A stretch of 64,000 nt of DNA from an uncultured bacterium (lineage in GTDB: Bacteria; UBP4; UBA4092), in contig CAZXWN010000001.1 of NCBI GenBank assembly GCA_964644695.1, forward strand, positions 704,805 through 768,804, given 5' to 3'. The notes beneath the pieces are model-generated. The model was not told where the DNA came from, ran no database searches, and saw only the letters and a list, made by a program, of their open reading frames with translations. Of the stretch, positions 1-64,000 are shown piece by piece. Position 1 is the stretch's first letter. Each line of letters opens with the position of its first letter. Made by a program: the position numbers and the translations under genes.

Positions 1-1
1 T

Positions 2-1696
2 ACTTATGATGCGAAATTACCCAAAGGGGTTGTTGCCACCTATAAGGGTGGAAAAATAACATCAAATGAATTTGAAAAACATCTTAGGACTCTTCCGATG
101 GGTACATGGTTTAATCCCATGGAACGAAATAACAAAACGCCTATGGTGGAAGAATTAAAACAATTCGTACAATATAAATTGATTTATCCTCAAGCAATTA
201 AGGACAAGATTGATCAGATTAATGTTAATAAATGGGCAATTTCAATGACCGAAGATTCCAAAATCTTAAACAAACTATATGATCAGGAAGTAAGGTCAAA
301 AATTGCAGTTACTGAACAAGATGCACAGGAATACTACAATACACATAAACAGGAATTTGAAATTCCAGAATACTATAAAATACGGAATATTTTTGTAGAT
401 TTATCAACAACAAAGCGACCAACAGAGGCAGACAGACAAGAAGGATTATCAAAGATCAATAAAGCTTATTCCAAACTAAAAACAGGGGCAAATTTTATTG
501 ATGTTGCGAAAGAGTTTTCTGAGGACGACATATCTACCCGAGGAGAAGTAAAGGGTGAGTTTCTGACAAAGGACATACCTAATGCTCCAAAAAAACGGCT
601 AGCATTTCCCCTGGAAAGTGCAGCAATCAACATAAAACCAGGTGAATACACCAGTGTTTTAACCACTTCCAAAGGCTACCATATTTTGTACTTGGAAGAG
701 CATCGGTTAGGTTTTATTAACCCCTTTGAAGAAGTAAAATCAGCAGCCTTGGATCGCGTGAAAGTTGAGAAGGCTCCAAAACTTCAGAATGCAGTTGTTA
801 GCCAAGCAACCACCTCAGTAAAACTAACAATCAATTACGACATCCTTAAAGATACAACGGCATCTTCTGACAATAAAATACTTATAGATTCACCATATCG
901 TAAAATAAGTTTCGGTGAGTTCAAATTCCGTGTGGCACGAACAGCAATGGTGTCTCCAAATGAATATAAGGATTTTCTAGACAAGTCTAATTTTTTAATG
1001 TTATTACAATTAGCTGATTATGGACGGATATTAAAAATCAACAAAGAAGCAAGTGTAATAGACGACATTGCGGGTTATAAAACAAAATTCTTGGCTGAGC
1101 AATGGCTCTCAAAAAAGATTAATGAACAAGTAAAAATAACGGACACTGATGTAAAAAACTATTATGATCAAAACACCGGTCGGTTTATGACAGGGAAAGA
1201 ATACTTAGCCCGACAGATTTACATCAAATTTGATAAAAATTCTCAAAACAGATCAGAATTGATGACACAATCAAAAGCAACAATAGATATGGTACTTCAA
1301 AAACTAAAAAATGGAACAGATTTTAGCGACTTAGCAAGGCAATACTCTAGTATCGACAATGCAAAAAATGGCGGACTAGTGGAATGGACGCAACAAGGAC
1401 CTCAGGGAAGAATATTTGACATGACCATAAGTAAAATGACTGTAGGACAAATATCTGATGTCGTTCCAATGCCTGATGGATTCCAAATAATAAAACTTGA
1501 GAACATTAGGGGGCCTTTCCAAATGACCTTCGAAGAAAGTCAGGATAAAGCTCGTAGTTATGTAACCGCTGAAAGGCAGTATGATACTTTAACAAAAGTT
1601 AAAATAAACATTCTGAAGAGTGGATATTTCAAATACGACTCAACCCAGTTGAGTGAATTATTTGACAGAATAATTAACAAATCAGGAACAAAATAG
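2..1696 (+). CDS. PrsA/SurA-like peptidyl-prolyl cis-trans isomerase foldase with two parvulin domains (5' truncated by window)
   Basis: Frame is open from position 2 (TYDAKLPKGVVATYKGGKIT...), so the start lies upstream of the window; two rotamase-like segments (GANFIDVAKEFSED...KGYHIL; GTDFSDLARQYS...DGFQIIKL). Confidence 0.85.
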   Translation, partial: TYDAKLPKGVVATYKGGKITSNEFEKHLRTLPMGTWFNPMERNNKTPMVEELKQFVQYKLIYPQAIKDKIDQINVNKWAISMTEDSKILNKLYDQEVRSKIAVTEQDAQEYYNTHKQEFEIPEYYKIRNIFVDLSTTKRPTEADRQEGLSKINKAYSKLKTGANFIDVAKEFSEDDISTRGEVKGEFLTKDIPNAPKKRLAFPLESAAINIKPGEYTSVLTTSKGYHILYLEEHRLGFINPFEEVKSAALDRVKVEKAPKLQNAVVSQATTSVKLTINYDILKDTTASSDNKILIDSPYRKISFGEFKFRVARTAMVSPNEYKDFLDKSNFLMLLQLADYGRILKINKEASVIDDIAGYKTKFLAEQWLSKKINEQVKITDTDVKNYYDQNTGRFMTGKEYLARQIYIKFDKNSQNRSELMTQSKATIDMVLQKLKNGTDFSDLARQYSSIDNAKNGGLVEWTQQGPQGRIFDMTISKMTVGQISDVVPMPDGFQIIKLENIRGPFQMTFEESQDKARSYVTAERQYDTLTKVKINILKSGYFKYDSTQLSELFDRIINKSGTK

Positions 1697-1717
1697 ATTG
1701 TTTATCAAAATAATAGT

Positions 1718-1753
1718 TAAAATAAGGGGCCGACTATTCGGTCCCTTATTTTA
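1718..1753 (+). terminator. Intrinsic terminator-like hairpin
   Basis: aaataaggggccga-ctat-tcggtcccttatttt inverted repeat immediately after the foldase stop codon. Confidence 0.7.
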
Positions 1754-1818
1754 TTGATATTGTATAACAGAGTTTAATGTGATAATTTAACGATGAGAAT
1801 GAATTATCGGAGCGAAAC

Positions 1819-3519
1819 ATGTCGGACGCTTTTGTGAAAAGAATTGGTGAACTTCTTATTGAATCGCAGTTAATTTCACCTGCAAATTTAGAAGAAGCTC
1901 TTGAATATCAAAAACTAGAGTATAAACCCTTGGGTAAGATATTAGTTGAAATGAATTATATTACTCAAGAGGACTTAGACAGTGTTTTAAAAAAACACCT
2001 AATCACTATTTATGTGAACCCAAGAACTTTTACAGTTCGTAATCCTGAATTATTAGTTAAAATCCCCAAAGATGTTGCATATAAATGGAATTGTATTCCA
2101 TATGATATTATTGGAGATGAACTGTCTGTTGTAATGGAAAATCCATATAATATTGACGCTTTGATTGAATTGCATGATGTATCCCAGATGAGGATTAGAC
2201 CACTCCGGGCAGATTCTATAGCCATTTCCGAGGTTTTGAACCGTATCTATGATAAACAGGAAGAATTTGATGAAACCTTGAACGAGGAAACTCCACAGGA
2301 AATAGCTGCAGACACGGATGTTCTAACACCACTTTCTTTTGATGTAACACCTGAATTACCTTCATTAAATGAAAATGATGCTTTTAAAGATTTATTCAAA
2401 AACCTTGGTTTAGACTCAAGTGATAATGCAATAAACGATATATTAAGCTCAACTATCAGCGAAGATTTCGAACTTCCCCCAATTAATGATAGTGATACTA
2501 ATATTTCCGATGAAAAAGTTGCCAATACAAAAGATGAATTAGAAGACACAATTACTAATAACACTAATATTGACATACCAGAAATCACACTTGAGAACAA
2601 TCCAATTCCTATAGAAGAACATCAAGCCTCATCAGAAGAAAAGACTGAAACTCAACGACCATGGAGTGTAATTCCTCAAGAACAAATTGCTTTTGGTGAG
2701 GATTCGGTAAAAAAACACGAGAGCAAACTACCCATATCATATCTAACATTCGATAACTTTGTTGTAGCACCAAGCAACCAATTAGCTTGGGCTGCTGCAC
2801 AAAACGTTGTTGCACAACCTGGCGTAGGGTTTAATCCATTGTTTATTTACGGTGGCGTCGGGCTTGGGAAAACCCACTTATCAAATGCAATAGGAAATGC
2901 TTTAGCAAAAAAATACCCTAAAGCAAAGATTAGTTATATATCTATTGATACTTTTGTTCGAGAATTAATTGATGCTGTTGAACATGGTGATTTAAAAAAC
3001 TTTCGAGCTCGATACCGTAATTTGGATTTGTTGCTAGTAGATGATGTCCAGTTTTTGAGCGGTCAGGAGAGAACACAGGAAGAATTTTTCTATGTTTTCG
3101 AACAATTATACAGATCTAATGGTCAGATGGTAATAACTTCGGATAGGCTCCCCAGACAAATAGATAAACTAGAAGATCGCCTAAGATCTCGATTCGAAGG
3201 TGGTTTATTAGTTGATGTTCAAATTCCTGACCTGGAGACAAGAATCGCCATATTTAGAAAAAAAATCGCAGCTCGCGGCATGGAAGTTGATGATAATGTT
3301 GCACGATTAGTTGCCACAAGACTAGCGTCCAATATAAGAGAATTAGAGGGTGTTGCAAATCGAATACTAGCACAATGCCAGTTAATGCAAGAACCTATAT
3401 CCGCAGAAATGGTTCAGCAAATTCTTGAAACTGTGGCACCTACTGAAACAATACAAAAACAACCAACCAATCCAGTGGTAACAAAACCAGGGTCTCTACC
3501 TTCAGAAGGTTTTCGCTAG
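1819..3519 (+). CDS. MshEN (T2SSE_N) domain fused to DnaA-family AAA+ domain; DnaA/Hda-like protein lacking domains I and IV
   Basis: N-terminus RIGELLIESQLISPANLEEALEYQ...PLGKILVEMNYIT resembles MshEN of PilB/GspE; C-terminal half has TFDNFVV, NPLFIYGGVGLGKTHL, LLLVDDVQFL, TQEEFF, TSDR, RLRSRFEGGL, NIRELEG; protein ends with no HTH domain IV. Confidence 0.85.
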   Translation: MSDAFVKRIGELLIESQLISPANLEEALEYQKLEYKPLGKILVEMNYITQEDLDSVLKKHLITIYVNPRTFTVRNPELLVKIPKDVAYKWNCIPYDIIGDELSVVMENPYNIDALIELHDVSQMRIRPLRADSIAISEVLNRIYDKQEEFDETLNEETPQEIAADTDVLTPLSFDVTPELPSLNENDAFKDLFKNLGLDSSDNAINDILSSTISEDFELPPINDSDTNISDEKVANTKDELEDTITNNTNIDIPEITLENNPIPIEEHQASSEEKTETQRPWSVIPQEQIAFGEDSVKKHESKLPISYLTFDNFVVAPSNQLAWAAAQNVVAQPGVGFNPLFIYGGVGLGKTHLSNAIGNALAKKYPKAKISYISIDTFVRELIDAVEHGDLKNFRARYRNLDLLLVDDVQFLSGQERTQEEFFYVFEQLYRSNGQMVITSDRLPRQIDKLEDRLRSRFEGGLLVDVQIPDLETRIAIFRKKIAARGMEVDDNVARLVATRLASNIRELEGVANRILAQCQLMQEPISAEMVQQILETVAPTETIQKQPTNPVVTKPGSLPSEGFR

Positions 3520-3603
3520 TTAATCTAGTATAATTGACATGAACTTTTTATGATGATAATTTGATTGTTATTGATAAATTATTATTTACCACTAATCATT
3601 TGA

Positions 3604-4929
3604 ATGAAACAATTATTTTATAAAACATTTTTGTTGTTAATTTTACAATATGTCCTCACTAACAATGTGTTGGCTGCCCGTATTCTCTTACTAAACGGCA
3701 ATGAACTTCTGGGAGAAATCCTGACACAAACTGATACCCACATTGAGTTGCAGATGGGCACATCTCGTATATTACTAAAATTAGAACAAATCAAATCAAT
3801 TGACCAAGAAGAGGGCGAAACATACTTAAAAAATGGAAAAAAAGCCCTTGAAAAAAAAGATTATTATTCTGCAAAGAACTATTTCTTAAAAGCACTCCAT
3901 AACGATCCACATAACACCGCCATTCAACAACTTCTTGATGAGGTTGAATTTTCTGAAATAGAACAAACAAGTATTTTTCCAATTATTAAAAATCTCAAAA
4001 AAGATGATTTAACCTCATATCGTAATGCACTTATTTCACTCGATGATATAAAAAATAAGGAAAGATTCAAGCCATTTATATCTCACCTGAATCAAATAAT
4101 TGCAGACGTTAAAGCCGAATATGCTCAAGCTCTTTACGATAGAACATGGAATGATGAGGCATTTAAACAACTTAGAGAAGCGTATAGAGCATATCCATTT
4201 AGTGAAAAATTTCATAAAGCTGTTGCTCACATTCAAAAACAGATGGGTAATATGACATATGCACAGGAAGAGGAAAATTTAGGTAATAAGATAATCGCTG
4301 ATGCCGATATTGAATATGAAGCTATTGACCAAATAAATCAGGACATTCAAAATGATATTCCCACTGAAGCATATTGGATGGAGCTAGCGCGACATGGAAG
4401 ACAATACAGGACTGAAATAAAAAATGAAACAGAATATGCAAGTATCCTTACCAAAAGGCAGATGAGTTTATTGTTACAAGCATATAATGCCGGTCCAGGG
4501 GCAGTTGTAGCCTATGATGGATATGTTCCTTATCGTGAAACAATAAAATATGTCAAAAGAATCGCAGGTTATATGGAAAGTCCTCCAAATCACAAACTAT
4601 ATGATGATTTAGTAGTAAAATTTTCTAAAAAACACGGACTAGATTCTAATCTGGTACGTTGTTTAATAAAAGCCGAGTCTGGTTATAATACCAAAGCACA
4701 CTCAAACAAAGATGCAAGAGGTTTAATGCAAATAACATATGGTGCATGGAAACATTCAACGAAGAAAATGGGAGTTAATTGGGACTATTATTCAAGTTGG
4801 AATGATCCAGAAAAAAATATAGATGTTGGTTGTGGATATCTTAGTTGGCTACAAAATAATTATCTACCAAAGTTCTTTACGGATATGCGTGTTAATAGCA
4901 CTCAAAAGCTATCAAAAGCAAACAATTAA
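3604..4929 (+). CDS. Secreted TPR-containing lytic transglycosylase (SLT/GH23) with permuted motif order
   Basis: Hydrophobic signal peptide, TPR-like helices (YLKNGKKALEKKDYYSAKNYFLKALHNDPHN), SLT motifs AYNAG, ETIKYV, AES, GLMQI, DPEKNI. Confidence 0.8.
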   Translation: MKQLFYKTFLLLILQYVLTNNVLAARILLLNGNELLGEILTQTDTHIELQMGTSRILLKLEQIKSIDQEEGETYLKNGKKALEKKDYYSAKNYFLKALHNDPHNTAIQQLLDEVEFSEIEQTSIFPIIKNLKKDDLTSYRNALISLDDIKNKERFKPFISHLNQIIADVKAEYAQALYDRTWNDEAFKQLREAYRAYPFSEKFHKAVAHIQKQMGNMTYAQEEENLGNKIIADADIEYEAIDQINQDIQNDIPTEAYWMELARHGRQYRTEIKNETEYASILTKRQMSLLLQAYNAGPGAVVAYDGYVPYRETIKYVKRIAGYMESPPNHKLYDDLVVKFSKKHGLDSNLVRCLIKAESGYNTKAHSNKDARGLMQITYGAWKHSTKKMGVNWDYYSSWNDPEKNIDVGCGYLSWLQNNYLPKFFTDMRVNSTQKLSKANN

Positions 4930-4950
4930 ATATGGAATATTGTTGAGTTC

Positions 4951-7362
4951 TTATCTTGATTCATCAGGAACATATTCTTCTTCAATTGAGTATGCACACT
5001 CCTTAAAGTAACATTTTGTAATTTTCTTTGTTTTTCTATTAACCTCAATTACAAAAGGCGCACCACAAACTGGACAAGGCTTTAAAATTGGTTTATAGGA
5101 AAGTATAAATTTACATTTTGGATAGTTACTACACCCATAAAACTTTCCACGCTTAGATACTCTTTCAATTAAATCCCCAGTACAGTTGGGTTGAGGACAT
5201 TTAACGCCAGTTGTTGAGGGTTTAATATATTTACATTTCGGATAATTTGAACATGCTACAAATGGTCCATATTTGCCAATCCGAACAACCATATCCGAAG
5301 CACATTTGGGACATTTTTCGCCTGTAGGTTGAGGCTGGTTGATGTTAACTTTTTTTTCACCAGTATTTAGTACAGAATTGGTTTCCGTACAAGAATAGTA
5401 AGAAGAACATACAGGCTTAATTTTCCCATCATCCTCAAACTTCAACACAACGGGTTTTCCACATTTATCACAATTTCCCAAATTCAATGTGTTTGAACAG
5501 TCAGGATAACCGATACAACCCATAAAAGCACTCCCAAAAGAACCAAAACGAACCATAAATGGATTTCCACACTGTTCACATACTTTATCAGACACAATCA
5601 ATGAATTCTTTTTTAGTTCCTTTATGTGTTCTGGAAATTTATCAAGAGCTTTTTTAAATGGATCATAAAATTCCTGAAGTACATTACCCCACTCCATTTT
5701 TCCATCTTCAATTTCATCAAGATCATCTTCCATATGAGCAGTAAATTTAACATTCAATATTTCAGGGAAACATTGGATTAGGAACCTATTTAAGACCTGT
5801 CCTAATACTGTTGGATAAAATCGTTTTTCAAGTTTTGAAACATATTTTCGCGTTATTATTGTGTCAATAATTGCTGCATATGTGCTTGGGCGACCAATCC
5901 CCCGTTCTTCCAAATCTTTAACTAAGGTAGCTTCGTTATATCGCGGAGGAGGTTCAGTAGTATGTTGTTTTGATTCCAGTTTTATTAAATCCACATTTTG
6001 GTTTATTTCTAAATCAGGTAGTAATCCTTGAGTTTCCCCTTCTTTATCCTGAACATCTTCATCATCTTTTGCTTCAATATAAACTTGTAAAAAACCAGGG
6101 AAGGTTATGACAGTACCCGTTGCACGAAATATATATTCTTTTGCTGAAATATCTACTGAAGTAACATTGACTTCTGCAGCTTTCATTTGGCATGCAACAA
6201 ACCTATCCCAAATAAGTTTGTATAGTTTATATTGATCTGTTGATAAATTCTTTTTAATAGCGTCAGGCTCTCTATTAAAACCTGTTGGGCGTATTGCTTC
6301 ATGAGCATCTTGCACATTATCTTTTTTCCCCTTAAATTGCCGAGGATGAGTATCCAAGAAAATATCGCCATATTTCGATTTAATATAATTCCTAACCAAC
6401 GAAATTGCTTCACCAGAAATTCGGGTAGAATCAGTACGCATATAAGTTATTAAACCAACAATACCTTCATTACCAATTTCAATACCTTCATATAATTCCT
6501 GAGCTATCCGCATAGTTCTAGAGGCAGTAAATCCCAGTTTCCGTGAGGCATCTTGTTGAAGTGTACTCGTAATAAATGGTGCAGAGGGGTTTCTAAGCTG
6601 CCGCTTCTTAGTAATATCAGAAACTTGGTATTGAACTCCTGCCAAATCCGTTACTATATTTTTAATTTCAGACTCACTGGATATGAAATGAGCGCCCTTT
6701 TCTAAAGGCGTTCCAATTTTCTGATCACCACGGCGTATCAATTTTGCGTCAAATTCTTTATCATGGGCTTTTAAATGAGCTAATAAAGACCAATATTCTT
6801 GGGGTACAAACCGCTGGATGGCTTCTTCGCGTTCACAAATCAGGCGAACAGCGACGGATTGAACTCTACCTGCAGATTTACCACCACGAATGTTTCTCCA
6901 TAAAACTGGACTTATCTCATAACCAACAAGACGATCCATAATCCGCCTTGCCTGTTGTGCATTAAATCTTTTTTCATCTAACTGCCCCGGATGAGCAATA
7001 GCTTCAGTTACAGCAGATTTAGTTATTTCATTAAAAACAACCCGATAAATTGGCTTTTTTAAGGCCTTTAATTCACTAGCAATATGCCATCCAATAGCTT
7101 CCCCTTCACGATCAGGGTCTGTAGCTATATAAATAGTATCCGAAGATGCTGCTAAGCCCTTAAGATCTTTGAGCACCTTCTTCTGTTTCAAATCTGCTAC
7201 ATATTCGGGAATAAAACTGTTATTAACATCAACGCCCATGTCTTTTTTGGGAAGGTCTTTCACATGGCCCATAGAAGCCTTTACTTTATAATCAGAACCT
7301 AATATTTTATTGATTGTTTTTTCTTTTGCGGGAGATTCAACAATAACAAGTGATTTAGTCAT
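4951..7362 (-). CDS. topA: DNA topoisomerase I
   Basis: LVIVESPAK, ATDPDREGEAI, SAGRVQS, LITYMRTDS, GIGRPSTYA, C-terminal C4 zinc ribbons. Confidence 0.97.
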   Translation of the reverse strand: MTKSLVIVESPAKEKTINKILGSDYKVKASMGHVKDLPKKDMGVDVNNSFIPEYVADLKQKKVLKDLKGLAASSDTIYIATDPDREGEAIGWHIASELKALKKPIYRVVFNEITKSAVTEAIAHPGQLDEKRFNAQQARRIMDRLVGYEISPVLWRNIRGGKSAGRVQSVAVRLICEREEAIQRFVPQEYWSLLAHLKAHDKEFDAKLIRRGDQKIGTPLEKGAHFISSESEIKNIVTDLAGVQYQVSDITKKRQLRNPSAPFITSTLQQDASRKLGFTASRTMRIAQELYEGIEIGNEGIVGLITYMRTDSTRISGEAISLVRNYIKSKYGDIFLDTHPRQFKGKKDNVQDAHEAIRPTGFNREPDAIKKNLSTDQYKLYKLIWDRFVACQMKAAEVNVTSVDISAKEYIFRATGTVITFPGFLQVYIEAKDDEDVQDKEGETQGLLPDLEINQNVDLIKLESKQHTTEPPPRYNEATLVKDLEERGIGRPSTYAAIIDTIITRKYVSKLEKRFYPTVLGQVLNRFLIQCFPEILNVKFTAHMEDDLDEIEDGKMEWGNVLQEFYDPFKKALDKFPEHIKELKKNSLIVSDKVCEQCGNPFMVRFGSFGSAFMGCIGYPDCSNTLNLGNCDKCGKPVVLKFEDDGKIKPVCSSYYSCTETNSVLNTGEKKVNINQPQPTGEKCPKCASDMVVRIGKYGPFVACSNYPKCKYIKPSTTGVKCPQPNCTGDLIERVSKRGKFYGCSNYPKCKFILSYKPILKPCPVCGAPFVIEVNRKTKKITKCYFKECAYSIEEEYVPDESR

Positions 7363-7482
7363 ATTTGGATTTCACTCCATATCATAATATTCATGTTATA
7401 TAACCTATCTTACCTGCTCTTTATAAGATTAAGGTAGGAATTTAATTGTAACAAAGCTAGGGAAATGTTCAATAGAATCTAT

Positions 7483-8613
7483 TTATATTAGTTTTTCATA
7501 AGACTTACCGGGATTCTGGCGAACTAACAAGGTAAGTTCTAATTTTAAAAGAGGTTGTGCTAATTCATGCGGATATTTATCTAGCTTTTCGGCCAATATA
7601 TCAATATGTAGCGGTCCTTCATTGAGTGCAAGTAAAATATTCCTTTCCAATTCAGAAAGGTGATTGGGGAGGATGGCATTTTTTTCAATATCTCTTTCAT
7701 GAGTAGAGGTAACATCCATATTTCTATTAACTGGAAGCTTGGGAAGCAATTCAACTAAGACATCTTGACTTGTCTCTATCATCTTTGCTCCATCACGAAT
7801 CAATCGATTACTACCACGACTAGATAGTGATGTCATGTTTCCGGGTACAGCAAATACTTCCCTGTTTTGTTGAAGAGCGTAATCGGCAGTTATTAATGCA
7901 CCACTCTTCTCTCGAGCTTCAATTACCAATACACCAAGAGACAAACCGCTGACAAGGCGATTTCTAACCGGAAAATTATGAGGAAGAGGTGGAGTTCCAA
8001 TTGGAAATTCAGAAATAACTGCACACTGTTGAACTATCCGTTCATACAATGGTTTATTCTCAGGAGGATAAATCACATCAATTCCACTCCCCAAGACAGC
8101 AATAGTTCTTCCTCCTTGTTCAAGGGCTGCCGTATGAGCTATAGAATCGATTCCTCTAGCCATTCCACTAACAATAGTTAATCCGGACTGAGATAACTCT
8201 CCTGCCAGCATTTTAGTAACTTGTAACCCGTATGATGATGTATTTCTAGAACCTACAATTGCCAAACTATATTTATCTTCATTGACTATATTCCCCGCAC
8301 AATACAAAACTGGCGGAGGGCTGTGTATTTCTTTCAGTAATTCAGGATACTCTGGACTGTCCCAGGTAAAAACCTTAATGTTGTTGTTATTAATATAACT
8401 AACATCTTGTTCAGACGCTAACCAGGCTTTCTCTTTATTTGTAATAATTCTATTTATCAAATCATCCTTGATACCGGCTAATTTCAAAGTATTAAAAGAG
8501 GCATGCAAAACGCCTTCGGGATTATCGAAGGCGTCAATTAAAAATTTAAATCTTGATGGAGTAATACCAGGAATCCGCGCTAGAGCTATCCAGCTCCGGA
8601 TATTATTTTTCAC
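7483..8613 (-). CDS. dprA: DNA-processing protein DprA
   Basis: AIVGSR, IVSGMARGID, FPVRNRLVSGLS, SGALITA, FAVPG; classic dprA-topA synteny. Confidence 0.95.
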   Translation of the reverse strand: MKNNIRSWIALARIPGITPSRFKFLIDAFDNPEGVLHASFNTLKLAGIKDDLINRIITNKEKAWLASEQDVSYINNNNIKVFTWDSPEYPELLKEIHSPPPVLYCAGNIVNEDKYSLAIVGSRNTSSYGLQVTKMLAGELSQSGLTIVSGMARGIDSIAHTAALEQGGRTIAVLGSGIDVIYPPENKPLYERIVQQCAVISEFPIGTPPLPHNFPVRNRLVSGLSLGVLVIEAREKSGALITADYALQQNREVFAVPGNMTSLSSRGSNRLIRDGAKMIETSQDVLVELLPKLPVNRNMDVTSTHERDIEKNAILPNHLSELERNILLALNEGPLHIDILAEKLDKYPHELAQPLLKLELTLLVRQNPGKSYEKLI

Positions 8614-8642
8614 CAGTTAACAACCCTTTCGCTACGTTCTGG

Positions 8643-9203
8643 CTAAAAAAGACTCAGAACGTAGTCCAAACCACCCATCTCAAATATGAAAAATAGAAGA
8701 ATCGCTAAGACCACAAGCATAGCAATAAATTGAACAACCTTAAAAAAGGAATTGTTTTTTCGTGGTTTTACTCTATAAATATCTTTATCAGGCGTATCAA
8801 ATCGCTTTTCTTTGATAAAAAACGACTTTAACCAGTACATGGGATTAAGCTTTTGTTCTTTCACTTCCTGACGATATTCAAGTAGTCCCAAAGTTTCTTG
8901 TATCAAAAGATAGACACTATTCCACTCGTCTTCAATACGCTCGAGAGAAGCAGTGGAAACATTAAGAGCATCCTCTGGTCGATTAATTTTCCCTAATATA
9001 TCTGTAAAAGACTGAGCAATTTCGATATCAAATTCAATATTCTTTAAGAAGACTTTTGTACCTGTAGTTAAGCGTTGTTTTATTTCATGAAGTTCCTGAA
9101 CGTCAGAACTGTGAGCCATTTGTGGATAAAAATACATCCGAAAACGAACCCAGTCAGAACTGAGTATTTCAAACTGCCGAATTGTCTCTTTTAAAGAACT
9201 CAT
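8643..9203 (-). CDS. Hypothetical protein, helical soluble domain with C-terminal transmembrane helix
   Basis: 186-aa ORF tightly packed between pilC and dprA; hydrophobic C-terminus VVQFIAMLVVLAILLFFIF. Confidence 0.7.
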   Translation of the reverse strand: MSSLKETIRQFEILSSDWVRFRMYFYPQMAHSSDVQELHEIKQRLTTGTKVFLKNIEFDIEIAQSFTDILGKINRPEDALNVSTASLERIEDEWNSVYLLIQETLGLLEYRQEVKEQKLNPMYWLKSFFIKEKRFDTPDKDIYRVKPRKNNSFFKVVQFIAMLVVLAILLFFIFEMGGLDYVLSLF

Positions 9204-9220
9204 ATCATTACCCTATCATA

Positions 9221-10267
9221 TTATTTTATTGTATTAACCATATTGAAGATTGGTAAATACATACAAATAACCATACCACCGATGAGAACACCCAAGACAA
9301 CAATTAATAAGGGTTCAATTAGCGATGTAAGTGCTGCTACGGCTGCATCAACTTGTTCATCATAAAACTCTGCTATCTTACTCAACATTTCTTCAAGAGC
9401 ACCGGTTCTCTCACCTACAGCAATCATACGCGTAACCATCGGAGGGAATACCCCTGTTTGCATAAGAGGTGCAGAGATACTTTCACCCTCTTGAATACTG
9501 GTCTTTGTTTTTAAAACGGCTTGTTCAATAATGACATTGCCAGATGTTTTTGCCACAATTTCCAAGGCGGTAATGATATTAACACCAGAACGTACTAATG
9601 TACTTAATGTACGAGTAAATTTGGCGACGGCAACTTTTCTGAAAAGATCACCAAATACAGGCATTTTCAGTTTAAANNNNNNNNNNNNNNNNNNNNNNNN
9701 NNNNNNNNNNNNNNNNNNNNNNNNNNNNNNNNNNNNNNNNNNNNNNNNNNNNNNNNNNNNNNNNNNNNNNNNNNNNCGAGCAAGGTTACCTGATTTTTCC
9801 AGATAAAGTGCAAGCTGGTTCAAAATACCATCCAACATACCGGAAGCTTCACCCGCTTTTACCATATTGACATAAAGGTCCGTAAATACTTTCGGATGTC
9901 GCTCCAACGCAGAAGTTAATGTGCTGCCAGCTTCAACATCTTTTTGTATGTTTAGAACAACTTGACGGAAATTTGCATTTTCCATCTGTTCACCCAGAAC
10001 ATCCAAACTCTCAATCAAAGGAAGACCGGCGCTAACCATCGTAGATAACTGACGCGTAAAAATAATCAAATCATCAAGTTTAATCTTACTTCCCAACTTG
10101 CCAAAAAAACCAGAACGGCCTTTACCTGCCATATCCAAAGATATAGATGTAACTAACAAACCTTGACCACGCAGTTGTCTGAGAACAGTTTCCTGATTTG
10201 GACCTTCCAAGGTTGATTGTATTAGAGCTCCCTGGCTGTTACGAGCTGAATACTTAAAATTGGGCAT
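9221..10267 (-). CDS. pilC: Type IV pilus inner-membrane platform protein PilC (T2SSF family), interrupted by assembly gap
   Basis: FTRQLSTMVSAGLPL, MVKAGEASGML, VGERTGALEEML, LIEPL, MYLPIF; N run at about 9678-9776. Confidence 0.92.
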   Translation of the reverse strand: MPNFKYSARNSQGALIQSTLEGPNQETVLRQLRGQGLLVTSISLDMAGKGRSGFFGKLGSKIKLDDLIIFTRQLSTMVSAGLPLIESLDVLGEQMENANFRQVVLNIQKDVEAGSTLTSALERHPKVFTDLYVNMVKAGEASGMLDGILNQLALYLEKSGNLAXXXXXXXXXXXXXXXXXXXXXXXXXXXXXXXXXXFKLKMPVFGDLFRKVAVAKFTRTLSTLVRSGVNIITALEIVAKTSGNVIIEQAVLKTKTSIQEGESISAPLMQTGVFPPMVTRMIAVGERTGALEEMLSKIAEFYDEQVDAAVAALTSLIEPLLIVVLGVLIGGMVICMYLPIFNMVNTIK

Positions 10268-10425
10268 AATGTTTGCCTACCCTTTTCATTAAGAATCCTG
10301 TCCAACTCATAGAGTTGGCAGTATACCTTACTATCCCACACTTATTACCTACTACCCCAAAAGAATACCACATCTCTTTCATGATTTTCGATGAGAAAAT
10401 GACTTCAAATATAAACAGGTAAAAA

Positions 10426-12132
10426 CTAATCAGCAATAGTTGCCCCTAATACTTCTTCCAAAGTGGTTAATCCCTCAATGACTTTTAAGATCCCGGATTC
10501 CCGTAAAGTACGCATTCCATTTTCCCTGGCAAGTTTTTTTATGTATATAAGGCTTTGTCCATCAATAAGAGCTTCTCTTATTATGTCAGTAACTACCAGT
10601 ATTTCATAAAGGGAAACACGACCTCTATAACCTGTTTTGCTACAGAAATCACATCCCATTCCACGAGCAAAAGTTATATTATCTTTTGAGACATTTTCTG
10701 GCAATATAAAGGACTGAAGAACGTCTTTACTGGGAACATAGGTTTCCTTACAACGAGGACAAATTCTTCGTACTAAACGTTGTGCGACAACCATATTCAA
10801 GGACGCTGTTACTAAAAATGGTTCAACACCCATATCGGTCAAACGCGTTACAGTACTTGGAGCATCATTTGTATGGATTGTGCTAAAAACCAGGTGACCG
10901 GTCATAGCCGCTTTAATGGCAATTTCAGCTGTTTCTAAATCTCGGATTTCACCGACCAGGATAATGTCAGGATCTTGACGCAGGAATGAACGCAGGCCAG
11001 CTGCAAAAGTCAGACCGATTTCGGATTTTGCCTGAACCTGATTCACACCAGACAATTGGTATTCTACGGGGTCTTCAATTGTCATAATATTGACATCGGG
11101 ACTGTTTACTGTACTTAAGGCTGAATAGAGGGTCGTTGTTTTACCACTTCCTGTGGGTCCAGAGACTAATACCATGCCATATGGTCGTGATATCTGTTCA
11201 TTAAAAACCCTTAAGGTATCCCCTTCAAATCCCAGTTTTGTTAAATCCAAAACAAGGCTGCTGCGATCCAAAATACGCATAACAACTTTTTCGCCAAAAA
11301 CTGTGGGAATAATAGAAACACGAAGGTCAACCACTCGATCCTCGATTTTGACCTTAAATCGTCCATCTTGGGGTAAACGGCGCTCAGCAATATCCATTTC
11401 AGACAGGATTTTGATACGAGAGACAATAGGTGCATATAATCTTCTGGGAGGAGGACTCACTTCGACTAAAGATCCATCAACACGAAAACGAACCCGAATC
11501 GTATATTCAAAAGCCTCAATATGAATATCACTGGCCCTGTCACGAATCGCTTGTTGAAGAAGAGCGTTGACCCACTTAATAACCGGAGCCTCATCACTCA
11601 TGGCTTTCATGTCAGCTACATCAACATCTTTATCCGTATCAGACACTACTTCCATTTCGTTTTCCTGAATATCTTTGAGCACCTGCTCCATGGCTCCACC
11701 ACGATAATACTGGTCTATCGCACGGAGAATATCTGATTCATAACTTATGAGGGGTATGATTTCAAATTTTGTTAATAATTTAAGTTCATCAAGAATAAAG
11801 ATGTTTGCAGGGTCAGCTAAAGCGACAGTCAGGGTATTACCCATCTTATCAACCGGAATAATTTTATACTTCCGAACGATGTCTTCCGGGATAGTTTTGA
11901 TGATTGATACATCAATTTCATAATGAGATAAAGTAATGTAGGGTATTCCAAGCTGCTTACTGAGGGCCTGAGCAATCGCTTCTTCAGAGACAAAACCTAA
12001 TGTCACCAGGGTATCACCTAACCGCTTACCCTGGGATCGTTGGGCCTCCAGCGCTTTATCCAGTTGCTCTTTAGTAATTAAACCTTCAGCAACCAGCATA
12101 TCGCCTAAACGATAATTTTCAGCAATAGACAT
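10426..12132 (-). CDS. pilB: Type IV pilus assembly ATPase PilB with canonical MshEN domain
   Basis: RLGDMLVAEGLITKEQLDKALEAQ...RLGDTLVTLG, ASDIHIE, ERRLPQDGR, GPTGSGKTTT, LRQDPD, CxxC pairs. Confidence 0.95.
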   Translation of the reverse strand: MSIAENYRLGDMLVAEGLITKEQLDKALEAQRSQGKRLGDTLVTLGFVSEEAIAQALSKQLGIPYITLSHYEIDVSIIKTIPEDIVRKYKIIPVDKMGNTLTVALADPANIFILDELKLLTKFEIIPLISYESDILRAIDQYYRGGAMEQVLKDIQENEMEVVSDTDKDVDVADMKAMSDEAPVIKWVNALLQQAIRDRASDIHIEAFEYTIRVRFRVDGSLVEVSPPPRRLYAPIVSRIKILSEMDIAERRLPQDGRFKVKIEDRVVDLRVSIIPTVFGEKVVMRILDRSSLVLDLTKLGFEGDTLRVFNEQISRPYGMVLVSGPTGSGKTTTLYSALSTVNSPDVNIMTIEDPVEYQLSGVNQVQAKSEIGLTFAAGLRSFLRQDPDIILVGEIRDLETAEIAIKAAMTGHLVFSTIHTNDAPSTVTRLTDMGVEPFLVTASLNMVVAQRLVRRICPRCKETYVPSKDVLQSFILPENVSKDNITFARGMGCDFCSKTGYRGRVSLYEILVVTDIIREALIDGQSLIYIKKLARENGMRTLRESGILKVIEGLTTLEEVLGATIAD

Positions 12133-12177
12133 CGTCTTTATACATCCCTCTTGTGTATAGTCTAATTACATACTAAC

Positions 12178-12771
12178 TCATTTAGTTTCATAAAGTCGAG
12201 ATTGTTTAATGTACTCCACCACTGGGTCTGGCAACCAATATCGAACAGGAAGATTGACACTTAATCGGTGACGGATTTCAGTAGACGAGATATCCATCTG
12301 TGGCATGTTTATTTTGAGTAATTTCTGCAAGACACCTGGATGAAGATGGCTGTCATCATATCCAGGACGACCGGCACCCGCAAATTTACATAAAGAGATT
12401 AATTCCTCAGACTTTCGCCAATTGGGAATATCCTCCAACATATCCATACCGACTATCAGATAAAGCTCAGTTTCTCCGTCATATTGTCCCAACAGCTCTT
12501 TAACTGTATCAATCGTAAAAGATACGCCTTCTCTCTGAATTTCACTGTCAGACACCGAAAATAAGGGGTTATTTTGAACCGCAATTTTCAACATATTATA
12601 TCGGTGTTCAGAATCAACTAATCCTTCAGAACGTTTATGAGGAGGTAAATATGCCGGCATAAAAACCACTTTATCCAGGTTCAGTTGACTGGCAGCCTCC
12701 TGAGCCAGGATTAAATGCGCATAATGTACAGGGTTAAATGACCCGCCAAACAATCCGATTTTCCGCATCAT
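12178..12771 (-). CDS. nadD: Nicotinate-nucleotide adenylyltransferase
   Basis: GLFGGSFNPVHYAH, PPHK, SFTIDT, ISSTEIR; likely start ATG at 12771 just after the proA stop. Confidence 0.95.
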   Translation of the reverse strand: MMRKIGLFGGSFNPVHYAHLILAQEAASQLNLDKVVFMPAYLPPHKRSEGLVDSEHRYNMLKIAVQNNPLFSVSDSEIQREGVSFTIDTVKELLGQYDGETELYLIVGMDMLEDIPNWRKSEELISLCKFAGAGRPGYDDSHLHPGVLQKLLKINMPQMDISSTEIRHRLSVNLPVRYWLPDPVVEYIKQSRLYETK

Positions 12772-12775
12772 AATT

Positions 12776-14032
12776 CTACTGACGAATCTGACCTTCTCCA
12801 TAAACAATGAATTTAAGACACGTTAATTCCTCAAGTCCCATGGGACCTCGGGCATGCAATTTGTCAGTACTGATACCAATTTCCGCGCCAAGACCTAACT
12901 CAAATCCATCATTAAATCGAGTACTGGCATTCACAAAGACAGCGGAGGAATCAACCTCACGCAGGAAACGCTGCGCAGTATAATAATTACGGGTAATGAT
13001 ACATTCTGAGTGTTTAGAATCGTATTTATCAATAAAACTGACTGCTTCTTCAAAATCCCGGACAACTTTGACTGAAATAATTTTAGCCAGGAATTCCTCA
13101 CTCCAATCACTCTCAACAGCAGATTTGGCAGAAGGATATAAACTACAAACAGTTTCATCGCCTCTAATTTCAACACCTTCCTCTGAAAGTGCCGATAATA
13201 CATCCAACATCATGGTTTTAGCCAGGTCTTCATGAACAATAAGGTTTTCAATGGTGTTACAAACACCCGGGCGTTGAACTTTTGCGTTTAAGACGATTGA
13301 CTTGGCCAATTCAGGTTCTGCTTCTTTATCAAGATAAACACTGCAAACACCTTTGTAATGTTTGATAACCGGAATCGTTGACTGTTCCACCACAGACCGA
13401 ATTAAGGCTTCTCCGCCCCGGGGAATAATCAAATCAATATAACCATCCAGTTTTATCATTTCATAAATCGCCTGCCGGTCAGTCACTGGCAGATATTGAA
13501 CAGCTTCCATGGGAGCATTGTTTTTCCGAAGCGCTTCCTGAAGGATACTTACAAGAACCATATTTGATTGGAAGGTCTCAGATCCACCTCGCAGTAAAAT
13601 CGCATTACCCGACTTAAGGGTAAGCGCTGAAGCATCAATGGTCACATTAGGACGGGACTCATAAATAAAACCAATAACTCCCAAAGGAACCCTCATTTTA
13701 CCAACCATTAACCCATTGGGGCGCCGCCACATCTTTGTTACCTCACCCACGGGGTCCGGAAGTGAAACAACATCTTTTAATCCATCTGCCATGCCTTGTA
13801 TCCGTTTGGGGGTTAATGTTAATCGATCAACCAGGGCGGGATTCATGTTTTTGGCTTTTGCAGATTCTACTTCTACGGCATTGACCTTAATAATTTCATC
13901 CTGCTTTTGTATCAATAACTCAGCTGTATCCAGCAAAATCTGATTTTTTGTTTTAGAATCCACTTGCGCTAAGCGACGAGATGCCTTTTGCGCTTTTTCT
14001 GCCAGTACTAAAATATCTTCCCGAATACTCAT
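12776..14032 (-). CDS. proA: Gamma-glutamyl phosphate reductase
   Basis: VPLGVIGFIYESRPNVT, IPRGG, VCN, NASTRFNDG, EIGISTDKLHARGPMGL. Confidence 0.97.
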   Translation of the reverse strand: MSIREDILVLAEKAQKASRRLAQVDSKTKNQILLDTAELLIQKQDEIIKVNAVEVESAKAKNMNPALVDRLTLTPKRIQGMADGLKDVVSLPDPVGEVTKMWRRPNGLMVGKMRVPLGVIGFIYESRPNVTIDASALTLKSGNAILLRGGSETFQSNMVLVSILQEALRKNNAPMEAVQYLPVTDRQAIYEMIKLDGYIDLIIPRGGEALIRSVVEQSTIPVIKHYKGVCSVYLDKEAEPELAKSIVLNAKVQRPGVCNTIENLIVHEDLAKTMMLDVLSALSEEGVEIRGDETVCSLYPSAKSAVESDWSEEFLAKIISVKVVRDFEEAVSFIDKYDSKHSECIITRNYYTAQRFLREVDSSAVFVNASTRFNDGFELGLGAEIGISTDKLHARGPMGLEELTCLKFIVYGEGQIRQ

Positions 14033-14192
14033 TGTTATACCTCTTAATTTTTATCTTATTTCAATGTTTAAACATTGGTTAGATTATACTTAGATACCTA
14101 TCGATAAAGGATAGTTTGACATAGCCTACTCTATCCTGCAACCATTTATCCCCATAAATTACTGTCTTTTCCTTTCTATTTAGAACTGTATC

Positions 14193-14233
14193 AATCACGG
14201 AGTTGTTCCGAGCAACTCCGTGGATTCTTCGTT
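14193..14233. repeat. Palindromic REP-like element, copy 1 (left arm shortened)
   Basis: cacggagttgttc-c-gagcaactccgtg-gattcttcgtt; same core as 43342-43386 and 55281-55329. Confidence 0.8.
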
Positions 14234-14374
14234 GATAAATGCATTTCCCTTCAAATTTGTAGGAAATTAATTGCGAGGTGGGTTCCACTCTGCTAAACTT
14301 ATAAATTCCCCTTGCTCTCATAAACTAATGACAGTCCAAGGGTTCATCTTTTAAGTTAGGAAGGTTAACTGATT

Positions 14375-15580
14375 ATGATGAATACAAATCAAATCAAAGA
14401 ATTAACTCATCAGTACATGCTAAATTTATCAGGTGAACGAGCTGCAGCATTGGTTCGTGGAGAAGGTATGTATGTTTGGGATGCTGATGGGAAAAAATAC
14501 CTGGATTTCATTTCAGGAATTGCAGTAAACCTAATCGGACATTGTCACCCTAAACTAGTGGAAACCATTAATCAACAAGCTAAAACATTGATTCATGTGT
14601 CAAATCTGTATTACACAGAACCCCAAGCTAAATTAGCCGAATTACTTTGTAGTTTAAGTTTTGGGGAAAAATGCTTCTTTTGCAATTCAGGTGCTGAAGC
14701 TAATGAAGGCGCCATTAAATTAGCACGAAAATATGCAAAGATGAACCATAGCCATGATAAATTTGAAATCATTTCTCTACTAAATTCCTTTCATGGCCGT
14801 ACCATGGGAGCACTGTCAGCAACTGGACAGGAAAAATACCAAAAAGGTTTTGAGCCCCTACTTCCAGGATTTAAGTATGCAGAACTAAACAACCTGGCTT
14901 CTGTTGAAGCACTTATCTCCGATAAAACCTGTGCCGTAATGATGGAACCCATTCAGGGAGAAAGTGGTGTCCATGAATCTACTCTGGAATTTATAAAAGG
15001 AGTCAAAGAACTTTGTCAAAAATATAACGCCCTGTTGATTTTTGATGAAGTCCAATGTGGCCTCGGTCGAACAGGAAAAATGTTTGCTTATGAACATTAT
15101 GGAATCACACCAGATATTATGACCTTGGCAAAAGGATTAGCCGGTGGGTTGCCTATTGGCGCTATTGTTGCTACCAACACTGTCGGCTCTGCATTTGAAC
15201 CAGGTAATCACGCATCCACTTTTGGTGGAAATCCATTATGTGCCGCCGCCGCCATAACCACGCTTCAAATAATTATCTCGGACAAACTCATTGAGAATGC
15301 TGAACAAATGGGAGATTATCTGAAAGTAAAATTAAAAGCTTTAATGTTAGATTTCCCCTGCATTACAGAAATTCGAGGAAAAGGACTACTGATTGGTGCA
15401 CAGTTAAATTGTAACGGAGCCCATTTGATTAAGATTGGTGTCGAAAAAGGAATGTTATTCAACTGTGCCGCAGGAACAACATTAAGATTCCTCCCCGCAT
15501 TAACCGTAAATAAAAACGAAATTGATGAAGCTATGGATATATTTGCTGATATCCTCACAACAGCCCAATTAGCAGGGTAA
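14375..15580 (+). CDS. argD: Acetylornithine aminotransferase
   Basis: YLDFISGIAV, CNSGAEANE, FHGRT, EPIQGESG, DEVQCGLGRTG, TLAKGLAGG, HASTFGGNP. Confidence 0.95.
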   Translation: MMNTNQIKELTHQYMLNLSGERAAALVRGEGMYVWDADGKKYLDFISGIAVNLIGHCHPKLVETINQQAKTLIHVSNLYYTEPQAKLAELLCSLSFGEKCFFCNSGAEANEGAIKLARKYAKMNHSHDKFEIISLLNSFHGRTMGALSATGQEKYQKGFEPLLPGFKYAELNNLASVEALISDKTCAVMMEPIQGESGVHESTLEFIKGVKELCQKYNALLIFDEVQCGLGRTGKMFAYEHYGITPDIMTLAKGLAGGLPIGAIVATNTVGSAFEPGNHASTFGGNPLCAAAAITTLQIIISDKLIENAEQMGDYLKVKLKALMLDFPCITEIRGKGLLIGAQLNCNGAHLIKIGVEKGMLFNCAAGTTLRFLPALTVNKNEIDEAMDIFADILTTAQLAG

Positions 15581-15592
15581 CTGGAGGTTGTC

Positions 15593-16546
15593 ATGAAAAG
15601 AGATTTTGTCGCCATTAAGGATTTGAGTTCTACTGAACTTGAACAATTAATTCATGCTGCACATAAGCTGAAAATCCGTCAAAAAAAAGGAATTCCTTTC
15701 AAACCACTGGAAGGAAAATCCTTAGGCATGATATTTCATAAACCTTCTGCCCGGACCCGGATATCCTTTGATGTTGGGATGTATCAACTGGGCGGTCATA
15801 ACCTGATATTAACAGAGCAGGAAATTGGTTTTGGAAAACGAGAGTCCATCTATGATCTGGCTCAGTTATTTAGTCGGATGATGGACATTGTTATGATTCG
15901 GACTTTTCATCATAACGACGTTTTAGAATTGGCGCACCATTCCACAATCCCAGTGATAAATGGGTTGACGGATTACAATCATCCCTGCCAAATATTGGCT
16001 GACTTATTAACTTTATTTGAGTCGGGAAAAAGTTTCAAACATCTCAAAGTTATATTTGTGGGTGATGGAAATAATGTTTGCATGTCATGGTTCTCCGCTG
16101 CGGCTCTTTTAGGGATTGATTTTACCCTTGCCTGTCCCGAGAAATATATGATCCCTGTTGAAAAACTCCAGTGGGCTTATCAACAAGCCGAAAAAAGTGG
16201 CGCTCAACTCCAAATCATTCATGACCCGGTAACAGCTGTAACAAACAGCGATGTGATTTATACGGATACATGGACCAGCATGGGACAGGAAACGGAAGCA
16301 GAAATAAGAAGAAAAGATTTTTCTGACTATCAGGTCAATAAAAAGCTGCTTTCACATGCAAAAGATACTGTATCTGTCATGCATTGCCTTCCTGCACATC
16401 GAGGAGAAGAAATTACAGACGAGATAATTGATTCACCTCAGTCCCTTGTTTTTGACCAGGCAGAGAATAGATTGCATGCCCAGAAGGCAGTCCTTTTATG
16501 GCTACTGGCTCCAGAGCAATTCATGGCGCTGTTATCTGAAAAATAG
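15593..16546 (+). CDS. argF: Ornithine carbamoyltransferase
   Basis: KPSARTRISF, INGL, HPCQ, DTWTSMGQE, HCLPAHRG, AENRLH. Confidence 0.95.
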   Translation: MKRDFVAIKDLSSTELEQLIHAAHKLKIRQKKGIPFKPLEGKSLGMIFHKPSARTRISFDVGMYQLGGHNLILTEQEIGFGKRESIYDLAQLFSRMMDIVMIRTFHHNDVLELAHHSTIPVINGLTDYNHPCQILADLLTLFESGKSFKHLKVIFVGDGNNVCMSWFSAAALLGIDFTLACPEKYMIPVEKLQWAYQQAEKSGAQLQIIHDPVTAVTNSDVIYTDTWTSMGQETEAEIRRKDFSDYQVNKKLLSHAKDTVSVMHCLPAHRGEEITDEIIDSPQSLVFDQAENRLHAQKAVLLWLLAPEQFMALLSEK

Positions 16547-16589
16547 CTTCCACAACACTTAATGTCATTCATGTAGGGGAATAATTATT

Positions 16590-17267
16590 ATGGCGAAAGA
16601 AAAAAAAACGACCATTGATGTAGATGGTATAACTTATTTACGAATTCCTGTTAAGACACATGTCATCCAGCCTACGGATTCACCTGCAGAAGTTGTCTTT
16701 CAATATGTAAAAGATATTCAACAACCCGGTGACATCATCTTTATCAGTGAGAAAGCTGTCTCCGTCACACAAGGTCGTTCAATACCTACGAGTCAAATTA
16801 AAGTTGGTTTTTTAGCCGGGTTCTTGTGGAAACATGTAACTAAAAGTCCACATGGTGTTGGTTTGCGCAATCCCTACTCTATGCAATGCGCAATCAATGA
16901 ATGCGGAAGCTGTAGAATTTTATTAGCATCTATCGTAGGTGCCATCGGAAAACTATTAGGACGACGAGGGGATTTTTATCGCGTAGCGGGTCCACAAGCC
17001 TCTGGAATTGATGCGCCCAACACTTCACCTGTTCCGGGATTTGAAAGCAATGTCAGCCTGGGACCTAAAGATCCCGATAAAGTAGCCCTTGCCATAAAAA
17101 ATAAAACTGGACTTGAAACAGCAATTGTAGATATAAATGATTTAGGCGGTGTCGTACTGGGCGCTACACCAGGAATTGATTGGGCACTCATTCCTCGGAT
17201 TTTAAAAGACAATCCTTTGGGGCAAGGTAATGAATTAACACCCTTTGGAATAATCCGCCGTCAATAA
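16590..17267 (+). CDS. CofE/F420-0:gamma-glutamyl ligase family protein of unknown substrate
   Basis: PGDIIFISEKAVSVTQGR, IVDINDLGG, DNPLGQGNELTPFGIIR resemble F420_ligase-family homologs. Confidence 0.7.
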   Translation: MAKEKKTTIDVDGITYLRIPVKTHVIQPTDSPAEVVFQYVKDIQQPGDIIFISEKAVSVTQGRSIPTSQIKVGFLAGFLWKHVTKSPHGVGLRNPYSMQCAINECGSCRILLASIVGAIGKLLGRRGDFYRVAGPQASGIDAPNTSPVPGFESNVSLGPKDPDKVALAIKNKTGLETAIVDINDLGGVVLGATPGIDWALIPRILKDNPLGQGNELTPFGIIRRQ

Positions 17268-17314
17268 TTAAAACCACAGTACAGATGTATAATGATGAAG
17301 AGGTCTCAGAAGAT

Positions 17315-18724
17315 ATGAGCAATCTATTAAAAACGCCTACAGTCTTGATCATTGATGATGATCCAGATATTCTGATTCTTCTGGAAATATTCTTTTCTGC
17401 AGATGGTTATCGTGTCATTACATCTTCAACAGGTTCAGAAGCAATTTCAATTTATAAGAAGAATAATATCGACCTGGTTATCACAGATTTTCTGATGCCT
17501 ACCATTGATGGCCTGGATATTTTAGCGGCGGTCCGTTCCAGTAATAAACCTGTTCCAGTTATTCTAATTACGGGACATGGTTCTATTGAAAAAGCGGTTG
17601 ATACCATGAAAGCTGGGGCTTTTGATTATCTGACCAAACCCATCAATAAAGAAAAGTTATTAATCACTGCACGAAAAGCAATTGAGAATCGTCGTTTAAT
17701 CCTCGAGAACCAACAACTCAAAGAACAATTGACCCAACAATATGGATTTGATCGAATAATCACGCAAGATAGTCGGATGCAAAAAGTTATCCAAACACTC
17801 AAATCTGTTGCAGAAACAGATGTCACGGTTCTTCTTTTAGGCGAGAGTGGTACGGGAAAAGAATTATTTGCACGCTCCCTTCATTATCACAGCCGGCGCA
17901 AATTTGATCCCTTTGTTCCTGTGAACTGTGCTGCCATACCTACGCCTTTACTGGAAAGTGAATTTTTTGGTCATGAAAAAGGGGCCTTCACAGGTGCAGT
18001 GACCCGTCGTGAGGGTCGTTTCGAATCTGCTAATGGAGGGACATTATTTCTTGATGAAATTGGGGAAATGGGTCTCGACTTACAAGCCAAACTGCTGCGA
18101 GTTATGGAAAAACAGGTCTTTGAGCGTGTGGGAGGGAATGAATCCATTAAGAGCGATGTACGCTTGGTTGCAGCTACAAATCGAAATTTGATTCAGGCCG
18201 TTAAGGATAAATATTTTAGAGAAGATTTATATTACCGGCTTAATGTTGTGACTATTACCATTCCGCCTCTGCGTGAACGCAAAAGCGATATCCCCTTATT
18301 AGCCAATTATTTCTTAACTAAATATGCAACTAAATATAATCGTCCCAAATTTGAAATTGCGGATGAAACACTTTTATTGTTGGAAAATTACTCCTGGCCC
18401 GGCAATGTAAGGGAAATGGAAAATTATTTTGAACGGTGGGTCGTCACACTGAATCATCCCCAATTAATCCCTGACCATTTACCCCTTGAAATTAAGAATA
18501 CACCAGTCAAGTCTCGTCTGATTGACACCGACACCCTCTTAGACGAACCAATGCCCGATAAAGTAACAGAACTTGAAATAGCTATCATTTCGGCAGCATT
18601 GTCAAAGACCAGAGGTATCCAGTCAAAAGCAGCTAAAATGCTGGGAATTACAGAACGTATACTAGGTTATAAAATCCAAAACTATAAAATCGATATTGAA
18701 AGTTTCAGACAACCTACTAAATAA
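17315..18724 (+). CDS. Sigma54-dependent response regulator (NtrC/AtoC/ZraR family)
   Basis: Receiver (IIDDD, TDFLMP, KP), GESGTGKE, GAFTGA, LFLDEIG, WPGNVRE, Fis HTH; start 17315 or 17285. Confidence 0.93.
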   Translation: MSNLLKTPTVLIIDDDPDILILLEIFFSADGYRVITSSTGSEAISIYKKNNIDLVITDFLMPTIDGLDILAAVRSSNKPVPVILITGHGSIEKAVDTMKAGAFDYLTKPINKEKLLITARKAIENRRLILENQQLKEQLTQQYGFDRIITQDSRMQKVIQTLKSVAETDVTVLLLGESGTGKELFARSLHYHSRRKFDPFVPVNCAAIPTPLLESEFFGHEKGAFTGAVTRREGRFESANGGTLFLDEIGEMGLDLQAKLLRVMEKQVFERVGGNESIKSDVRLVAATNRNLIQAVKDKYFREDLYYRLNVVTITIPPLRERKSDIPLLANYFLTKYATKYNRPKFEIADETLLLLENYSWPGNVREMENYFERWVVTLNHPQLIPDHLPLEIKNTPVKSRLIDTDTLLDEPMPDKVTELEIAIISAALSKTRGIQSKAAKMLGITERILGYKIQNYKIDIESFRQPTK

Positions 18725-18747
18725 CTCACCCAAAACATCCTAAATAA

Positions 18748-18782
18748 AAACAGGCCGGCAATATTTACCGGCCTGTTTCATT
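18748..18782. terminator. Bidirectional terminator between convergent genes
   Basis: aaacaggccgg-N9-ccggcctgttt with flanking A/T runs. Confidence 0.75.
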
Positions 18783-18793
18783 TCTGAAGACAA

Positions 18794-19909
18794 TTAAATA
18801 AAGAACTTATCTCTGGGTGTATAGTTCATTCCAAACAATTCAGCGACTTCAGGAATAGTTAAAATTCCATTCACCATATTTAACCCTAAAGCAAGATATG
18901 GATCATCGGACATTGCTTTGGCGTAGCCTTTATTCGCCAATTTCACTGCATAGGGAAGACTTGCATTGCATAGTGCAAAGGTTGAAGTACGGGCAACAGC
19001 ACCAGGCATATTCGCGACACAATAATGAACCACACCATCAATCACATAGGTTGGATTATTATGGGTGGTTGGCTGACAGGTTTCAACACATCCACCTTGA
19101 TCTACAGCTACATCAACAATGACAGAACCTTTTTTCATGAGCTTCAGCATGTCCCTGCTCACCAAAACCGGTGCTTTAGCTCCAACAATAAGAACGGCTC
19201 CAATTAACAAATCAGCACGCTGTATATAATTACGAACCGTGTGTGAATCTGAATAGCAAGTATTTACATTGGGCGGCATAATATCATCGATGTAGCGAAG
19301 CCGATCCACATTGATATCCATGATGGTCACATTAGCACCTAAACCTGCTGCCATTTTCGCTGCGTTTTTACCAACGCCACCACAGCCCAAAATCACAACT
19401 TCTGCAGGAGGAACACCCGGAACGCCGCCTAATAAGACACCACGGCCACCAAATGGACGTTCTAGATGCTTTGCACCCTCCAATACTGCTAATCGCCCAG
19501 CGATTTCACTCATGGGGGTTAATAAAGGCAGAGAACGATCTGCCAGCTGTATTGTCTCGTAGGCCACAGCAACAATTTTTCTTTCAAGTAGTTTAGTCGT
19601 CAATTCCTTATCTGCGGCTAAATGAAAGTATGTAAAAACTACCTGACCTTCTTTTAAGAAAGGAATTTCCTGAGCTTTAGGTTCTTTCACCTTGATAATC
19701 ATATCTGCCGCACTATATACTTCCTGGGCTGTATTTATAATCTCAGCACCCGCTTCAACATATTCCCTATCTTCAATGCCACTTCCCTCACCTGCAGACT
19801 TTTCTACTAAAACACGATGTCCATTTTTGACAAGTGCCTCTGCTCCTGATGGAACTAGACCAACTCGATATTCCTGTTCTTTTACCTCTTTCGGGACTCC
19901 AATTACCAT
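18794..19909 (-). CDS. ald: Alanine dehydrogenase
   Basis: IGVPKEVKEQEYRV, KVKEP, FTYFHLAA, PMSEIAGR, VDVAVDQGGC, VANMPGAV; ATG 19909 follows GAGGTGG. Confidence 0.96.
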   Translation of the reverse strand: MVIGVPKEVKEQEYRVGLVPSGAEALVKNGHRVLVEKSAGEGSGIEDREYVEAGAEIINTAQEVYSAADMIIKVKEPKAQEIPFLKEGQVVFTYFHLAADKELTTKLLERKIVAVAYETIQLADRSLPLLTPMSEIAGRLAVLEGAKHLERPFGGRGVLLGGVPGVPPAEVVILGCGGVGKNAAKMAAGLGANVTIMDINVDRLRYIDDIMPPNVNTCYSDSHTVRNYIQRADLLIGAVLIVGAKAPVLVSRDMLKLMKKGSVIVDVAVDQGGCVETCQPTTHNNPTYVIDGVVHYCVANMPGAVARTSTFALCNASLPYAVKLANKGYAKAMSDDPYLALGLNMVNGILTIPEVAELFGMNYTPRDKFFI

Positions 19910-20161
19910 TTGCCACCTCAATAAAATAATAAATTTAATAAAAATGCCGACTTAATAAGTCGAACGGTACCAAATTACACCTTTTCTAATAAAAAAGCAA
20001 GATACTCAAACAATGCCAACCACTCACTCCATCCCATTTTCACATGAGCTACAACCGCGTTTTTACCACCTTTTCACCACAACTATGCCAGGGGTTAAAT
20101 ATAAAATATTTCAAACATACATAACTTATTTATAATCAATGTTCTATAAACCATTTAAAAC

Positions 20162-22817
<2,656 letters not shown>

Positions 22818-22849
22818 CTTTTGCCGTATCTTGAAGGAGATAAACATTC

Positions 22850-25168
22850 ATGATAACTGAAAATAAACAGAGGATTGTCCCCGTCTCTATTGAAGAAGAG
22901 ATGAAGTCCTCCTACTTGGATTACGCAATGAGCGTTATCATCGGGCGAGCATTACCTGATGTCCGAGATGGAATGAAACCTGTTCATCGTCGCATAATTT
23001 ATGCCATGCAACAGCAGGGTATGTTCTCCAATAAGGCGTATAAAAAATCTGCTGCCATTGTCGGTGAGGTTATGAAAACCTTTCACCCACATGGAGACTC
23101 ATCAATTTATGATGCTTTAGTCCGCATGGTACAAAATTTTGCAATTCGATATCCCTTGATTGATGGCCAAGGTAATTTTGGATCACTCGATGATGAACCT
23201 GCAGCAATGCGTTATACCGAAGCACGTTTATCTCAGATAGCTGAAGAATTATTAAAGGATATTGAAAAAGATACCGTAGATTTCATTCCCAATTATGACG
23301 AATCTTCTGAAGAACCTTCGGTACTTCCCTGCCGATTCCCCAATCTATTGGTTAACGGATCTAATGGTATTGCAGTTGGTATGGCAACCAGCATGCCAAC
23401 TCACAATCTAAGGGAAGTATGTAATGCAACAATTGCCCTGATAGATAATCCCGAAATTACCCTCACTGAATTAATGACACACATACCAGGACCAGATTTT
23501 CCAACTGGGGGATATATTCTGGGCCGCGAAGGAATCCGTGATGCCTATGCAAAAGGTCGTGGCAAAATCATCATGCGGTCCAAAGCTAATATTGAAACAC
23601 TTAAGGGTGGGAAGACTCAAATTGTAATCACCGAAATTCCCTACCAGGTTAAAACAGAAGAGACTGTTAAAAAAATAGCTGAACAACGGAATGAAAAACG
23701 CATAGATGGAATAGTTGATATTCGNNNNNNNNNNNNNNNNNNNNNNNNNNNNNNNNNNNNNNNNNNNNNNNNNNNNNNNNNNNNNNNNNNNNNNNNNNNN
23801 NNNNNNNNNNNNNNNNNNNNNNNNCTGGATGCCGTCATTAAGTTGATTCGTAATAGTGCGTCACCTGATAAAGCAAAAGAAGGTTTAATTGCTAAGTTCG
23901 GATTATCAGAGAAACAAACAGATGCTATTTTAGCCATGCGTCTCCATCAATTGACAGGGCTAGAAAGAGATAAGATTGAAACAGAATTTAAGGAAGTCAT
24001 GATAACAATTGATTACCTTAATTCAATTCTGAGAAATCCTCAGATGGTCTTAGATATTATCAAGTCAGAGTTAGCTGAAATTCGCGACAAATATGGTGAT
24101 AACCGACGTACTGAAATTATCAATGCTGAAGGCGAGATCAATATTGAAGATATGATTGCCGACCAGAGCATGGTCGTCACTATCACTCATACTGGATATA
24201 TCAAGAGAACTAATCCTAGCGCTTATAGAGCTCAAAAACGCGGTGGCGTAGGCACTCGTGGTATAGAGACTAAAGAAGATGACTTCGTGGAAAATCTATT
24301 TATTGCCTCAACCCACGATTACATGCTGTTCTTTACCGATAAAGGCCGGGTATACTGGTTAAAGGTATATGAAATTCCAGAAGGAAGTCGAACTTCAAAA
24401 GGTAAAGCTATTGTAAATCTTCTCGAAATGCGTCCTGATGAAAAGATTGCAGCTGTATTCTCTGTCCGTGAGTTTGTGGCAGATAAATATATCCTTTTGG
24501 TTACCAAAAACGGTACTATCAAGAAGACTGAGTTATCAGAATTTGGCAAACGTTCTCAGGGAGGGATTATAGCTATCACCCTTGATGAAGGAGATATCGT
24601 CGTTTCAGCCAAGATATCTGATGGAAACCAGGATATCGTCTTAGCAACACGTAAAGGAAAAGCTATCAGATTCCCTGAATCAGATGTTCGTTCCATGGGA
24701 CGACCTGCTGGTGGTGTTCGTGGAATCAAACTGAAAGCTGGCGACAGTGTTGTGGGTATGGAAGCTGTAACCGAGGAATCCTACCTTTTGACAGCAACAG
24801 AAAACGGCTTCGGTAAACGTACGAAGATTGATGCTTACTCCCCCCACCACCGTGGAGGCCAAGGCGTCATAAATATCATTGCCAATGAACGTAATGGTGA
24901 GGTTGTTGATATCCGTCAGGTCACAGATGACAATTACCTAATGATGATTACTGTAAATGGTACAACAATTAAGTGCCCGGTTAAGGGTATCAGCGCTGTC
25001 TCCCGCAACACACAGGGAGTCAGACTTATCAACCTTAATGAAAATGACAAGCTAGTCTGTGTTGCCCGGCTGGCAGATGGCATGGATGATGCAGATGAAG
25101 ATGATCCTTCAATTGAAGCAAGTGATTCCGAAGTCATTCCTGATGAAAAAGATGATTCTGAATCATAA
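22850..25168 (+). CDS. gyrA: DNA gyrase subunit A, interrupted by assembly gap
   Basis: [26 protein letters not shown], GyrA-box QKRGGVG; N run 23725-23824. Confidence 0.97.
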
Positions 25169-25180
25169 TTGGTAAAATTT

Positions 25181-25213
25181 AAAAAGCCGGGAGTTAATCT
25201 CCCGGCTTTTTTT
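25181..25213 (+). terminator. Intrinsic terminator after gyrA
   Basis: aaaaagccgggag-ttaat-ctcccggcttttttt. Confidence 0.85.
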
Positions 25214-25289
25214 ATGAATAATTCTTGACGGCAAACAGCCTTCATATTAAAGTAAAAAATGATTATCCTTCTGTAGTTTGGACACTTCT

Positions 25290-26561
25290 ATGAAAAAAGT
25301 AATAGCGATGATTTTAGCAGGTGGTCAAAGTCATCCTCTCAGTATTCTTGAGAGGACACGAACCACCACATCAATTCCATTCGGCGGTAAATACCGTCTG
25401 ATAGATTTCACTCTGAGTAATTTAGTAAATTCAGAGATTTATACGGTAGGAATACTGGCGCAATATACACCTTATTCTTTAATGGACCATATTGGAATTG
25501 GAAAAGCATGGGACCTGGACCGGCAAAATGGTGGGCTTCACATTTTGCAACCTTTTTTGAGTAATTCAGATACTGGGTGGTACCGTGGAACTGCAGATGC
25601 CATATTTCAAAACCAGGATTTTATTCTTAAACATAATCCCAAATACACTTTAATATTATCCGGTGACCAGGTATATAAAATGGATTATCGGAAATTATTG
25701 CAATATCACATTGACAAAAAAGCTCCTGTTACCATGGCCGTCACTCGAGTTGCAAAGCAATATGCGCAACAAAGTGGCGTAGTAAATGTATCTGAGTATG
25801 GAAAAATCACTCACTTAGATGAAAAGCCTAAGGATCCTACCAGTGACTTAGTAAATATGGGGATATATCTTTTTGATACTGAAGTACTCCTTTATAAGCT
25901 CCAAAGAATTGGCCGAGACAACCGCTTTGATATTCTTTACCATCTGCTTATGGAAATGATAGATATGCAAGAAGTCTATGCTTATGAATATGAAGGATAT
26001 TGGCGTGATATTGGTAATCTTTCAGATTACTGGCGAACCAGCATGGATTTAATTGATCACCAGGAACGCCTCATTCTGCATGACAAAGAGTGGGTAATCC
26101 ATACAGCGACAGAACGCAGGCCTCCAGTAAGATTTGGGAAATCGGCACGCGTAATTGATTCAATGATTGCCAACGGCTGTAACATTCAAGGATACGTTGA
26201 ACATAGTATTTTATTTCCAGGCGTACATGTTGGGAAAGGAAGCCGCATCATCAATTCCATTGTTATGCAACGAACACACATCAATGATCATGTATGTATG
26301 ATTGGAACGATTGTAGATAAAGATGTGCAAATTGGCCGGGACACATGTTTAGGTATGGAATACCCACAAATCAACGATGACAAAACACCGCTTAGTATAG
26401 ATAATTATCTTACGGTTGTTGGAAAAGGTGCGCAAATTCCCGCCTCTATGAATATTGGCAAGAATTGTTTAATAGACGCTTTTACTCGTGAATCTGATTT
26501 TACCAGTACATCAATTCCAGATGGGACTATCCTGTCTCGAAATGGAGGGGTGGCGCTATGA
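25290..26561 (+). CDS. ADP-glucose pyrophosphorylase family subunit with degenerate N-terminal catalytic loop (GlgD-like)
   Basis: [29 protein letters not shown] retained, but LAGGQSHPL..RTTTSIP replaces LAGGxGxRL..RAKPAVP. Confidence 0.8.
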   Translation: MKKVIAMILAGGQSHPLSILERTRTTTSIPFGGKYRLIDFTLSNLVNSEIYTVGILAQYTPYSLMDHIGIGKAWDLDRQNGGLHILQPFLSNSDTGWYRGTADAIFQNQDFILKHNPKYTLILSGDQVYKMDYRKLLQYHIDKKAPVTMAVTRVAKQYAQQSGVVNVSEYGKITHLDEKPKDPTSDLVNMGIYLFDTEVLLYKLQRIGRDNRFDILYHLLMEMIDMQEVYAYEYEGYWRDIGNLSDYWRTSMDLIDHQERLILHDKEWVIHTATERRPPVRFGKSARVIDSMIANGCNIQGYVEHSILFPGVHVGKGSRIINSIVMQRTHINDHVCMIGTIVDKDVQIGRDTCLGMEYPQINDDKTPLSIDNYLTVVGKGAQIPASMNIGKNCLIDAFTRESDFTSTSIPDGTILSRNGGVAL

Positions 26562-27808
26562 ACTACACTATGGCAGTCATCCTGGCAGGTGGTCAGGGTC
26601 AACGACTCAATATCCTTTCTGAATGGCGGGCAAAACCAGCCGTACCCTTCGGTGGAAAATATCGTTTAATAGATTTCACTTTAAGCAATTGTGTTAATTC
26701 TGGAATCAGTAGAGTCGCAATGTTGACTCAATATCGCCCCCGTTCATTACAAGAGCATCTGGAAATTGGCCGACCTTGGGATTTGGATCGTATTAACGGT
26801 GGTTTATCAATTCTCCAGCCCGCATTAGGATTAGGATTACGGGCAGACTGGTATTGTGGTACAGCTGATGCAGTATATCAGAATTTAGGACGAATTAGAG
26901 GGAAACGAATTTCCGAGGTCTTAATACTGTCCGGTGACCACATCTACAAGATGGACTACAGCTTAATGATGGACTTCCATAGGGCCCACAATGCAGATTT
27001 AACTATTGCAGTAATGCCCGTGGATCCTAAAGAAGCATCCCGCTTTGGAATATTACAATTAAATGATGAACGGCGTATTATTGATTTTGAAGAAAAACCT
27101 CATCATCCAAAATCCAATCTTGCCAGTATGGGAATTTATATTTTCAAATATGAAATTCTGGAACAGATGTTATTGGAAGATGCGGCCAATCCTGATAGTG
27201 TGCATGATTTCGGGAAAAATATTATTCCTGCCATCATCAAAAATCACCGAACCTTTGGCTATGAATTCAGTGGATATTGGAGAGATGTTGGCACCGTAGC
27301 TTCTTACTATGATTCCAATATGGACATGTTAGAAGACCCTCCTTTATTTGATTTAGACGACCCGGAATGGCCAATACATACAAAGAACGAAGAACGGCCT
27401 CCGGTACAAATTAGCCATGATACAAAAATAATTAATTCACTGGTTGCAAATGGTTGTGTCGTACACGGTTATGTTGAACACTCGATTTTATTCCCCGGGG
27501 TACTGGTTGAAAGTGATGCTATTATTCGCGATTCTATCATTTTCCCAGATACAGTCATTCATTCTGGAAGCCGGATTGAAAGAACCATTATTGATAAGAG
27601 CGTAATTATCGGCAGCCATACCCGTATTGGACGAGCAAAAGATACAAGCATCCCCAATGAAGGAATCACTCTAATCGGTAAAAACACCCGGATTCCAGAA
27701 CATATGGAAATTGGAGGGGGATGCATTATTGACGTCGGATTAACACCCGAAGACTTTGTGTCTCGATCAATACCAGACAGTCAGGTGTTTAAAAAGAAAA
27801 AGCATTGA
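26558..27808 (+). CDS. glgC: Glucose-1-phosphate adenylyltransferase
   Basis: [68 protein letters not shown]. Confidence 0.95.
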
Positions 27809-27831
27809 CCCTCAATAAGTTAAAAGTAAAC

Positions 27832-27868
27832 GCCGTCTCGGTACTCACCGACGACGGCTTTTTATTTT
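27832..27868 (+). terminator. Intrinsic terminator after glgC
   Basis: gccgtctcggt-actc-accga(c)gacggc followed by ttttt. Confidence 0.7.
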
Positions 27869-27880
27869 GATTCATATTGC

Positions 27881-28882
27881 ATGATAAAATTACACCATAT
27901 GCCAATAATCCAAGTCGAAAATCTAAATAAAAAATTCAAGGTACAAAAGAAAGACCCAGGACTCTGGAACTCTGTAGAAGCTTTAGTGCATCCTATCTAT
28001 ACAGAGGTAAAAGCTGTAAAAGATGTTTCCTTTTCCATTGATGAGGGTGAATTAGTAGGATTTCTGGGACCCAATGGTGCCGGGAAAACAACAACACTAA
28101 AGATGCTTTCGGGGTTAATTTATCCAGATTCGGGTAAAGCACAAGTATTAGACTATATCCCCTGGAAACGAGACGATGCTTATCGCCGCCAGTTTTCATT
28201 GGTAATGGGCCAAAAATACCAGTTGTGGTGGGATCTTCCTGCCATGGAATCACTGCTACTCAATAAAGAAATCTATGGCGTCAGCCAAAAATATTTTGAT
28301 GAAATCATCGGAGAATTAACGGTTCTGCTCGATGTAACAGAAAAACTCCATATCCCGGTCCGTGAGTTATCCCTTGGGGAACGGATGAAAATGGAACTCA
28401 TCGCCGCCCTACTATTTTCCCCCAAAGTAATTTTTCTGGATGAGCCTACCATTGGACTAGATGTCGTATCCCAGAAAAAAGTTAGAGATTTCCTGCGTTA
28501 TTACAATGAGAAAAACAAAGCCACTATATTACTAACTTCCCATTATATGAGCGATATCGAAGCGCTTTGCAAAAGAGTCATCATTATTGACCATGGGCGA
28601 ATCTTGTATGATGGTGATTTAGAAGGAATTATTACCCGGTTTGCTGATTTCAAAATCATATCAGTAACCACCGAAAATTCATTAAACCCTGAACAACTGA
28701 CCGGTTACGGTGAATTAGTCGAAGTCGTAAATAATAAAGCTATTTTCAAAACAGCCCGAAAAGATGCACCCGAAATTTGTGCTCGATTATTAAGTGACTT
28801 GGTTGTTAATGACTTAAATATTGAAGAAATACCCATTGAAGATGTTATCAGGGATATTTTTGGAAAACAGGAAGTTCTGTGA
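27881..28882 (+). CDS. ABC-2 type transporter ATP-binding protein
   Basis: GPNGAGKTT, LSLGERMK, FLDEPTIGLD, TSHYM; real start may be 27899. Confidence 0.92.
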   Translation: MIKLHHMPIIQVENLNKKFKVQKKDPGLWNSVEALVHPIYTEVKAVKDVSFSIDEGELVGFLGPNGAGKTTTLKMLSGLIYPDSGKAQVLDYIPWKRDDAYRRQFSLVMGQKYQLWWDLPAMESLLLNKEIYGVSQKYFDEIIGELTVLLDVTEKLHIPVRELSLGERMKMELIAALLFSPKVIFLDEPTIGLDVVSQKKVRDFLRYYNEKNKATILLTSHYMSDIEALCKRVIIIDHGRILYDGDLEGIITRFADFKIISVTTENSLNPEQLTGYGELVEVVNNKAIFKTARKDAPEICARLLSDLVVNDLNIEEIPIEDVIRDIFGKQEVL

Positions 28883-29694
28883 ATCTTGCATTGAGAAAAT
28901 ATAACCGAATTTTCATGGCGGGCATTCAAACTCACCTGATTTATCGGATCAATTATTTTATTTTGTCGTTTGCCCAATTATGTCCTATTGTCACCGTATT
29001 GATGGTTTGGTTTGCCATCTTTGATTCTTCGAGTCAGACAGCCATCAAGGGATATACAATGCCCCGGATTGTCACCTATTATCTGGTATCCACCCTGGTT
29101 GGGAAAGTCATGAGTCTCTGGTTTCTGGATTATGAAATCGCCTCTGACATCAGGAATGGGCAAATCAACCGTTTTTTACTTAGGCCTGTGGATTATTTAT
29201 GGTACCAGTGGTCAATGGTACTTTCCCAAAAAGCCATTATCCTCATGTCACTGGGAATACCCCTCGGAATTTTATATTATGCACTGAGACACCTATACCT
29301 TCCCCCAGCAGATGTTTCCATGCTATGGATTATAACCTTATCCAGTCTAATTGGTTTATTTCTCAATTTTATTATTACTTATTGTGCCGGACTAATAGCC
29401 TTCTGGTTACTGGAGGTATCCTCCCTATTCTTTATTTATTACATCTTGATGTTCTTTTTATCAGGCGGCATGTTTCCACTGGATTTAATTCCACAACCCT
29501 ACTATGGCATGATGAAGTGGTTACCTTTCCAATATATGGGATTTTTCCAGACCAAACTATATCTAGGTGACCTGACATGGGCGCAGGCATGGAACGGATT
29601 ATTCATTCAATTATTATGGGTAGGCATATTATATTGCCTGGCACGGTGGATTTGGTTCCGGGGATGTCACCGTTACAATGCTTTCGGAGGATGA
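28879..29694 (+). CDS. ABC-2 family permease
   Basis: About six hydrophobic segments, IRNGQINRFLLRPVDY, LSGGMFPL; overlaps ATPase stop. Confidence 0.88.
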   Translation: MNLALRKYNRIFMAGIQTHLIYRINYFILSFAQLCPIVTVLMVWFAIFDSSSQTAIKGYTMPRIVTYYLVSTLVGKVMSLWFLDYEIASDIRNGQINRFLLRPVDYLWYQWSMVLSQKAIILMSLGIPLGILYYALRHLYLPPADVSMLWIITLSSLIGLFLNFIITYCAGLIAFWLLEVSSLFFIYYILMFFLSGGMFPLDLIPQPYYGMMKWLPFQYMGFFQTKLYLGDLTWAQAWNGLFIQLLWVGILYCLARWIWFRGCHRYNAFGG

Positions 29695-29698
29695 ACCA

Positions 29699-30493
29699 TT
29701 GACCCTGACCCAGTATATAAAACTCTATGGCCAATTCATGAAAAACGGCATCATTCGGGAAATGATGTTCCGTTGGAATTTCATCATCAGGATAACAACA
29801 GAGTTGTTCTGGTTAGCCGCTTCGTTATTATTCTGGCAAATCATGTTTATCAGTATCCACCATATAGCAGGCTGGTCTAAATATGAGGTATACCTGCTGG
29901 TGGGTACAGGTCACCTTATCCACCAGGCATTCGAGGGAATCTTTTTCAACAATATTGTTCAAATACCGGAGAACATTCGCACAGGTAATCTTGATTTTTA
30001 TCTGACCAAACCGGTTCATTCACAATTCTTAGTGTCGACTCGATACATTGACTTGGGAGCTATTGCTAATATTCTAGTCGGATTCGGTATTGTGGGATAT
30101 TCGCTATGGCATCTAAATGCTTCATTAACATTATTCCGAATAATTGCTTATTTAGTACTGTGTGTGAATGGGATTTTATTATATTATTCAATTTTATTTA
30201 CTCTAATGACAATATCCTTCTGGATTGTACGGGCAGATGGAGTGATTGGTGTTTATTTTAATGTCATAAACTTTTCCCGTCAGCCAGCGGATATCTATAA
30301 GGGATTGTTTAAGTTCTTTCTAATATTTGTGTTCCCCATGCTGGTAACCCTTAATTTTCCGGTGCAAGCCCTTGTTAAGTCGCTGTCATTACCGTATATG
30401 GCCTGGGCACTGTTTGTGGGTACCCTGTCTTTCTGGTTATCTTCAAAGTTCTGGCATTTTGGCATCCGACATTACTCATCTGCAAGCAGTTAG
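29699..30493 (+). CDS. ABC-2 family permease (second subunit)
   Basis: IRTGNLDFYLTKPV, C-terminal YSSASS; TTG start after GGAGG. Confidence 0.88.
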   Translation: MTLTQYIKLYGQFMKNGIIREMMFRWNFIIRITTELFWLAASLLFWQIMFISIHHIAGWSKYEVYLLVGTGHLIHQAFEGIFFNNIVQIPENIRTGNLDFYLTKPVHSQFLVSTRYIDLGAIANILVGFGIVGYSLWHLNASLTLFRIIAYLVLCVNGILLYYSILFTLMTISFWIVRADGVIGVYFNVINFSRQPADIYKGLFKFFLIFVFPMLVTLNFPVQALVKSLSLPYMAWALFVGTLSFWLSSKFWHFGIRHYSSASS

Positions 30494-30530
30494 CCTTTAA
30501 TACACCGGCCTTTATTTTTTATCCATTACA

Positions 30531-30560
30531 ACATCGAACAAGATTGATCTTGTTCGATGT
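30531..30560. repeat. Perfect 14-bp inverted repeat with 2-nt spacer
   Basis: acatcgaacaagat-tg-atcttgttcgatgt. Confidence 0.8.
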
Positions 30561-30648
30561 ATCCTTTATTCCAATACTCTCGGAATCCGAAATCATTCCA
30601 TACTTTCAATTAATCTAAATTGTCACGGTTAAATTTATAACATTTATC

Positions 30649-30677
30649 TTGACAAATACCAGCAAGTTGATTAAATT
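30649..30677 (+). promoter_or_regulatory. Sigma70-type promoter
   Basis: TTGACA-17 bp-TAAATT upstream of an AAGGAGGT ribosome site. Confidence 0.6.
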
Positions 30678-30733
30678 CAAATTGTTTTCATACATTGGGA
30701 TTTTTAATCAAACATGGGAAGGAGGTGTTTTGA

Positions 30734-31507
30734 TTGAAAAAAATATTTGCAATTATTTTCTTATTACTCGTATCCTTCTCTTTTGCGACCCCCATCCAGG
30801 AAAATGATTTCCTCCCCAGCGAAAATGGCACATTACCCTCCAACATCGATGCTCGTTATGATGGAGGTGTAGATGTTATTGTCACTGCCTATTCCAATGT
30901 AAGTGGGGTAACGGCTGATGCGCCGAATGGCGATGGGTATGTCCTGCGTCTTGGAGATCTCGGTTCTGCAGGAGGATTTTATAACTGGGCTGCCGTGAAA
31001 GACATGTCCAAAGCAACGACCGATTCGTATGCTGAAGCTTATGTCTACTTAAATTTATCCGTAGCAACAGTTGAACGAGATTATGGTCTGTTTGTTAGAT
31101 GTACTTCATTAGCAGCACAGGGTACAGGATCTGCTCGTAATGGATACATGTTGCTTATTACGGCCAATTCATTATGGAGTTCTTACACAGCAGTAAACTA
31201 TACTCCTTTTATCCTTAAACGAAATGGATCAACGGGTTGGACATTAGTGGCTGCTGGAACATCAACCGTATCTGATGGTTGGCACAAACTGAAAATCCAA
31301 GCCATTGGTACCACTATTTCTGGATTTGTGGATGATGTCAAAGTCGCTGAAGGAACTGATTCAACCTTCACTTCAGGTGTGGGTGGTATGGTCTATTACG
31401 ATGACACTGATGGTGTTGTCGCTGATACTTGGCCCTATGCAGCAGCTTTTGATCAGTTTAAATATGGAACCGCATCTCCAGTGAATGATTGGAAAGAAAT
31501 GAAGTAA
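30734..31507 (+). CDS. Secreted beta-rich protein (ConA/DUF1080-like fold suspected)
   Basis: Signal peptide MKKIFAIIFLLLVSFSFA; WHKLKIQAIGTTISGFVDD...TDSTFTSGVGG...FDQF pattern; strong SD and own terminator. Confidence 0.7.
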   Translation: MKKIFAIIFLLLVSFSFATPIQENDFLPSENGTLPSNIDARYDGGVDVIVTAYSNVSGVTADAPNGDGYVLRLGDLGSAGGFYNWAAVKDMSKATTDSYAEAYVYLNLSVATVERDYGLFVRCTSLAAQGTGSARNGYMLLITANSLWSSYTAVNYTPFILKRNGSTGWTLVAAGTSTVSDGWHKLKIQAIGTTISGFVDDVKVAEGTDSTFTSGVGGMVYYDDTDGVVADTWPYAAAFDQFKYGTASPVNDWKEMK

Positions 31508-31534
31508 TTGAGTTTGTCACTAACAGGACTCATT

Positions 31535-31564
31535 AAGAACACGCTTAAAAGCGTGTTCTTTTTT
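31535..31564 (+). terminator. Intrinsic terminator
   Basis: aagaacacgct-taaa-agcgtgttctt followed by T run. Confidence 0.8.
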
Positions 31565-31610
31565 GTTTTGGGAAAAAATCTTAATATTCTCTATAATGAT
31601 AGTGAGGGCA

Positions 31611-32750
31611 ATGAATTACGGACATGTCATTATAAAAAGTGCGTTTCGGAACCGGCGTCGTACCACATTGACGGTGGTCAGTATTGCTTTTTCTTTATTT
31701 TTACTCTGTACACTTCAGACCATATTAACTGAGTTGGATCGAGTGTCTGCATTAGATACGACAGCCCTACGGTTAGTCGTGAGAAGAGCCACTTCTTTAG
31801 GAGATCCTCTTCCTGAATCCTATCGCGCCAAATTAGAACGAGTGCCTTTTGTTACTGAGGTCACTGATCTGAACTGGTTCGGCGGAGTTTATATTGACGA
31901 ACGAAATTTTTTCCCAAATTTTGCCAGTGACCCCAATACTTTTTTTAAAGTATTTTCAGAGCTGTCAACTTCCCCAGAAGTCATTTTAAAGTGGCAACGC
32001 AGCCGTCAGGGCGCCATCGTTGGGAGAAAGTTGTCAGATAAGTACGGCTGGAAAATTGGGGACAGAGTCACTCTGAAGTCTGTTATTTTTTTAGTGGATA
32101 TGGAATTTATTATCAATGGTATTTATGAGGGACCCGATGAAACATGGTTTGTATTTCGCAGTGACTATTTCCGAGATTCACTCCAGTATGATTATGGAAA
32201 TGGGACCTACTGGTTAAGAGTAAGTTCGCCGGATAAAATGCCGGTTGTTACTCAATATGTAGATAATATGTTTCGAAATACTCCTTTTGAGACAAAAACT
32301 GAAACTGAAAAACAATTTAATCTTGAATTCATAAATATGTTAGGGAATATTAGAAGTTTAATTACTTCTATTTCTATTGTTGTGATTTTCACGATATTGC
32401 TGGTTTGTTCAACCACTATGGCAATGAGTATCCGAGAACAAATCAGGGATGTCGCTGTATTTAAGACTTTAGGATTTTCTAGATACACACTATATGGCTT
32501 TTTGATATCTGAAGCGGTCATAATTACCACCCTTGGAGGATTAGTGGGGTGTTTTGGAGCTCGAATACTTTATCAGAAAATTGATATGGCAGCATTGACC
32601 ATGAATTTCTTTCCCCAATTTGTTGTTACACCACAGACAATTATGATAGGAATGGCTGTATCATTGCTTATGGGACTCTTCAGCGCCATCATACCAGCAT
32701 GGAATGCAATTCGAATGCCCGTCACTGAAGGATTAAAACATCTCGGATAA
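31611..32750 (+). CDS. ABC transporter permease, FtsX/MacB family
   Basis: RNRRRTTLT, MAMSIREQIRDVAVFKTLGF, IIPAWNA; ATG at 31611. Confidence 0.9.
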   Translation: MNYGHVIIKSAFRNRRRTTLTVVSIAFSLFLLCTLQTILTELDRVSALDTTALRLVVRRATSLGDPLPESYRAKLERVPFVTEVTDLNWFGGVYIDERNFFPNFASDPNTFFKVFSELSTSPEVILKWQRSRQGAIVGRKLSDKYGWKIGDRVTLKSVIFLVDMEFIINGIYEGPDETWFVFRSDYFRDSLQYDYGNGTYWLRVSSPDKMPVVTQYVDNMFRNTPFETKTETEKQFNLEFINMLGNIRSLITSISIVVIFTILLVCSTTMAMSIREQIRDVAVFKTLGFSRYTLYGFLISEAVIITTLGGLVGCFGARILYQKIDMAALTMNFFPQFVVTPQTIMIGMAVSLLMGLFSAIIPAWNAIRMPVTEGLKHLG

Positions 32751-32752
32751 TC

Positions 32753-33919
32753 ATGGCTGCCATCCCTTTATCATATAACCTGCGAAATCTTGTTGTGCGA
32801 TGGAAAAACACACTAATGACAGCCGTTAGTATCGCCTTAGTTGTCGCGGTTTTCATCATTATCATGTCATTGGCACAGGGGCTTAGGACAGCCTTCACCT
32901 CAACCGGTAATCCACACAATCTCCTGGTACTACGAAAAGGATCCAATTCAGAGACAACAAGTTTCATTACTATGGAACAATTCCAAATTCTCAAGAATCT
33001 ACAGGGAGTGGATTTATTGAAAACCGGTGAACCTATGGTAACGGGTGAATTATTAACCTTAATGAATTTGCCCCGTAAAGATGGGAAGACTGCCAATGTT
33101 ATTATTCGGGGAGTATTACCCAACACCTTTTCCATAAGAGATGGGGTCACCCTCAATAAAGGACAATTTTTTAAATCTGGATTAAGAGAATGTATTGTCA
33201 GTAAAACGCTGGCCAGCCGATTTAAAAATATGGAGATTGGTGATTCATTACGAATTGGTAAAGGATACTATAAAGTTGTTGGACACTTTGATGCTCAAGG
33301 GACTGCTTTTGGGTCTGAAATTTGGGCTGATATTCATCAAGTCGGTGCTGATTTCGATCGCCCAGAATATTCCAATACAATACTCAGAGTCTCTGATCCT
33401 AATCAGATTCAAAAACTTATTCGTCGTATAGATAATGATCGTTCTCTGAGCTTAAATGCCAGACCAGAACCTGAATATTATGCAGAACAAACTAAAACGG
33501 CTTTACCGATTCAAATATTCGGAAGTTTTCTAGCAGTTATTATGTCAATCGGTGCTGTTTTTGCAGCATTAAATACGATGTATGCCGCAGTAGCAAACCG
33601 TACACGAGAGATTGGAACCCTCAGAGTTTTAGGATTTACCCCTTTAAACATTATGGTTTCTTTTATGTTTGAATCCATACTGTTATCATTAATAGGTGGC
33701 ATTCTGGGATGTCTATTTTCATTACCAATTGATGGCCTTGCCACTGGAACTGTAAATTTTGATACATTTAGTGAGATTGCGTTTAATTTTCGAATTACTC
33801 CAATACTACTGGGAAAAGGAATTTTGTTTTCCCTGTTTATTGGTTTCATGGGTGGAGTCTTGCCCTCAATTTATGCTGCCCGCAGGCCTGTAATATCTGC
33901 GCTGCGAGAATTGGAATAA
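32753..33919 (+). CDS. ABC transporter permease, FtsX/MacB family
   Basis: YNLRNLVVRW, NTMYAAVANRTREIGTLRVLGF. Confidence 0.9.
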   Translation: MAAIPLSYNLRNLVVRWKNTLMTAVSIALVVAVFIIIMSLAQGLRTAFTSTGNPHNLLVLRKGSNSETTSFITMEQFQILKNLQGVDLLKTGEPMVTGELLTLMNLPRKDGKTANVIIRGVLPNTFSIRDGVTLNKGQFFKSGLRECIVSKTLASRFKNMEIGDSLRIGKGYYKVVGHFDAQGTAFGSEIWADIHQVGADFDRPEYSNTILRVSDPNQIQKLIRRIDNDRSLSLNARPEPEYYAEQTKTALPIQIFGSFLAVIMSIGAVFAALNTMYAAVANRTREIGTLRVLGFTPLNIMVSFMFESILLSLIGGILGCLFSLPIDGLATGTVNFDTFSEIAFNFRITPILLGKGILFSLFIGFMGGVLPSIYAARRPVISALRELE

Positions 33920-33942
33920 CATATTTCTTTGGAGGCTATGTT

Positions 33943-35295
33943 GTGCCTGAAAACGAATTAAACAGTAAAATTCAGAACCTGAAAATTTCTTCCGAGAAAA
34001 AAGGAAAACCCTCTTTGAAGAAATCCCGAAAAAAATGGTACATCCTTGGCAGTATAGGATTACTAATACTAATAATCATCTTAGTTAATTCGATGAGACC
34101 CCCAACGGTTGAAAGAGCACAAGTCACAATGATTGTCCCACCAAAGCCTGGTGAAGTGATTTTATCAGCCAGTGGCTATGTTGTTCCCAACCATCGAATT
34201 GAGCTGTCACCCAAAATTATTGGACGGGTTGTATGGATGGGAGTCGATAAAGGGGACCTTGTGAAAAAGGGGCAGATTATTGTAAGACTTGAAGCCGTTG
34301 ATTACGAAGCCCAAGTCCGCCAGGCAGAAGCTCAGGTTCAAAGCGCAAGAGCGCAATTAACGGAACTTCGTAACGGCTCTCGACCTGAGGAAATAGAAAT
34401 TGCCCGGGAAGCAATTACACTGGCAGAATCCAATCAATCTTACGCTTATGCAAACTATAAACGGCAAATAAACTTATTCCATGAAGGAGCCGTTTCGCGT
34501 GACGCACTTGAAAATGCTTCTACTCAATGGGTGGTATCTCAGACACAAGTTGTATCCGCCAAACAAAAGTTCCAATTAGCCCAAAAGGGGCCACGAGTCG
34601 AACAAATCCAGGCAGCCGAAGCTCAACTCAAATCCAGCCAGGCAGCTTTGGCTCTCACTCACAATCAACTCAAAGACACGGTCATCACATCTCCAGTAGA
34701 CGGTACCATTCTGGAAAGATTGGCAGAAGTGGGTGAATTGGTCACTAACACTAATTTTGGGGGAACCCGGGGTGCACGAAATGCCTTAGTATCCATTGCC
34801 AACCTCAATGACCTTCAAGTAGAGATTGATTTAAATGAAGGAGATATCCCGAAAATCCATTTAGGTCAAACAGCAACAATTCAATTGGAATCTTATCCAG
34901 ACTCGCCTTATGAAGGAAAAGTCGTAGAAATTGCTCCTGAGGCCAATAGGCAAAAAGCCACATTGCAATTGAAAGTTCAGGTTCTCAAACCAGACACTAG
35001 AATTAAACCGGAGATGAATGCCAAAGTATCCTTCATTAATGACCAGAAAGAAATGCCTGACAATGAAATAGTCCGATATTATATCCCATTTAAAGCCCTG
35101 GTGAAGCGCGATGGAAAAGAATACGTCTTTACTATTGATAAGAGTAAAAAGGTTAAGATGACTCCAGTCATTAAGGGAAAAGAATCTGAGCTAGGTTTGG
35201 AAATTCTTGAAGGGTTGTCTGGGCAGGAAACTGTTATTGTGAATCCTTCGTCCAAGATTTCTGATGGTATAAGAGTTGCTTTACCCAAGGAATAA
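33943..35295 (+). CDS. Efflux periplasmic adaptor (MacA/HlyD family)
   Basis: N-terminal [20 protein letters not shown] lipoyl-like motif, coiled coil, ITSPVDG. Confidence 0.9.
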
Positions 35296-35300
35296 ATAAC

Positions 35301-36005
35301 ATGTCTGACAAACCAATCATTCAATGCCAGGATATTTACAAATATTATGGCCAGGGAGATATTCAGGTTACAGCCTTGGAGGATATTGACATGTCCATCC
35401 ATGAAGGTGATTTTGTAGCACTTATGGGACCCTCTGGTTCAGGCAAGTCTACTTTACTACATATCCTTGCTGGGATTGACCGCCCCACAGAAGGTTCCTG
35501 CATTATTGATGGAATAAACATTTCTGAACTTACTGAAGATAACTTAGCCCGCTGGAGAAACCAGTACATAGGTTTCATTTTCCAAACATTCAATTTACTG
35601 CCCGTATTGACAGCCTTTGAAAATGTTGAGCTTCCCCTACTTTTAACCAGACTATCTTTAAAAGAAAGAAAAGAACATGTTATGAATGCACTCGATTTGG
35701 TAAGCCTTTCGGATAGAGCTCATCATTACCCCCGGCAATTATCCGGGGGACAGGAACAACGAGTAGCTATCGCCAGGGCTATTGTAACGGATCCAAGACT
35801 TATTCTGGCTGATGAGCCAACAGGTGATTTAGACGCTCATTCAGCTGAAGATGTGTTGCAAGTACTTACCTTACTTAATCGGGAAATGAAGAAAACAATC
35901 GTCATGGTAACCCATGATCCCAAGGCAGCACGATATTCCTCAATAACTCGGCATTTAGATAAGGGCATCTTACTTCCATTGGAATCCAATGCCCATACAT
36001 CCTGA
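35301..36005 (+). CDS. ABC ATP-binding protein (LolD/MacB type)
   Basis: [37 protein letters not shown]. Confidence 0.93.
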
Positions 36006-36006
36006 A

Positions 36007-37320
36007 TCACTTTTCTGGTTGATATAAATCTTCAGCCTGCCCCATAGACTTTGCTAAATTTGCCTTAGCCAGATTATATTCAAATTGTGCACGAATTAGA
36101 TTGTTCTGGGCACGAGCTAAAGTATCTTGCGCATCAACGACTTCAATATTTGTAGTCACGCCCGCAGTATAGCGACTTCGGGTCAGTTTTAATGTTATCT
36201 CTGCTGCCTTCACCCCTGATTGGGCACTTTCCACTTGCTGAGCGGCAGCCCCAAGAGCCAGAAGAGCATCCCGAACTTCATACTCTATCTGAGATTCCAC
36301 TTCTTTAATTTGAAGATCTTGCTGTGCAATTTGTGTTGTTACCTGGGCATAACGAGCTTCTACCCTTCCCCCATTAATGATAGGCCAGGTTACCCCTAAA
36401 CTTATTGAGTAGACAGAATCAGTATGACTCGGGTCTTCTCCAGAGAATCCAGCACCCGCCTGCAAACCCACCACAGGCCAAGATGCTGTTTTTTCCTTCT
36501 CAGCTAGTTTTAATAATGCTTTTTTTGTTTTGACAGCACTAATATAATCAGGACGTTTATCAAGACAGGCTGGATATATATTTGAGAAAACAACCACCGG
36601 AGTTTCATCATATTTCATGGCATCTGAAAGAACAATGGGCTGATCCTGTTCTATTCCAATATAACGGGATAAAGCCAATTTACTTTGTTCCCACAACACG
36701 CTAGTTTCAGATAATGTCTGCAGTTCGTTTTGATATTGGAGGTCAGCCCTTGATGTTTCCAGTCTACTCCCCATACCCGCCTTTTCAAATTTATCAGATT
36801 GTTCTTTCAGAGCTCCTGCCACATCAACCCGGGACACAGCAGCATCCAGCTGGGCTTTTGCCCGAAGCGTTTGTAGATATAAAACAATAGTCTGGAGAGT
36901 AACAGCCTCACGGCTTGCAGAATATCCGTCTTGGCTAACTTCTTCCTGTAGCTTAGAAGCCTCTACAGCTCGCTGTAAACTCCGGTTGAAAATAACCTGG
37001 GAAATGCCAAGTTTAGTATTGAAAGTATTATATTCAACAGTGCCACCCAGTGACGAACCGTTTGCAGACATACTAACTTCTTGTCGAGATTGCGCAAGAG
37101 TTCCTTCAATCTGAGGATACAATCCCGACTTAACTTCACGAGTCATCCAACCAGATTCCTCTACTTTCAACTTCTGTATTTGCAGAGGCCTACTCTGCTT
37201 CAAGGCAAGTCCGACAGCCTCTTTTAAAGTTAACGAATATTCTTTTATATCGTTTGCCCAACAAGAACTCCAAATAAATAATACGGTAATAAAAGCACTG
37301 CTAATGTATCTCAATTTCAT
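36007..37320 (-). CDS. TolC family outer membrane efflux protein
   Basis: Signal peptide, LTLKEAVGLAL, YTAGVTTNIEVVDAQ repeat pattern. Confidence 0.88.
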   Translation of the reverse strand: MKLRYISSAFITVLFIWSSCWANDIKEYSLTLKEAVGLALKQSRPLQIQKLKVEESGWMTREVKSGLYPQIEGTLAQSRQEVSMSANGSSLGGTVEYNTFNTKLGISQVIFNRSLQRAVEASKLQEEVSQDGYSASREAVTLQTIVLYLQTLRAKAQLDAAVSRVDVAGALKEQSDKFEKAGMGSRLETSRADLQYQNELQTLSETSVLWEQSKLALSRYIGIEQDQPIVLSDAMKYDETPVVVFSNIYPACLDKRPDYISAVKTKKALLKLAEKEKTASWPVVGLQAGAGFSGEDPSHTDSVYSISLGVTWPIINGGRVEARYAQVTTQIAQQDLQIKEVESQIEYEVRDALLALGAAAQQVESAQSGVKAAEITLKLTRSRYTAGVTTNIEVVDAQDTLARAQNNLIRAQFEYNLAKANLAKSMGQAEDLYQPEK

Positions 37321-37353
37321 AAAGAGTCTCCTTATATCCAGTATCAATTCGTT

Positions 37354-38490
37354 CTAACTCAATTTCTTCTTGAATCGTACCATCGCCGCCAGGAATAATA
37401 ACAATCCCATTCCACTTAAGATAAGAACATCTTTAGAAAGATCTTCCAATGAGGCACTCCGTAATATAATACCTCTCAAGATATTCATGTAATAGGTGGC
37501 TGGTAATAGTGAACTAATACTATAAAATATCCAAGGCATTGTAAATCGGGGGAATATAAATCCCGATAGAAAAACAGATGGCAGCAAGGTCACCATGGAC
37601 ATTTGAACAGCTTGAACCTGTGAGGTAGCTTTGGTAGAAATCAATAACCCAATACTAAGATTCACAAAAATGAAGAGTGTGGTCAATAACATCAACAGCA
37701 AGAAGCTCCCCGCAATGGGCACTTTAAAGACAACCACCAATAGCCAAAATAAAAACATTGCTTCGGCCCAGGCTAACAGGATGTATGGAATCATCTTTCC
37801 TAAAAGCAATCCAAACTTACTCAAAGGTGTAACCATCAACTGTTCTAAGGTTCCCCGTTCTCGTTCTCTCACAATGGCAAATGCAGTAAGAAAAGTAGTA
37901 ACCAACTGGAGAGCCACCCCAATAACTCCCGGTACAAAAAAGTTTTCCGATCGTAAATCAGGATTGTACAAAACTTTAGGCCTTGATTCTATGGGTAAAT
38001 TTTTCATCGAAGTACCTGACTGTCGTGTCAGCTGCTCTAAGGAACTCATAAATGCCACATTGTTACTTACATTAAGAGCTTGTGAAGCAAGAGTGTTATT
38101 CGACCCATCAATTAATGTCAGGAAGGTGGCTGATTTACCTGTTGCCAGATTATTTGAATAATCAGGAGGGATTTTGATTCCCACATAGACTTCCCCTCGG
38201 GTAAGAGCACTCATCATCTCTTTTTCACTTTTTACTTCCCGGATAATATCAATATATTGCGTATTTTCTATCTTGGATACTAATTCCCGACTGGCTTGCC
38301 TACCATCCTGATTCAGAAGTACGGCAGGAGTATGTTTCACATCTGTTTTGATGGCAAAACCAAAAGCCAACACCTGAATAAGTGGCGGCAGGAAAGCAAA
38401 GAATATCGTTAAAGGATCCCGTAACATCGTCAGCAATTCTTTATAAAGAATCGCATATAATCCTCGAAAAGGAGAGAATCGCTTATACAT
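37354..38490 (-). CDS. ABC-2 permease (YbhR/YbhS-like)
   Basis: YNPDL, AIVRERERGTLEQLMVTP, LSGFIFP. Confidence 0.9.
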   Translation of the reverse strand: MYKRFSPFRGLYAILYKELLTMLRDPLTIFFAFLPPLIQVLAFGFAIKTDVKHTPAVLLNQDGRQASRELVSKIENTQYIDIIREVKSEKEMMSALTRGEVYVGIKIPPDYSNNLATGKSATFLTLIDGSNNTLASQALNVSNNVAFMSSLEQLTRQSGTSMKNLPIESRPKVLYNPDLRSENFFVPGVIGVALQLVTTFLTAFAIVRERERGTLEQLMVTPLSKFGLLLGKMIPYILLAWAEAMFLFWLLVVVFKVPIAGSFLLLMLLTTLFIFVNLSIGLLISTKATSQVQAVQMSMVTLLPSVFLSGFIFPRFTMPWIFYSISSLLPATYYMNILRGIILRSASLEDLSKDVLILSGMGLLLFLAAMVRFKKKLS

Positions 38491-39439
38491 GTGACTTATT
38501 CTCCTTACTTTTCAACTGAGTTAATGTTACAAAGACATCCTCTAATGAAGGCTGAATCGGGCGTGCATCCACATACTTTAAGCCCTCATTTTTTAAAAGC
38601 GAAACTAGATCTTGAGGATTCAATGATTCTTCTATCAATAGGTGGATTGCTTGACCAAATATGGTTGCTTCTGCAACTCCAGGATAATGCCTCAATAACC
38701 GCAATCCCGTCGTAGCAGGTTCACAATCAACCTCAATTCGATGATATCCCTTAGGATTTACTTCTGGCAATTGCTTCAGTTCATCAGGATCACCTAATAC
38801 CATCAATTTCGATAGATAGATATAACCGATATGACTACACCGTTCAGCTTCATCCATATAGTGTGTAGTGACAAAGAAAGTAATACCTTGCCCGGATAAT
38901 TGAAACAATAAATCCCATAAGTCTCTTCGAGCAACGGGGTCAATACCTGCTGTAGGCTCATCCAAAAAGACTAACTCCGGACTGTGTATCATGGCACAAG
39001 CTAAGGCTAATCGCTGTTTCCAACCTCCAGAAAGCTGCCCTGCGCGCCTGTCCATATAAGGTTCTAATCCTGTCAGATGATATAGTTCTTCCTGGCGGTT
39101 TCGCAAAGCAGTACCGGTAACCCCATAAAGATGCCCATAAAAATAGATATTCTCTTTGACCGTCATTTCCTCATATAGACTAAACTTCTGGGACATATAT
39201 CCAATCCGAGATTTTATCTCCTCAGGGTGTTTAGAAATATCCAAACCTAAAACAGTTGCATGTCCGGCCGAGGGAGATAATATTCCACACAGCATCCGAA
39301 TCACCGTCGATTTACCCGATCCATTGGGTCCAAGAAAACCAAAGATACTCCCTTTGGTTACATCAAAGGACACATCATCCACAGCGGTAAATTTACCAAA
39401 TCGCCGGGTTAGTTTGTTCACAACCACTGGTTTATCCAT
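38483..39439 (-). CDS. ABC ATP-binding protein (YbhF-like, single domain)
   Basis: GPNGSGKST, YMSQKFSLY, LSGGWKQRL, LDEPTAGID, TTHYMDEAE. Confidence 0.92.
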   Translation of the reverse strand: MDKPVVVNKLTRRFGKFTAVDDVSFDVTKGSIFGFLGPNGSGKSTVIRMLCGILSPSAGHATVLGLDISKHPEEIKSRIGYMSQKFSLYEEMTVKENIYFYGHLYGVTGTALRNRQEELYHLTGLEPYMDRRAGQLSGGWKQRLALACAMIHSPELVFLDEPTAGIDPVARRDLWDLLFQLSGQGITFFVTTHYMDEAERCSHIGYIYLSKLMVLGDPDELKQLPEVNPKGYHRIEVDCEPATTGLRLLRHYPGVAEATIFGQAIHLLIEESLNPQDLVSLLKNEGLKYVDARPIQPSLEDVFVTLTQLKSKENKSHV

Positions 39440-39441
39440 GT

Positions 39442-40482
39442 TTATCTCCGTGTAATTCCTTCCAGAGTGACATCCGCTCCCATACCGGCTCTGAGTTTAT
39501 CACCCTGATTATTTATCTGGACTTTGACGCCAAACACGGTATTAACTCTTTCTTCAACAGTTTGCACATTACGTGGCGTAAACTCTGCCTGTCGATTTAT
39601 CTGGATCACCTGGCCCTTAAATACTTCACCCGGAAAGGAGTCCACTTTTATATCAGCAATTTGATTATTTTTAATCTGTCCCAAATAGTTCTCTGGAACA
39701 TAAATCTTTATCCAGAGGGAATTGGGTTTTATTAATGTCAGAGCGGATTGATTTGCATTCAGCAAATCTCCAGGTTGTAAATCACATACCTCCACAACAC
39801 CATCCTCAGGGGCCACGATTGCCAATTCATTCAAACGGCTTTGCACTTCATTTAGGGATTGCTGCGCCACCACCATCTGCGATTTAGCATAGTCAACATC
39901 AGCACGAGCCTGTTGAATTTCTTCTTTCCGTGGACCCTCTTTTATCAGAGACAAGGTTTCCATTGCAGATTTTTCTTGAGACTCTAAAATGCTGACTTGG
40001 TTCAAAACACTGTCATATTGCTGCCGGGATACTGCGCCATCATTGTATAATTCAGTGTACCTTTTTGCATCTTTTCGGGAGAGCGCGAGTTTTTCTTGAA
40101 TGGATTTCATGTCTGCTCGAGCACGGTCAATCTCTTGTGGCCGGCTTCCTGCCAGAAGCTGCGACAATCGAGATTGTCGCTGACGAGCAAGGTCTTCTCC
40201 TGCTTTAAGGCTTCCTCGGGCTTGAGCCTCACGGGATACTAAGTCCTCTGCTTCCAATCGTACTAATATCTGCCCTTTTTTAACACTGTCACCTTCTTTA
40301 ACCAAGACTTCCTTTACTCTGCCACCATTACGTGAACCTACCCGAATATCGTCAGCTTCTATGGTGCCATTAAAAAACAATGATTTATCATCTGTGGCTC
40401 TCTTCGTCGAACATCCACTCATAACAATCAGGATTCCCAATAAAACGAATATGATATTTTTGGATCGCATGATATAGTTCAT
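39442..40482 (-). CDS. HlyD family adaptor (YbhG-like), possible lipoprotein
   Basis: MSGC lipobox-like site, GGRVKEVLVKEGD, AEFTPRNVQT. Confidence 0.9.
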   Translation of the reverse strand: MNYIMRSKNIIFVLLGILIVMSGCSTKRATDDKSLFFNGTIEADDIRVGSRNGGRVKEVLVKEGDSVKKGQILVRLEAEDLVSREAQARGSLKAGEDLARQRQSRLSQLLAGSRPQEIDRARADMKSIQEKLALSRKDAKRYTELYNDGAVSRQQYDSVLNQVSILESQEKSAMETLSLIKEGPRKEEIQQARADVDYAKSQMVVAQQSLNEVQSRLNELAIVAPEDGVVEVCDLQPGDLLNANQSALTLIKPNSLWIKIYVPENYLGQIKNNQIADIKVDSFPGEVFKGQVIQINRQAEFTPRNVQTVEERVNTVFGVKVQINNQGDKLRAGMGADVTLEGITRR

Positions 40483-41081
40483 CCCTTCTTTATTTGTTTT
40501 AAGCCACTAACGGCAAAAAGAGCTGTTTCGTGAGCGAGCTTTCGATACATATCGTCAGCTTTAATTTCTTTTGGCTTCAAATACATCAAGACCATATGAA
40601 CGGTCACGGCATGAGTACAAAGCGATATGATGTGGTAGGCCGAAAAGGTTGAATCACTCACATGAAAAATACCTTCCTTAATTCCATCTTCAATAATTGC
40701 GTTTACATTACGAAAATTAACTTTAATAAAAGGTTCCATTGCTTTTAACGCCCGAGGCTCTTCATTGGACATTTCACGGAGTATCAACCTTATTTTGTTG
40801 CGTTGTTTCAATGCCATATACATAAAATCTTCGACATATACCAAAAGACGTTCATCGGGTGGACCCGACATCTCAGATATTTCAAAGATTCGTTTGGCGA
40901 CATCCTTAACAGCATCCTGTATCACTGCCGTGTATAAATTCTCTTTTCCACCAAAATGATATGTAATGGCTCCCAGATTAACTTTTGCTTTATCCGTAAT
41001 CATCCGGATAGAGACTCCTTCATATCCATAACGGGAAAATAAATCTCGAGAGATGTTTATGATGAGTTGCCTGGTATCCAC
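40479..41081 (-). CDS. TetR family regulator (CecR/YbiH-like)
   Basis: LFSRYGYEGVSIRMI...VNLGAITYHFGGKENLY; first gene of a ybhGFSR-like operon. Confidence 0.9.
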   Translation of the reverse strand: MDTRQLIINISRDLFSRYGYEGVSIRMITDKAKVNLGAITYHFGGKENLYTAVIQDAVKDVAKRIFEISEMSGPPDERLLVYVEDFMYMALKQRNKIRLILREMSNEEPRALKAMEPFIKVNFRNVNAIIEDGIKEGIFHVSDSTFSAYHIISLCTHAVTVHMVLMYLKPKEIKADDMYRKLAHETALFAVSGLKQIKKG

Positions 41082-41111
41082 TTTCTTCGGACTCCTTATT
41101 TATTTATTCAT

Positions 41112-41153
41112 TCATACATTTGTATGATATTTCAAATCAGAAGTTCCTGTCAA
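41112..41153 (-). promoter_or_regulatory. Promoter with overlapping putative TetR operator
   Basis: Minus strand TTGACA-18 bp-TATCAT; palindrome TCATACA-tt-TGTATGA at 41112-41127 overlaps the -10. Confidence 0.6.
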
Positions 41154-41177
41154 GCGAAGAAGTATTATTCAATAAAT

Positions 41178-41702
41178 CTAGTAGTAGAAAACGCCAATCA
41201 AACCACTGATAAGAATGGGCCAAAAAGGAGAGACACGGGTGCGGGTAAGAACTAAAAAAACGGCCGCAAAACAGAACAGACTATAGTAATCAACCACTGA
41301 AGCGGCTGTCAGTGTATATGTTGCAGAAGCCATCAAACCAATCACGGCGGCAGTAGCATAAGTCAAAGCCCCCTGAAATAATCTGTTAGACTCCAGCCAG
41401 GAATAGAAACGGGAGGAAAGATATACCAGGATGATTGAAGGAGTAAATATTCCAAAGGTTGCTGCAGTTGCACCACCCCATGACAAAATACGATACCCAA
41501 TAAAAGTAGCCATAATTGCCGCAGGACCTGGAGTAATCATCCCCACAGCCACCGCATCCTGTACTTCACGAAGGGACAACCAATGGTGAATATCCACAAA
41601 TTCATGTTGGATTATTGGGATCATTCCAATCCCACCACCAAAGGTAAATAATCCAATCACGAAAAATAAGTAAAACAGACCAAATAAAGTTGGGGGCATC
41701 AT
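41178..41702 (-). CDS. Short-chain chromate transporter (CHR family)
   Basis: IGLFTFGGG, ITPGP, ATFIGY. Confidence 0.88.
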   Translation of the reverse strand: MMPPTLFGLFYLFFVIGLFTFGGGIGMIPIIQHEFVDIHHWLSLREVQDAVAVGMITPGPAAIMATFIGYRILSWGGATAATFGIFTPSIILVYLSSRFYSWLESNRLFQGALTYATAAVIGLMASATYTLTAASVVDYYSLFCFAAVFLVLTRTRVSPFWPILISGLIGVFYY

Positions 41703-42262
41703 TATTTCAGACTTCCTTTAGGAGGATTCATAAAGGTTAAACCAACACCAACGATTCCCATTCCTAAAATGACCCATACAGGATGTAAATGGCAATATTC
41801 TAAAAGAACAAAAGAAATAATTCCCGCACCAATCAAAAGCCAATGCCGCAATGATTTCCATCCCATCCGCCATGTTAATGAGGCAAGAGCCGCAGCAACG
41901 GCAGGTCCTAAACCTTTAAAAAAGTTCTTTAGCCACAGTTGGTCTTTGGCCAGAGAATAAAATGTAGCAAAGGCAATAACGACAAAAAAGGAAGGAAGGA
42001 CCAATGCGAGCAGTGTAATCAATAATCCCCAGATACCGCATAATCTATACGCAATAAATCCAGAAACATTACATATTATGACGCCAGGAATCGTCTGCCC
42101 AATTGTCATTGCTCGGAAAAATTCATCATGATCAATCCATTTTAAGCGGTGAACCAATTCATGTTCAATCAGTGTTAACATGGCCAACCCACCCCCAATG
42201 GATTGGAGCCCAATTTTCAAAAATACAAAAAACAATTCTCGTTTTGAGACTTGGGAAGACAA
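41702..42262 (-). CDS. Short-chain chromate transporter (CHR family)
   Basis: KIGLQSIGGG, GQTIPG, VLPSF; paired with the neighbouring CHR gene. Confidence 0.88.
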   Translation of the reverse strand: MSSQVSKRELFFVFLKIGLQSIGGGLAMLTLIEHELVHRLKWIDHDEFFRAMTIGQTIPGVIICNVSGFIAYRLCGIWGLLITLLALVLPSFFVVIAFATFYSLAKDQLWLKNFFKGLGPAVAAALASLTWRMGWKSLRHWLLIGAGIISFVLLEYCHLHPVWVILGMGIVGVGLTFMNPPKGSLK

Positions 42263-42268
42263 TCTGGG

Positions 42269-43237
42269 TTACTCCCCTTTCTTTAAGGCTTCGTCAACCT
42301 CTTTCTCAAGAGCGCTCTTTTCTGTTTCAGGGATGAGTAAGGAAAGGATAATGGAGAGTCCCAAAGTTAAAACAACTACGGCTAAGGCCCATCCAATCGG
42401 AAAAACAAACCAATGATGTATCAACATCTTGAATCCAATAAATACAAGGATGGCAGCTAAACCGTAGTGCAGGAATCGGAATAGCGGCATCAGCCCAGCC
42501 AAGGCAAAGAATAATGCTCTTAACCCTAATACGGCAAAGATATTAGATGAAAAAGCGATAAATCCATCTCGGGTAATAGATAATATTGCCGGAATTGAAT
42601 CAACCGCAAAGACCACATCCGTTGATTCAATAGCAATCAAGACAATCACTAGAGGCGTTGCTAATATTTTCCCATCAACTCGTGTAAAAAACTTATCACC
42701 GACATAATCTTTAGTTATTGGGAGATGTTTACGAATAAACAAAAGAATGGGATTCCGCTCAGGATGAATTTCCTCATCCCCCTTCTTTAGCATCTTAATA
42801 CCTGTATATAAAAGGAAGGCCCCAAAGATATAAATTACCCACTCAAAGCGGGTAATCAAGGCTAATCCAGCGCCAATAAAGAAAGCCCTGAAAACCACGG
42901 CACCTAGAATACCCCAGTATAAAACACCATGACGATTTTGAGGTTTTACATTGAAAAAAGAGAAAATCAGTAAGAAAACGAAGAGGTTATCAACACTTAA
43001 AGCTTTTTCGATGATATACCCTGTAAGAAATTGATTTCCAGCCTCATGGCCCTTCACATAATAAACCAAGACATTAAATAAAAGAGCCGGAACTATCCAA
43101 TATACGCAGAGGAGTAAAGATTCTCTAATCTTAATCTCATGAGCTTTTCGATTCAAAACCAGTAAATCAACAATCAATAAAATAATCGTTACAAGGATGA
43201 AGATCGTCCATAACCAAAAATCGGGATGTTGTGTCAT
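42269..43237 (-). CDS. TerC/Alx family membrane protein
   Basis: EKALSVDNLFVF, IESTDVVFAVDSIPAI, SNIFAVLGLRALFF; likely ATG 43237. Confidence 0.92.
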   Translation of the reverse strand: MTQHPDFWLWTIFILVTIILLIVDLLVLNRKAHEIKIRESLLLCVYWIVPALLFNVLVYYVKGHEAGNQFLTGYIIEKALSVDNLFVFLLIFSFFNVKPQNRHGVLYWGILGAVVFRAFFIGAGLALITRFEWVIYIFGAFLLYTGIKMLKKGDEEIHPERNPILLFIRKHLPITKDYVGDKFFTRVDGKILATPLVIVLIAIESTDVVFAVDSIPAILSITRDGFIAFSSNIFAVLGLRALFFALAGLMPLFRFLHYGLAAILVFIGFKMLIHHWFVFPIGWALAVVVLTLGLSIILSLLIPETEKSALEKEVDEALKKGE

Positions 43238-43341
43238 GAGATTCCTTTTCCTGTCAATATCAAGAGTCAGATTGAATCTATATTTTACCATGTTGACAGA
43301 TTCAGACACTTAATCTAAGCAACTCAATATTTGCCGCAAAA

Positions 43342-43386
43342 CGAAGAAACCACGGACTTGCTCCGAGCAGCTCCGTAGTTTCTTCG
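43342..43386. repeat. Palindromic REP-like element, copy 2
   Basis: cgaagaaaccacggacttgctc-c-gagcagctccgtagtttcttcg. Confidence 0.8.
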
Positions 43387-43520
43387 ACAAATCTCAGGTA
43401 TTTATCAATTATTCCGATTATGTAAACATATTTAATAATCAAAGAGTACTATAGTTGCATTAAGATAAAATTAATTGAGATAAGTAGTGAGAACAGGATA
43501 ATCACTCCCGTCATAAGAGT

Positions 43521-43549
43521 TTGACACTCCATAGAATCTCACTTATTAT
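43521..43549 (+). promoter_or_regulatory. Sigma70-type promoter
   Basis: TTGACA-17 bp-TATTAT upstream of 43589. Confidence 0.6.
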
Positions 43550-43588
43550 TTGAAATCATACTAAAAGAACGGATTCAGGAATAAACTT

Positions 43589-44443
43589 ATGAAACATACT
43601 CTTTCATTGACCCTTCTGTCCATGGTTCTTGCTCTTTCTATCGCACAGGCAACCACTTTACCAATGTCACTGGCAACCACCGAATTAAAGGTAGAAGGTA
43701 AGGGTTCCCTGGAAACCCTCCAGAACAATTTAATTCAAGATAAGTTATTGCTAAAATCCGTAACGCGCGAGGACGGCTACCGGAATATGACGAATTACTT
43801 ACTTACATTACCGGTAGACAGCACGATTACTGTCCAAAATCTGGCCCAGCAATACCCCAATTTAGGCGAACTGATTCCCCAATTTGTAAAAAGCAACGCC
43901 GTCTTCAGCTCAATTGCTTTCAGTTCCTACACAACGGCCACTTTGACCTGCTATCTGGACAATGTAAAGTTTGCCAAGTTGGTGGCCCCTTTCTACACCA
44001 CTTATTTACATGAACAACAAAAGATGAAAATGAAAGCCGCTAAGGTTGCTAAAGTAAAAGAAAAGAAACCTGTGGTTTTCGAGAAAGCCTTGGAATTAAG
44101 TAATTCTCCAGATTACCTTTTTGCTGTCAGTACCGTCAGCGTAACCTGGGATGAAACGAAATCCAATGAGTTTAATATGTCACGCGCATTAAATCTGGCA
44201 CGAAATGAAACCGCCGCCGATTTCTCTCGTCAGTTAACCGACCTTCCATATCGTAAGGGTATGACCTTCGCTCAGGCACTAGAAAAACATCCTCAAATGA
44301 ATCATAGAGACTGGATGATTTCTGATTATCAGAATTTCCAGGTCAAAGACCAGATGTTTATCCTCAAGTCCAGATTGAATTTGAAGGCGATGAAACAGAC
44401 CCTGGTTTTCCAGGATGTTCAGAATCTTCGCGAGCTTAAATAA
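43589..44443 (+). CDS. Hypothetical secreted protein
   Basis: Signal peptide MKHTLSLTLLSMVLALSIAQA; no family recognised. Confidence 0.7.
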   Translation: MKHTLSLTLLSMVLALSIAQATTLPMSLATTELKVEGKGSLETLQNNLIQDKLLLKSVTREDGYRNMTNYLLTLPVDSTITVQNLAQQYPNLGELIPQFVKSNAVFSSIAFSSYTTATLTCYLDNVKFAKLVAPFYTTYLHEQQKMKMKAAKVAKVKEKKPVVFEKALELSNSPDYLFAVSTVSVTWDETKSNEFNMSRALNLARNETAADFSRQLTDLPYRKGMTFAQALEKHPQMNHRDWMISDYQNFQVKDQMFILKSRLNLKAMKQTLVFQDVQNLRELK

Positions 44444-44448
44444 GCATT

Positions 44449-45804
44449 ATGAGTCCGATACATTCTCGATTGCTGGTCGTTGACGACGATCCCGGTTCTC
44501 TGGAGGCTATGAAAGATGCCCTGGAGTATGCGGGGTATGATGTAGTTTCTGCACCCAGTGGAGCCGAAGCCTTCCGATTGTTGAATACCTCAGAATTCGA
44601 TGCGGTCCTGACTGATTTATATATGCCGACAATCAATGGTATGGAAATCATGACCGCCGCTTTGAAATCAGACCCCAATATGCCCGTCATCATATTCACC
44701 GGTCATGCAACGGTGGAAAATGCTGTCGAAGCCATGAAAGCCGGCGCATTCCACTACATCACCAAGCCAGTCAATGTTGAAGAACTTCGGATTACTGTCA
44801 AAAAAGCTCTGGAGCAGAAAAAGCTTATCCGGGAAAATCTGGATTTAAAGCGTCGTGTCAACCGAAAATTCGGGTTTGAAAATATTATTGCCAATTCCAG
44901 AAAAATGCAGGAGATTCTGGACACTGTTGTCCAAATTGCTCCCAGTCGTGCCAATGTTCTCATTACGGGAGAAAGTGGCACGGGCAAGGAACTTATTGCC
45001 AGCGCTATTCACTACAATAGCGACCGAAAAGAACAGCCCTTTGTAAAACTCAATTGCGCCGTCCTTGCTGAAGGTGTTTTGGAAAGTGAATTGTTTGGAC
45101 ACGAAAAAGGCGCCTTTACTGGAGCTATCAAAAGCCGAAAGGGAATGTTTGAGCAGGCTGACGGAGGCACCTTGTTCCTGGATGAAATCGGAGATGTCCC
45201 TTTATCCACCCAGGTTAAATTACTCAGGGTTCTCGAAGAACGAGAGTTTACTCGTGTCGGCGGAGACAGTCCCATTCAGGTGGATGTTCGTATTATAACG
45301 GCAACCAATCGCGATCTAAAGGGAGCCATCAATGATGGACATTTCCGTGAAGACCTTTATTTCCGTTTGAATGTTGTTAATCTGGACCTTCCCCCACTCC
45401 GTGACCGTCGTGAAGATATTCCCTTGATGTTACAGCATTTTATTCATGAGTTTTGTTTGGAAAACAATAAACCCGAATTGATATTGCAGCGCGAAACTCT
45501 GGATTTATTGACCCAGTATTCATGGCCAGGAAATGTGCGTGAATTACGAAATGTTGTCGAAAGCCTGGTTGTTCGGCTTCGAGGGACCGAAATAACTCCC
45601 AATGATTTGCCTGACAGCGTCAGAAAAGTTTCTCAATCAGAAGCAACGGTCATGCCAGTAGGTACATCACTGGAAGATGTTGAGAAAGACCTCATCCTGA
45701 AGACACTTGATTCGGTCAATGGTAACAAAACGCAGGCAGCTAAAATACTGGGCGTAGGGTTAAGGACCTTATACCGCAAACTGGAACAGTATGGTCGGGG
45801 TTGA
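44449..45804 (+). CDS. Sigma54-dependent response regulator (NtrC/AtoC/ZraR family)
   Basis: VVDDD, TDLYMP, GESGTGKE, GAFTGA, WPGNVREL, GNKTQAAKILG. Confidence 0.94.
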   Translation: MSPIHSRLLVVDDDPGSLEAMKDALEYAGYDVVSAPSGAEAFRLLNTSEFDAVLTDLYMPTINGMEIMTAALKSDPNMPVIIFTGHATVENAVEAMKAGAFHYITKPVNVEELRITVKKALEQKKLIRENLDLKRRVNRKFGFENIIANSRKMQEILDTVVQIAPSRANVLITGESGTGKELIASAIHYNSDRKEQPFVKLNCAVLAEGVLESELFGHEKGAFTGAIKSRKGMFEQADGGTLFLDEIGDVPLSTQVKLLRVLEEREFTRVGGDSPIQVDVRIITATNRDLKGAINDGHFREDLYFRLNVVNLDLPPLRDRREDIPLMLQHFIHEFCLENNKPELILQRETLDLLTQYSWPGNVRELRNVVESLVVRLRGTEITPNDLPDSVRKVSQSEATVMPVGTSLEDVEKDLILKTLDSVNGNKTQAAKILGVGLRTLYRKLEQYGRG

Positions 45805-45927
45805 TTCAGACCGATTTTGCATATTCAAATCACCCTGCCTGACATGTTATATTTATATGAATAACTATATGCCGGAGGGCAGGTCTGACAGGTTATTCAC
45901 CTTCCCTATCAGCACAGAGAGGTTTCT

Positions 45928-47154
45928 ATGGGTATCATCGTACAAAAGTATGGCGGTAAATCTGTAGCCACCCCCGAATTAATGCGGGGAATCGTTCGTC
46001 GCATCCTGCGTTACAAAAAACCTGAAGACCAATTGGTCATCGTTGTATCTGCTATGGGCAATACTACCGATAACCTGATCAAAAAGTCTGAAGAAGTGAC
46101 ATTAAATCCAGACCCTCGTGAAATGGATGTGCTCCTTTCCATCGGTGAGATAGAATCTACCGCATTAATGGCAATGACTTTTCAGGCTGAGGGTATGCCG
46201 GCCATTTCTTTAAATGGGCCCCAGTGTGGTATTCAAACTGATAGTCAGCATACATGGGCTAAAATATTAAAGATTTCCCCCAAGAGAATCCAGGAAGAAT
46301 TAAATCTTGGCAAAGTAGTCGTCGTTGCAGGATTCCAGGGTGCCACTTCTGTTGGAGACATATCTACTTTGGGTCGTGGCGGTTCTGACCTCACTGCAGT
46401 AGCTCTGGCAGCGGCATTAAAAGCAGATGTTTGTGAGAAATACACCGATGAGATTGGTGTTTTTACCGCAAATCCCAAACTGGTACCAGACGCCCAAAAA
46501 CTTGATGTCATTTCCTATGATGAGATGATTGAGATGTCTTCATTAGGTGCAAAAGTACTTCAAGCTCGTTCTGTCCTGTTTGCCAAGAAAAACAATGTCA
46601 ATATACGCGTTCGGTCCAGTCTGGTTGAAGATGAAGGGACCCTGATAACCAAGGAGGCTAAGCAAATGGAAAAAGCCGTAGTTGCCTATATTATCCCCAG
46701 TAAAGCAGAAGCAAAAATAACCATTTTAGGAGTCCCTGACAAGCCAGGTGTCGCCGGTCAGGTGTTTGCTAAATTGGCAGAACAAGAAATTCCTGTGGAT
46801 ATGATTATCCAGAATATCAGTGAACTGGGTAAAACCGACATTACCTTTACTGTTGAACAAAATCGGATGAAAGAAGCCTTCCGTGTGGCTACCGAAATGA
46901 AAGAATTGCTGGGTGCCCGTGAAGTTAAAGGTGATGACAAAGTAGCCAAGATTTCCGTAGTAGGTTTGGGAATGCGATCTGCTCCGGGTGTTGCTGCTAC
47001 CATGTTTAATGCTTTAGCTGAAAAAGGTATTAATATTGAAATGATTAGTACTTCTGAAATTCGTATTTCCTGTGTAATTCGGGAAGAATTCTTGGATAAT
47101 GCTGTCAAGATTCTTCATGACCGGTTTGAACTGGGCACAAAAAAGATGGCCTGA
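45928..47154 (+). CDS. lysC: Aspartate kinase (alpha subunit; internal beta start at 46666)
   Basis: VQKYGG, VVSAMG, TLGRGGSD, GAKVL, two ACT domains, ISTSEIRIS. Confidence 0.95.
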   Translation: MGIIVQKYGGKSVATPELMRGIVRRILRYKKPEDQLVIVVSAMGNTTDNLIKKSEEVTLNPDPREMDVLLSIGEIESTALMAMTFQAEGMPAISLNGPQCGIQTDSQHTWAKILKISPKRIQEELNLGKVVVVAGFQGATSVGDISTLGRGGSDLTAVALAAALKADVCEKYTDEIGVFTANPKLVPDAQKLDVISYDEMIEMSSLGAKVLQARSVLFAKKNNVNIRVRSSLVEDEGTLITKEAKQMEKAVVAYIIPSKAEAKITILGVPDKPGVAGQVFAKLAEQEIPVDMIIQNISELGKTDITFTVEQNRMKEAFRVATEMKELLGAREVKGDDKVAKISVVGLGMRSAPGVAATMFNALAEKGINIEMISTSEIRISCVIREEFLDNAVKILHDRFELGTKKMA

Positions 47155-47223
47155 TTTGAACTTTCTGCTCAAATTTGCCAAACTAAGGTTATCTGAGGAT
47201 TTACAGCGGTCAGGAGAAAATGC

Positions 47224-47721
47224 ATGAATATCGATAACAAGGAACTTAAAAAACTCATCGATCTAGTTCAGAAATCAGATATTGCTGAGTTCGAATATAG
47301 TGAAGGCGATATAAAAGTTCGAATTGTACGGTCATGTGGGGGTCAAACTTATCAGTTACCTGCACATCCAACAGCTTATCTCACCGGCCCAAATCAGGTA
47401 TCTAATCCGATACCGATGATCAATGGAGATGCTGCGGGAAATGAACCCACAGCAGAGAGTTCAGCACCCCAGGTAGAAGCAGGCACTATCATTGCATCAC
47501 CCATGGTTGGAACCTTCTACAGAGCTCAAGCGCCCGATGCTCCACCCTATGTCGACGTGGGTAGTAATATTGAACTTGACCAAACCTTATGCATTATTGA
47601 AGCAATGAAGCTGATGAACGAAATTAAAGCGGAATACCGATGTAAATTACTGGAAGTACTCGTGGAGAATGGACAGGCTGTCGAATTTGGTCAACCATTA
47701 TTCCGGGTTCAAAAGATTTAA
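47224..47721 (+). CDS. accB: Acetyl-CoA carboxylase biotin carboxyl carrier protein
   Basis: SPMVGTFY, IIEAMKLMNEI, VEFGQPLF. Confidence 0.96.
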   Translation: MNIDNKELKKLIDLVQKSDIAEFEYSEGDIKVRIVRSCGGQTYQLPAHPTAYLTGPNQVSNPIPMINGDAAGNEPTAESSAPQVEAGTIIASPMVGTFYRAQAPDAPPYVDVGSNIELDQTLCIIEAMKLMNEIKAEYRCKLLEVLVENGQAVEFGQPLFRVQKI

Positions 47722-47733
47722 TCGGTCTCATAT

Positions 47734-49086
47734 ATGTTTAATAAAATCCTTATTGCTAATCGTGGAGAGATTGCTCTCCGAATTATCAGAGCCTGTCGCG
47801 AATTAGGCATTAAAACAGTCGCTGTTTATTCACATCCCGATCGGTACAGTTTACATGTCCGCTATGCTGATCAGTCCATCTGTATTGGTCCTGCTGCGGG
47901 TGTGCAAAGTTATTTAAACATCCCGGCAATTATCAGTGCGGCTGAAATAACCGATGCCGAAGCGATTCATCCTGGCTACGGTTTCTTATCTGAAAATGCT
48001 CACTTTGCGGACATCTGCGAATCATGCAATATCAAATTCATTGGACCTACCGCCAATATCATTCGCTCCATGGGTGATAAGGCACAGGCACGTAAAACAG
48101 CAAAACTGGCTGGAGTCCCTATCACACCAGGTTCAGATGGACCGGTGCATACACTCGACAAAGCAATGGCAGTGGCCCACAAAGTAGGTTACCCTGTCAT
48201 AATTAAAGCGGTGGCAGGTGGTGGCGGACGCGGTATGAGAATCGCTCATACGGATGTCAGTCTGTCCTCTGCGTTTGGAACGGCTCGAGCGGAAGCAGAA
48301 GCAGGGTTTGGTAATCCAGACATCTATATTGAAAAATATATCGAAGACCCTCGGCATATAGAATTCCAGATTCTAGGTGACCAGTTCGGCAATATTATTC
48401 ATCTGGGTGAACGTGATTGTTCTTTACAACGTCGACATCAAAAATTAATTGAAGAATCACCTTCTCCAGCAATTGATAATCACCTCCGCAAAAAAATGGG
48501 TGATGCAGCTGTTGCCATAGCCAGATCAGTTAAGTATCTGAATGCAGGAACAATCGAATTTCTACTGGATAAACATGGCAACTTCTTCTTCATGGAAATG
48601 AACACTCGAATACAGGTCGAACATCCTGTTACAGAGTTAGTTTCTGGGGTTGACCTTCTTAAAGAACAACTAAAAATTGCTGCAGGCGAAAAGTTGACCT
48701 ATACCCAAAAAGATTTAATACTGCGTGGACACTCTATTGAATGTCGAATAAACGCGGAAGATCCGTCCCATAACTTCAGGCCTAATCCCGGTAAAATCAC
48801 TGCATACCATGCTCCAGGTGGACCTGGTGTTCGTGTTGACAGCCATGCCTATCAGGAATATGTTGTATCTCCTTACTATGACTCCATGATTTCAAAGCTG
48901 ATTGTACATGCTCCCACTCGTGAACAAGCAATTAGCCGAATGTTGCGGGCGCTTGATGAGTATGTCATTGAAGGCATACAAACAACAATTCCTTTCCACC
49001 AAATTCTCTTAAACCGCCCAGAATTTAAGAAAGGTCATGTAACCACTAAGTTTGTTGAGACAATTCTCCCCAGTATTTATCCGTAA
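47734..49086 (+). CDS. accC: Biotin carboxylase
   Basis: [47 protein letters not shown]. Confidence 0.97.
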
Positions 49087-49195
49087 TTCACACAATCATT
49101 AACACTCACTCCGAAGTCTATATTGCAGGTTTCGGCGTGATATAATATCAATTTAGTCAATAATTCCTCTAGAGGGCTGATTGAAAGGATTCATC

Positions 49196-50185
49196 ATGCC
49201 AAAATCACAGAAGAAAATCTCTTCCTTTGCCATTGGGATTGACTTGGGTGGACAGTCCATTAAGGGTGCACTGGTTGATACTAAAGGAAAGATTATCAAA
49301 GATATTGTTGTTCCGACTGAGGGAAGTAAGGGTCCTAAACATGTCATCCGTGTCATGAGAAATCTTGTCAAGGATTTAAGTGATATTGCGATCACTAAGA
49401 ATGGAAAAGTAGTTGGTGCTTGTGTTGCGACTCCCGGACTAGTAGATATGAAAGAATGGATCGTCAGAATTGCACCTAATCTTCCTGGCTGGGTGGATGT
49501 CCCTTTATTGAAAGAAATGCAGAAGGGATTCGATTTCCCCTTGTATCTGGAAAATGATGCCAACGCCGCAGCTTATGGCGAATTCTGGATCGGTGCCGGG
49601 AAAAAGGTAAAGACCATGATTGTCTTGACCTTAGGAACAGGTATTGGCGGTGGATTAATTCTTGATGGAAAAGTCTGGCACGGAGCTGATGGTTCCGGAG
49701 GAGAAGTCGGTCACATCAATCTGTATCCAAACGGAATTCCCTGTGGATGCGGTAATCCTGGTTGCTTGGAAGCGCACACGTCAGCTATTGGAATCACAAA
49801 GCGTACAAAGATGGCAATAGAAGCGGGTGAACAGTCTCTGATAAAGAAAATGGTTAAGGGCGATTTGGATAAGATTAGTCCCAAAGTTGTTTATCAGGCA
49901 GCAACTAAAGGGGACAAACTCGCTAGAAAAATATTAGAGGATACAGGCCGAGATATTGGTGTTGGCATTATGTCCCTGGTTAATCTGTTAAACCCCGAAA
50001 TGGTAGCCTTAGGCGGCGGTGTCATGGAAGCAGGCGATTATATTTTAAAACCGGCTAAAGACGAGTTCCGTAAACGCGGCTTTAAATGGCTCATTGAGAG
50101 AACCAAAATAGTGAAAGCAAAGTTAGGTAATGAAGCCGGCCGGGTGGGTGCCGCCGGAATCGTATTTTCAATGAATACCCAATAA
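49196..50185 (+). CDS. ROK family sugar kinase (glucokinase-like)
   Basis: GIDLGG, ENDANAAA, LGTGIGGG, GEVGH, CGCGNPGCLE. Confidence 0.92.
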   Translation: MPKSQKKISSFAIGIDLGGQSIKGALVDTKGKIIKDIVVPTEGSKGPKHVIRVMRNLVKDLSDIAITKNGKVVGACVATPGLVDMKEWIVRIAPNLPGWVDVPLLKEMQKGFDFPLYLENDANAAAYGEFWIGAGKKVKTMIVLTLGTGIGGGLILDGKVWHGADGSGGEVGHINLYPNGIPCGCGNPGCLEAHTSAIGITKRTKMAIEAGEQSLIKKMVKGDLDKISPKVVYQAATKGDKLARKILEDTGRDIGVGIMSLVNLLNPEMVALGGGVMEAGDYILKPAKDEFRKRGFKWLIERTKIVKAKLGNEAGRVGAAGIVFSMNTQ

Positions 50186-50210
50186 AAAGACAGGATAACA
50201 AAGAATATTT

Positions 50211-52004
50211 ATGGACCAAAAACTGATACGAAACTTCAGTATCATTGCCCACATTGATCACGGGAAAACCACATTATCAGACCGGTTACTTGAAGTAACT
50301 GGAGCGCTAACTCTTCGTGAAATGCGAGATCAATTCCTGGATTCAATGGACTTAGAGAGAGAACGGGGCATCACTATTAAGTCTCACCCCGTCAGGCTTA
50401 ATTACAAAGCTGATGATGGAAAACAGTATGTATTGAACCTGTTGGATACGCCAGGACATGTTGACTTCTCTTATGAGGTCTCCCGTTCTCTGGCTTCCTG
50501 TGAAGGTGCTTGCCTTTTAGTAGATGCATCCCAGGGCGTCGAAGCTCAAACAATGGCAAATGCTTACTTAGCATTAGATCAGGACCTGACAGTCATCCCC
50601 GTTATTAATAAAATAGACCTACCCAGTACGAATCTTGATTTATGCACTAATCAGATCGTCAATACAATGCCCTTGGATGAAAAAGATATCATTCTGGCCA
50701 GCGGAAAAGAAGGCATCGGCATCAGGGATATTCTGGAAGCCGTAGTAAAAAGAGTTCCACATCCAAAAGGCAAAGAAGATAAGCCCCTCGCAGCACTCAT
50801 ATTCGATTCAATTTATGACTCCTATCGAGGTGTCGTTGTTTATTTCCGTATCTTTGATGGGCGAATGTCTGTCGGTGATAGAATCCAGATGATGGCCACC
50901 GGTCAAGAATATGAAATTACTGAACTGGGTGTTTTTGCCCCACGAATGACCCCTGTAGAGAGTTTAGGTGTTGGCGAAGTTGGTTATATGGTCGCCAATA
51001 TCAAAACGATTGCAGATGTGAGCGTTGGCGATACGATTACGAAATTCCATGATGGACGAACGATTCCCCTTCCAGGATACAGGCCCGTAAAACCCATGGT
51101 GTATTGCGGACTTTATCCAGCCGTCAGTGAACAGTACGAAGAAATGCGGGATGCCATGGAAAAAATGAAATTGAATGATGCCGCATTCATCTTCGAACCA
51201 GACAACTCCCCTGCCCTTGGTTTTGGATTCCGGTGTGGATTCCTTGGTTTATTGCACATGGAAATTGTTCAAGAACGAATGGAACGTGAATTCAACCTGA
51301 CCCTTGTAACCACAGCGCCCAATGTTAAATATCAGATTCTCATGCCCAATGGCGACCTTCTTGATGTCACCAATCCATCAGATTTCCCTGTAAATCAAAT
51401 ACAGGAATGCCGTGAGCCCTATATTAAAGCAACCATCATGGTACCCACCGAGTTTGTGGGTAATGTCATGAAACTGGCACAAGGCAAACGTGGTGACTAT
51501 AAGAAGATGGAATATACAGATAAAACTCGCGCCACGCTGATATATGAAATGCCACTGGCTGAAACCATTACCGATTTCCATGACAAATTGAAATCGGTCA
51601 GTAAAGGATACGCCTCAATGGATTATGAGGTTATTGGCTATAAGGCTTCAGAATTGGTAAAACTGGATATTCTGTTAAATGGAGACCCGGTGGATGCCCT
51701 ATCCATTATTGTTCATAAAGATTTTGCTTATTACCGTGGCCGGGCGTTGGTTGAGAAAATGCGTCAACTGATACCAAGACAGATGTTTGAAGTAGCCATC
51801 CAGGCAAGTATTGGGAATAGAGTTATTGCCAGAGAGACAGTTCGTGCCTTACGGAAAGATGTGACGGCTAAATGTTACGGTGGTGATATTACCCGTAAAC
51901 GGAAACTCCTGGAAAAACAAAAAGAAGGTAAGAAGCGGATGAAACAAGTCGGCAGAGTGCAAATTCCTCAGGAAGCATTCATGGCCGTTCTGTCCGTCGA
52001 ATAA
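50211..52004 (+). CDS. lepA: Elongation factor 4 (LepA)
   Basis: [55 protein letters not shown]. Confidence 0.98.
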
Positions 52005-52023
52005 TCAATTAATTAAATACAAC

Positions 52024-52060
52024 AAACCCTATTCATCTTCAGGATGAATAGGGTTTTATT
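52024..52060 (+). terminator. Intrinsic terminator after lepA
   Basis: aaaccctattcatc-ttcag-gatgaatagggttt followed by T-rich tail. Confidence 0.8.
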
Positions 52061-52097
52061 GTCTAAAAAATAATATTACAGGAAGAAAGGAAAAATC

Positions 52098-52808
52098 ATG
52101 TCTACATTCAACATTGATATCTGGTTAGAGACACTGTTGGAAAAAATCAAAAACACTTATGGTAAACGACTTCTTTTTGCCGGGCATATTGGAAGCTGGG
52201 CCCGAGGTGAAGCAGGTCCTGCGAGTGATATTGATGTCAATGTCATTCTGTCTTCAATAGAACCCAATGATATTACTAAGTACCGCGAAATCATCAAGAG
52301 TATGCCTTACGCTGAAAAGGCTTGTGGATTTATTGCTGACAAAACAGAAATGGATGCCTGGCCAAAACAAGACTTATTTCATTTTATTCAAGGGTGCCAT
52401 GTTTTATTTGGAAATATGGATGCTGTTGTGAATTTCCCACAACCTCAATATATATTGGATTACATCAAAAATTCCACAGCAGCTCTATTGCATGGAGCTC
52501 GGCATCGACTGATCTATTCGCCGGATTTAAGCCAGGAAATACCCTTGATAAAAGATGCTTACAAAAGTATTTTCTTTATTCTGCAGTCATGGTTATTTGT
52601 ACAAAAAGGCCATTTCTACCAAAAGAAGAGTGAACTGATAGAAAACTTATCAGATGCATTAGATAAAGAAGTTTTTAATGTAAATTATAATTGGTCAAAA
52701 ATGGAAGATGAAATTGCAAAGAATCCTGAGAAATATCTTGTGTTACTGGCTGATTGGAGTAAGCAAATGCTTTTGCTTGCTAACCAGGCAGAAAAAGATA
52801 TTATTTAA
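52098..52808 (+). CDS. Pol beta-superfamily nucleotidyltransferase domain protein
   Basis: GSWARGEA...SDIDV motif (GS..DxD) followed by a helical C-terminal domain. Confidence 0.8.
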   Translation: MSTFNIDIWLETLLEKIKNTYGKRLLFAGHIGSWARGEAGPASDIDVNVILSSIEPNDITKYREIIKSMPYAEKACGFIADKTEMDAWPKQDLFHFIQGCHVLFGNMDAVVNFPQPQYILDYIKNSTAALLHGARHRLIYSPDLSQEIPLIKDAYKSIFFILQSWLFVQKGHFYQKKSELIENLSDALDKEVFNVNYNWSKMEDEIAKNPEKYLVLLADWSKQMLLLANQAEKDII

Positions 52809-52838
52809 CATATATCCAACCTGTTCGATAATATTGAT

Positions 52839-53405
52839 ATGAAAGACTATAAGCATCCGATAAGAATCATTATTGAAAAAATGATTCTAGCCATATTTGG
52901 CTTGTTGATTCTGGAAACTTTTTTTATACAACCTTTCAGAATCCCATCAGGGTCTATGATGCCCAGCCTTCAAATCGGAGACCTCATCTTAGTCAATCGG
53001 TTCCACTATTGGATACACCCACCCAAAAGAGAAGATGTGGTGGTATTTCAGTCCAGGGAAAATCCCCGCAATATCTTTGTCAAAAGAATAATTGGTGAGG
53101 GTGGCGAAACCATCCAAATCAAAGATTATCGGATATATATCAATGGAATACCACTCATTGAGTCTTACATCAAAGGTCCCACCTACGATACAGGCGCATT
53201 GCGATACCCCAAAATCATTCCCTATAATCAGTATGTAGTCTTGGGAGATAACCGAAATGACAGTTATGACAGTCGATATTTCGGCCCCGTACAATATGAT
53301 TCGATAAAAGGAAAAGCGTTTTTAATATTTTGGTATGAACGAAACAGGAGAGGACAACTCATTTGGTGGCCATGGTGGCACTGGAACCGAACCATTGTCC
53401 TCTAG
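52839..53405 (+). CDS. lepB: Signal peptidase I
   Basis: IPSGSMMPSL, FVKRIIG, LGDNRNDSYDSRYFG. Confidence 0.93.
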   Translation: MKDYKHPIRIIIEKMILAIFGLLILETFFIQPFRIPSGSMMPSLQIGDLILVNRFHYWIHPPKREDVVVFQSRENPRNIFVKRIIGEGGETIQIKDYRIYINGIPLIESYIKGPTYDTGALRYPKIIPYNQYVVLGDNRNDSYDSRYFGPVQYDSIKGKAFLIFWYERNRRGQLIWWPWWHWNRTIVL

Positions 53406-53462
53406 GTCATTGTGTTAGAATTTTACTTGAATCAAAAATTCCAATAAAAAAACGGGTAACTC

Positions 53463-54110
53463 ATGGTCTCATTTAAGAAACACTGGTTGCGAGAATGGAT
53501 AGAAGGAATTGCTGTTGCGGGAATGGTTGCCTTAATGGCTCATACTTTCCTGGCAAAACCTTTCGCCATCCCCTCCGAATCGATGTGTGACACTCTGCAA
53601 AAAGGCGATATGATTTTTGTAAATCGTTTTATCTATTGGGATAAGATACCCGACCGGGGCGATATTGTGGTGTTCAAATTCCCCGGCTCCAGTTCATTAG
53701 TACCTTATGAATCTGTCAGTAACAATATCTCTTTAACGCAATGGCAAAGAGGTCCTTACACTGATTACATCAAACGCTGCATTGGTTTACCGGGTGATGT
53801 GATTGATTTCCGGGACGGCCAAATCTATGTAAATAATGTCCCTCTCCAGGAACCCTACCTGCGTGAGGCCATGAATCCAATCCCCTTCATTGAACAATTA
53901 CCCTACAAAGTTCCCGAGGGATATATCTTTGTCATGGGAGATAATCGAAATAACTCCTGGGACAGCCGGTTCTGGGGACCTGTTAATGTCAAATTCCTCA
54001 AAGGAAAAGCCTTCCTGATGCATTGGTATTCTCGGGATCGTGAAGGTTATCGGGTTCCATTTGAAATATGGAAACCCTGGACTCTTTGGAGAGTCCGTCT
54101 CATCAAATAA
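53463..54110 (+). CDS. lepB: Signal peptidase I (second paralog)
   Basis: IPSESMCDTL, YIKRCIGLPGD, MGDNRNNSWDSRFWG. Confidence 0.93.
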   Translation: MVSFKKHWLREWIEGIAVAGMVALMAHTFLAKPFAIPSESMCDTLQKGDMIFVNRFIYWDKIPDRGDIVVFKFPGSSSLVPYESVSNNISLTQWQRGPYTDYIKRCIGLPGDVIDFRDGQIYVNNVPLQEPYLREAMNPIPFIEQLPYKVPEGYIFVMGDNRNNSWDSRFWGPVNVKFLKGKAFLMHWYSRDREGYRVPFEIWKPWTLWRVRLIK

Positions 54111-54119
54111 AGGCCATTT

Positions 54120-55289
54120 ATGCCTCTTGGCATTTACATACACATACCCTTTTGTATAAGTAAATGTGCCTATTGTGATTTTGTTTCATATGCTGGGAGA
54201 GACAACCAGCAAGCTGCTTATTTTAATGCCATAATCAAGGAAATTCGTCTAAAAGCAGCCACTCTGGATTTTGGAATAAATAGAAAGGTCAGATCTATTT
54301 TCTTTGGTGGAGGAACGCCCTCCTATGTTCCGACAGAGTATATCACTCAAATCCTGAGTGAACTTGCCTATTATTTTGTATTAACGCCTGACTGTGAAAT
54401 CACCTTGGAAGGCAATCCTGAATCACTAGACTCTATACCCAGAATTGAAACCTATCGTCAATCGGGTATCAATCGGATAAGCATTGGAACTCAATCGTTT
54501 GATGATCATATTCTGGCCATCATGCACAGACCTCACAAATCAGATATGATTGCCCATACTGTACAAAATGTCAGGGCTGCAGGTATTGATAATTTTAATC
54601 TTGATTTAATTTTTGGATACCCCGAACAAACTCAAATTCAATGGAAAGACTCCCTCCAAAAAGCCCTTGCTCTGAAACCTTCTCATTTAAGTCTTTATGG
54701 GTTAACGGTAGAACCAAATACCTTATTAGATATACAGATTCGCTCTAAACAATTACCCGAACCTGATGATGATACTTCCGTCAGTATGTACCTGGAGGCG
54801 GAAGAGGAGTTATCACACCAGGGTTATCATCACTATGAAATCTCAAACTGGTCTCTTCCGAACCTGGAATGCCAACATAACTTGAATTATTGGAAATTTG
54901 GGAATTACCTTGGGTTTGGTTTGAATGCCCATTCTTATCTGGCAGGAAAACGATCCTGGAATACGGATAACCTCAATGATTATATTCATTTATTGAATTC
55001 CAAGAAATTGCCAGAATCGGATTCAGAGGTTTTGACCGGCCGTCATCAAATGGCAGAATACTGTATGGTAACGCTGAGACTCCGTGAGGGAATCCATCGG
55101 CAAACCTTTATCATGCGTTTTGGAGCCGATGTGGTGGATGCCTTTGGTCAGGTTCTGCATCAATATGAATCGACCGGGATGATAGAAATTTCTCCGGACT
55201 ATGTCCGATTAACAATTCAGGGGATTCTGTTCTCAGACAGTATATTTTCCGATTTACTAAGTGACACCGACTTTAGTGAGAACGAATAA
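54120..55289 (+). CDS. hemW: Radical SAM heme chaperone HemW
   Basis: YIHIPFCISKCAYCDF, GGGTPS, YEISN, HNLNYW; lepA-linked. Confidence 0.9.
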   Translation: MPLGIYIHIPFCISKCAYCDFVSYAGRDNQQAAYFNAIIKEIRLKAATLDFGINRKVRSIFFGGGTPSYVPTEYITQILSELAYYFVLTPDCEITLEGNPESLDSIPRIETYRQSGINRISIGTQSFDDHILAIMHRPHKSDMIAHTVQNVRAAGIDNFNLDLIFGYPEQTQIQWKDSLQKALALKPSHLSLYGLTVEPNTLLDIQIRSKQLPEPDDDTSVSMYLEAEEELSHQGYHHYEISNWSLPNLECQHNLNYWKFGNYLGFGLNAHSYLAGKRSWNTDNLNDYIHLLNSKKLPESDSEVLTGRHQMAEYCMVTLRLREGIHRQTFIMRFGADVVDAFGQVLHQYESTGMIEISPDYVRLTIQGILFSDSIFSDLLSDTDFSENE

Positions 55290-55329
55290 TCCACGGAGCT
55301 GCTCAGAGCAACTCCGTGGATTATTCGTT
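55281..55329. repeat. Palindromic REP-like element, copy 3 (most complete; probably also a bidirectional terminator)
   Basis: aacgaataatccacggagctgctc-a-gagcaactccgtggattattcgtt; 24-bp arms with one mismatch. Confidence 0.85.
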
Positions 55330-55336
55330 TTAAAAA

Positions 55337-56647
55337 TTATTTTCCTTTAACTTTTTGTTTATAGGTCTTTACTCGACCGTTTAATCTCGAAAGTGATTCA
55401 ACGGCAGATTGATCCCCCCGACTATATTCCAACATCAACCGACCTTCTTCTTTGCAAAGCCTTTTCTGCGTGGGTAATATTTCTCGTAAAAGAAACGCCG
55501 CATATTTCACCATCCGGAACGGACCCCATACTCTGGAATGTTCACCCTCGACATGTTCCACCGCCACAGAATATCTGTCTTTGATACTGCCAATCAAATC
55601 CTTTTTTTCCAGTGAAGGAGAAAACACTAAAGTGTAATACCAATCGAAAAGTTCACCCTTTGTTACCCCGTGAGAATCAGAAGCTCCAACGATAGGTATC
55701 ACTCGCCCTTTGGAATATTCTTCATAATACCGGGCAACTTGAAGGTTATTGGATTCGATTTCCCACTTATGAAAACCACCGATCAGTTCCAGGGCATCAA
55801 AAGGCTGTGTCTCAAACAGATAATTCAACATCGGAGTGGTTGGGGAATAACGATACATATTGGGCCAATACGGATGCGGTAATATTGCCAGCCCCTCACC
55901 CTTTCTTATCTGGTCATACACCCACGTCATGATGGCAAGCTCATGCCGATCAACACCCGGAGGTGTGGGTCCTAATTCCTTTTCATAAGCTGCAACTTCT
56001 GATTCGTATACCGCAGTATCTTTCATCCGCTCATTGACACTGAAGTTACCGCCAAAATTTACAGTATGAATCAATACATTTTCCGGGTGGACCTCTTCGC
56101 CAGGAAAGATAACCAGGTCATGGGGTAAATCCTTGTAGGTATCAATGGCTTCCAGGGATGGTTTATACCGGTGATGGTCAGTAATGGCGATAAAATCAAA
56201 TCCAGCTTCACGATATTTGGCCGCCACAAATGCGGGAGATTCTCTTCCATCCGAGTGGAAAGTATGAACATGAGTATCCCCTTTATAAAAGGACCGCTCA
56301 TAAAGGTCGGGTAAGAGAGAGTAAATCCGAATTTCACCTATCAAAATCTTTTGTGTTTCCTGTACTTCTTCAATTCTGATTCGATGTTCCTGTTCCCCTT
56401 CAAAGAAGAGTTTAAATTTCATAACTCCATCTTCAATCGCAAAAGGTACCGACTGTTTGTCCCATGTCCATCCAGATTTGATGTTTATTACTTCCATGGG
56501 AAAATACGAAACAGTATATTTCACACCCGATTTGAATTTGGTATGTCCATCAAGAGGACGAATGTTGATTTCTGTTTCTGTATCGGCGAGAACTAATTGG
56601 TGAGATACTTCAAAATAGTCATTATAAGGTTTCATAATTCCATCCAT
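55337..56647 (-). CDS. PHP-domain metallohydrolase
   Basis: KGDTHVHTFHSDG, AITDHH, GEE, HPYW, GASDSH. Confidence 0.82.
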   Translation of the reverse strand: MDGIMKPYNDYFEVSHQLVLADTETEINIRPLDGHTKFKSGVKYTVSYFPMEVINIKSGWTWDKQSVPFAIEDGVMKFKLFFEGEQEHRIRIEEVQETQKILIGEIRIYSLLPDLYERSFYKGDTHVHTFHSDGRESPAFVAAKYREAGFDFIAITDHHRYKPSLEAIDTYKDLPHDLVIFPGEEVHPENVLIHTVNFGGNFSVNERMKDTAVYESEVAAYEKELGPTPPGVDRHELAIMTWVYDQIRKGEGLAILPHPYWPNMYRYSPTTPMLNYLFETQPFDALELIGGFHKWEIESNNLQVARYYEEYSKGRVIPIVGASDSHGVTKGELFDWYYTLVFSPSLEKKDLIGSIKDRYSVAVEHVEGEHSRVWGPFRMVKYAAFLLREILPTQKRLCKEEGRLMLEYSRGDQSAVESLSRLNGRVKTYKQKVKGK

Positions 56648-56768
56648 TTCTTGTCATAATTTATCCTAATATTATATGACTCTATTTGGATAATAGTTGA
56701 GAATGATTCCTTCAGAGCTATTGACAGCTCCACCACAGGTTAAGTAATCTCAAGTAAGAGGTGTAATT

Positions 56769-58331
56769 ATGAAAGTCGTATCTGCCAAACAAATGCAGGA
56801 ACTGGACCAATGTACCATCCATAATCACAACATTCCTGCCTTACAACTCATGGAAAATGCCGGTCAGGAAATTAGTAGAATCATAAGGGACTATTATCCT
56901 GACCTAAAAAAAGTCGTCATTTTCTGTGGAAAAGGAAACAATGGTGGAGACGGACTGGTATGTGCCAGGATACTCAGCCAGCACGAGATTGAAACAATCG
57001 TTTATCTTTGTGCAAAAACCTCGGAATTAAAGGGAGAATGTCGAATCAACTATGAGGTTTGTCAGTCCCTCGAATCAAAACCTGTCATCCATGAAATCAC
57101 AGAGGAATCACAGTTAAAAGATGTTCAGACGGAATTGGCAAATGCAGATTTGGTGGTGGATGCCTTATTGGGAACGGGGACAAAAGGACCTCTCCAGGGA
57201 TTGCTTTCCAAGGTCATTCATATCATCAATGAAGCCGACATACAAACTGTTGCTATTGATATTCCCACGGGAATGAATCCTGATACAGGTGAGATTGTTG
57301 ACGATTGTATTCAACCCGCCATCACGGTCACCCTCGGTTTACCTAAGATTGGATTAGTAACTTATCCAGGAGCTCAATATACAGGAAAAGTGATCACGGC
57401 TGATATCGGTATCCCTTCCAATGCAATTGATTCATTAAAAATTAATCTGAACTATTTGACTGTTGAAGAATGTTCTCTTTTGTTGCCTGAACGGGAACCG
57501 GAATCACACAAGGGGACTTATGGACATGTACTGATACTGGCAGGCTCACCGGGCTTTCTCGGTGCCGCATGTCTGGCAACTGAAAGCGCTTTGCGATCCG
57601 GTGCAGGATTGGTTACATTGGGAGTTCCTGCCAGTTTACAAACTCCAGCCTCCATTAAATTAACGGAAGCGATGACATTAGGCCTTCCAGAAACCGCAAA
57701 ACACACGCTGGACCTGAACGCTGAACCAATTATTGATAATTTCCTCCAAAGAGCGAATGTATTGGCGATGGGACCGGGTATTTCCACACAGGAAAACACT
57801 CTTTCTCTGGTACGACGCCTGGTTCAAAACAGCTCGATTCAAGTTATTTTAGATGCAGATGCACTGGTTGCGTATCATAACAATCTATCTGGATTCAAAG
57901 CAGCTCAAAAACCCGTCATCATTACTCCACATCCCGGAGAAATGGCCCGCTTATGCAATTGCTCAATCCAGGATGTTCAAAACAACAGAATTTCACTGTC
58001 GCGAAGATTCGCCAAGGATTTTGGTGTTTACCTGGTTTTAAAGGGCGCTGCAACCCTGATTGCGGAGCCATCAGGTCAAGTTTATATCAATTCAACGGGG
58101 AATCCTGGAATGGCCACAGGAGGCGCGGGGGATGTTTTAACCGGCATCATTGCAAGTTTATCCGCTCAAGGACTCACTCCACTGGAGGCCTGTTTGTTAG
58201 GCAGTTATCTTCATGGATTGTCAGGAGATTTTGCCGCAGGAGTACTTACTCAATATTGCCTCACAGCCAGAGACATAATTCAGTATTTACCTAAGGCGTT
58301 TAGTCACCTTTTGTCAGTCTCAAACACCTAA
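56769..58331 (+). CDS. nnr: Bifunctional NAD(P)HX epimerase/dehydratase
   Basis: LMENAG, CGKGNNGGDG, DALLGTG, HKGTYG, DADAL, TPHPGEM, MATGGAGDVLTG. Confidence 0.95.
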   Translation: MKVVSAKQMQELDQCTIHNHNIPALQLMENAGQEISRIIRDYYPDLKKVVIFCGKGNNGGDGLVCARILSQHEIETIVYLCAKTSELKGECRINYEVCQSLESKPVIHEITEESQLKDVQTELANADLVVDALLGTGTKGPLQGLLSKVIHIINEADIQTVAIDIPTGMNPDTGEIVDDCIQPAITVTLGLPKIGLVTYPGAQYTGKVITADIGIPSNAIDSLKINLNYLTVEECSLLLPEREPESHKGTYGHVLILAGSPGFLGAACLATESALRSGAGLVTLGVPASLQTPASIKLTEAMTLGLPETAKHTLDLNAEPIIDNFLQRANVLAMGPGISTQENTLSLVRRLVQNSSIQVILDADALVAYHNNLSGFKAAQKPVIITPHPGEMARLCNCSIQDVQNNRISLSRRFAKDFGVYLVLKGAATLIAEPSGQVYINSTGNPGMATGGAGDVLTGIIASLSAQGLTPLEACLLGSYLHGLSGDFAAGVLTQYCLTARDIIQYLPKAFSHLLSVSNT

Positions 58332-58334
58332 TAT

Positions 58335-58440
58335 TGTCATTCTGACAAACCGATATCCTCACAAGTCAGCATTTAACCTGACTCGCTTCGTTTATGCTTC
58401 ACTCTGGCAAACAGAGTTTTGCAAGAATGTCATAATGACA
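58335..58440. promoter_or_regulatory. Two TGTCA-N3-TGACA palindromes, putative enhancer-binding protein sites
   Basis: tgtca-ttc-tgaca at 58335-58347 and tgtca-taa-tgaca at 58428-58440, upstream of a sigma54 motif. Confidence 0.6.
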
Positions 58441-58582
58441 CACCCCTGTTAATTTGGATTGGCATGACATTGGATTCAGTGCCAGTTTCGACCTTCAAGT
58501 TATTTCTTACTAATTCAACTAATTATAATAATATCAATGATATAAAACATATTCTCACCTGGAATATATTCGTCTAAATACT

Positions 58583-58599
58583 TTGGCACAAATAATGCA
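58583..58599 (+). promoter_or_regulatory. Sigma54 (-24/-12) promoter of the hsp20-dnaK operon
   Basis: TTGGCACaaataaTGCA: GG at 58585-86 and GC at 58597-98 separated by exactly 10 nt. Confidence 0.72.
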
Positions 58600-58675
58600 T
58601 TATTAATAAATGAAAAAATAAAAAGTACTCTGAGCTCAGGAGTAAAACAACATAAACCAACAGGAGGTCAAAACC

Positions 58676-59119
58676 ATGGCGATAATTAAATTCAATCCTT
58701 ATCGGGAGTTTAATATGTTACAGGATGAAATGAACCGGCTGTTTAATTCTTTTGCTCGCGGTTCCGACCTGCAAACATTGGCTGAAGGAACTTGGGCTCC
58801 CGTCGTAGATATCTACGAAAACAAAGATGAAATCATGATTGATGCCGAAATACCCGGTGTCAGTCAGGAAGACATCCAAGTCTCCATTACCAACAACATC
58901 CTGACCATTAAGGGTGAGAAAAAACAACACAAGGAAGTCAAAGAAGAAAACTTCCATCGTGTTGAAAGATCGTATGGCATGTTCAGCCGATCCTTCTCCT
59001 TACCTGCATCAGTTAAATCTGACATGGTTAAAGCAACATTCAAGGATGGGGTCTTGCGAATCAGTATCCAGAAGCAGGATGAAGTTCAAACTAACAACAT
59101 CCCTATTGAAGTTAAGTAA
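58676..59119 (+). CDS. Small heat shock protein (Hsp20/alpha-crystallin)
   Basis: WAPVVDIYE, EIPGV, LTIKGE, ERSYGMFSRSFSLP, ATFKDGVLRI. Confidence 0.95.
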   Translation: MAIIKFNPYREFNMLQDEMNRLFNSFARGSDLQTLAEGTWAPVVDIYENKDEIMIDAEIPGVSQEDIQVSITNNILTIKGEKKQHKEVKEENFHRVERSYGMFSRSFSLPASVKSDMVKATFKDGVLRISIQKQDEVQTNNIPIEVK

Positions 59120-59130
59120 CAAAAAGAAAT

Positions 59131-59206
59131 GACCGAAAGATCGGCTTTCGGTGAGTCCGGACTAGTGAAAAGCTAGTCCGGAGATATTGGGAGCCGATCC
59201 CGATAC
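59131..59206 (+). ncRNA. Candidate structured intercistronic RNA element
   Basis: Three adjacent hairpins, with an alternative 14-bp helix between hairpins 1 and 3; family unknown. Confidence 0.45.
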
Positions 59207-59247
59207 AGTAAAAGTGAAAACAGACCTTTGAAAAGGAGATATATACA

Positions 59248-61167
59248 ATGTCAAAAGTAATTGGAATTGACTTAGGCACAACAAATTCGTGTGTGTCAGT
59301 GATGGAAGGCGGACAGCCCGTTGTTATTCCGAATGCCGAAGGTGGAAGAACAACCCCATCGGTAGTAGCCTTCACAAAAAATGGTGAACGACTGGTAGGA
59401 ACTGTCGCCAAACGACAGGCTATCACAAATCCAGCACATACCGTTTATTCGATTAAGCGTTTTATGGGTCGCCGGCAACAAGAAGTTGCCCATGAAATAT
59501 CATTAGTTCCATACAAGGTGGTCGAAGCAGACAATGGAGCCGCCAGTGTGTTGGTTGATGATAAAAAATACTCTCCACCCGAAATATCAGCGATGATCCT
59601 TCAAAAGATGAGACAAACGGCTGAAGATTACCTCGGAGAGAAAGTTACTGATGCCGTCATTACTGTTCCCGCTTATTTTAATGACAGTCAGCGTCAGGCC
59701 ACTAAAGATGCTGGACGAGTTGCGGGATTGAATGTATTAAGAATTATTAACGAACCAACAGCTGCCGCACTGGCTTACGGCTTGGATAAGAAAGTAAATG
59801 AAAAAATAGCTGTATATGACTTGGGTGGTGGTACTTTCGATATCTCAATTCTGGAACTGGGTGAAGGCGTCTTTGAAGTTAAATCTACTAATGGTGACAC
59901 CCATTTAGGTGGTGATGATTTTGACCAGGTCATCATCGATTGGCTTTGTGATGAATTCAAGAAACAAGAAGGAATTGATCTGAAACTGGACCGGATGGCC
60001 TTACAACGGTTAAAAGAGGCGGCTGAAAAGGCCAAGATTGAATTGTCCAGCAGCAGTCAGACTGAAGTAAATCTACCCTTCATTTCTGCAGATGCTAATG
60101 GCCCGAAACATTTGAACATTCCATTAACACGCGCAAAATTAGAACAGATTTGTGGTGAATTGATTGAAAGAACCCGTATTCCTGTAGAAAAAGCGCTGTC
60201 CGATGCGGGGTTAGGTGCTGCGGATATAGATGAGGTGGTCTTGGTCGGTGGTATGACCCGTATGCCGGCGGTTCAGGAATTGGTTAAAAAGATTTTCGGA
60301 AAAGAACCGCACAAGGGTGTAAATCCAGATGAAGTGGTCGCCATCGGTGCAGCAATCCAGGGTGGTGTATTGAAAGGCGAAGTAAAAGATGTTCTCCTTC
60401 TTGATGTCACTCCTCTGTCCTTAGGGATTGAAACTATGGGCAGCGTTATGACAAAGTTGATTGAACGGAACACTACCATTCCAACTCGGAAAAGTGAAGT
60501 ATTCTCAACCGCATCTGATAGCCAGACACAAGTTGAAATCCATGTTCTGCAAGGTGAACGCTCCATGGCTGGAGACAATAAATCTCTGGGTAAATTTATC
60601 CTTGATGGGATTCCACCAGCGCCTCGGGGTGTGCCTCAGATTGAAGTCACTTTTGATATTGATGCGAATGGTATATTGAATGTTACGGCTAAAGACCGTG
60701 CAACAGGAAAAGAACAAAAAATCACCATTACAGCATCAAGCGGACTTCGTGAGGAAGACATCAAAAAAATGGTAGATGAAGCTGAAGTCCATTCTAAAGA
60801 AGATAAAGAACGTCGTGAAGTAATCGACTTAAAAAATCAAGCAGACAGCCTCATCTATCAGTCAGAAAAAACACTGAAAGATTTAGGTGACAAGGTTACG
60901 GCTGAAGACAAGGCAACTTTAGATTCTGCCGTAAGCAAGTTGAAAGAAAAAATCAATTCAGCTAATGCTTCAGATTTAAAAGCCGCCATTGAAGAATATA
61001 ATCAGCAGTGGCATGCTATTTCACAGAAGATTTATCAGCAGGCTTCAGCGGCTGGTCAGCAGACACCGGGACCAGAAGCCCAAGGCGCCCCGAACACAGG
61101 AAACACCGGTAACGGTCAGACTGTGGATGCGGACTATGAAGTAGTAGATGACGATAAAAACAAATAA
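59248..61167 (+). CDS. dnaK: Molecular chaperone DnaK
   Basis: [55 protein letters not shown]. Confidence 0.98.
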
Positions 61168-61182
61168 CCATCTGCAATAAAT

Positions 61183-61230
61183 TAGCGGGGCAGGAGGTGT
61201 CTTTACTGACAACTCTTGCCCCTGTTATTT
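61183..61230 (+). terminator. Hairpin between dnaK and dnaJ (attenuator/terminator-like)
   Basis: tagcggggcaggag...ctcttgcccctgtta followed by ttt. Confidence 0.55.
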
Positions 61231-61254
61231 GACGAAGAGGATGAGGAGAAGAAT

Positions 61255-62343
61255 ATGGCTGGGAAAGATTACTATTCTTTATTGGGTGTTACCCCTGAAG
61301 CATCCGAATCGGAGATAAAGAAAGCCTTTCGCAAACTGGCAAAGAAATATCATCCGGATGCCAATCCTGGCAATAAAGATGCCGAGAATAAATTCAAAGA
61401 CATCAATGAAGCCTATGAAGTATTGAGCAACCCAGAAAAGAAAACCCAATATGATACCTTAAGGCGAGGAGGATTTGATCCCAGTCAAATGGGGAATATG
61501 GGTGGTTGGCGACCGGATATGGGTAACAATGGAGATTTCAACCAATATGGATTTGGAAACCTGGGTGATATCTTCAGTTCGATTTTTGGAAACCGTGGTT
61601 TCCAAAATGAAGAGGACTTGTTTGCGGACCATTCCAATCTCGATTTACAGACCGAAGTCGAACTAACCTTCGACCAGGCAATTCATGGTGGCCACACAAT
61701 CATACGAATCCCGAAAACCATGGAATGTTCTGCCTGTCACGGAACGGGATCAGCTCCGGGCAGCGAGGCTCCCATATGTGGACGGTGTCATGGTACTGGA
61801 TCCATCCAGTTTGGACAGGGGGGATTTGCCCTCAGTCGTCCATGCCCTGAGTGCCAGGGGAGAGGGAGAAAAGTAGTTCATCCCTGCCCTACTTGTCAGG
61901 GAACAGGAGAGGTTCAATCTATCCGTCAATTGCGTGTCAAGATTCCAGTAGGTGTGGATAATGGGACAAAAATCAAAATTCGTGGTGAAGGGAAACCCGG
62001 CAATAATCGACAACCCGCCGGAGATTTATATATTACTTTCAGAGTAAAAAACGATTCACCCTATACTCGTAAGGGTAATGATTTGTATATGGATGCACAA
62101 GTTAATGCCCTGGATGCCATCCTTGGGACAACTCTTGAGGTACCTACATTAACAGGCAAAGCAAAATTAAAAGTCCCCCCAGGGACTCAGCCTGATGTCC
62201 AGCTCCGGTTAAAGGGGCAAGGGGTTCCTTCCCCTAAAGGTTATGACAAAGGGGATCTGTTTGTTAGAATTAAAGTTGTTATTCCAAAGGACTTAACGGA
62301 AGACCAAATAAAACTGGCCCGGAAGTTGGCCGATACTTTATAA
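61255..62343 (+). CDS. dnaJ: DnaJ co-chaperone
   Basis: KDYY...YHPD, G/F region, four CxxCxGxG repeats; ATG 61255 after GAGGAG. Confidence 0.95.
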
Positions 62344-62365
62344 ACCTAAAAGGCGAATCATCTTT

Positions 62366-63856
62366 ATGAAGATTAATCTGTCATCATTAAGACGTGGTAA
62401 TGTACAAACTGTTTTATTGATACTCATTGTCCTGGTACTTGGAGGCTTGGCCGGGGGTGGATTAGTTTATCTTTCAAGCAGTCGCAGCAAGAGCAGTGGC
62501 ACAGGTCGTCCGGCGAAACTCTCCTATCCCCCAGGAACAACATTACCCACCTTTGCACCTATCGTTGATGTTATAAAGCCCTGCGTAGTAAACATCTATA
62601 CAGAACAACATGTTATCAGTCCCTTCGGCAAACAAGGTGAAGGGAATCCCGGCCCTTTGAATGATTTGTTAGGGGATGATATGTTCAACTTTTTCTTCGG
62701 ACAACCACAGCGGGATATGACTATGACCAGTCTTGGTTCTGGAGTGATTGTTGATCGTGAAGGATATATCATCACCAACAATCATGTTGTTGAAAAAGCC
62801 GACCGAATCAATATCAAAACAAGTGATGGCCGGGAGTATAAAGCAACTTTAGTTGGACGAGACTCCAAAACAGACATTGCTGTCTTGAAAATAGCCAGTA
62901 AAGATAAATTTAATTATGCTGTTCTGGGAGATTCCGACGCTGTCCAGGTTGGAGATTGGGTCCTTGCAATTGGGAATCCGTTTGGATATGCCGAGAGTGT
63001 CAGTCACGGTATTATCAGTGCCTTAGGCCGACATGTGGGAGTTACGGAATATGAAGACTTCATACAGACAGATGCCGCAATCAATCCCGGCAATAGTGGT
63101 GGACCACTCGTTAATTTGAGGGGTGAAATTATTGGTATCAATACGGTCATTGCCACCAAAACAGGGACAAACATTGGAATTGGATTTGCGATTCCCTCGA
63201 ATTTGGTTCGGACCATTTATAGTGAGCTAAAGAGCAAAGGCAAAGTCGTCCGGGGGTGGCTGGGTGTTGGTCTTCAAGATCTTAACCCGGACCTGGCAGC
63301 CAAGTTCGGAGTTCAAAAAGGGGTTCGGATTACAGGTGTTATCAAGGGAAGCCCTGCAGAAAAAGGAAATATGAAGGTAGATGACATTGTCATTGAATAC
63401 AATGGAAAGAAAATTACCCGAACCGAACAATTACGACAATTAGTAGGCGCAACAAAAGCAGATTCAACAGTTAAAGTGGTAGTTGTTCGAAATAAAGCAA
63501 CCGTATCGCTCAGTATCAAAGTATCTGAAATGCCATCGGATTCAGCTCGAATGTTTAGTGAAATTCCCGGGAGTAACACCTTGGGATTGGAAGTTGATGA
63601 TGTGACAGAACCTCTGGCAAAACGTTTAGGCCTCAATAAAGCAGCCGGTGTCATTGTCACCAATATAACTAAAGGGTCTGCTGTTGACAGTGCTCAGGTT
63701 CGAAGAGGCGATGTAATTCTAGAAGTCAATGACCAACAGATACATAACGTTTCTGACTTCAACACAGTAGCCAATTCCATCGAATCCGGCAGTAAAGTCT
63801 TCCTGAGAATTTATCGGGGAGGGTATATAATATATATAAACTTCGTGGCTGATTAA
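62366..63856 (+). CDS. degP: HtrA/DegP family serine protease with two PDZ domains
   Basis: LGSGVIV, TNNHVV, DIAVL, QTDAAINPGNSGGPL, RGWLGV. Confidence 0.93.
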   Translation: MKINLSSLRRGNVQTVLLILIVLVLGGLAGGGLVYLSSSRSKSSGTGRPAKLSYPPGTTLPTFAPIVDVIKPCVVNIYTEQHVISPFGKQGEGNPGPLNDLLGDDMFNFFFGQPQRDMTMTSLGSGVIVDREGYIITNNHVVEKADRINIKTSDGREYKATLVGRDSKTDIAVLKIASKDKFNYAVLGDSDAVQVGDWVLAIGNPFGYAESVSHGIISALGRHVGVTEYEDFIQTDAAINPGNSGGPLVNLRGEIIGINTVIATKTGTNIGIGFAIPSNLVRTIYSELKSKGKVVRGWLGVGLQDLNPDLAAKFGVQKGVRITGVIKGSPAEKGNMKVDDIVIEYNGKKITRTEQLRQLVGATKADSTVKVVVVRNKATVSLSIKVSEMPSDSARMFSEIPGSNTLGLEVDDVTEPLAKRLGLNKAAGVIVTNITKGSAVDSAQVRRGDVILEVNDQQIHNVSDFNTVANSIESGSKVFLRIYRGGYIIYINFVAD

Positions 63857-63883
63857 GCCATAAAATAAGGCAAAAAAGAGAAT

Positions 63884-64000
63884 ATGAGCAATCCGTTTAA
63901 AGACTGTTACAAGATCCTTGGTATTTCCAGAGATGCGGAAATAACTGAGATTGAAACTGCTTACAAGAAATTGTCAAAGAAGTTAAAACCGACAAAATCT
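63884..64000 (+). CDS. J-domain-like protein (3' truncated by window)
   Basis: My translation: MSNPFKDCYKILGISRDAEITEIETAYKKLSKKLKPTKS; aligns without gaps to a J-domain N-terminus. Confidence 0.75.
   Translation, partial: MSNPFKDCYKILGISRDAEITEIETAYKKLSKKLKPTKS

Follow-up and report, generated by a model that had tools for sequence, protein, structure and literature searches.

What might a bacterial protein do that joins the N-terminal domain of a type IV pilus motor to the ATPase core of the replication initiator DnaA? The question is raised by a single open reading frame near the start of the window, by which we mean the whole 64,000-nucleotide stretch of DNA that was analysed. The frame begins with ATG, has a GGAG 8 nt 5' of the start codon and follows a terminator-like hairpin (Table 1). 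It probably has its own promoter; a scan of positions 1500-3800 for sigma-70 promoters gave nothing above chance. The answer developed below is a tentative one, in which the protein passes the state of the pilus and of the second messenger c-di-GMP to DnaA, and it is weighed against several other explanations.

Table 1. Features of the fusion gene and of the pilus genes in the window (coordinates are positions of the window; aa, residues of the encoded protein).
Feature	Coordinates	Strand	Basis
Terminator-like hairpin, 16 pairs and T-run, between upstream PPIase gene and fusion gene	1718..1753	+	
Whole gene, MshEN-linker-DnaA(III) protein, 566 aa, including stop codon	1819..3519	+	ORF call, Pfam, NCBIfam
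MshEN domain, aa 1-151, four-helix bundle and alpha/beta subdomain	1819..2271	+	Pfam, NCBIfam, pLDDT, Foldseek
c-di-GMP motif region, 53 residues, aa 8-60, two 24-residue motifs and 5-residue spacer	1840..1998	+	NF053729; motif definition of PMC5013675
Acidic disordered linker, aa 152-301	2272..2721	+	pLDDT <50; pI 4.05
DnaA-type AAA+ domain III with lid, aa 302-546	2722..3456	+	PF00308, structure matches, pLDDT
Walker A GGVGLGKT, aa 345-352	2851..2874	+	Family alignment
Walker B LLLVDD, aa 404-409	3028..3045	+	Family alignment
Box VII RLRSRF, aa 454-459, arginine finger R458	3178..3195	+	Family alignment, DnaA alignment
Sensor II NIRELEG, aa 505-511	3331..3351	+	Family alignment
Disordered basic tail, aa 547-566, end PGSLPSEGFR	3457..3516	+	pLDDT, composition, alignment
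pilC (T2SSF), adjoins pilB	9221..10267	-	
pilB (MshEN and T2SSE ATPase), 6.9 kb from fusion gene, convergent	10426..12132	-	

A sequence-only reading of this frame had proposed an MshEN domain at residues ~8-145, an acidic low-complexity linker at ~146-300 and a well-conserved DnaA domain III at ~305-540, with domain IV absent and domain I replaced. Profile searches bear out this layout. The Pfam family MshEN (PF05157) matches residues 74-148 with 39.7 bits (cut-off 23.1), the NCBIfam model NF053729 ('c-di-GMP_motif') matches residues 8-59 with 62.5 bits (cut-off 38), and Bac_DnaA (PF00308) matches residues 309-466 with 203.6 bits. Neither Bac_DnaA_C (PF08299), the absence of which had been predicted, nor DnaA_N was found in the Pfam search of the protein, which ends 20 residues beyond the lid. 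Foldseek matched the predicted N-terminal fold to 5htl_B (TM 0.57 on the target, 139 columns) and 6ejf_G, and the secondary structure of the model agrees with the four-helix bundle and alpha/beta subdomain of MshEN; the domain as a whole can be placed at residues 7-151. In blocks of ten residues, pLDDT was 74-93 for residues 11-150 and 84-97 for residues 301-540. The linker between them contains 37 acidic (D+E) and 8 basic (K+R) residues. All motifs quoted in the earlier reading were found in the translation, sensor I (TSDR) at residues 440-443 among them, and R458 of box VII is the residue that we take to correspond to R285 of E. coli DnaA. At the C-terminus, PS[EQ]G[FL]R is kept in eight of the nine sequences of the closest clade.

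A fusion of this kind could be an assembly chimera or a frameshifted full-length dnaA, as the sequence-only reading had itself allowed. That explanation has next to no chance of being right: the fusion is not an artefact, and no point in favour of either origin was found. Homologues in all five genomes of the window's phylum have both halves in one frame, and a 568-aa protein from another assembly (P0002) is 95% identical to the fusion protein. Comparison of region 1700-3700 with contigs of four runs from four studies showed no joint, loose end or indel inside the frame; one contig, which may be the window's own source, spans the whole stretch, and one of the runs is labelled RNA-Seq and is probably DNA. 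A domain IV is not encoded anywhere near and is thus not hidden downstream; across the 3.07-Mb genome, Bac_DnaA_C matches the canonical dnaA of contig C2 and nothing else. Further, both modules occur together in 43 of the best 150 cluster representatives, of which 36 end no more than five residues from the lid.

The protein thus belongs to an undescribed family, which is conserved in two uncultured phyla. Of the 61 Hydrogenedentota genomes sampled, at least 52 have the MshEN-DnaA(III) architecture, as do the five genomes of the window's small phylum; it was seen in only one of 56 other bacteria. The family is a marker gene of Hydrogenedentota and the window's phylum. Among the listed relatives of the protein P0180, 118 of 120 contain both PF05157 and PF00308, and linker length across the family varies from 25 to 777 residues. 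Nine Hydrogenedentota genomes with no clear fusion were searched again with a family profile. In one (G111), a contig edge cuts the end of the AAA+ module, which lies immediately ahead of a PilB-type frame, and four of the other eight (G062, G079, G115 and G120) are fragmented into 250-820 contigs; G077, G088 and G107, from two genera, may truly be without the fusion. The earlier statement that no such system had been described agrees with the literature searches, in which no paper on this architecture was found. Yet the architecture is common in sequence databases under generic names, the Hydrogenedentota members being called 'DnaA/Hda family protein' or 'ATP-binding protein' at NCBI. The main text of PMC5013675 names as MshEN partners only REC, HD-GYP, CheA, CheX, cyclase, Ser/Thr kinase, ATPase and glycosyltransferase domains, and its supplementary architecture lists might tabulate an MshEN-DnaA protein.

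Phylogenetic analysis of the AAA+ modules did not reject a single clade of all fusions (p-AU 0.7), the constrained tree being better by 16 lnL, and branch lengths within the closest family were about those of canonical DnaA. In the MshEN-only tree, a single clade was narrowly rejected (p-AU 0.047), because a stand-alone MshEN of genome G001 nests inside the fusion clade.

The AAA+ module is far closer to DnaA than to Hda, with 245 bits to B. subtilis DnaA (8btg) and 46 bits to Hda chains. Its identity to the DnaA structures 8btg and 8bv3 is 48-49% (rmsd 1.7 Å and TM 0.94 on 8bv3), and residues 309-537 are 45% identical to the genome's own DnaA. None of the 40 family sequences compared departs from K351, T352, D408, D409, R458 or R507. 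With the arginine finger and both sensors intact, the module would be expected to bind ATP, and to hydrolyse it only in head-to-tail oligomers. The protein nevertheless stays under the cut-off of the DnaA model TIGR00362 (327.9 versus 343.9 bits), covering only positions 51-343 of 437. The claim that it could not recognise oriC by itself holds, since domains I, II and IV are missing by Pfam and NCBIfam; lacking the oriC-finding domain IV and the helicase-recruiting domain I, the fusion is not an initiator. A separate, complete dnaA (DnaA_N, Bac_DnaA and Bac_DnaA_C) lies on contig C2. The expected separate dnaA-dnaN locus was found in part: dnaA is complete, but there is no single locus, dnaN lying on contig C21. 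Bac_DnaA has three matches in this genome: DnaA, the fusion protein and a 254-aa frame that is matched only weakly, with 31 bits. The other four genomes of the phylum contain a second DnaA-type frame of 470-498 residues, which groups with DnaA in the tree.

One possibility raised by a lone DnaA-related AAA+ module with an intact arginine finger is that of an Hda-like inactivator, which would bind the DNA-loaded sliding clamp and trigger ATP hydrolysis by DnaA (RIDA). In its favour too, a search of the genome with the Bac_DnaA profile found no Hda. However, the Hda model TIGR03420 scores 91.6 bits on the fusion protein against a cut-off of 194.8, and regular-expression searches for clamp-binding motifs of the QL[SD]LF or QLxLxL type gave no match in it (P0001); in its 16 closest relatives, matches lie only inside folded domains. 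The position of dnaN on another contig also argues against this role, which we regard as very improbable.

The N-terminal module suggests that the window's copy may bind c-di-GMP. The c-di-GMP link drawn in the earlier reading is favoured by the score of NF053729, above its curated cut-off, and by 13 GGDEF matches in the genome. Motif I comprises residues 8-31 and motif II residues 37-60, with a spacer of residues 32-36. The position-3 glycines of both motifs (G10 and G39), the triads I9/L24/L28/L38/L53/L57 and the position-24 glutamine of motif I (Q31) are kept. Departures from the consensus are Q17, P37, N46 and H60: Q17 and N46 stand in place of the glycine at position 10 of the two motifs, and H60 in place of the position-24 glutamine of motif II. 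The relaxed motif given in PMC5013675 admits [GAS] at position 10 and does not list histidine at position 24, and in V. cholerae MshE the replacement of these turn glycines by Leu or Ile considerably reduced binding (PMC5013675, Fig. 3d).

These substitutions raise the possibility that the MshEN of the window's copy no longer binds c-di-GMP and is a docking domain only, a view that is orthogonal to all others considered here. It is in keeping with the divergence of this copy, the MshEN of which is the most diverged of the family (end branch 0.86, median 0.30); in the MshEN tree, no other branch of the fusion clade from its phylum is as long. Its Pfam score of 39.7 bits compares with 51-64 bits in nine relatives. 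Within the 16-sequence clade, only the 95%-identical P0002 also has N46 and H60. On the other hand, the cut-off of NF053729 is exceeded by 24 bits, the base-contacting G10 and G39 and all six triad positions are kept, and Asn is a common turn residue. Moreover, the turn glycine of motif I may be dispensable in this clade, since it is missing in 15 of the 16 sequences. Loss of binding is considered rather unlikely.

Gene neighbourhood links the family to the type IV pilus. In Hydrogenedentota, the fusion gene heads a pilB-pilT(-pilS) operon: it directly precedes pilB in 22 of 22 loci, a PilT-like gene comes next in 19, and a PilS-like kinase gene (pilS) follows in both loci annotated. This agrees with the 'pilus-machine control' proposed earlier. 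In the window, the fusion gene lies between a PPIase gene and an SLT transglycosylase gene and not directly before pilB. The pilB of the window is still the best match in its genome to the pilB of the Hydrogenedentota operon, with 552 bits versus 517 for the next paralogue, among six full-length PilB/GspE-type matches (eight matches in all). In a sister-genus genome (G003), the fusion gene is directly downstream of genes for REC-GGDEF and PAS-GAF-HD-GYP proteins and upstream of a PilT-like ATPase gene. No replication gene, whether dnaA, dnaN or another, was next to the fusion at any of 27 loci (five from the window's phylum and 22 from Hydrogenedentota). A search of the window for DnaA boxes (consensus TTWTNCACA) found seven, with 8.8 expected, and none upstream of the fusion gene. 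Operon context points to the pilus motor only.

The fusion protein could regulate the pilus motor without acting on DnaA at all, setting its extension, retraction or placement. MshEN would dock at the site of the PilB MshEN or share its pool of c-di-GMP, and the AAA+ module would be an ATP-driven oligomerising scaffold only. The operon, the PilT-like neighbour in G003, the relationship of the window's pilB and the 27 loci free of replication genes all favour this explanation. It has to contend with the retention of the fusion in all five genomes of the window's phylum, four of which have it outside the pil operon, and there is no known way for a DnaA-type AAA+ module to act on a pilus. In addition, the AAA+ half of the window's copy is much better conserved than its MshEN half (top identity to another family member 85% and 50%, respectively) and is still 45-49% identical to true DnaA, a likeness that would make cross-assembly with DnaA hard to avoid. 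Regulation of the motor alone is a substantial possibility, if still a doubtful one.

A second role at the pilus base would be the handling of incoming single-stranded DNA in natural transformation, with MshEN as a tether and the DnaA-type module receiving or protecting the DNA. DnaA-type relatives bind single-stranded DNA as ATP-filaments. The sequence-only reading had held that E. coli contacts to single-stranded DNA were kept, and this is half correct. R418, in QERTQEEFF, matches R245, whereas the residue opposite Ile190 of B. subtilis DnaA, presumably the counterpart of E. coli V211, is I384 and not V380 of 'TFVRE'. The contact region is conserved in part, with I384 in place and, in most members, a basic residue at 416 or 418; the position matching R245 is nevertheless Glu in 14 of 40 family sequences. 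The association of the family with the pilus operon and the presence of dprA 4 kb away in both the window and G004 would suit such a role. However, dprA and topA are a common gene pair on their own and are here convergent to the fusion gene, and comEA, comEC and comF were not seen at the loci examined. There is also no known precedent for a DnaA-type module in this task, and we consider it improbable.

The reading that we prefer, tentatively and as a possibility somewhat short of even, is that of a soluble two-module ATPase switch, by which c-di-GMP and the state of the pilus would reach replication initiation through DnaA. The N-terminal MshEN would be a receptor for c-di-GMP and a docking domain of the same kind as that on the pilus motor PilB, joined to the DnaA-derived AAA+ module by the long acidic disordered tether. 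Occupancy of MshEN by c-di-GMP, its docking to the pilus platform, or both, would set the freedom of the AAA+ module to oligomerise. A free module could co-assemble with ATP-DnaA through the shared AAA+ interface and lengthen or cap the DnaA oligomer, and the state of the pilus and of c-di-GMP would thereby be passed to initiation. The analysis establishes the architecture and its conservation, the intact motifs and the pilB-pilT operon of the family; that this copy binds c-di-GMP, that it acts on DnaA and in which sense it does so are inferred. Since relatives of the fusion lie in a pilus-motor operon, signals from the pilus or the surface may reach DNA replication through it. For Caulobacter, a connection between pili, c-di-GMP and the initiation of the cell cycle is described in PMC7196804.

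Structure prediction provided the one direct test of DnaA as a target. For the AAA+ module with the genome's own DnaA domain III, ATP and Mg, ipSAE was 0.33, with 0.00 for the best control; the mark used is reached by 58 of 80 solved complexes and by 2 of 110 mismatches; at values of 0.60 or less, it is reached by both of these mismatches but by no more than 7 of the 80 solved complexes. Contacts agreed to at least 95% between runs, and pLDDT of the partner was at least 86. The predicted complex lends weak support to the pairing, and since solved DnaA filaments exist, the score may reflect memorised structures. The earlier proposal that the fusion co-assembles with, caps or hydrolytically inactivates DnaA therefore fares unevenly, with the predicted complex on its side and, against it, the lack of replication genes at the 27 loci and of an Hda-type clamp motif. 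The diverged MshEN with Q17, N46 and H60, the lack of an excess of DnaA boxes and the four of five phylum genomes with the gene outside the pil operon also count against the preferred reading. With no replication gene at the 27 loci and pilB next to the fusion at all 22 Hydrogenedentota loci, the replication-regulator reading is possible only, and a pilus-motor regulator is a near-equal rival. A stronger form of the preferred reading, in which a c-di-GMP-gated DnaA paralogue co-polymerises with the true initiator, so that the second messenger and, by way of the shared operon, the type IV pilus motor have a direct effect on the DnaA filament at the origin, is unlikely.

To our knowledge, the coupling of replication to lifestyle (attached or free, piliated or not) has been described in molecular detail for very few lineages. 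In those lineages the coupling depends on long phosphorelays. In the present case, one conserved protein combines a putative c-di-GMP receptor with the oligomerising ATPase core of the initiator, beside the pilus-motor genes in its largest clade, where the operon layout suggests co-transcription with the motor. Such a protein would be new whether its target is DnaA or the pilus. Were it to act on DnaA, a second messenger would for the first time be seen to feed directly into the DnaA filament and the protein would form a second class of DnaA-related regulators after Hda, and c-di-GMP-gated co-polymerisation would provide a one-protein link from surface or pilus sensing to chromosome replication, encoded by a core gene of two uncultured phyla. 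Action on the pilus would be a case of the DnaA fold being put to use outside replication.

Among known systems, DnaA itself shares with the fusion the AAA+ core of domain III, the initiator-type helical insert, the lid, Walker A and B, sensor I, the box VII arginine finger and sensor II. It differs in having domain I (helicase and partner binding), domain II and domain IV (DnaA-box binding), all of which the fusion lacks; the fusion falls under the DnaA model's cut-off and is an extra gene beside a complete dnaA. Hda and HdaA are similar in being DnaA-related AAA+ proteins without a DNA-binding domain and with an arginine finger, and Hda is described as acting on DnaA. We know of no other characterised class of DnaA relatives that lack domain IV. 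The fusion differs from Hda in its much closer relationship to DnaA, in the failure of the Hda models, in its 300-residue N-terminal extension including MshEN and in the absence of the clamp-binding motif.

On the MshEN side, MshE, PilB and PilF (5htl, 6ejf and 8pfa) have the same N-terminal fold and tandem 24-residue motif, and MshEN domains are presented in PMC5013675 as c-di-GMP receptors that steer an oligomeric ATPase via a flexible linker. Their ATPase is of the T2SSE/PilB type, whereas that of the fusion is a DnaA-type AAA+ module, and the window's copy has its turn glycines replaced. Control of an enzyme other than a secretion ATPase by MshEN is reported for NfrB, a c-di-GMP-activated glycosyltransferase of E. 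coli (PMC10118264). Residues 7-118 of the fusion protein match the NfrB model, although NfrB has another effector, is a membrane protein and carries its MshEN at the C-terminus. The Hydrogenedentota family shares the module order of the fusion and likewise ends directly beyond the lid. Its members differ in that most of their turn positions hold the canonical Gly, that their linkers reach 777 residues and that their tails end in -AA (seven of nine), whereas the window's clade is a separate branch (support 97), has Pro at position 1 of motif II and lies mostly outside the pil operon.

The fusion of an MshEN domain to DnaA domain III, first noticed in a sequence-only reading of this stretch, was confirmed by domain searches. 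Pfam assigned aa 74-148 to MshEN with 39.7 bits, and aa 309-466 to the DnaA ATPase domain (Bac_DnaA) with 203.6 bits; a scan of all 566 aa returned neither DnaA_N nor Bac_DnaA_C. In NCBIfam, a 'c-di-GMP_motif' domain was found at aa 8-59 with 62.5 bits (curated cut-off 38), and the protein missed the cut-off of the DnaA equivalog (327.9 vs 343.9; model positions 51-343 of 437) and scored far under the cut-offs of the Hda models. A role as an Hda-like, clamp-dependent inactivator of DnaA is very unlikely, the fusion protein having no clamp motif.

An AlphaFold2 model built from 40 family sequences contained two confident domains (pLDDT in ten-residue blocks of 74-93 for aa 11-150 and 84-97 for aa 301-540), with pLDDT below 50 in the linker (152-301) and the tail (547-566). 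The linker is acidic, with a pI of 4.05 and 37 Asp and Glu vs 8 Lys and Arg. In Foldseek comparisons, the C-terminal domain superposed on domain III of B. subtilis DnaA (8bv3; 48% identity, rmsd 1.7 A, TM 0.94), and the N-terminal domain matched MshE with c-di-GMP (5htl) and Thermus PilF (6ejf). The protein is soluble and consists of a c-di-GMP-receptor-type domain, a flexible tether and a fully equipped DnaA-type AAA+ module, which cannot find oriC on its own. All the sequence motifs quoted in the earlier reading are present. Across the 40-member family alignment, the Walker A Lys and Thr, the Walker B Asp-Asp, R458 of box VII and R507 of sensor II are invariant, and the sensor I Asp is found in 39 members. 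The choice of V380 as an ssDNA-contact residue was not borne out; I384 aligns with Ile190 of B. subtilis DnaA, which we take to be the counterpart of E. coli V211.

Three Bac_DnaA matches were found in the window's genome (3.07 Mb, 98.7% complete). Two are the fusion gene and the canonical dnaA of contig C2; the third is weak, at 31 bits, and falls in a frame of 254 aa. Canonical dnaA (locus L107:5750-7654) encodes DnaA_N, Bac_DnaA and the sole Bac_DnaA_C match of the genome. The fusion protein is not the replication initiator, and canonical dnaA is separate from it. The proposed canonical dnaA-dnaN locus was found in part: dnaA is complete, but dnaN lies at C21:8981-9331, a contig other than that of dnaA or the fusion gene, and there is therefore no dnaA-dnaN locus in this genome. 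Canonical dnaA is followed by a T2SS pseudopilin (T2SSG) gene and thiC, not by dnaN.

Contigs from four public runs, each of a different study, showed no joint, loose end or indel within the ORF over 1700-3700; one of them spans this whole interval, but may be the window's own source. The runs carrying the sequence are sludge and wastewater metagenomes. The window's phylum comprises only five species genomes, and both halves occur in one frame in all five, together with a second DnaA-type gene in each. An artefactual fusion is ruled out, to near certainty, by these five genomes and the intact contigs of the four studies.

Coordinates of the fusion gene and of two further features in the window
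Feature	Position	Strand	Remarks
Strong terminator-like hairpin	1718-1753		parts the fusion gene from the upstream PPIase gene
Fusion gene	1819-3519	+	ATG start, 566 aa
Protein without Pfam family	8643-9203	-	186 aa, between dprA and pilC

Of the 120 top-ranking relatives listed for the fusion protein, 15 have both PF05157 and PF00308, and Pfam confirmed the architecture in nine of nine candidates of a first set. A mixed set of eight proteins contained four fusions (P0122, P0132, P0144 and P0159), the other four being tandem or single-AAA+ proteins. A profile search over 1.84 billion cluster representatives, whose best 150 matches were sorted with our own domain HMMs, returned 43 with MshEN and a DnaA-type AAA+ module, 31 with two such modules in tandem but without MshEN, and 76 with a single AAA+ module, mostly ordinary DnaA. 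Among the 43 MshEN fusions, 36 end within five residues of the lid, and linkers range from 25 to 777 aa.

The larger clade of the family belongs to Candidatus Hydrogenedentota. It is the commonest phylum in the two closest ESM-Atlas clusters, which have 72 and 56 members. Of the 120 relatives listed for P0180, 118 carry both domains; those that bear a name in NCBI are entered there under Candidatus Hydrogenedentes as 'DnaA/Hda family protein' or 'ATP-binding protein'. In 50 of 61 sampled Hydrogenedentota genomes, a frame of 542-1080 aa matches at E 1e-67 or lower and far outscores the genome's own DnaA; two more have both halves in one frame, and in another the fusion gene is cut by a contig edge. 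Among 56 genomes sampled as other phyla, both halves were found in one frame (E 1e-20 or lower, with the fusion protein as query) only in G040, itself Hydrogenedentota. The fusion gene is a core gene in two phyla.

DnaA-type AAA+ modules also occur in other arrangements. In two metagenome representatives, P0122 (1876 aa) and P0123 (1990 aa), MshEN stands at the N-terminus and a gap of about 1400 residues separates two DnaA-type modules. P0010-P0099 and P0124-P0153, which NCBI names assign mostly to Gemmatimonadota, are tandem pairs of about 640 aa lacking MshEN and domain IV; they account for the 31 tandem proteins in the 150 best matches, and their first and second modules form separate clades. 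DnaA-type modules also lie within a 2164-aa open frame (G034:C3:230662-231366) and within a 2492-aa open frame of G003, another genome of the window's phylum (L012, G003:C1:254599-255309); the visible part of the latter frame is repeat-like, and its module groups with short-linker MshEN fusions in the tree.

In the AAA+ tree, the modules from the window's phylum group as a single clade (support 97). Their branching order parallels that of the five genomes' canonical DnaA genes, consistent with vertical descent. In a quick tree this clade and that of Hydrogenedentota were not joined; when all fusion modules are held in one clade, the log-likelihood improves by 16 units (p-AU 0.7), and a single origin, as judged from these trees, is therefore neither rejected nor shown. 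In G001, another genome of the phylum, a stand-alone MshEN protein of 190 aa is encoded directly upstream of the fusion gene (L019:8513-9085). It nests within the phylum's fusion clade in the MshEN tree (support 100) and hence resembles a tandem duplicate of just the sensor module.

Within the c-di-GMP motif, the Gly at position 3 is kept in 37/40 (motif I) and 39/40 (motif II) family members, and Leu57 in 40/40. The window's copy departs at three conserved sites, with Q17 and N46 replacing turn glycines and H60 replacing Gln; N46 and H60 are common only to this copy and its 95%-identical relative. Its MshEN has an end branch of 0.86 in the domain tree (median 0.30), and its top identity to any relative is 85% in the AAA+ half and 50% in the MshEN half. 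In V. cholerae MshE, the turn glycines are required for helix turns, and Leu or Ile there considerably reduced binding (PMC5013675). Given these replacements, the long branch and the MshE mutants, c-di-GMP binding by the window's copy is likely but not safe.

At the other end of the protein, PS[EQ]G[FL]R closes eight of nine sequences of the window's closest clade (window 3457-3516). Seven of nine Hydrogenedentota-clade sequences finish in -AA, an ending that presumably recalls ClpX-type C-terminal degrons.

In the window, the fusion gene is flanked by SurA-like PPIase and SLT transglycosylase genes, beyond which lie topA, dprA, a family-less gene, pilC and pilB, all convergent. This order is retained in G004 of the same phylum, where the 186-aa protein has a counterpart of 187 aa at the same place. 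GDSL lipase and cyclophilin-like genes adjoin the fusion gene in G001 and G002. In G003, a cluster in one direction (L018:6977-17942) encodes a hybrid histidine kinase, REC-GGDEF, PAS-GAF-HD-GYP (1365 aa), the fusion protein and, directly downstream, a PilT-like ATPase, and unites c-di-GMP turnover, sensor and pilus ATPase at one place. The fusion gene is universal in this phylum, mostly outside the pil operon, and lies among c-di-GMP turnover genes in one genus.

In Hydrogenedentota (22 loci from 13 family codes), a PilB-type gene (MshEN + T2SSE) directly follows the fusion gene on the same strand in 22/22 loci, a second, PilT-like ATPase gene comes next in 19, and a PilS-like sensor kinase gene then follows in both of the further-annotated loci. 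The gene is linked in an operon to the pilus motor in this larger of the two phyla. Among six full-length PilB/GspE-type matches of the window's genome, the window's pilB best matches the operon pilB (552 vs 517 bits). Since the genome has 13 T2SSE matches over 3.07 Mb, roughly 7% of genes would be expected to have a T2SSE gene within 9 kb. No replication gene stands beside the fusion gene in any of the 27 loci of both phyla. A regulator of the pilus motor that makes no contact with DnaA is a real possibility, nearly equal to a coupling to DnaA and better served by context, but it has no known mechanism. Handling of ssDNA in pilus-dependent DNA uptake appears improbable.

Elsewhere in the window's genome, three consecutive T2SSE ATPase genes (C14:16722-21379; 635, 381 and 586 aa), of which two carry MshEN, constitute another pilus or secretion motor cluster. 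The cumulative GC skew of the window reaches its lowest value (-0.84) near 44 kb and climbs from there (about 36000-52000), which may just reflect gene orientation.

Tentatively, and at somewhat less than even odds, we favour a coupler, of which the MshEN half would sense c-di-GMP and pilus state and which would act on DnaA through co-assembly. On this reading both halves have a role, and the strong likeness of the AAA+ half to DnaA is accounted for. When the AAA+ module was modelled in complex with domain III of the genome's own DnaA (with ATP and Mg), the prediction scored 0.33 vs 0.00 for the best control, a verdict of 'weak support', with runs agreeing in at least 95% of contacts and partner pLDDT of at least 86. 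The mark was attained by 58/80 solved complexes and 2/110 mismatches, 7/80 and both mismatches lying at 0.60 or under. Because DnaA filaments have already been solved, the score may show likeness only. The sequence-only proposal of a c-di-GMP-linked regulator of replication initiation holds for the architecture and the inability to recognize oriC alone, and its idea of pilus-machine control gains support from the operon in Hydrogenedentota, but the partner and direction of effect, like the ligand, are what we infer.

Full-text searches combining MshEN, c-di-GMP, T2SSE_N/PF05157, Hydrogenedentota or pilB/pilT with DnaA found no paper on the MshEN-DnaA architecture, in agreement with the earlier remark that no such system was described. 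The main text of the MshEN paper names other fusion partners (PMC5013675), and the MshEN passages of PMC10118264, PMC12448109 and PMC12943098 do not mention DnaA. The DnaA-related proteins in the literature searched are Hda and HdaB only, and the MshEN-DnaA(III) protein is assembled from known modules.
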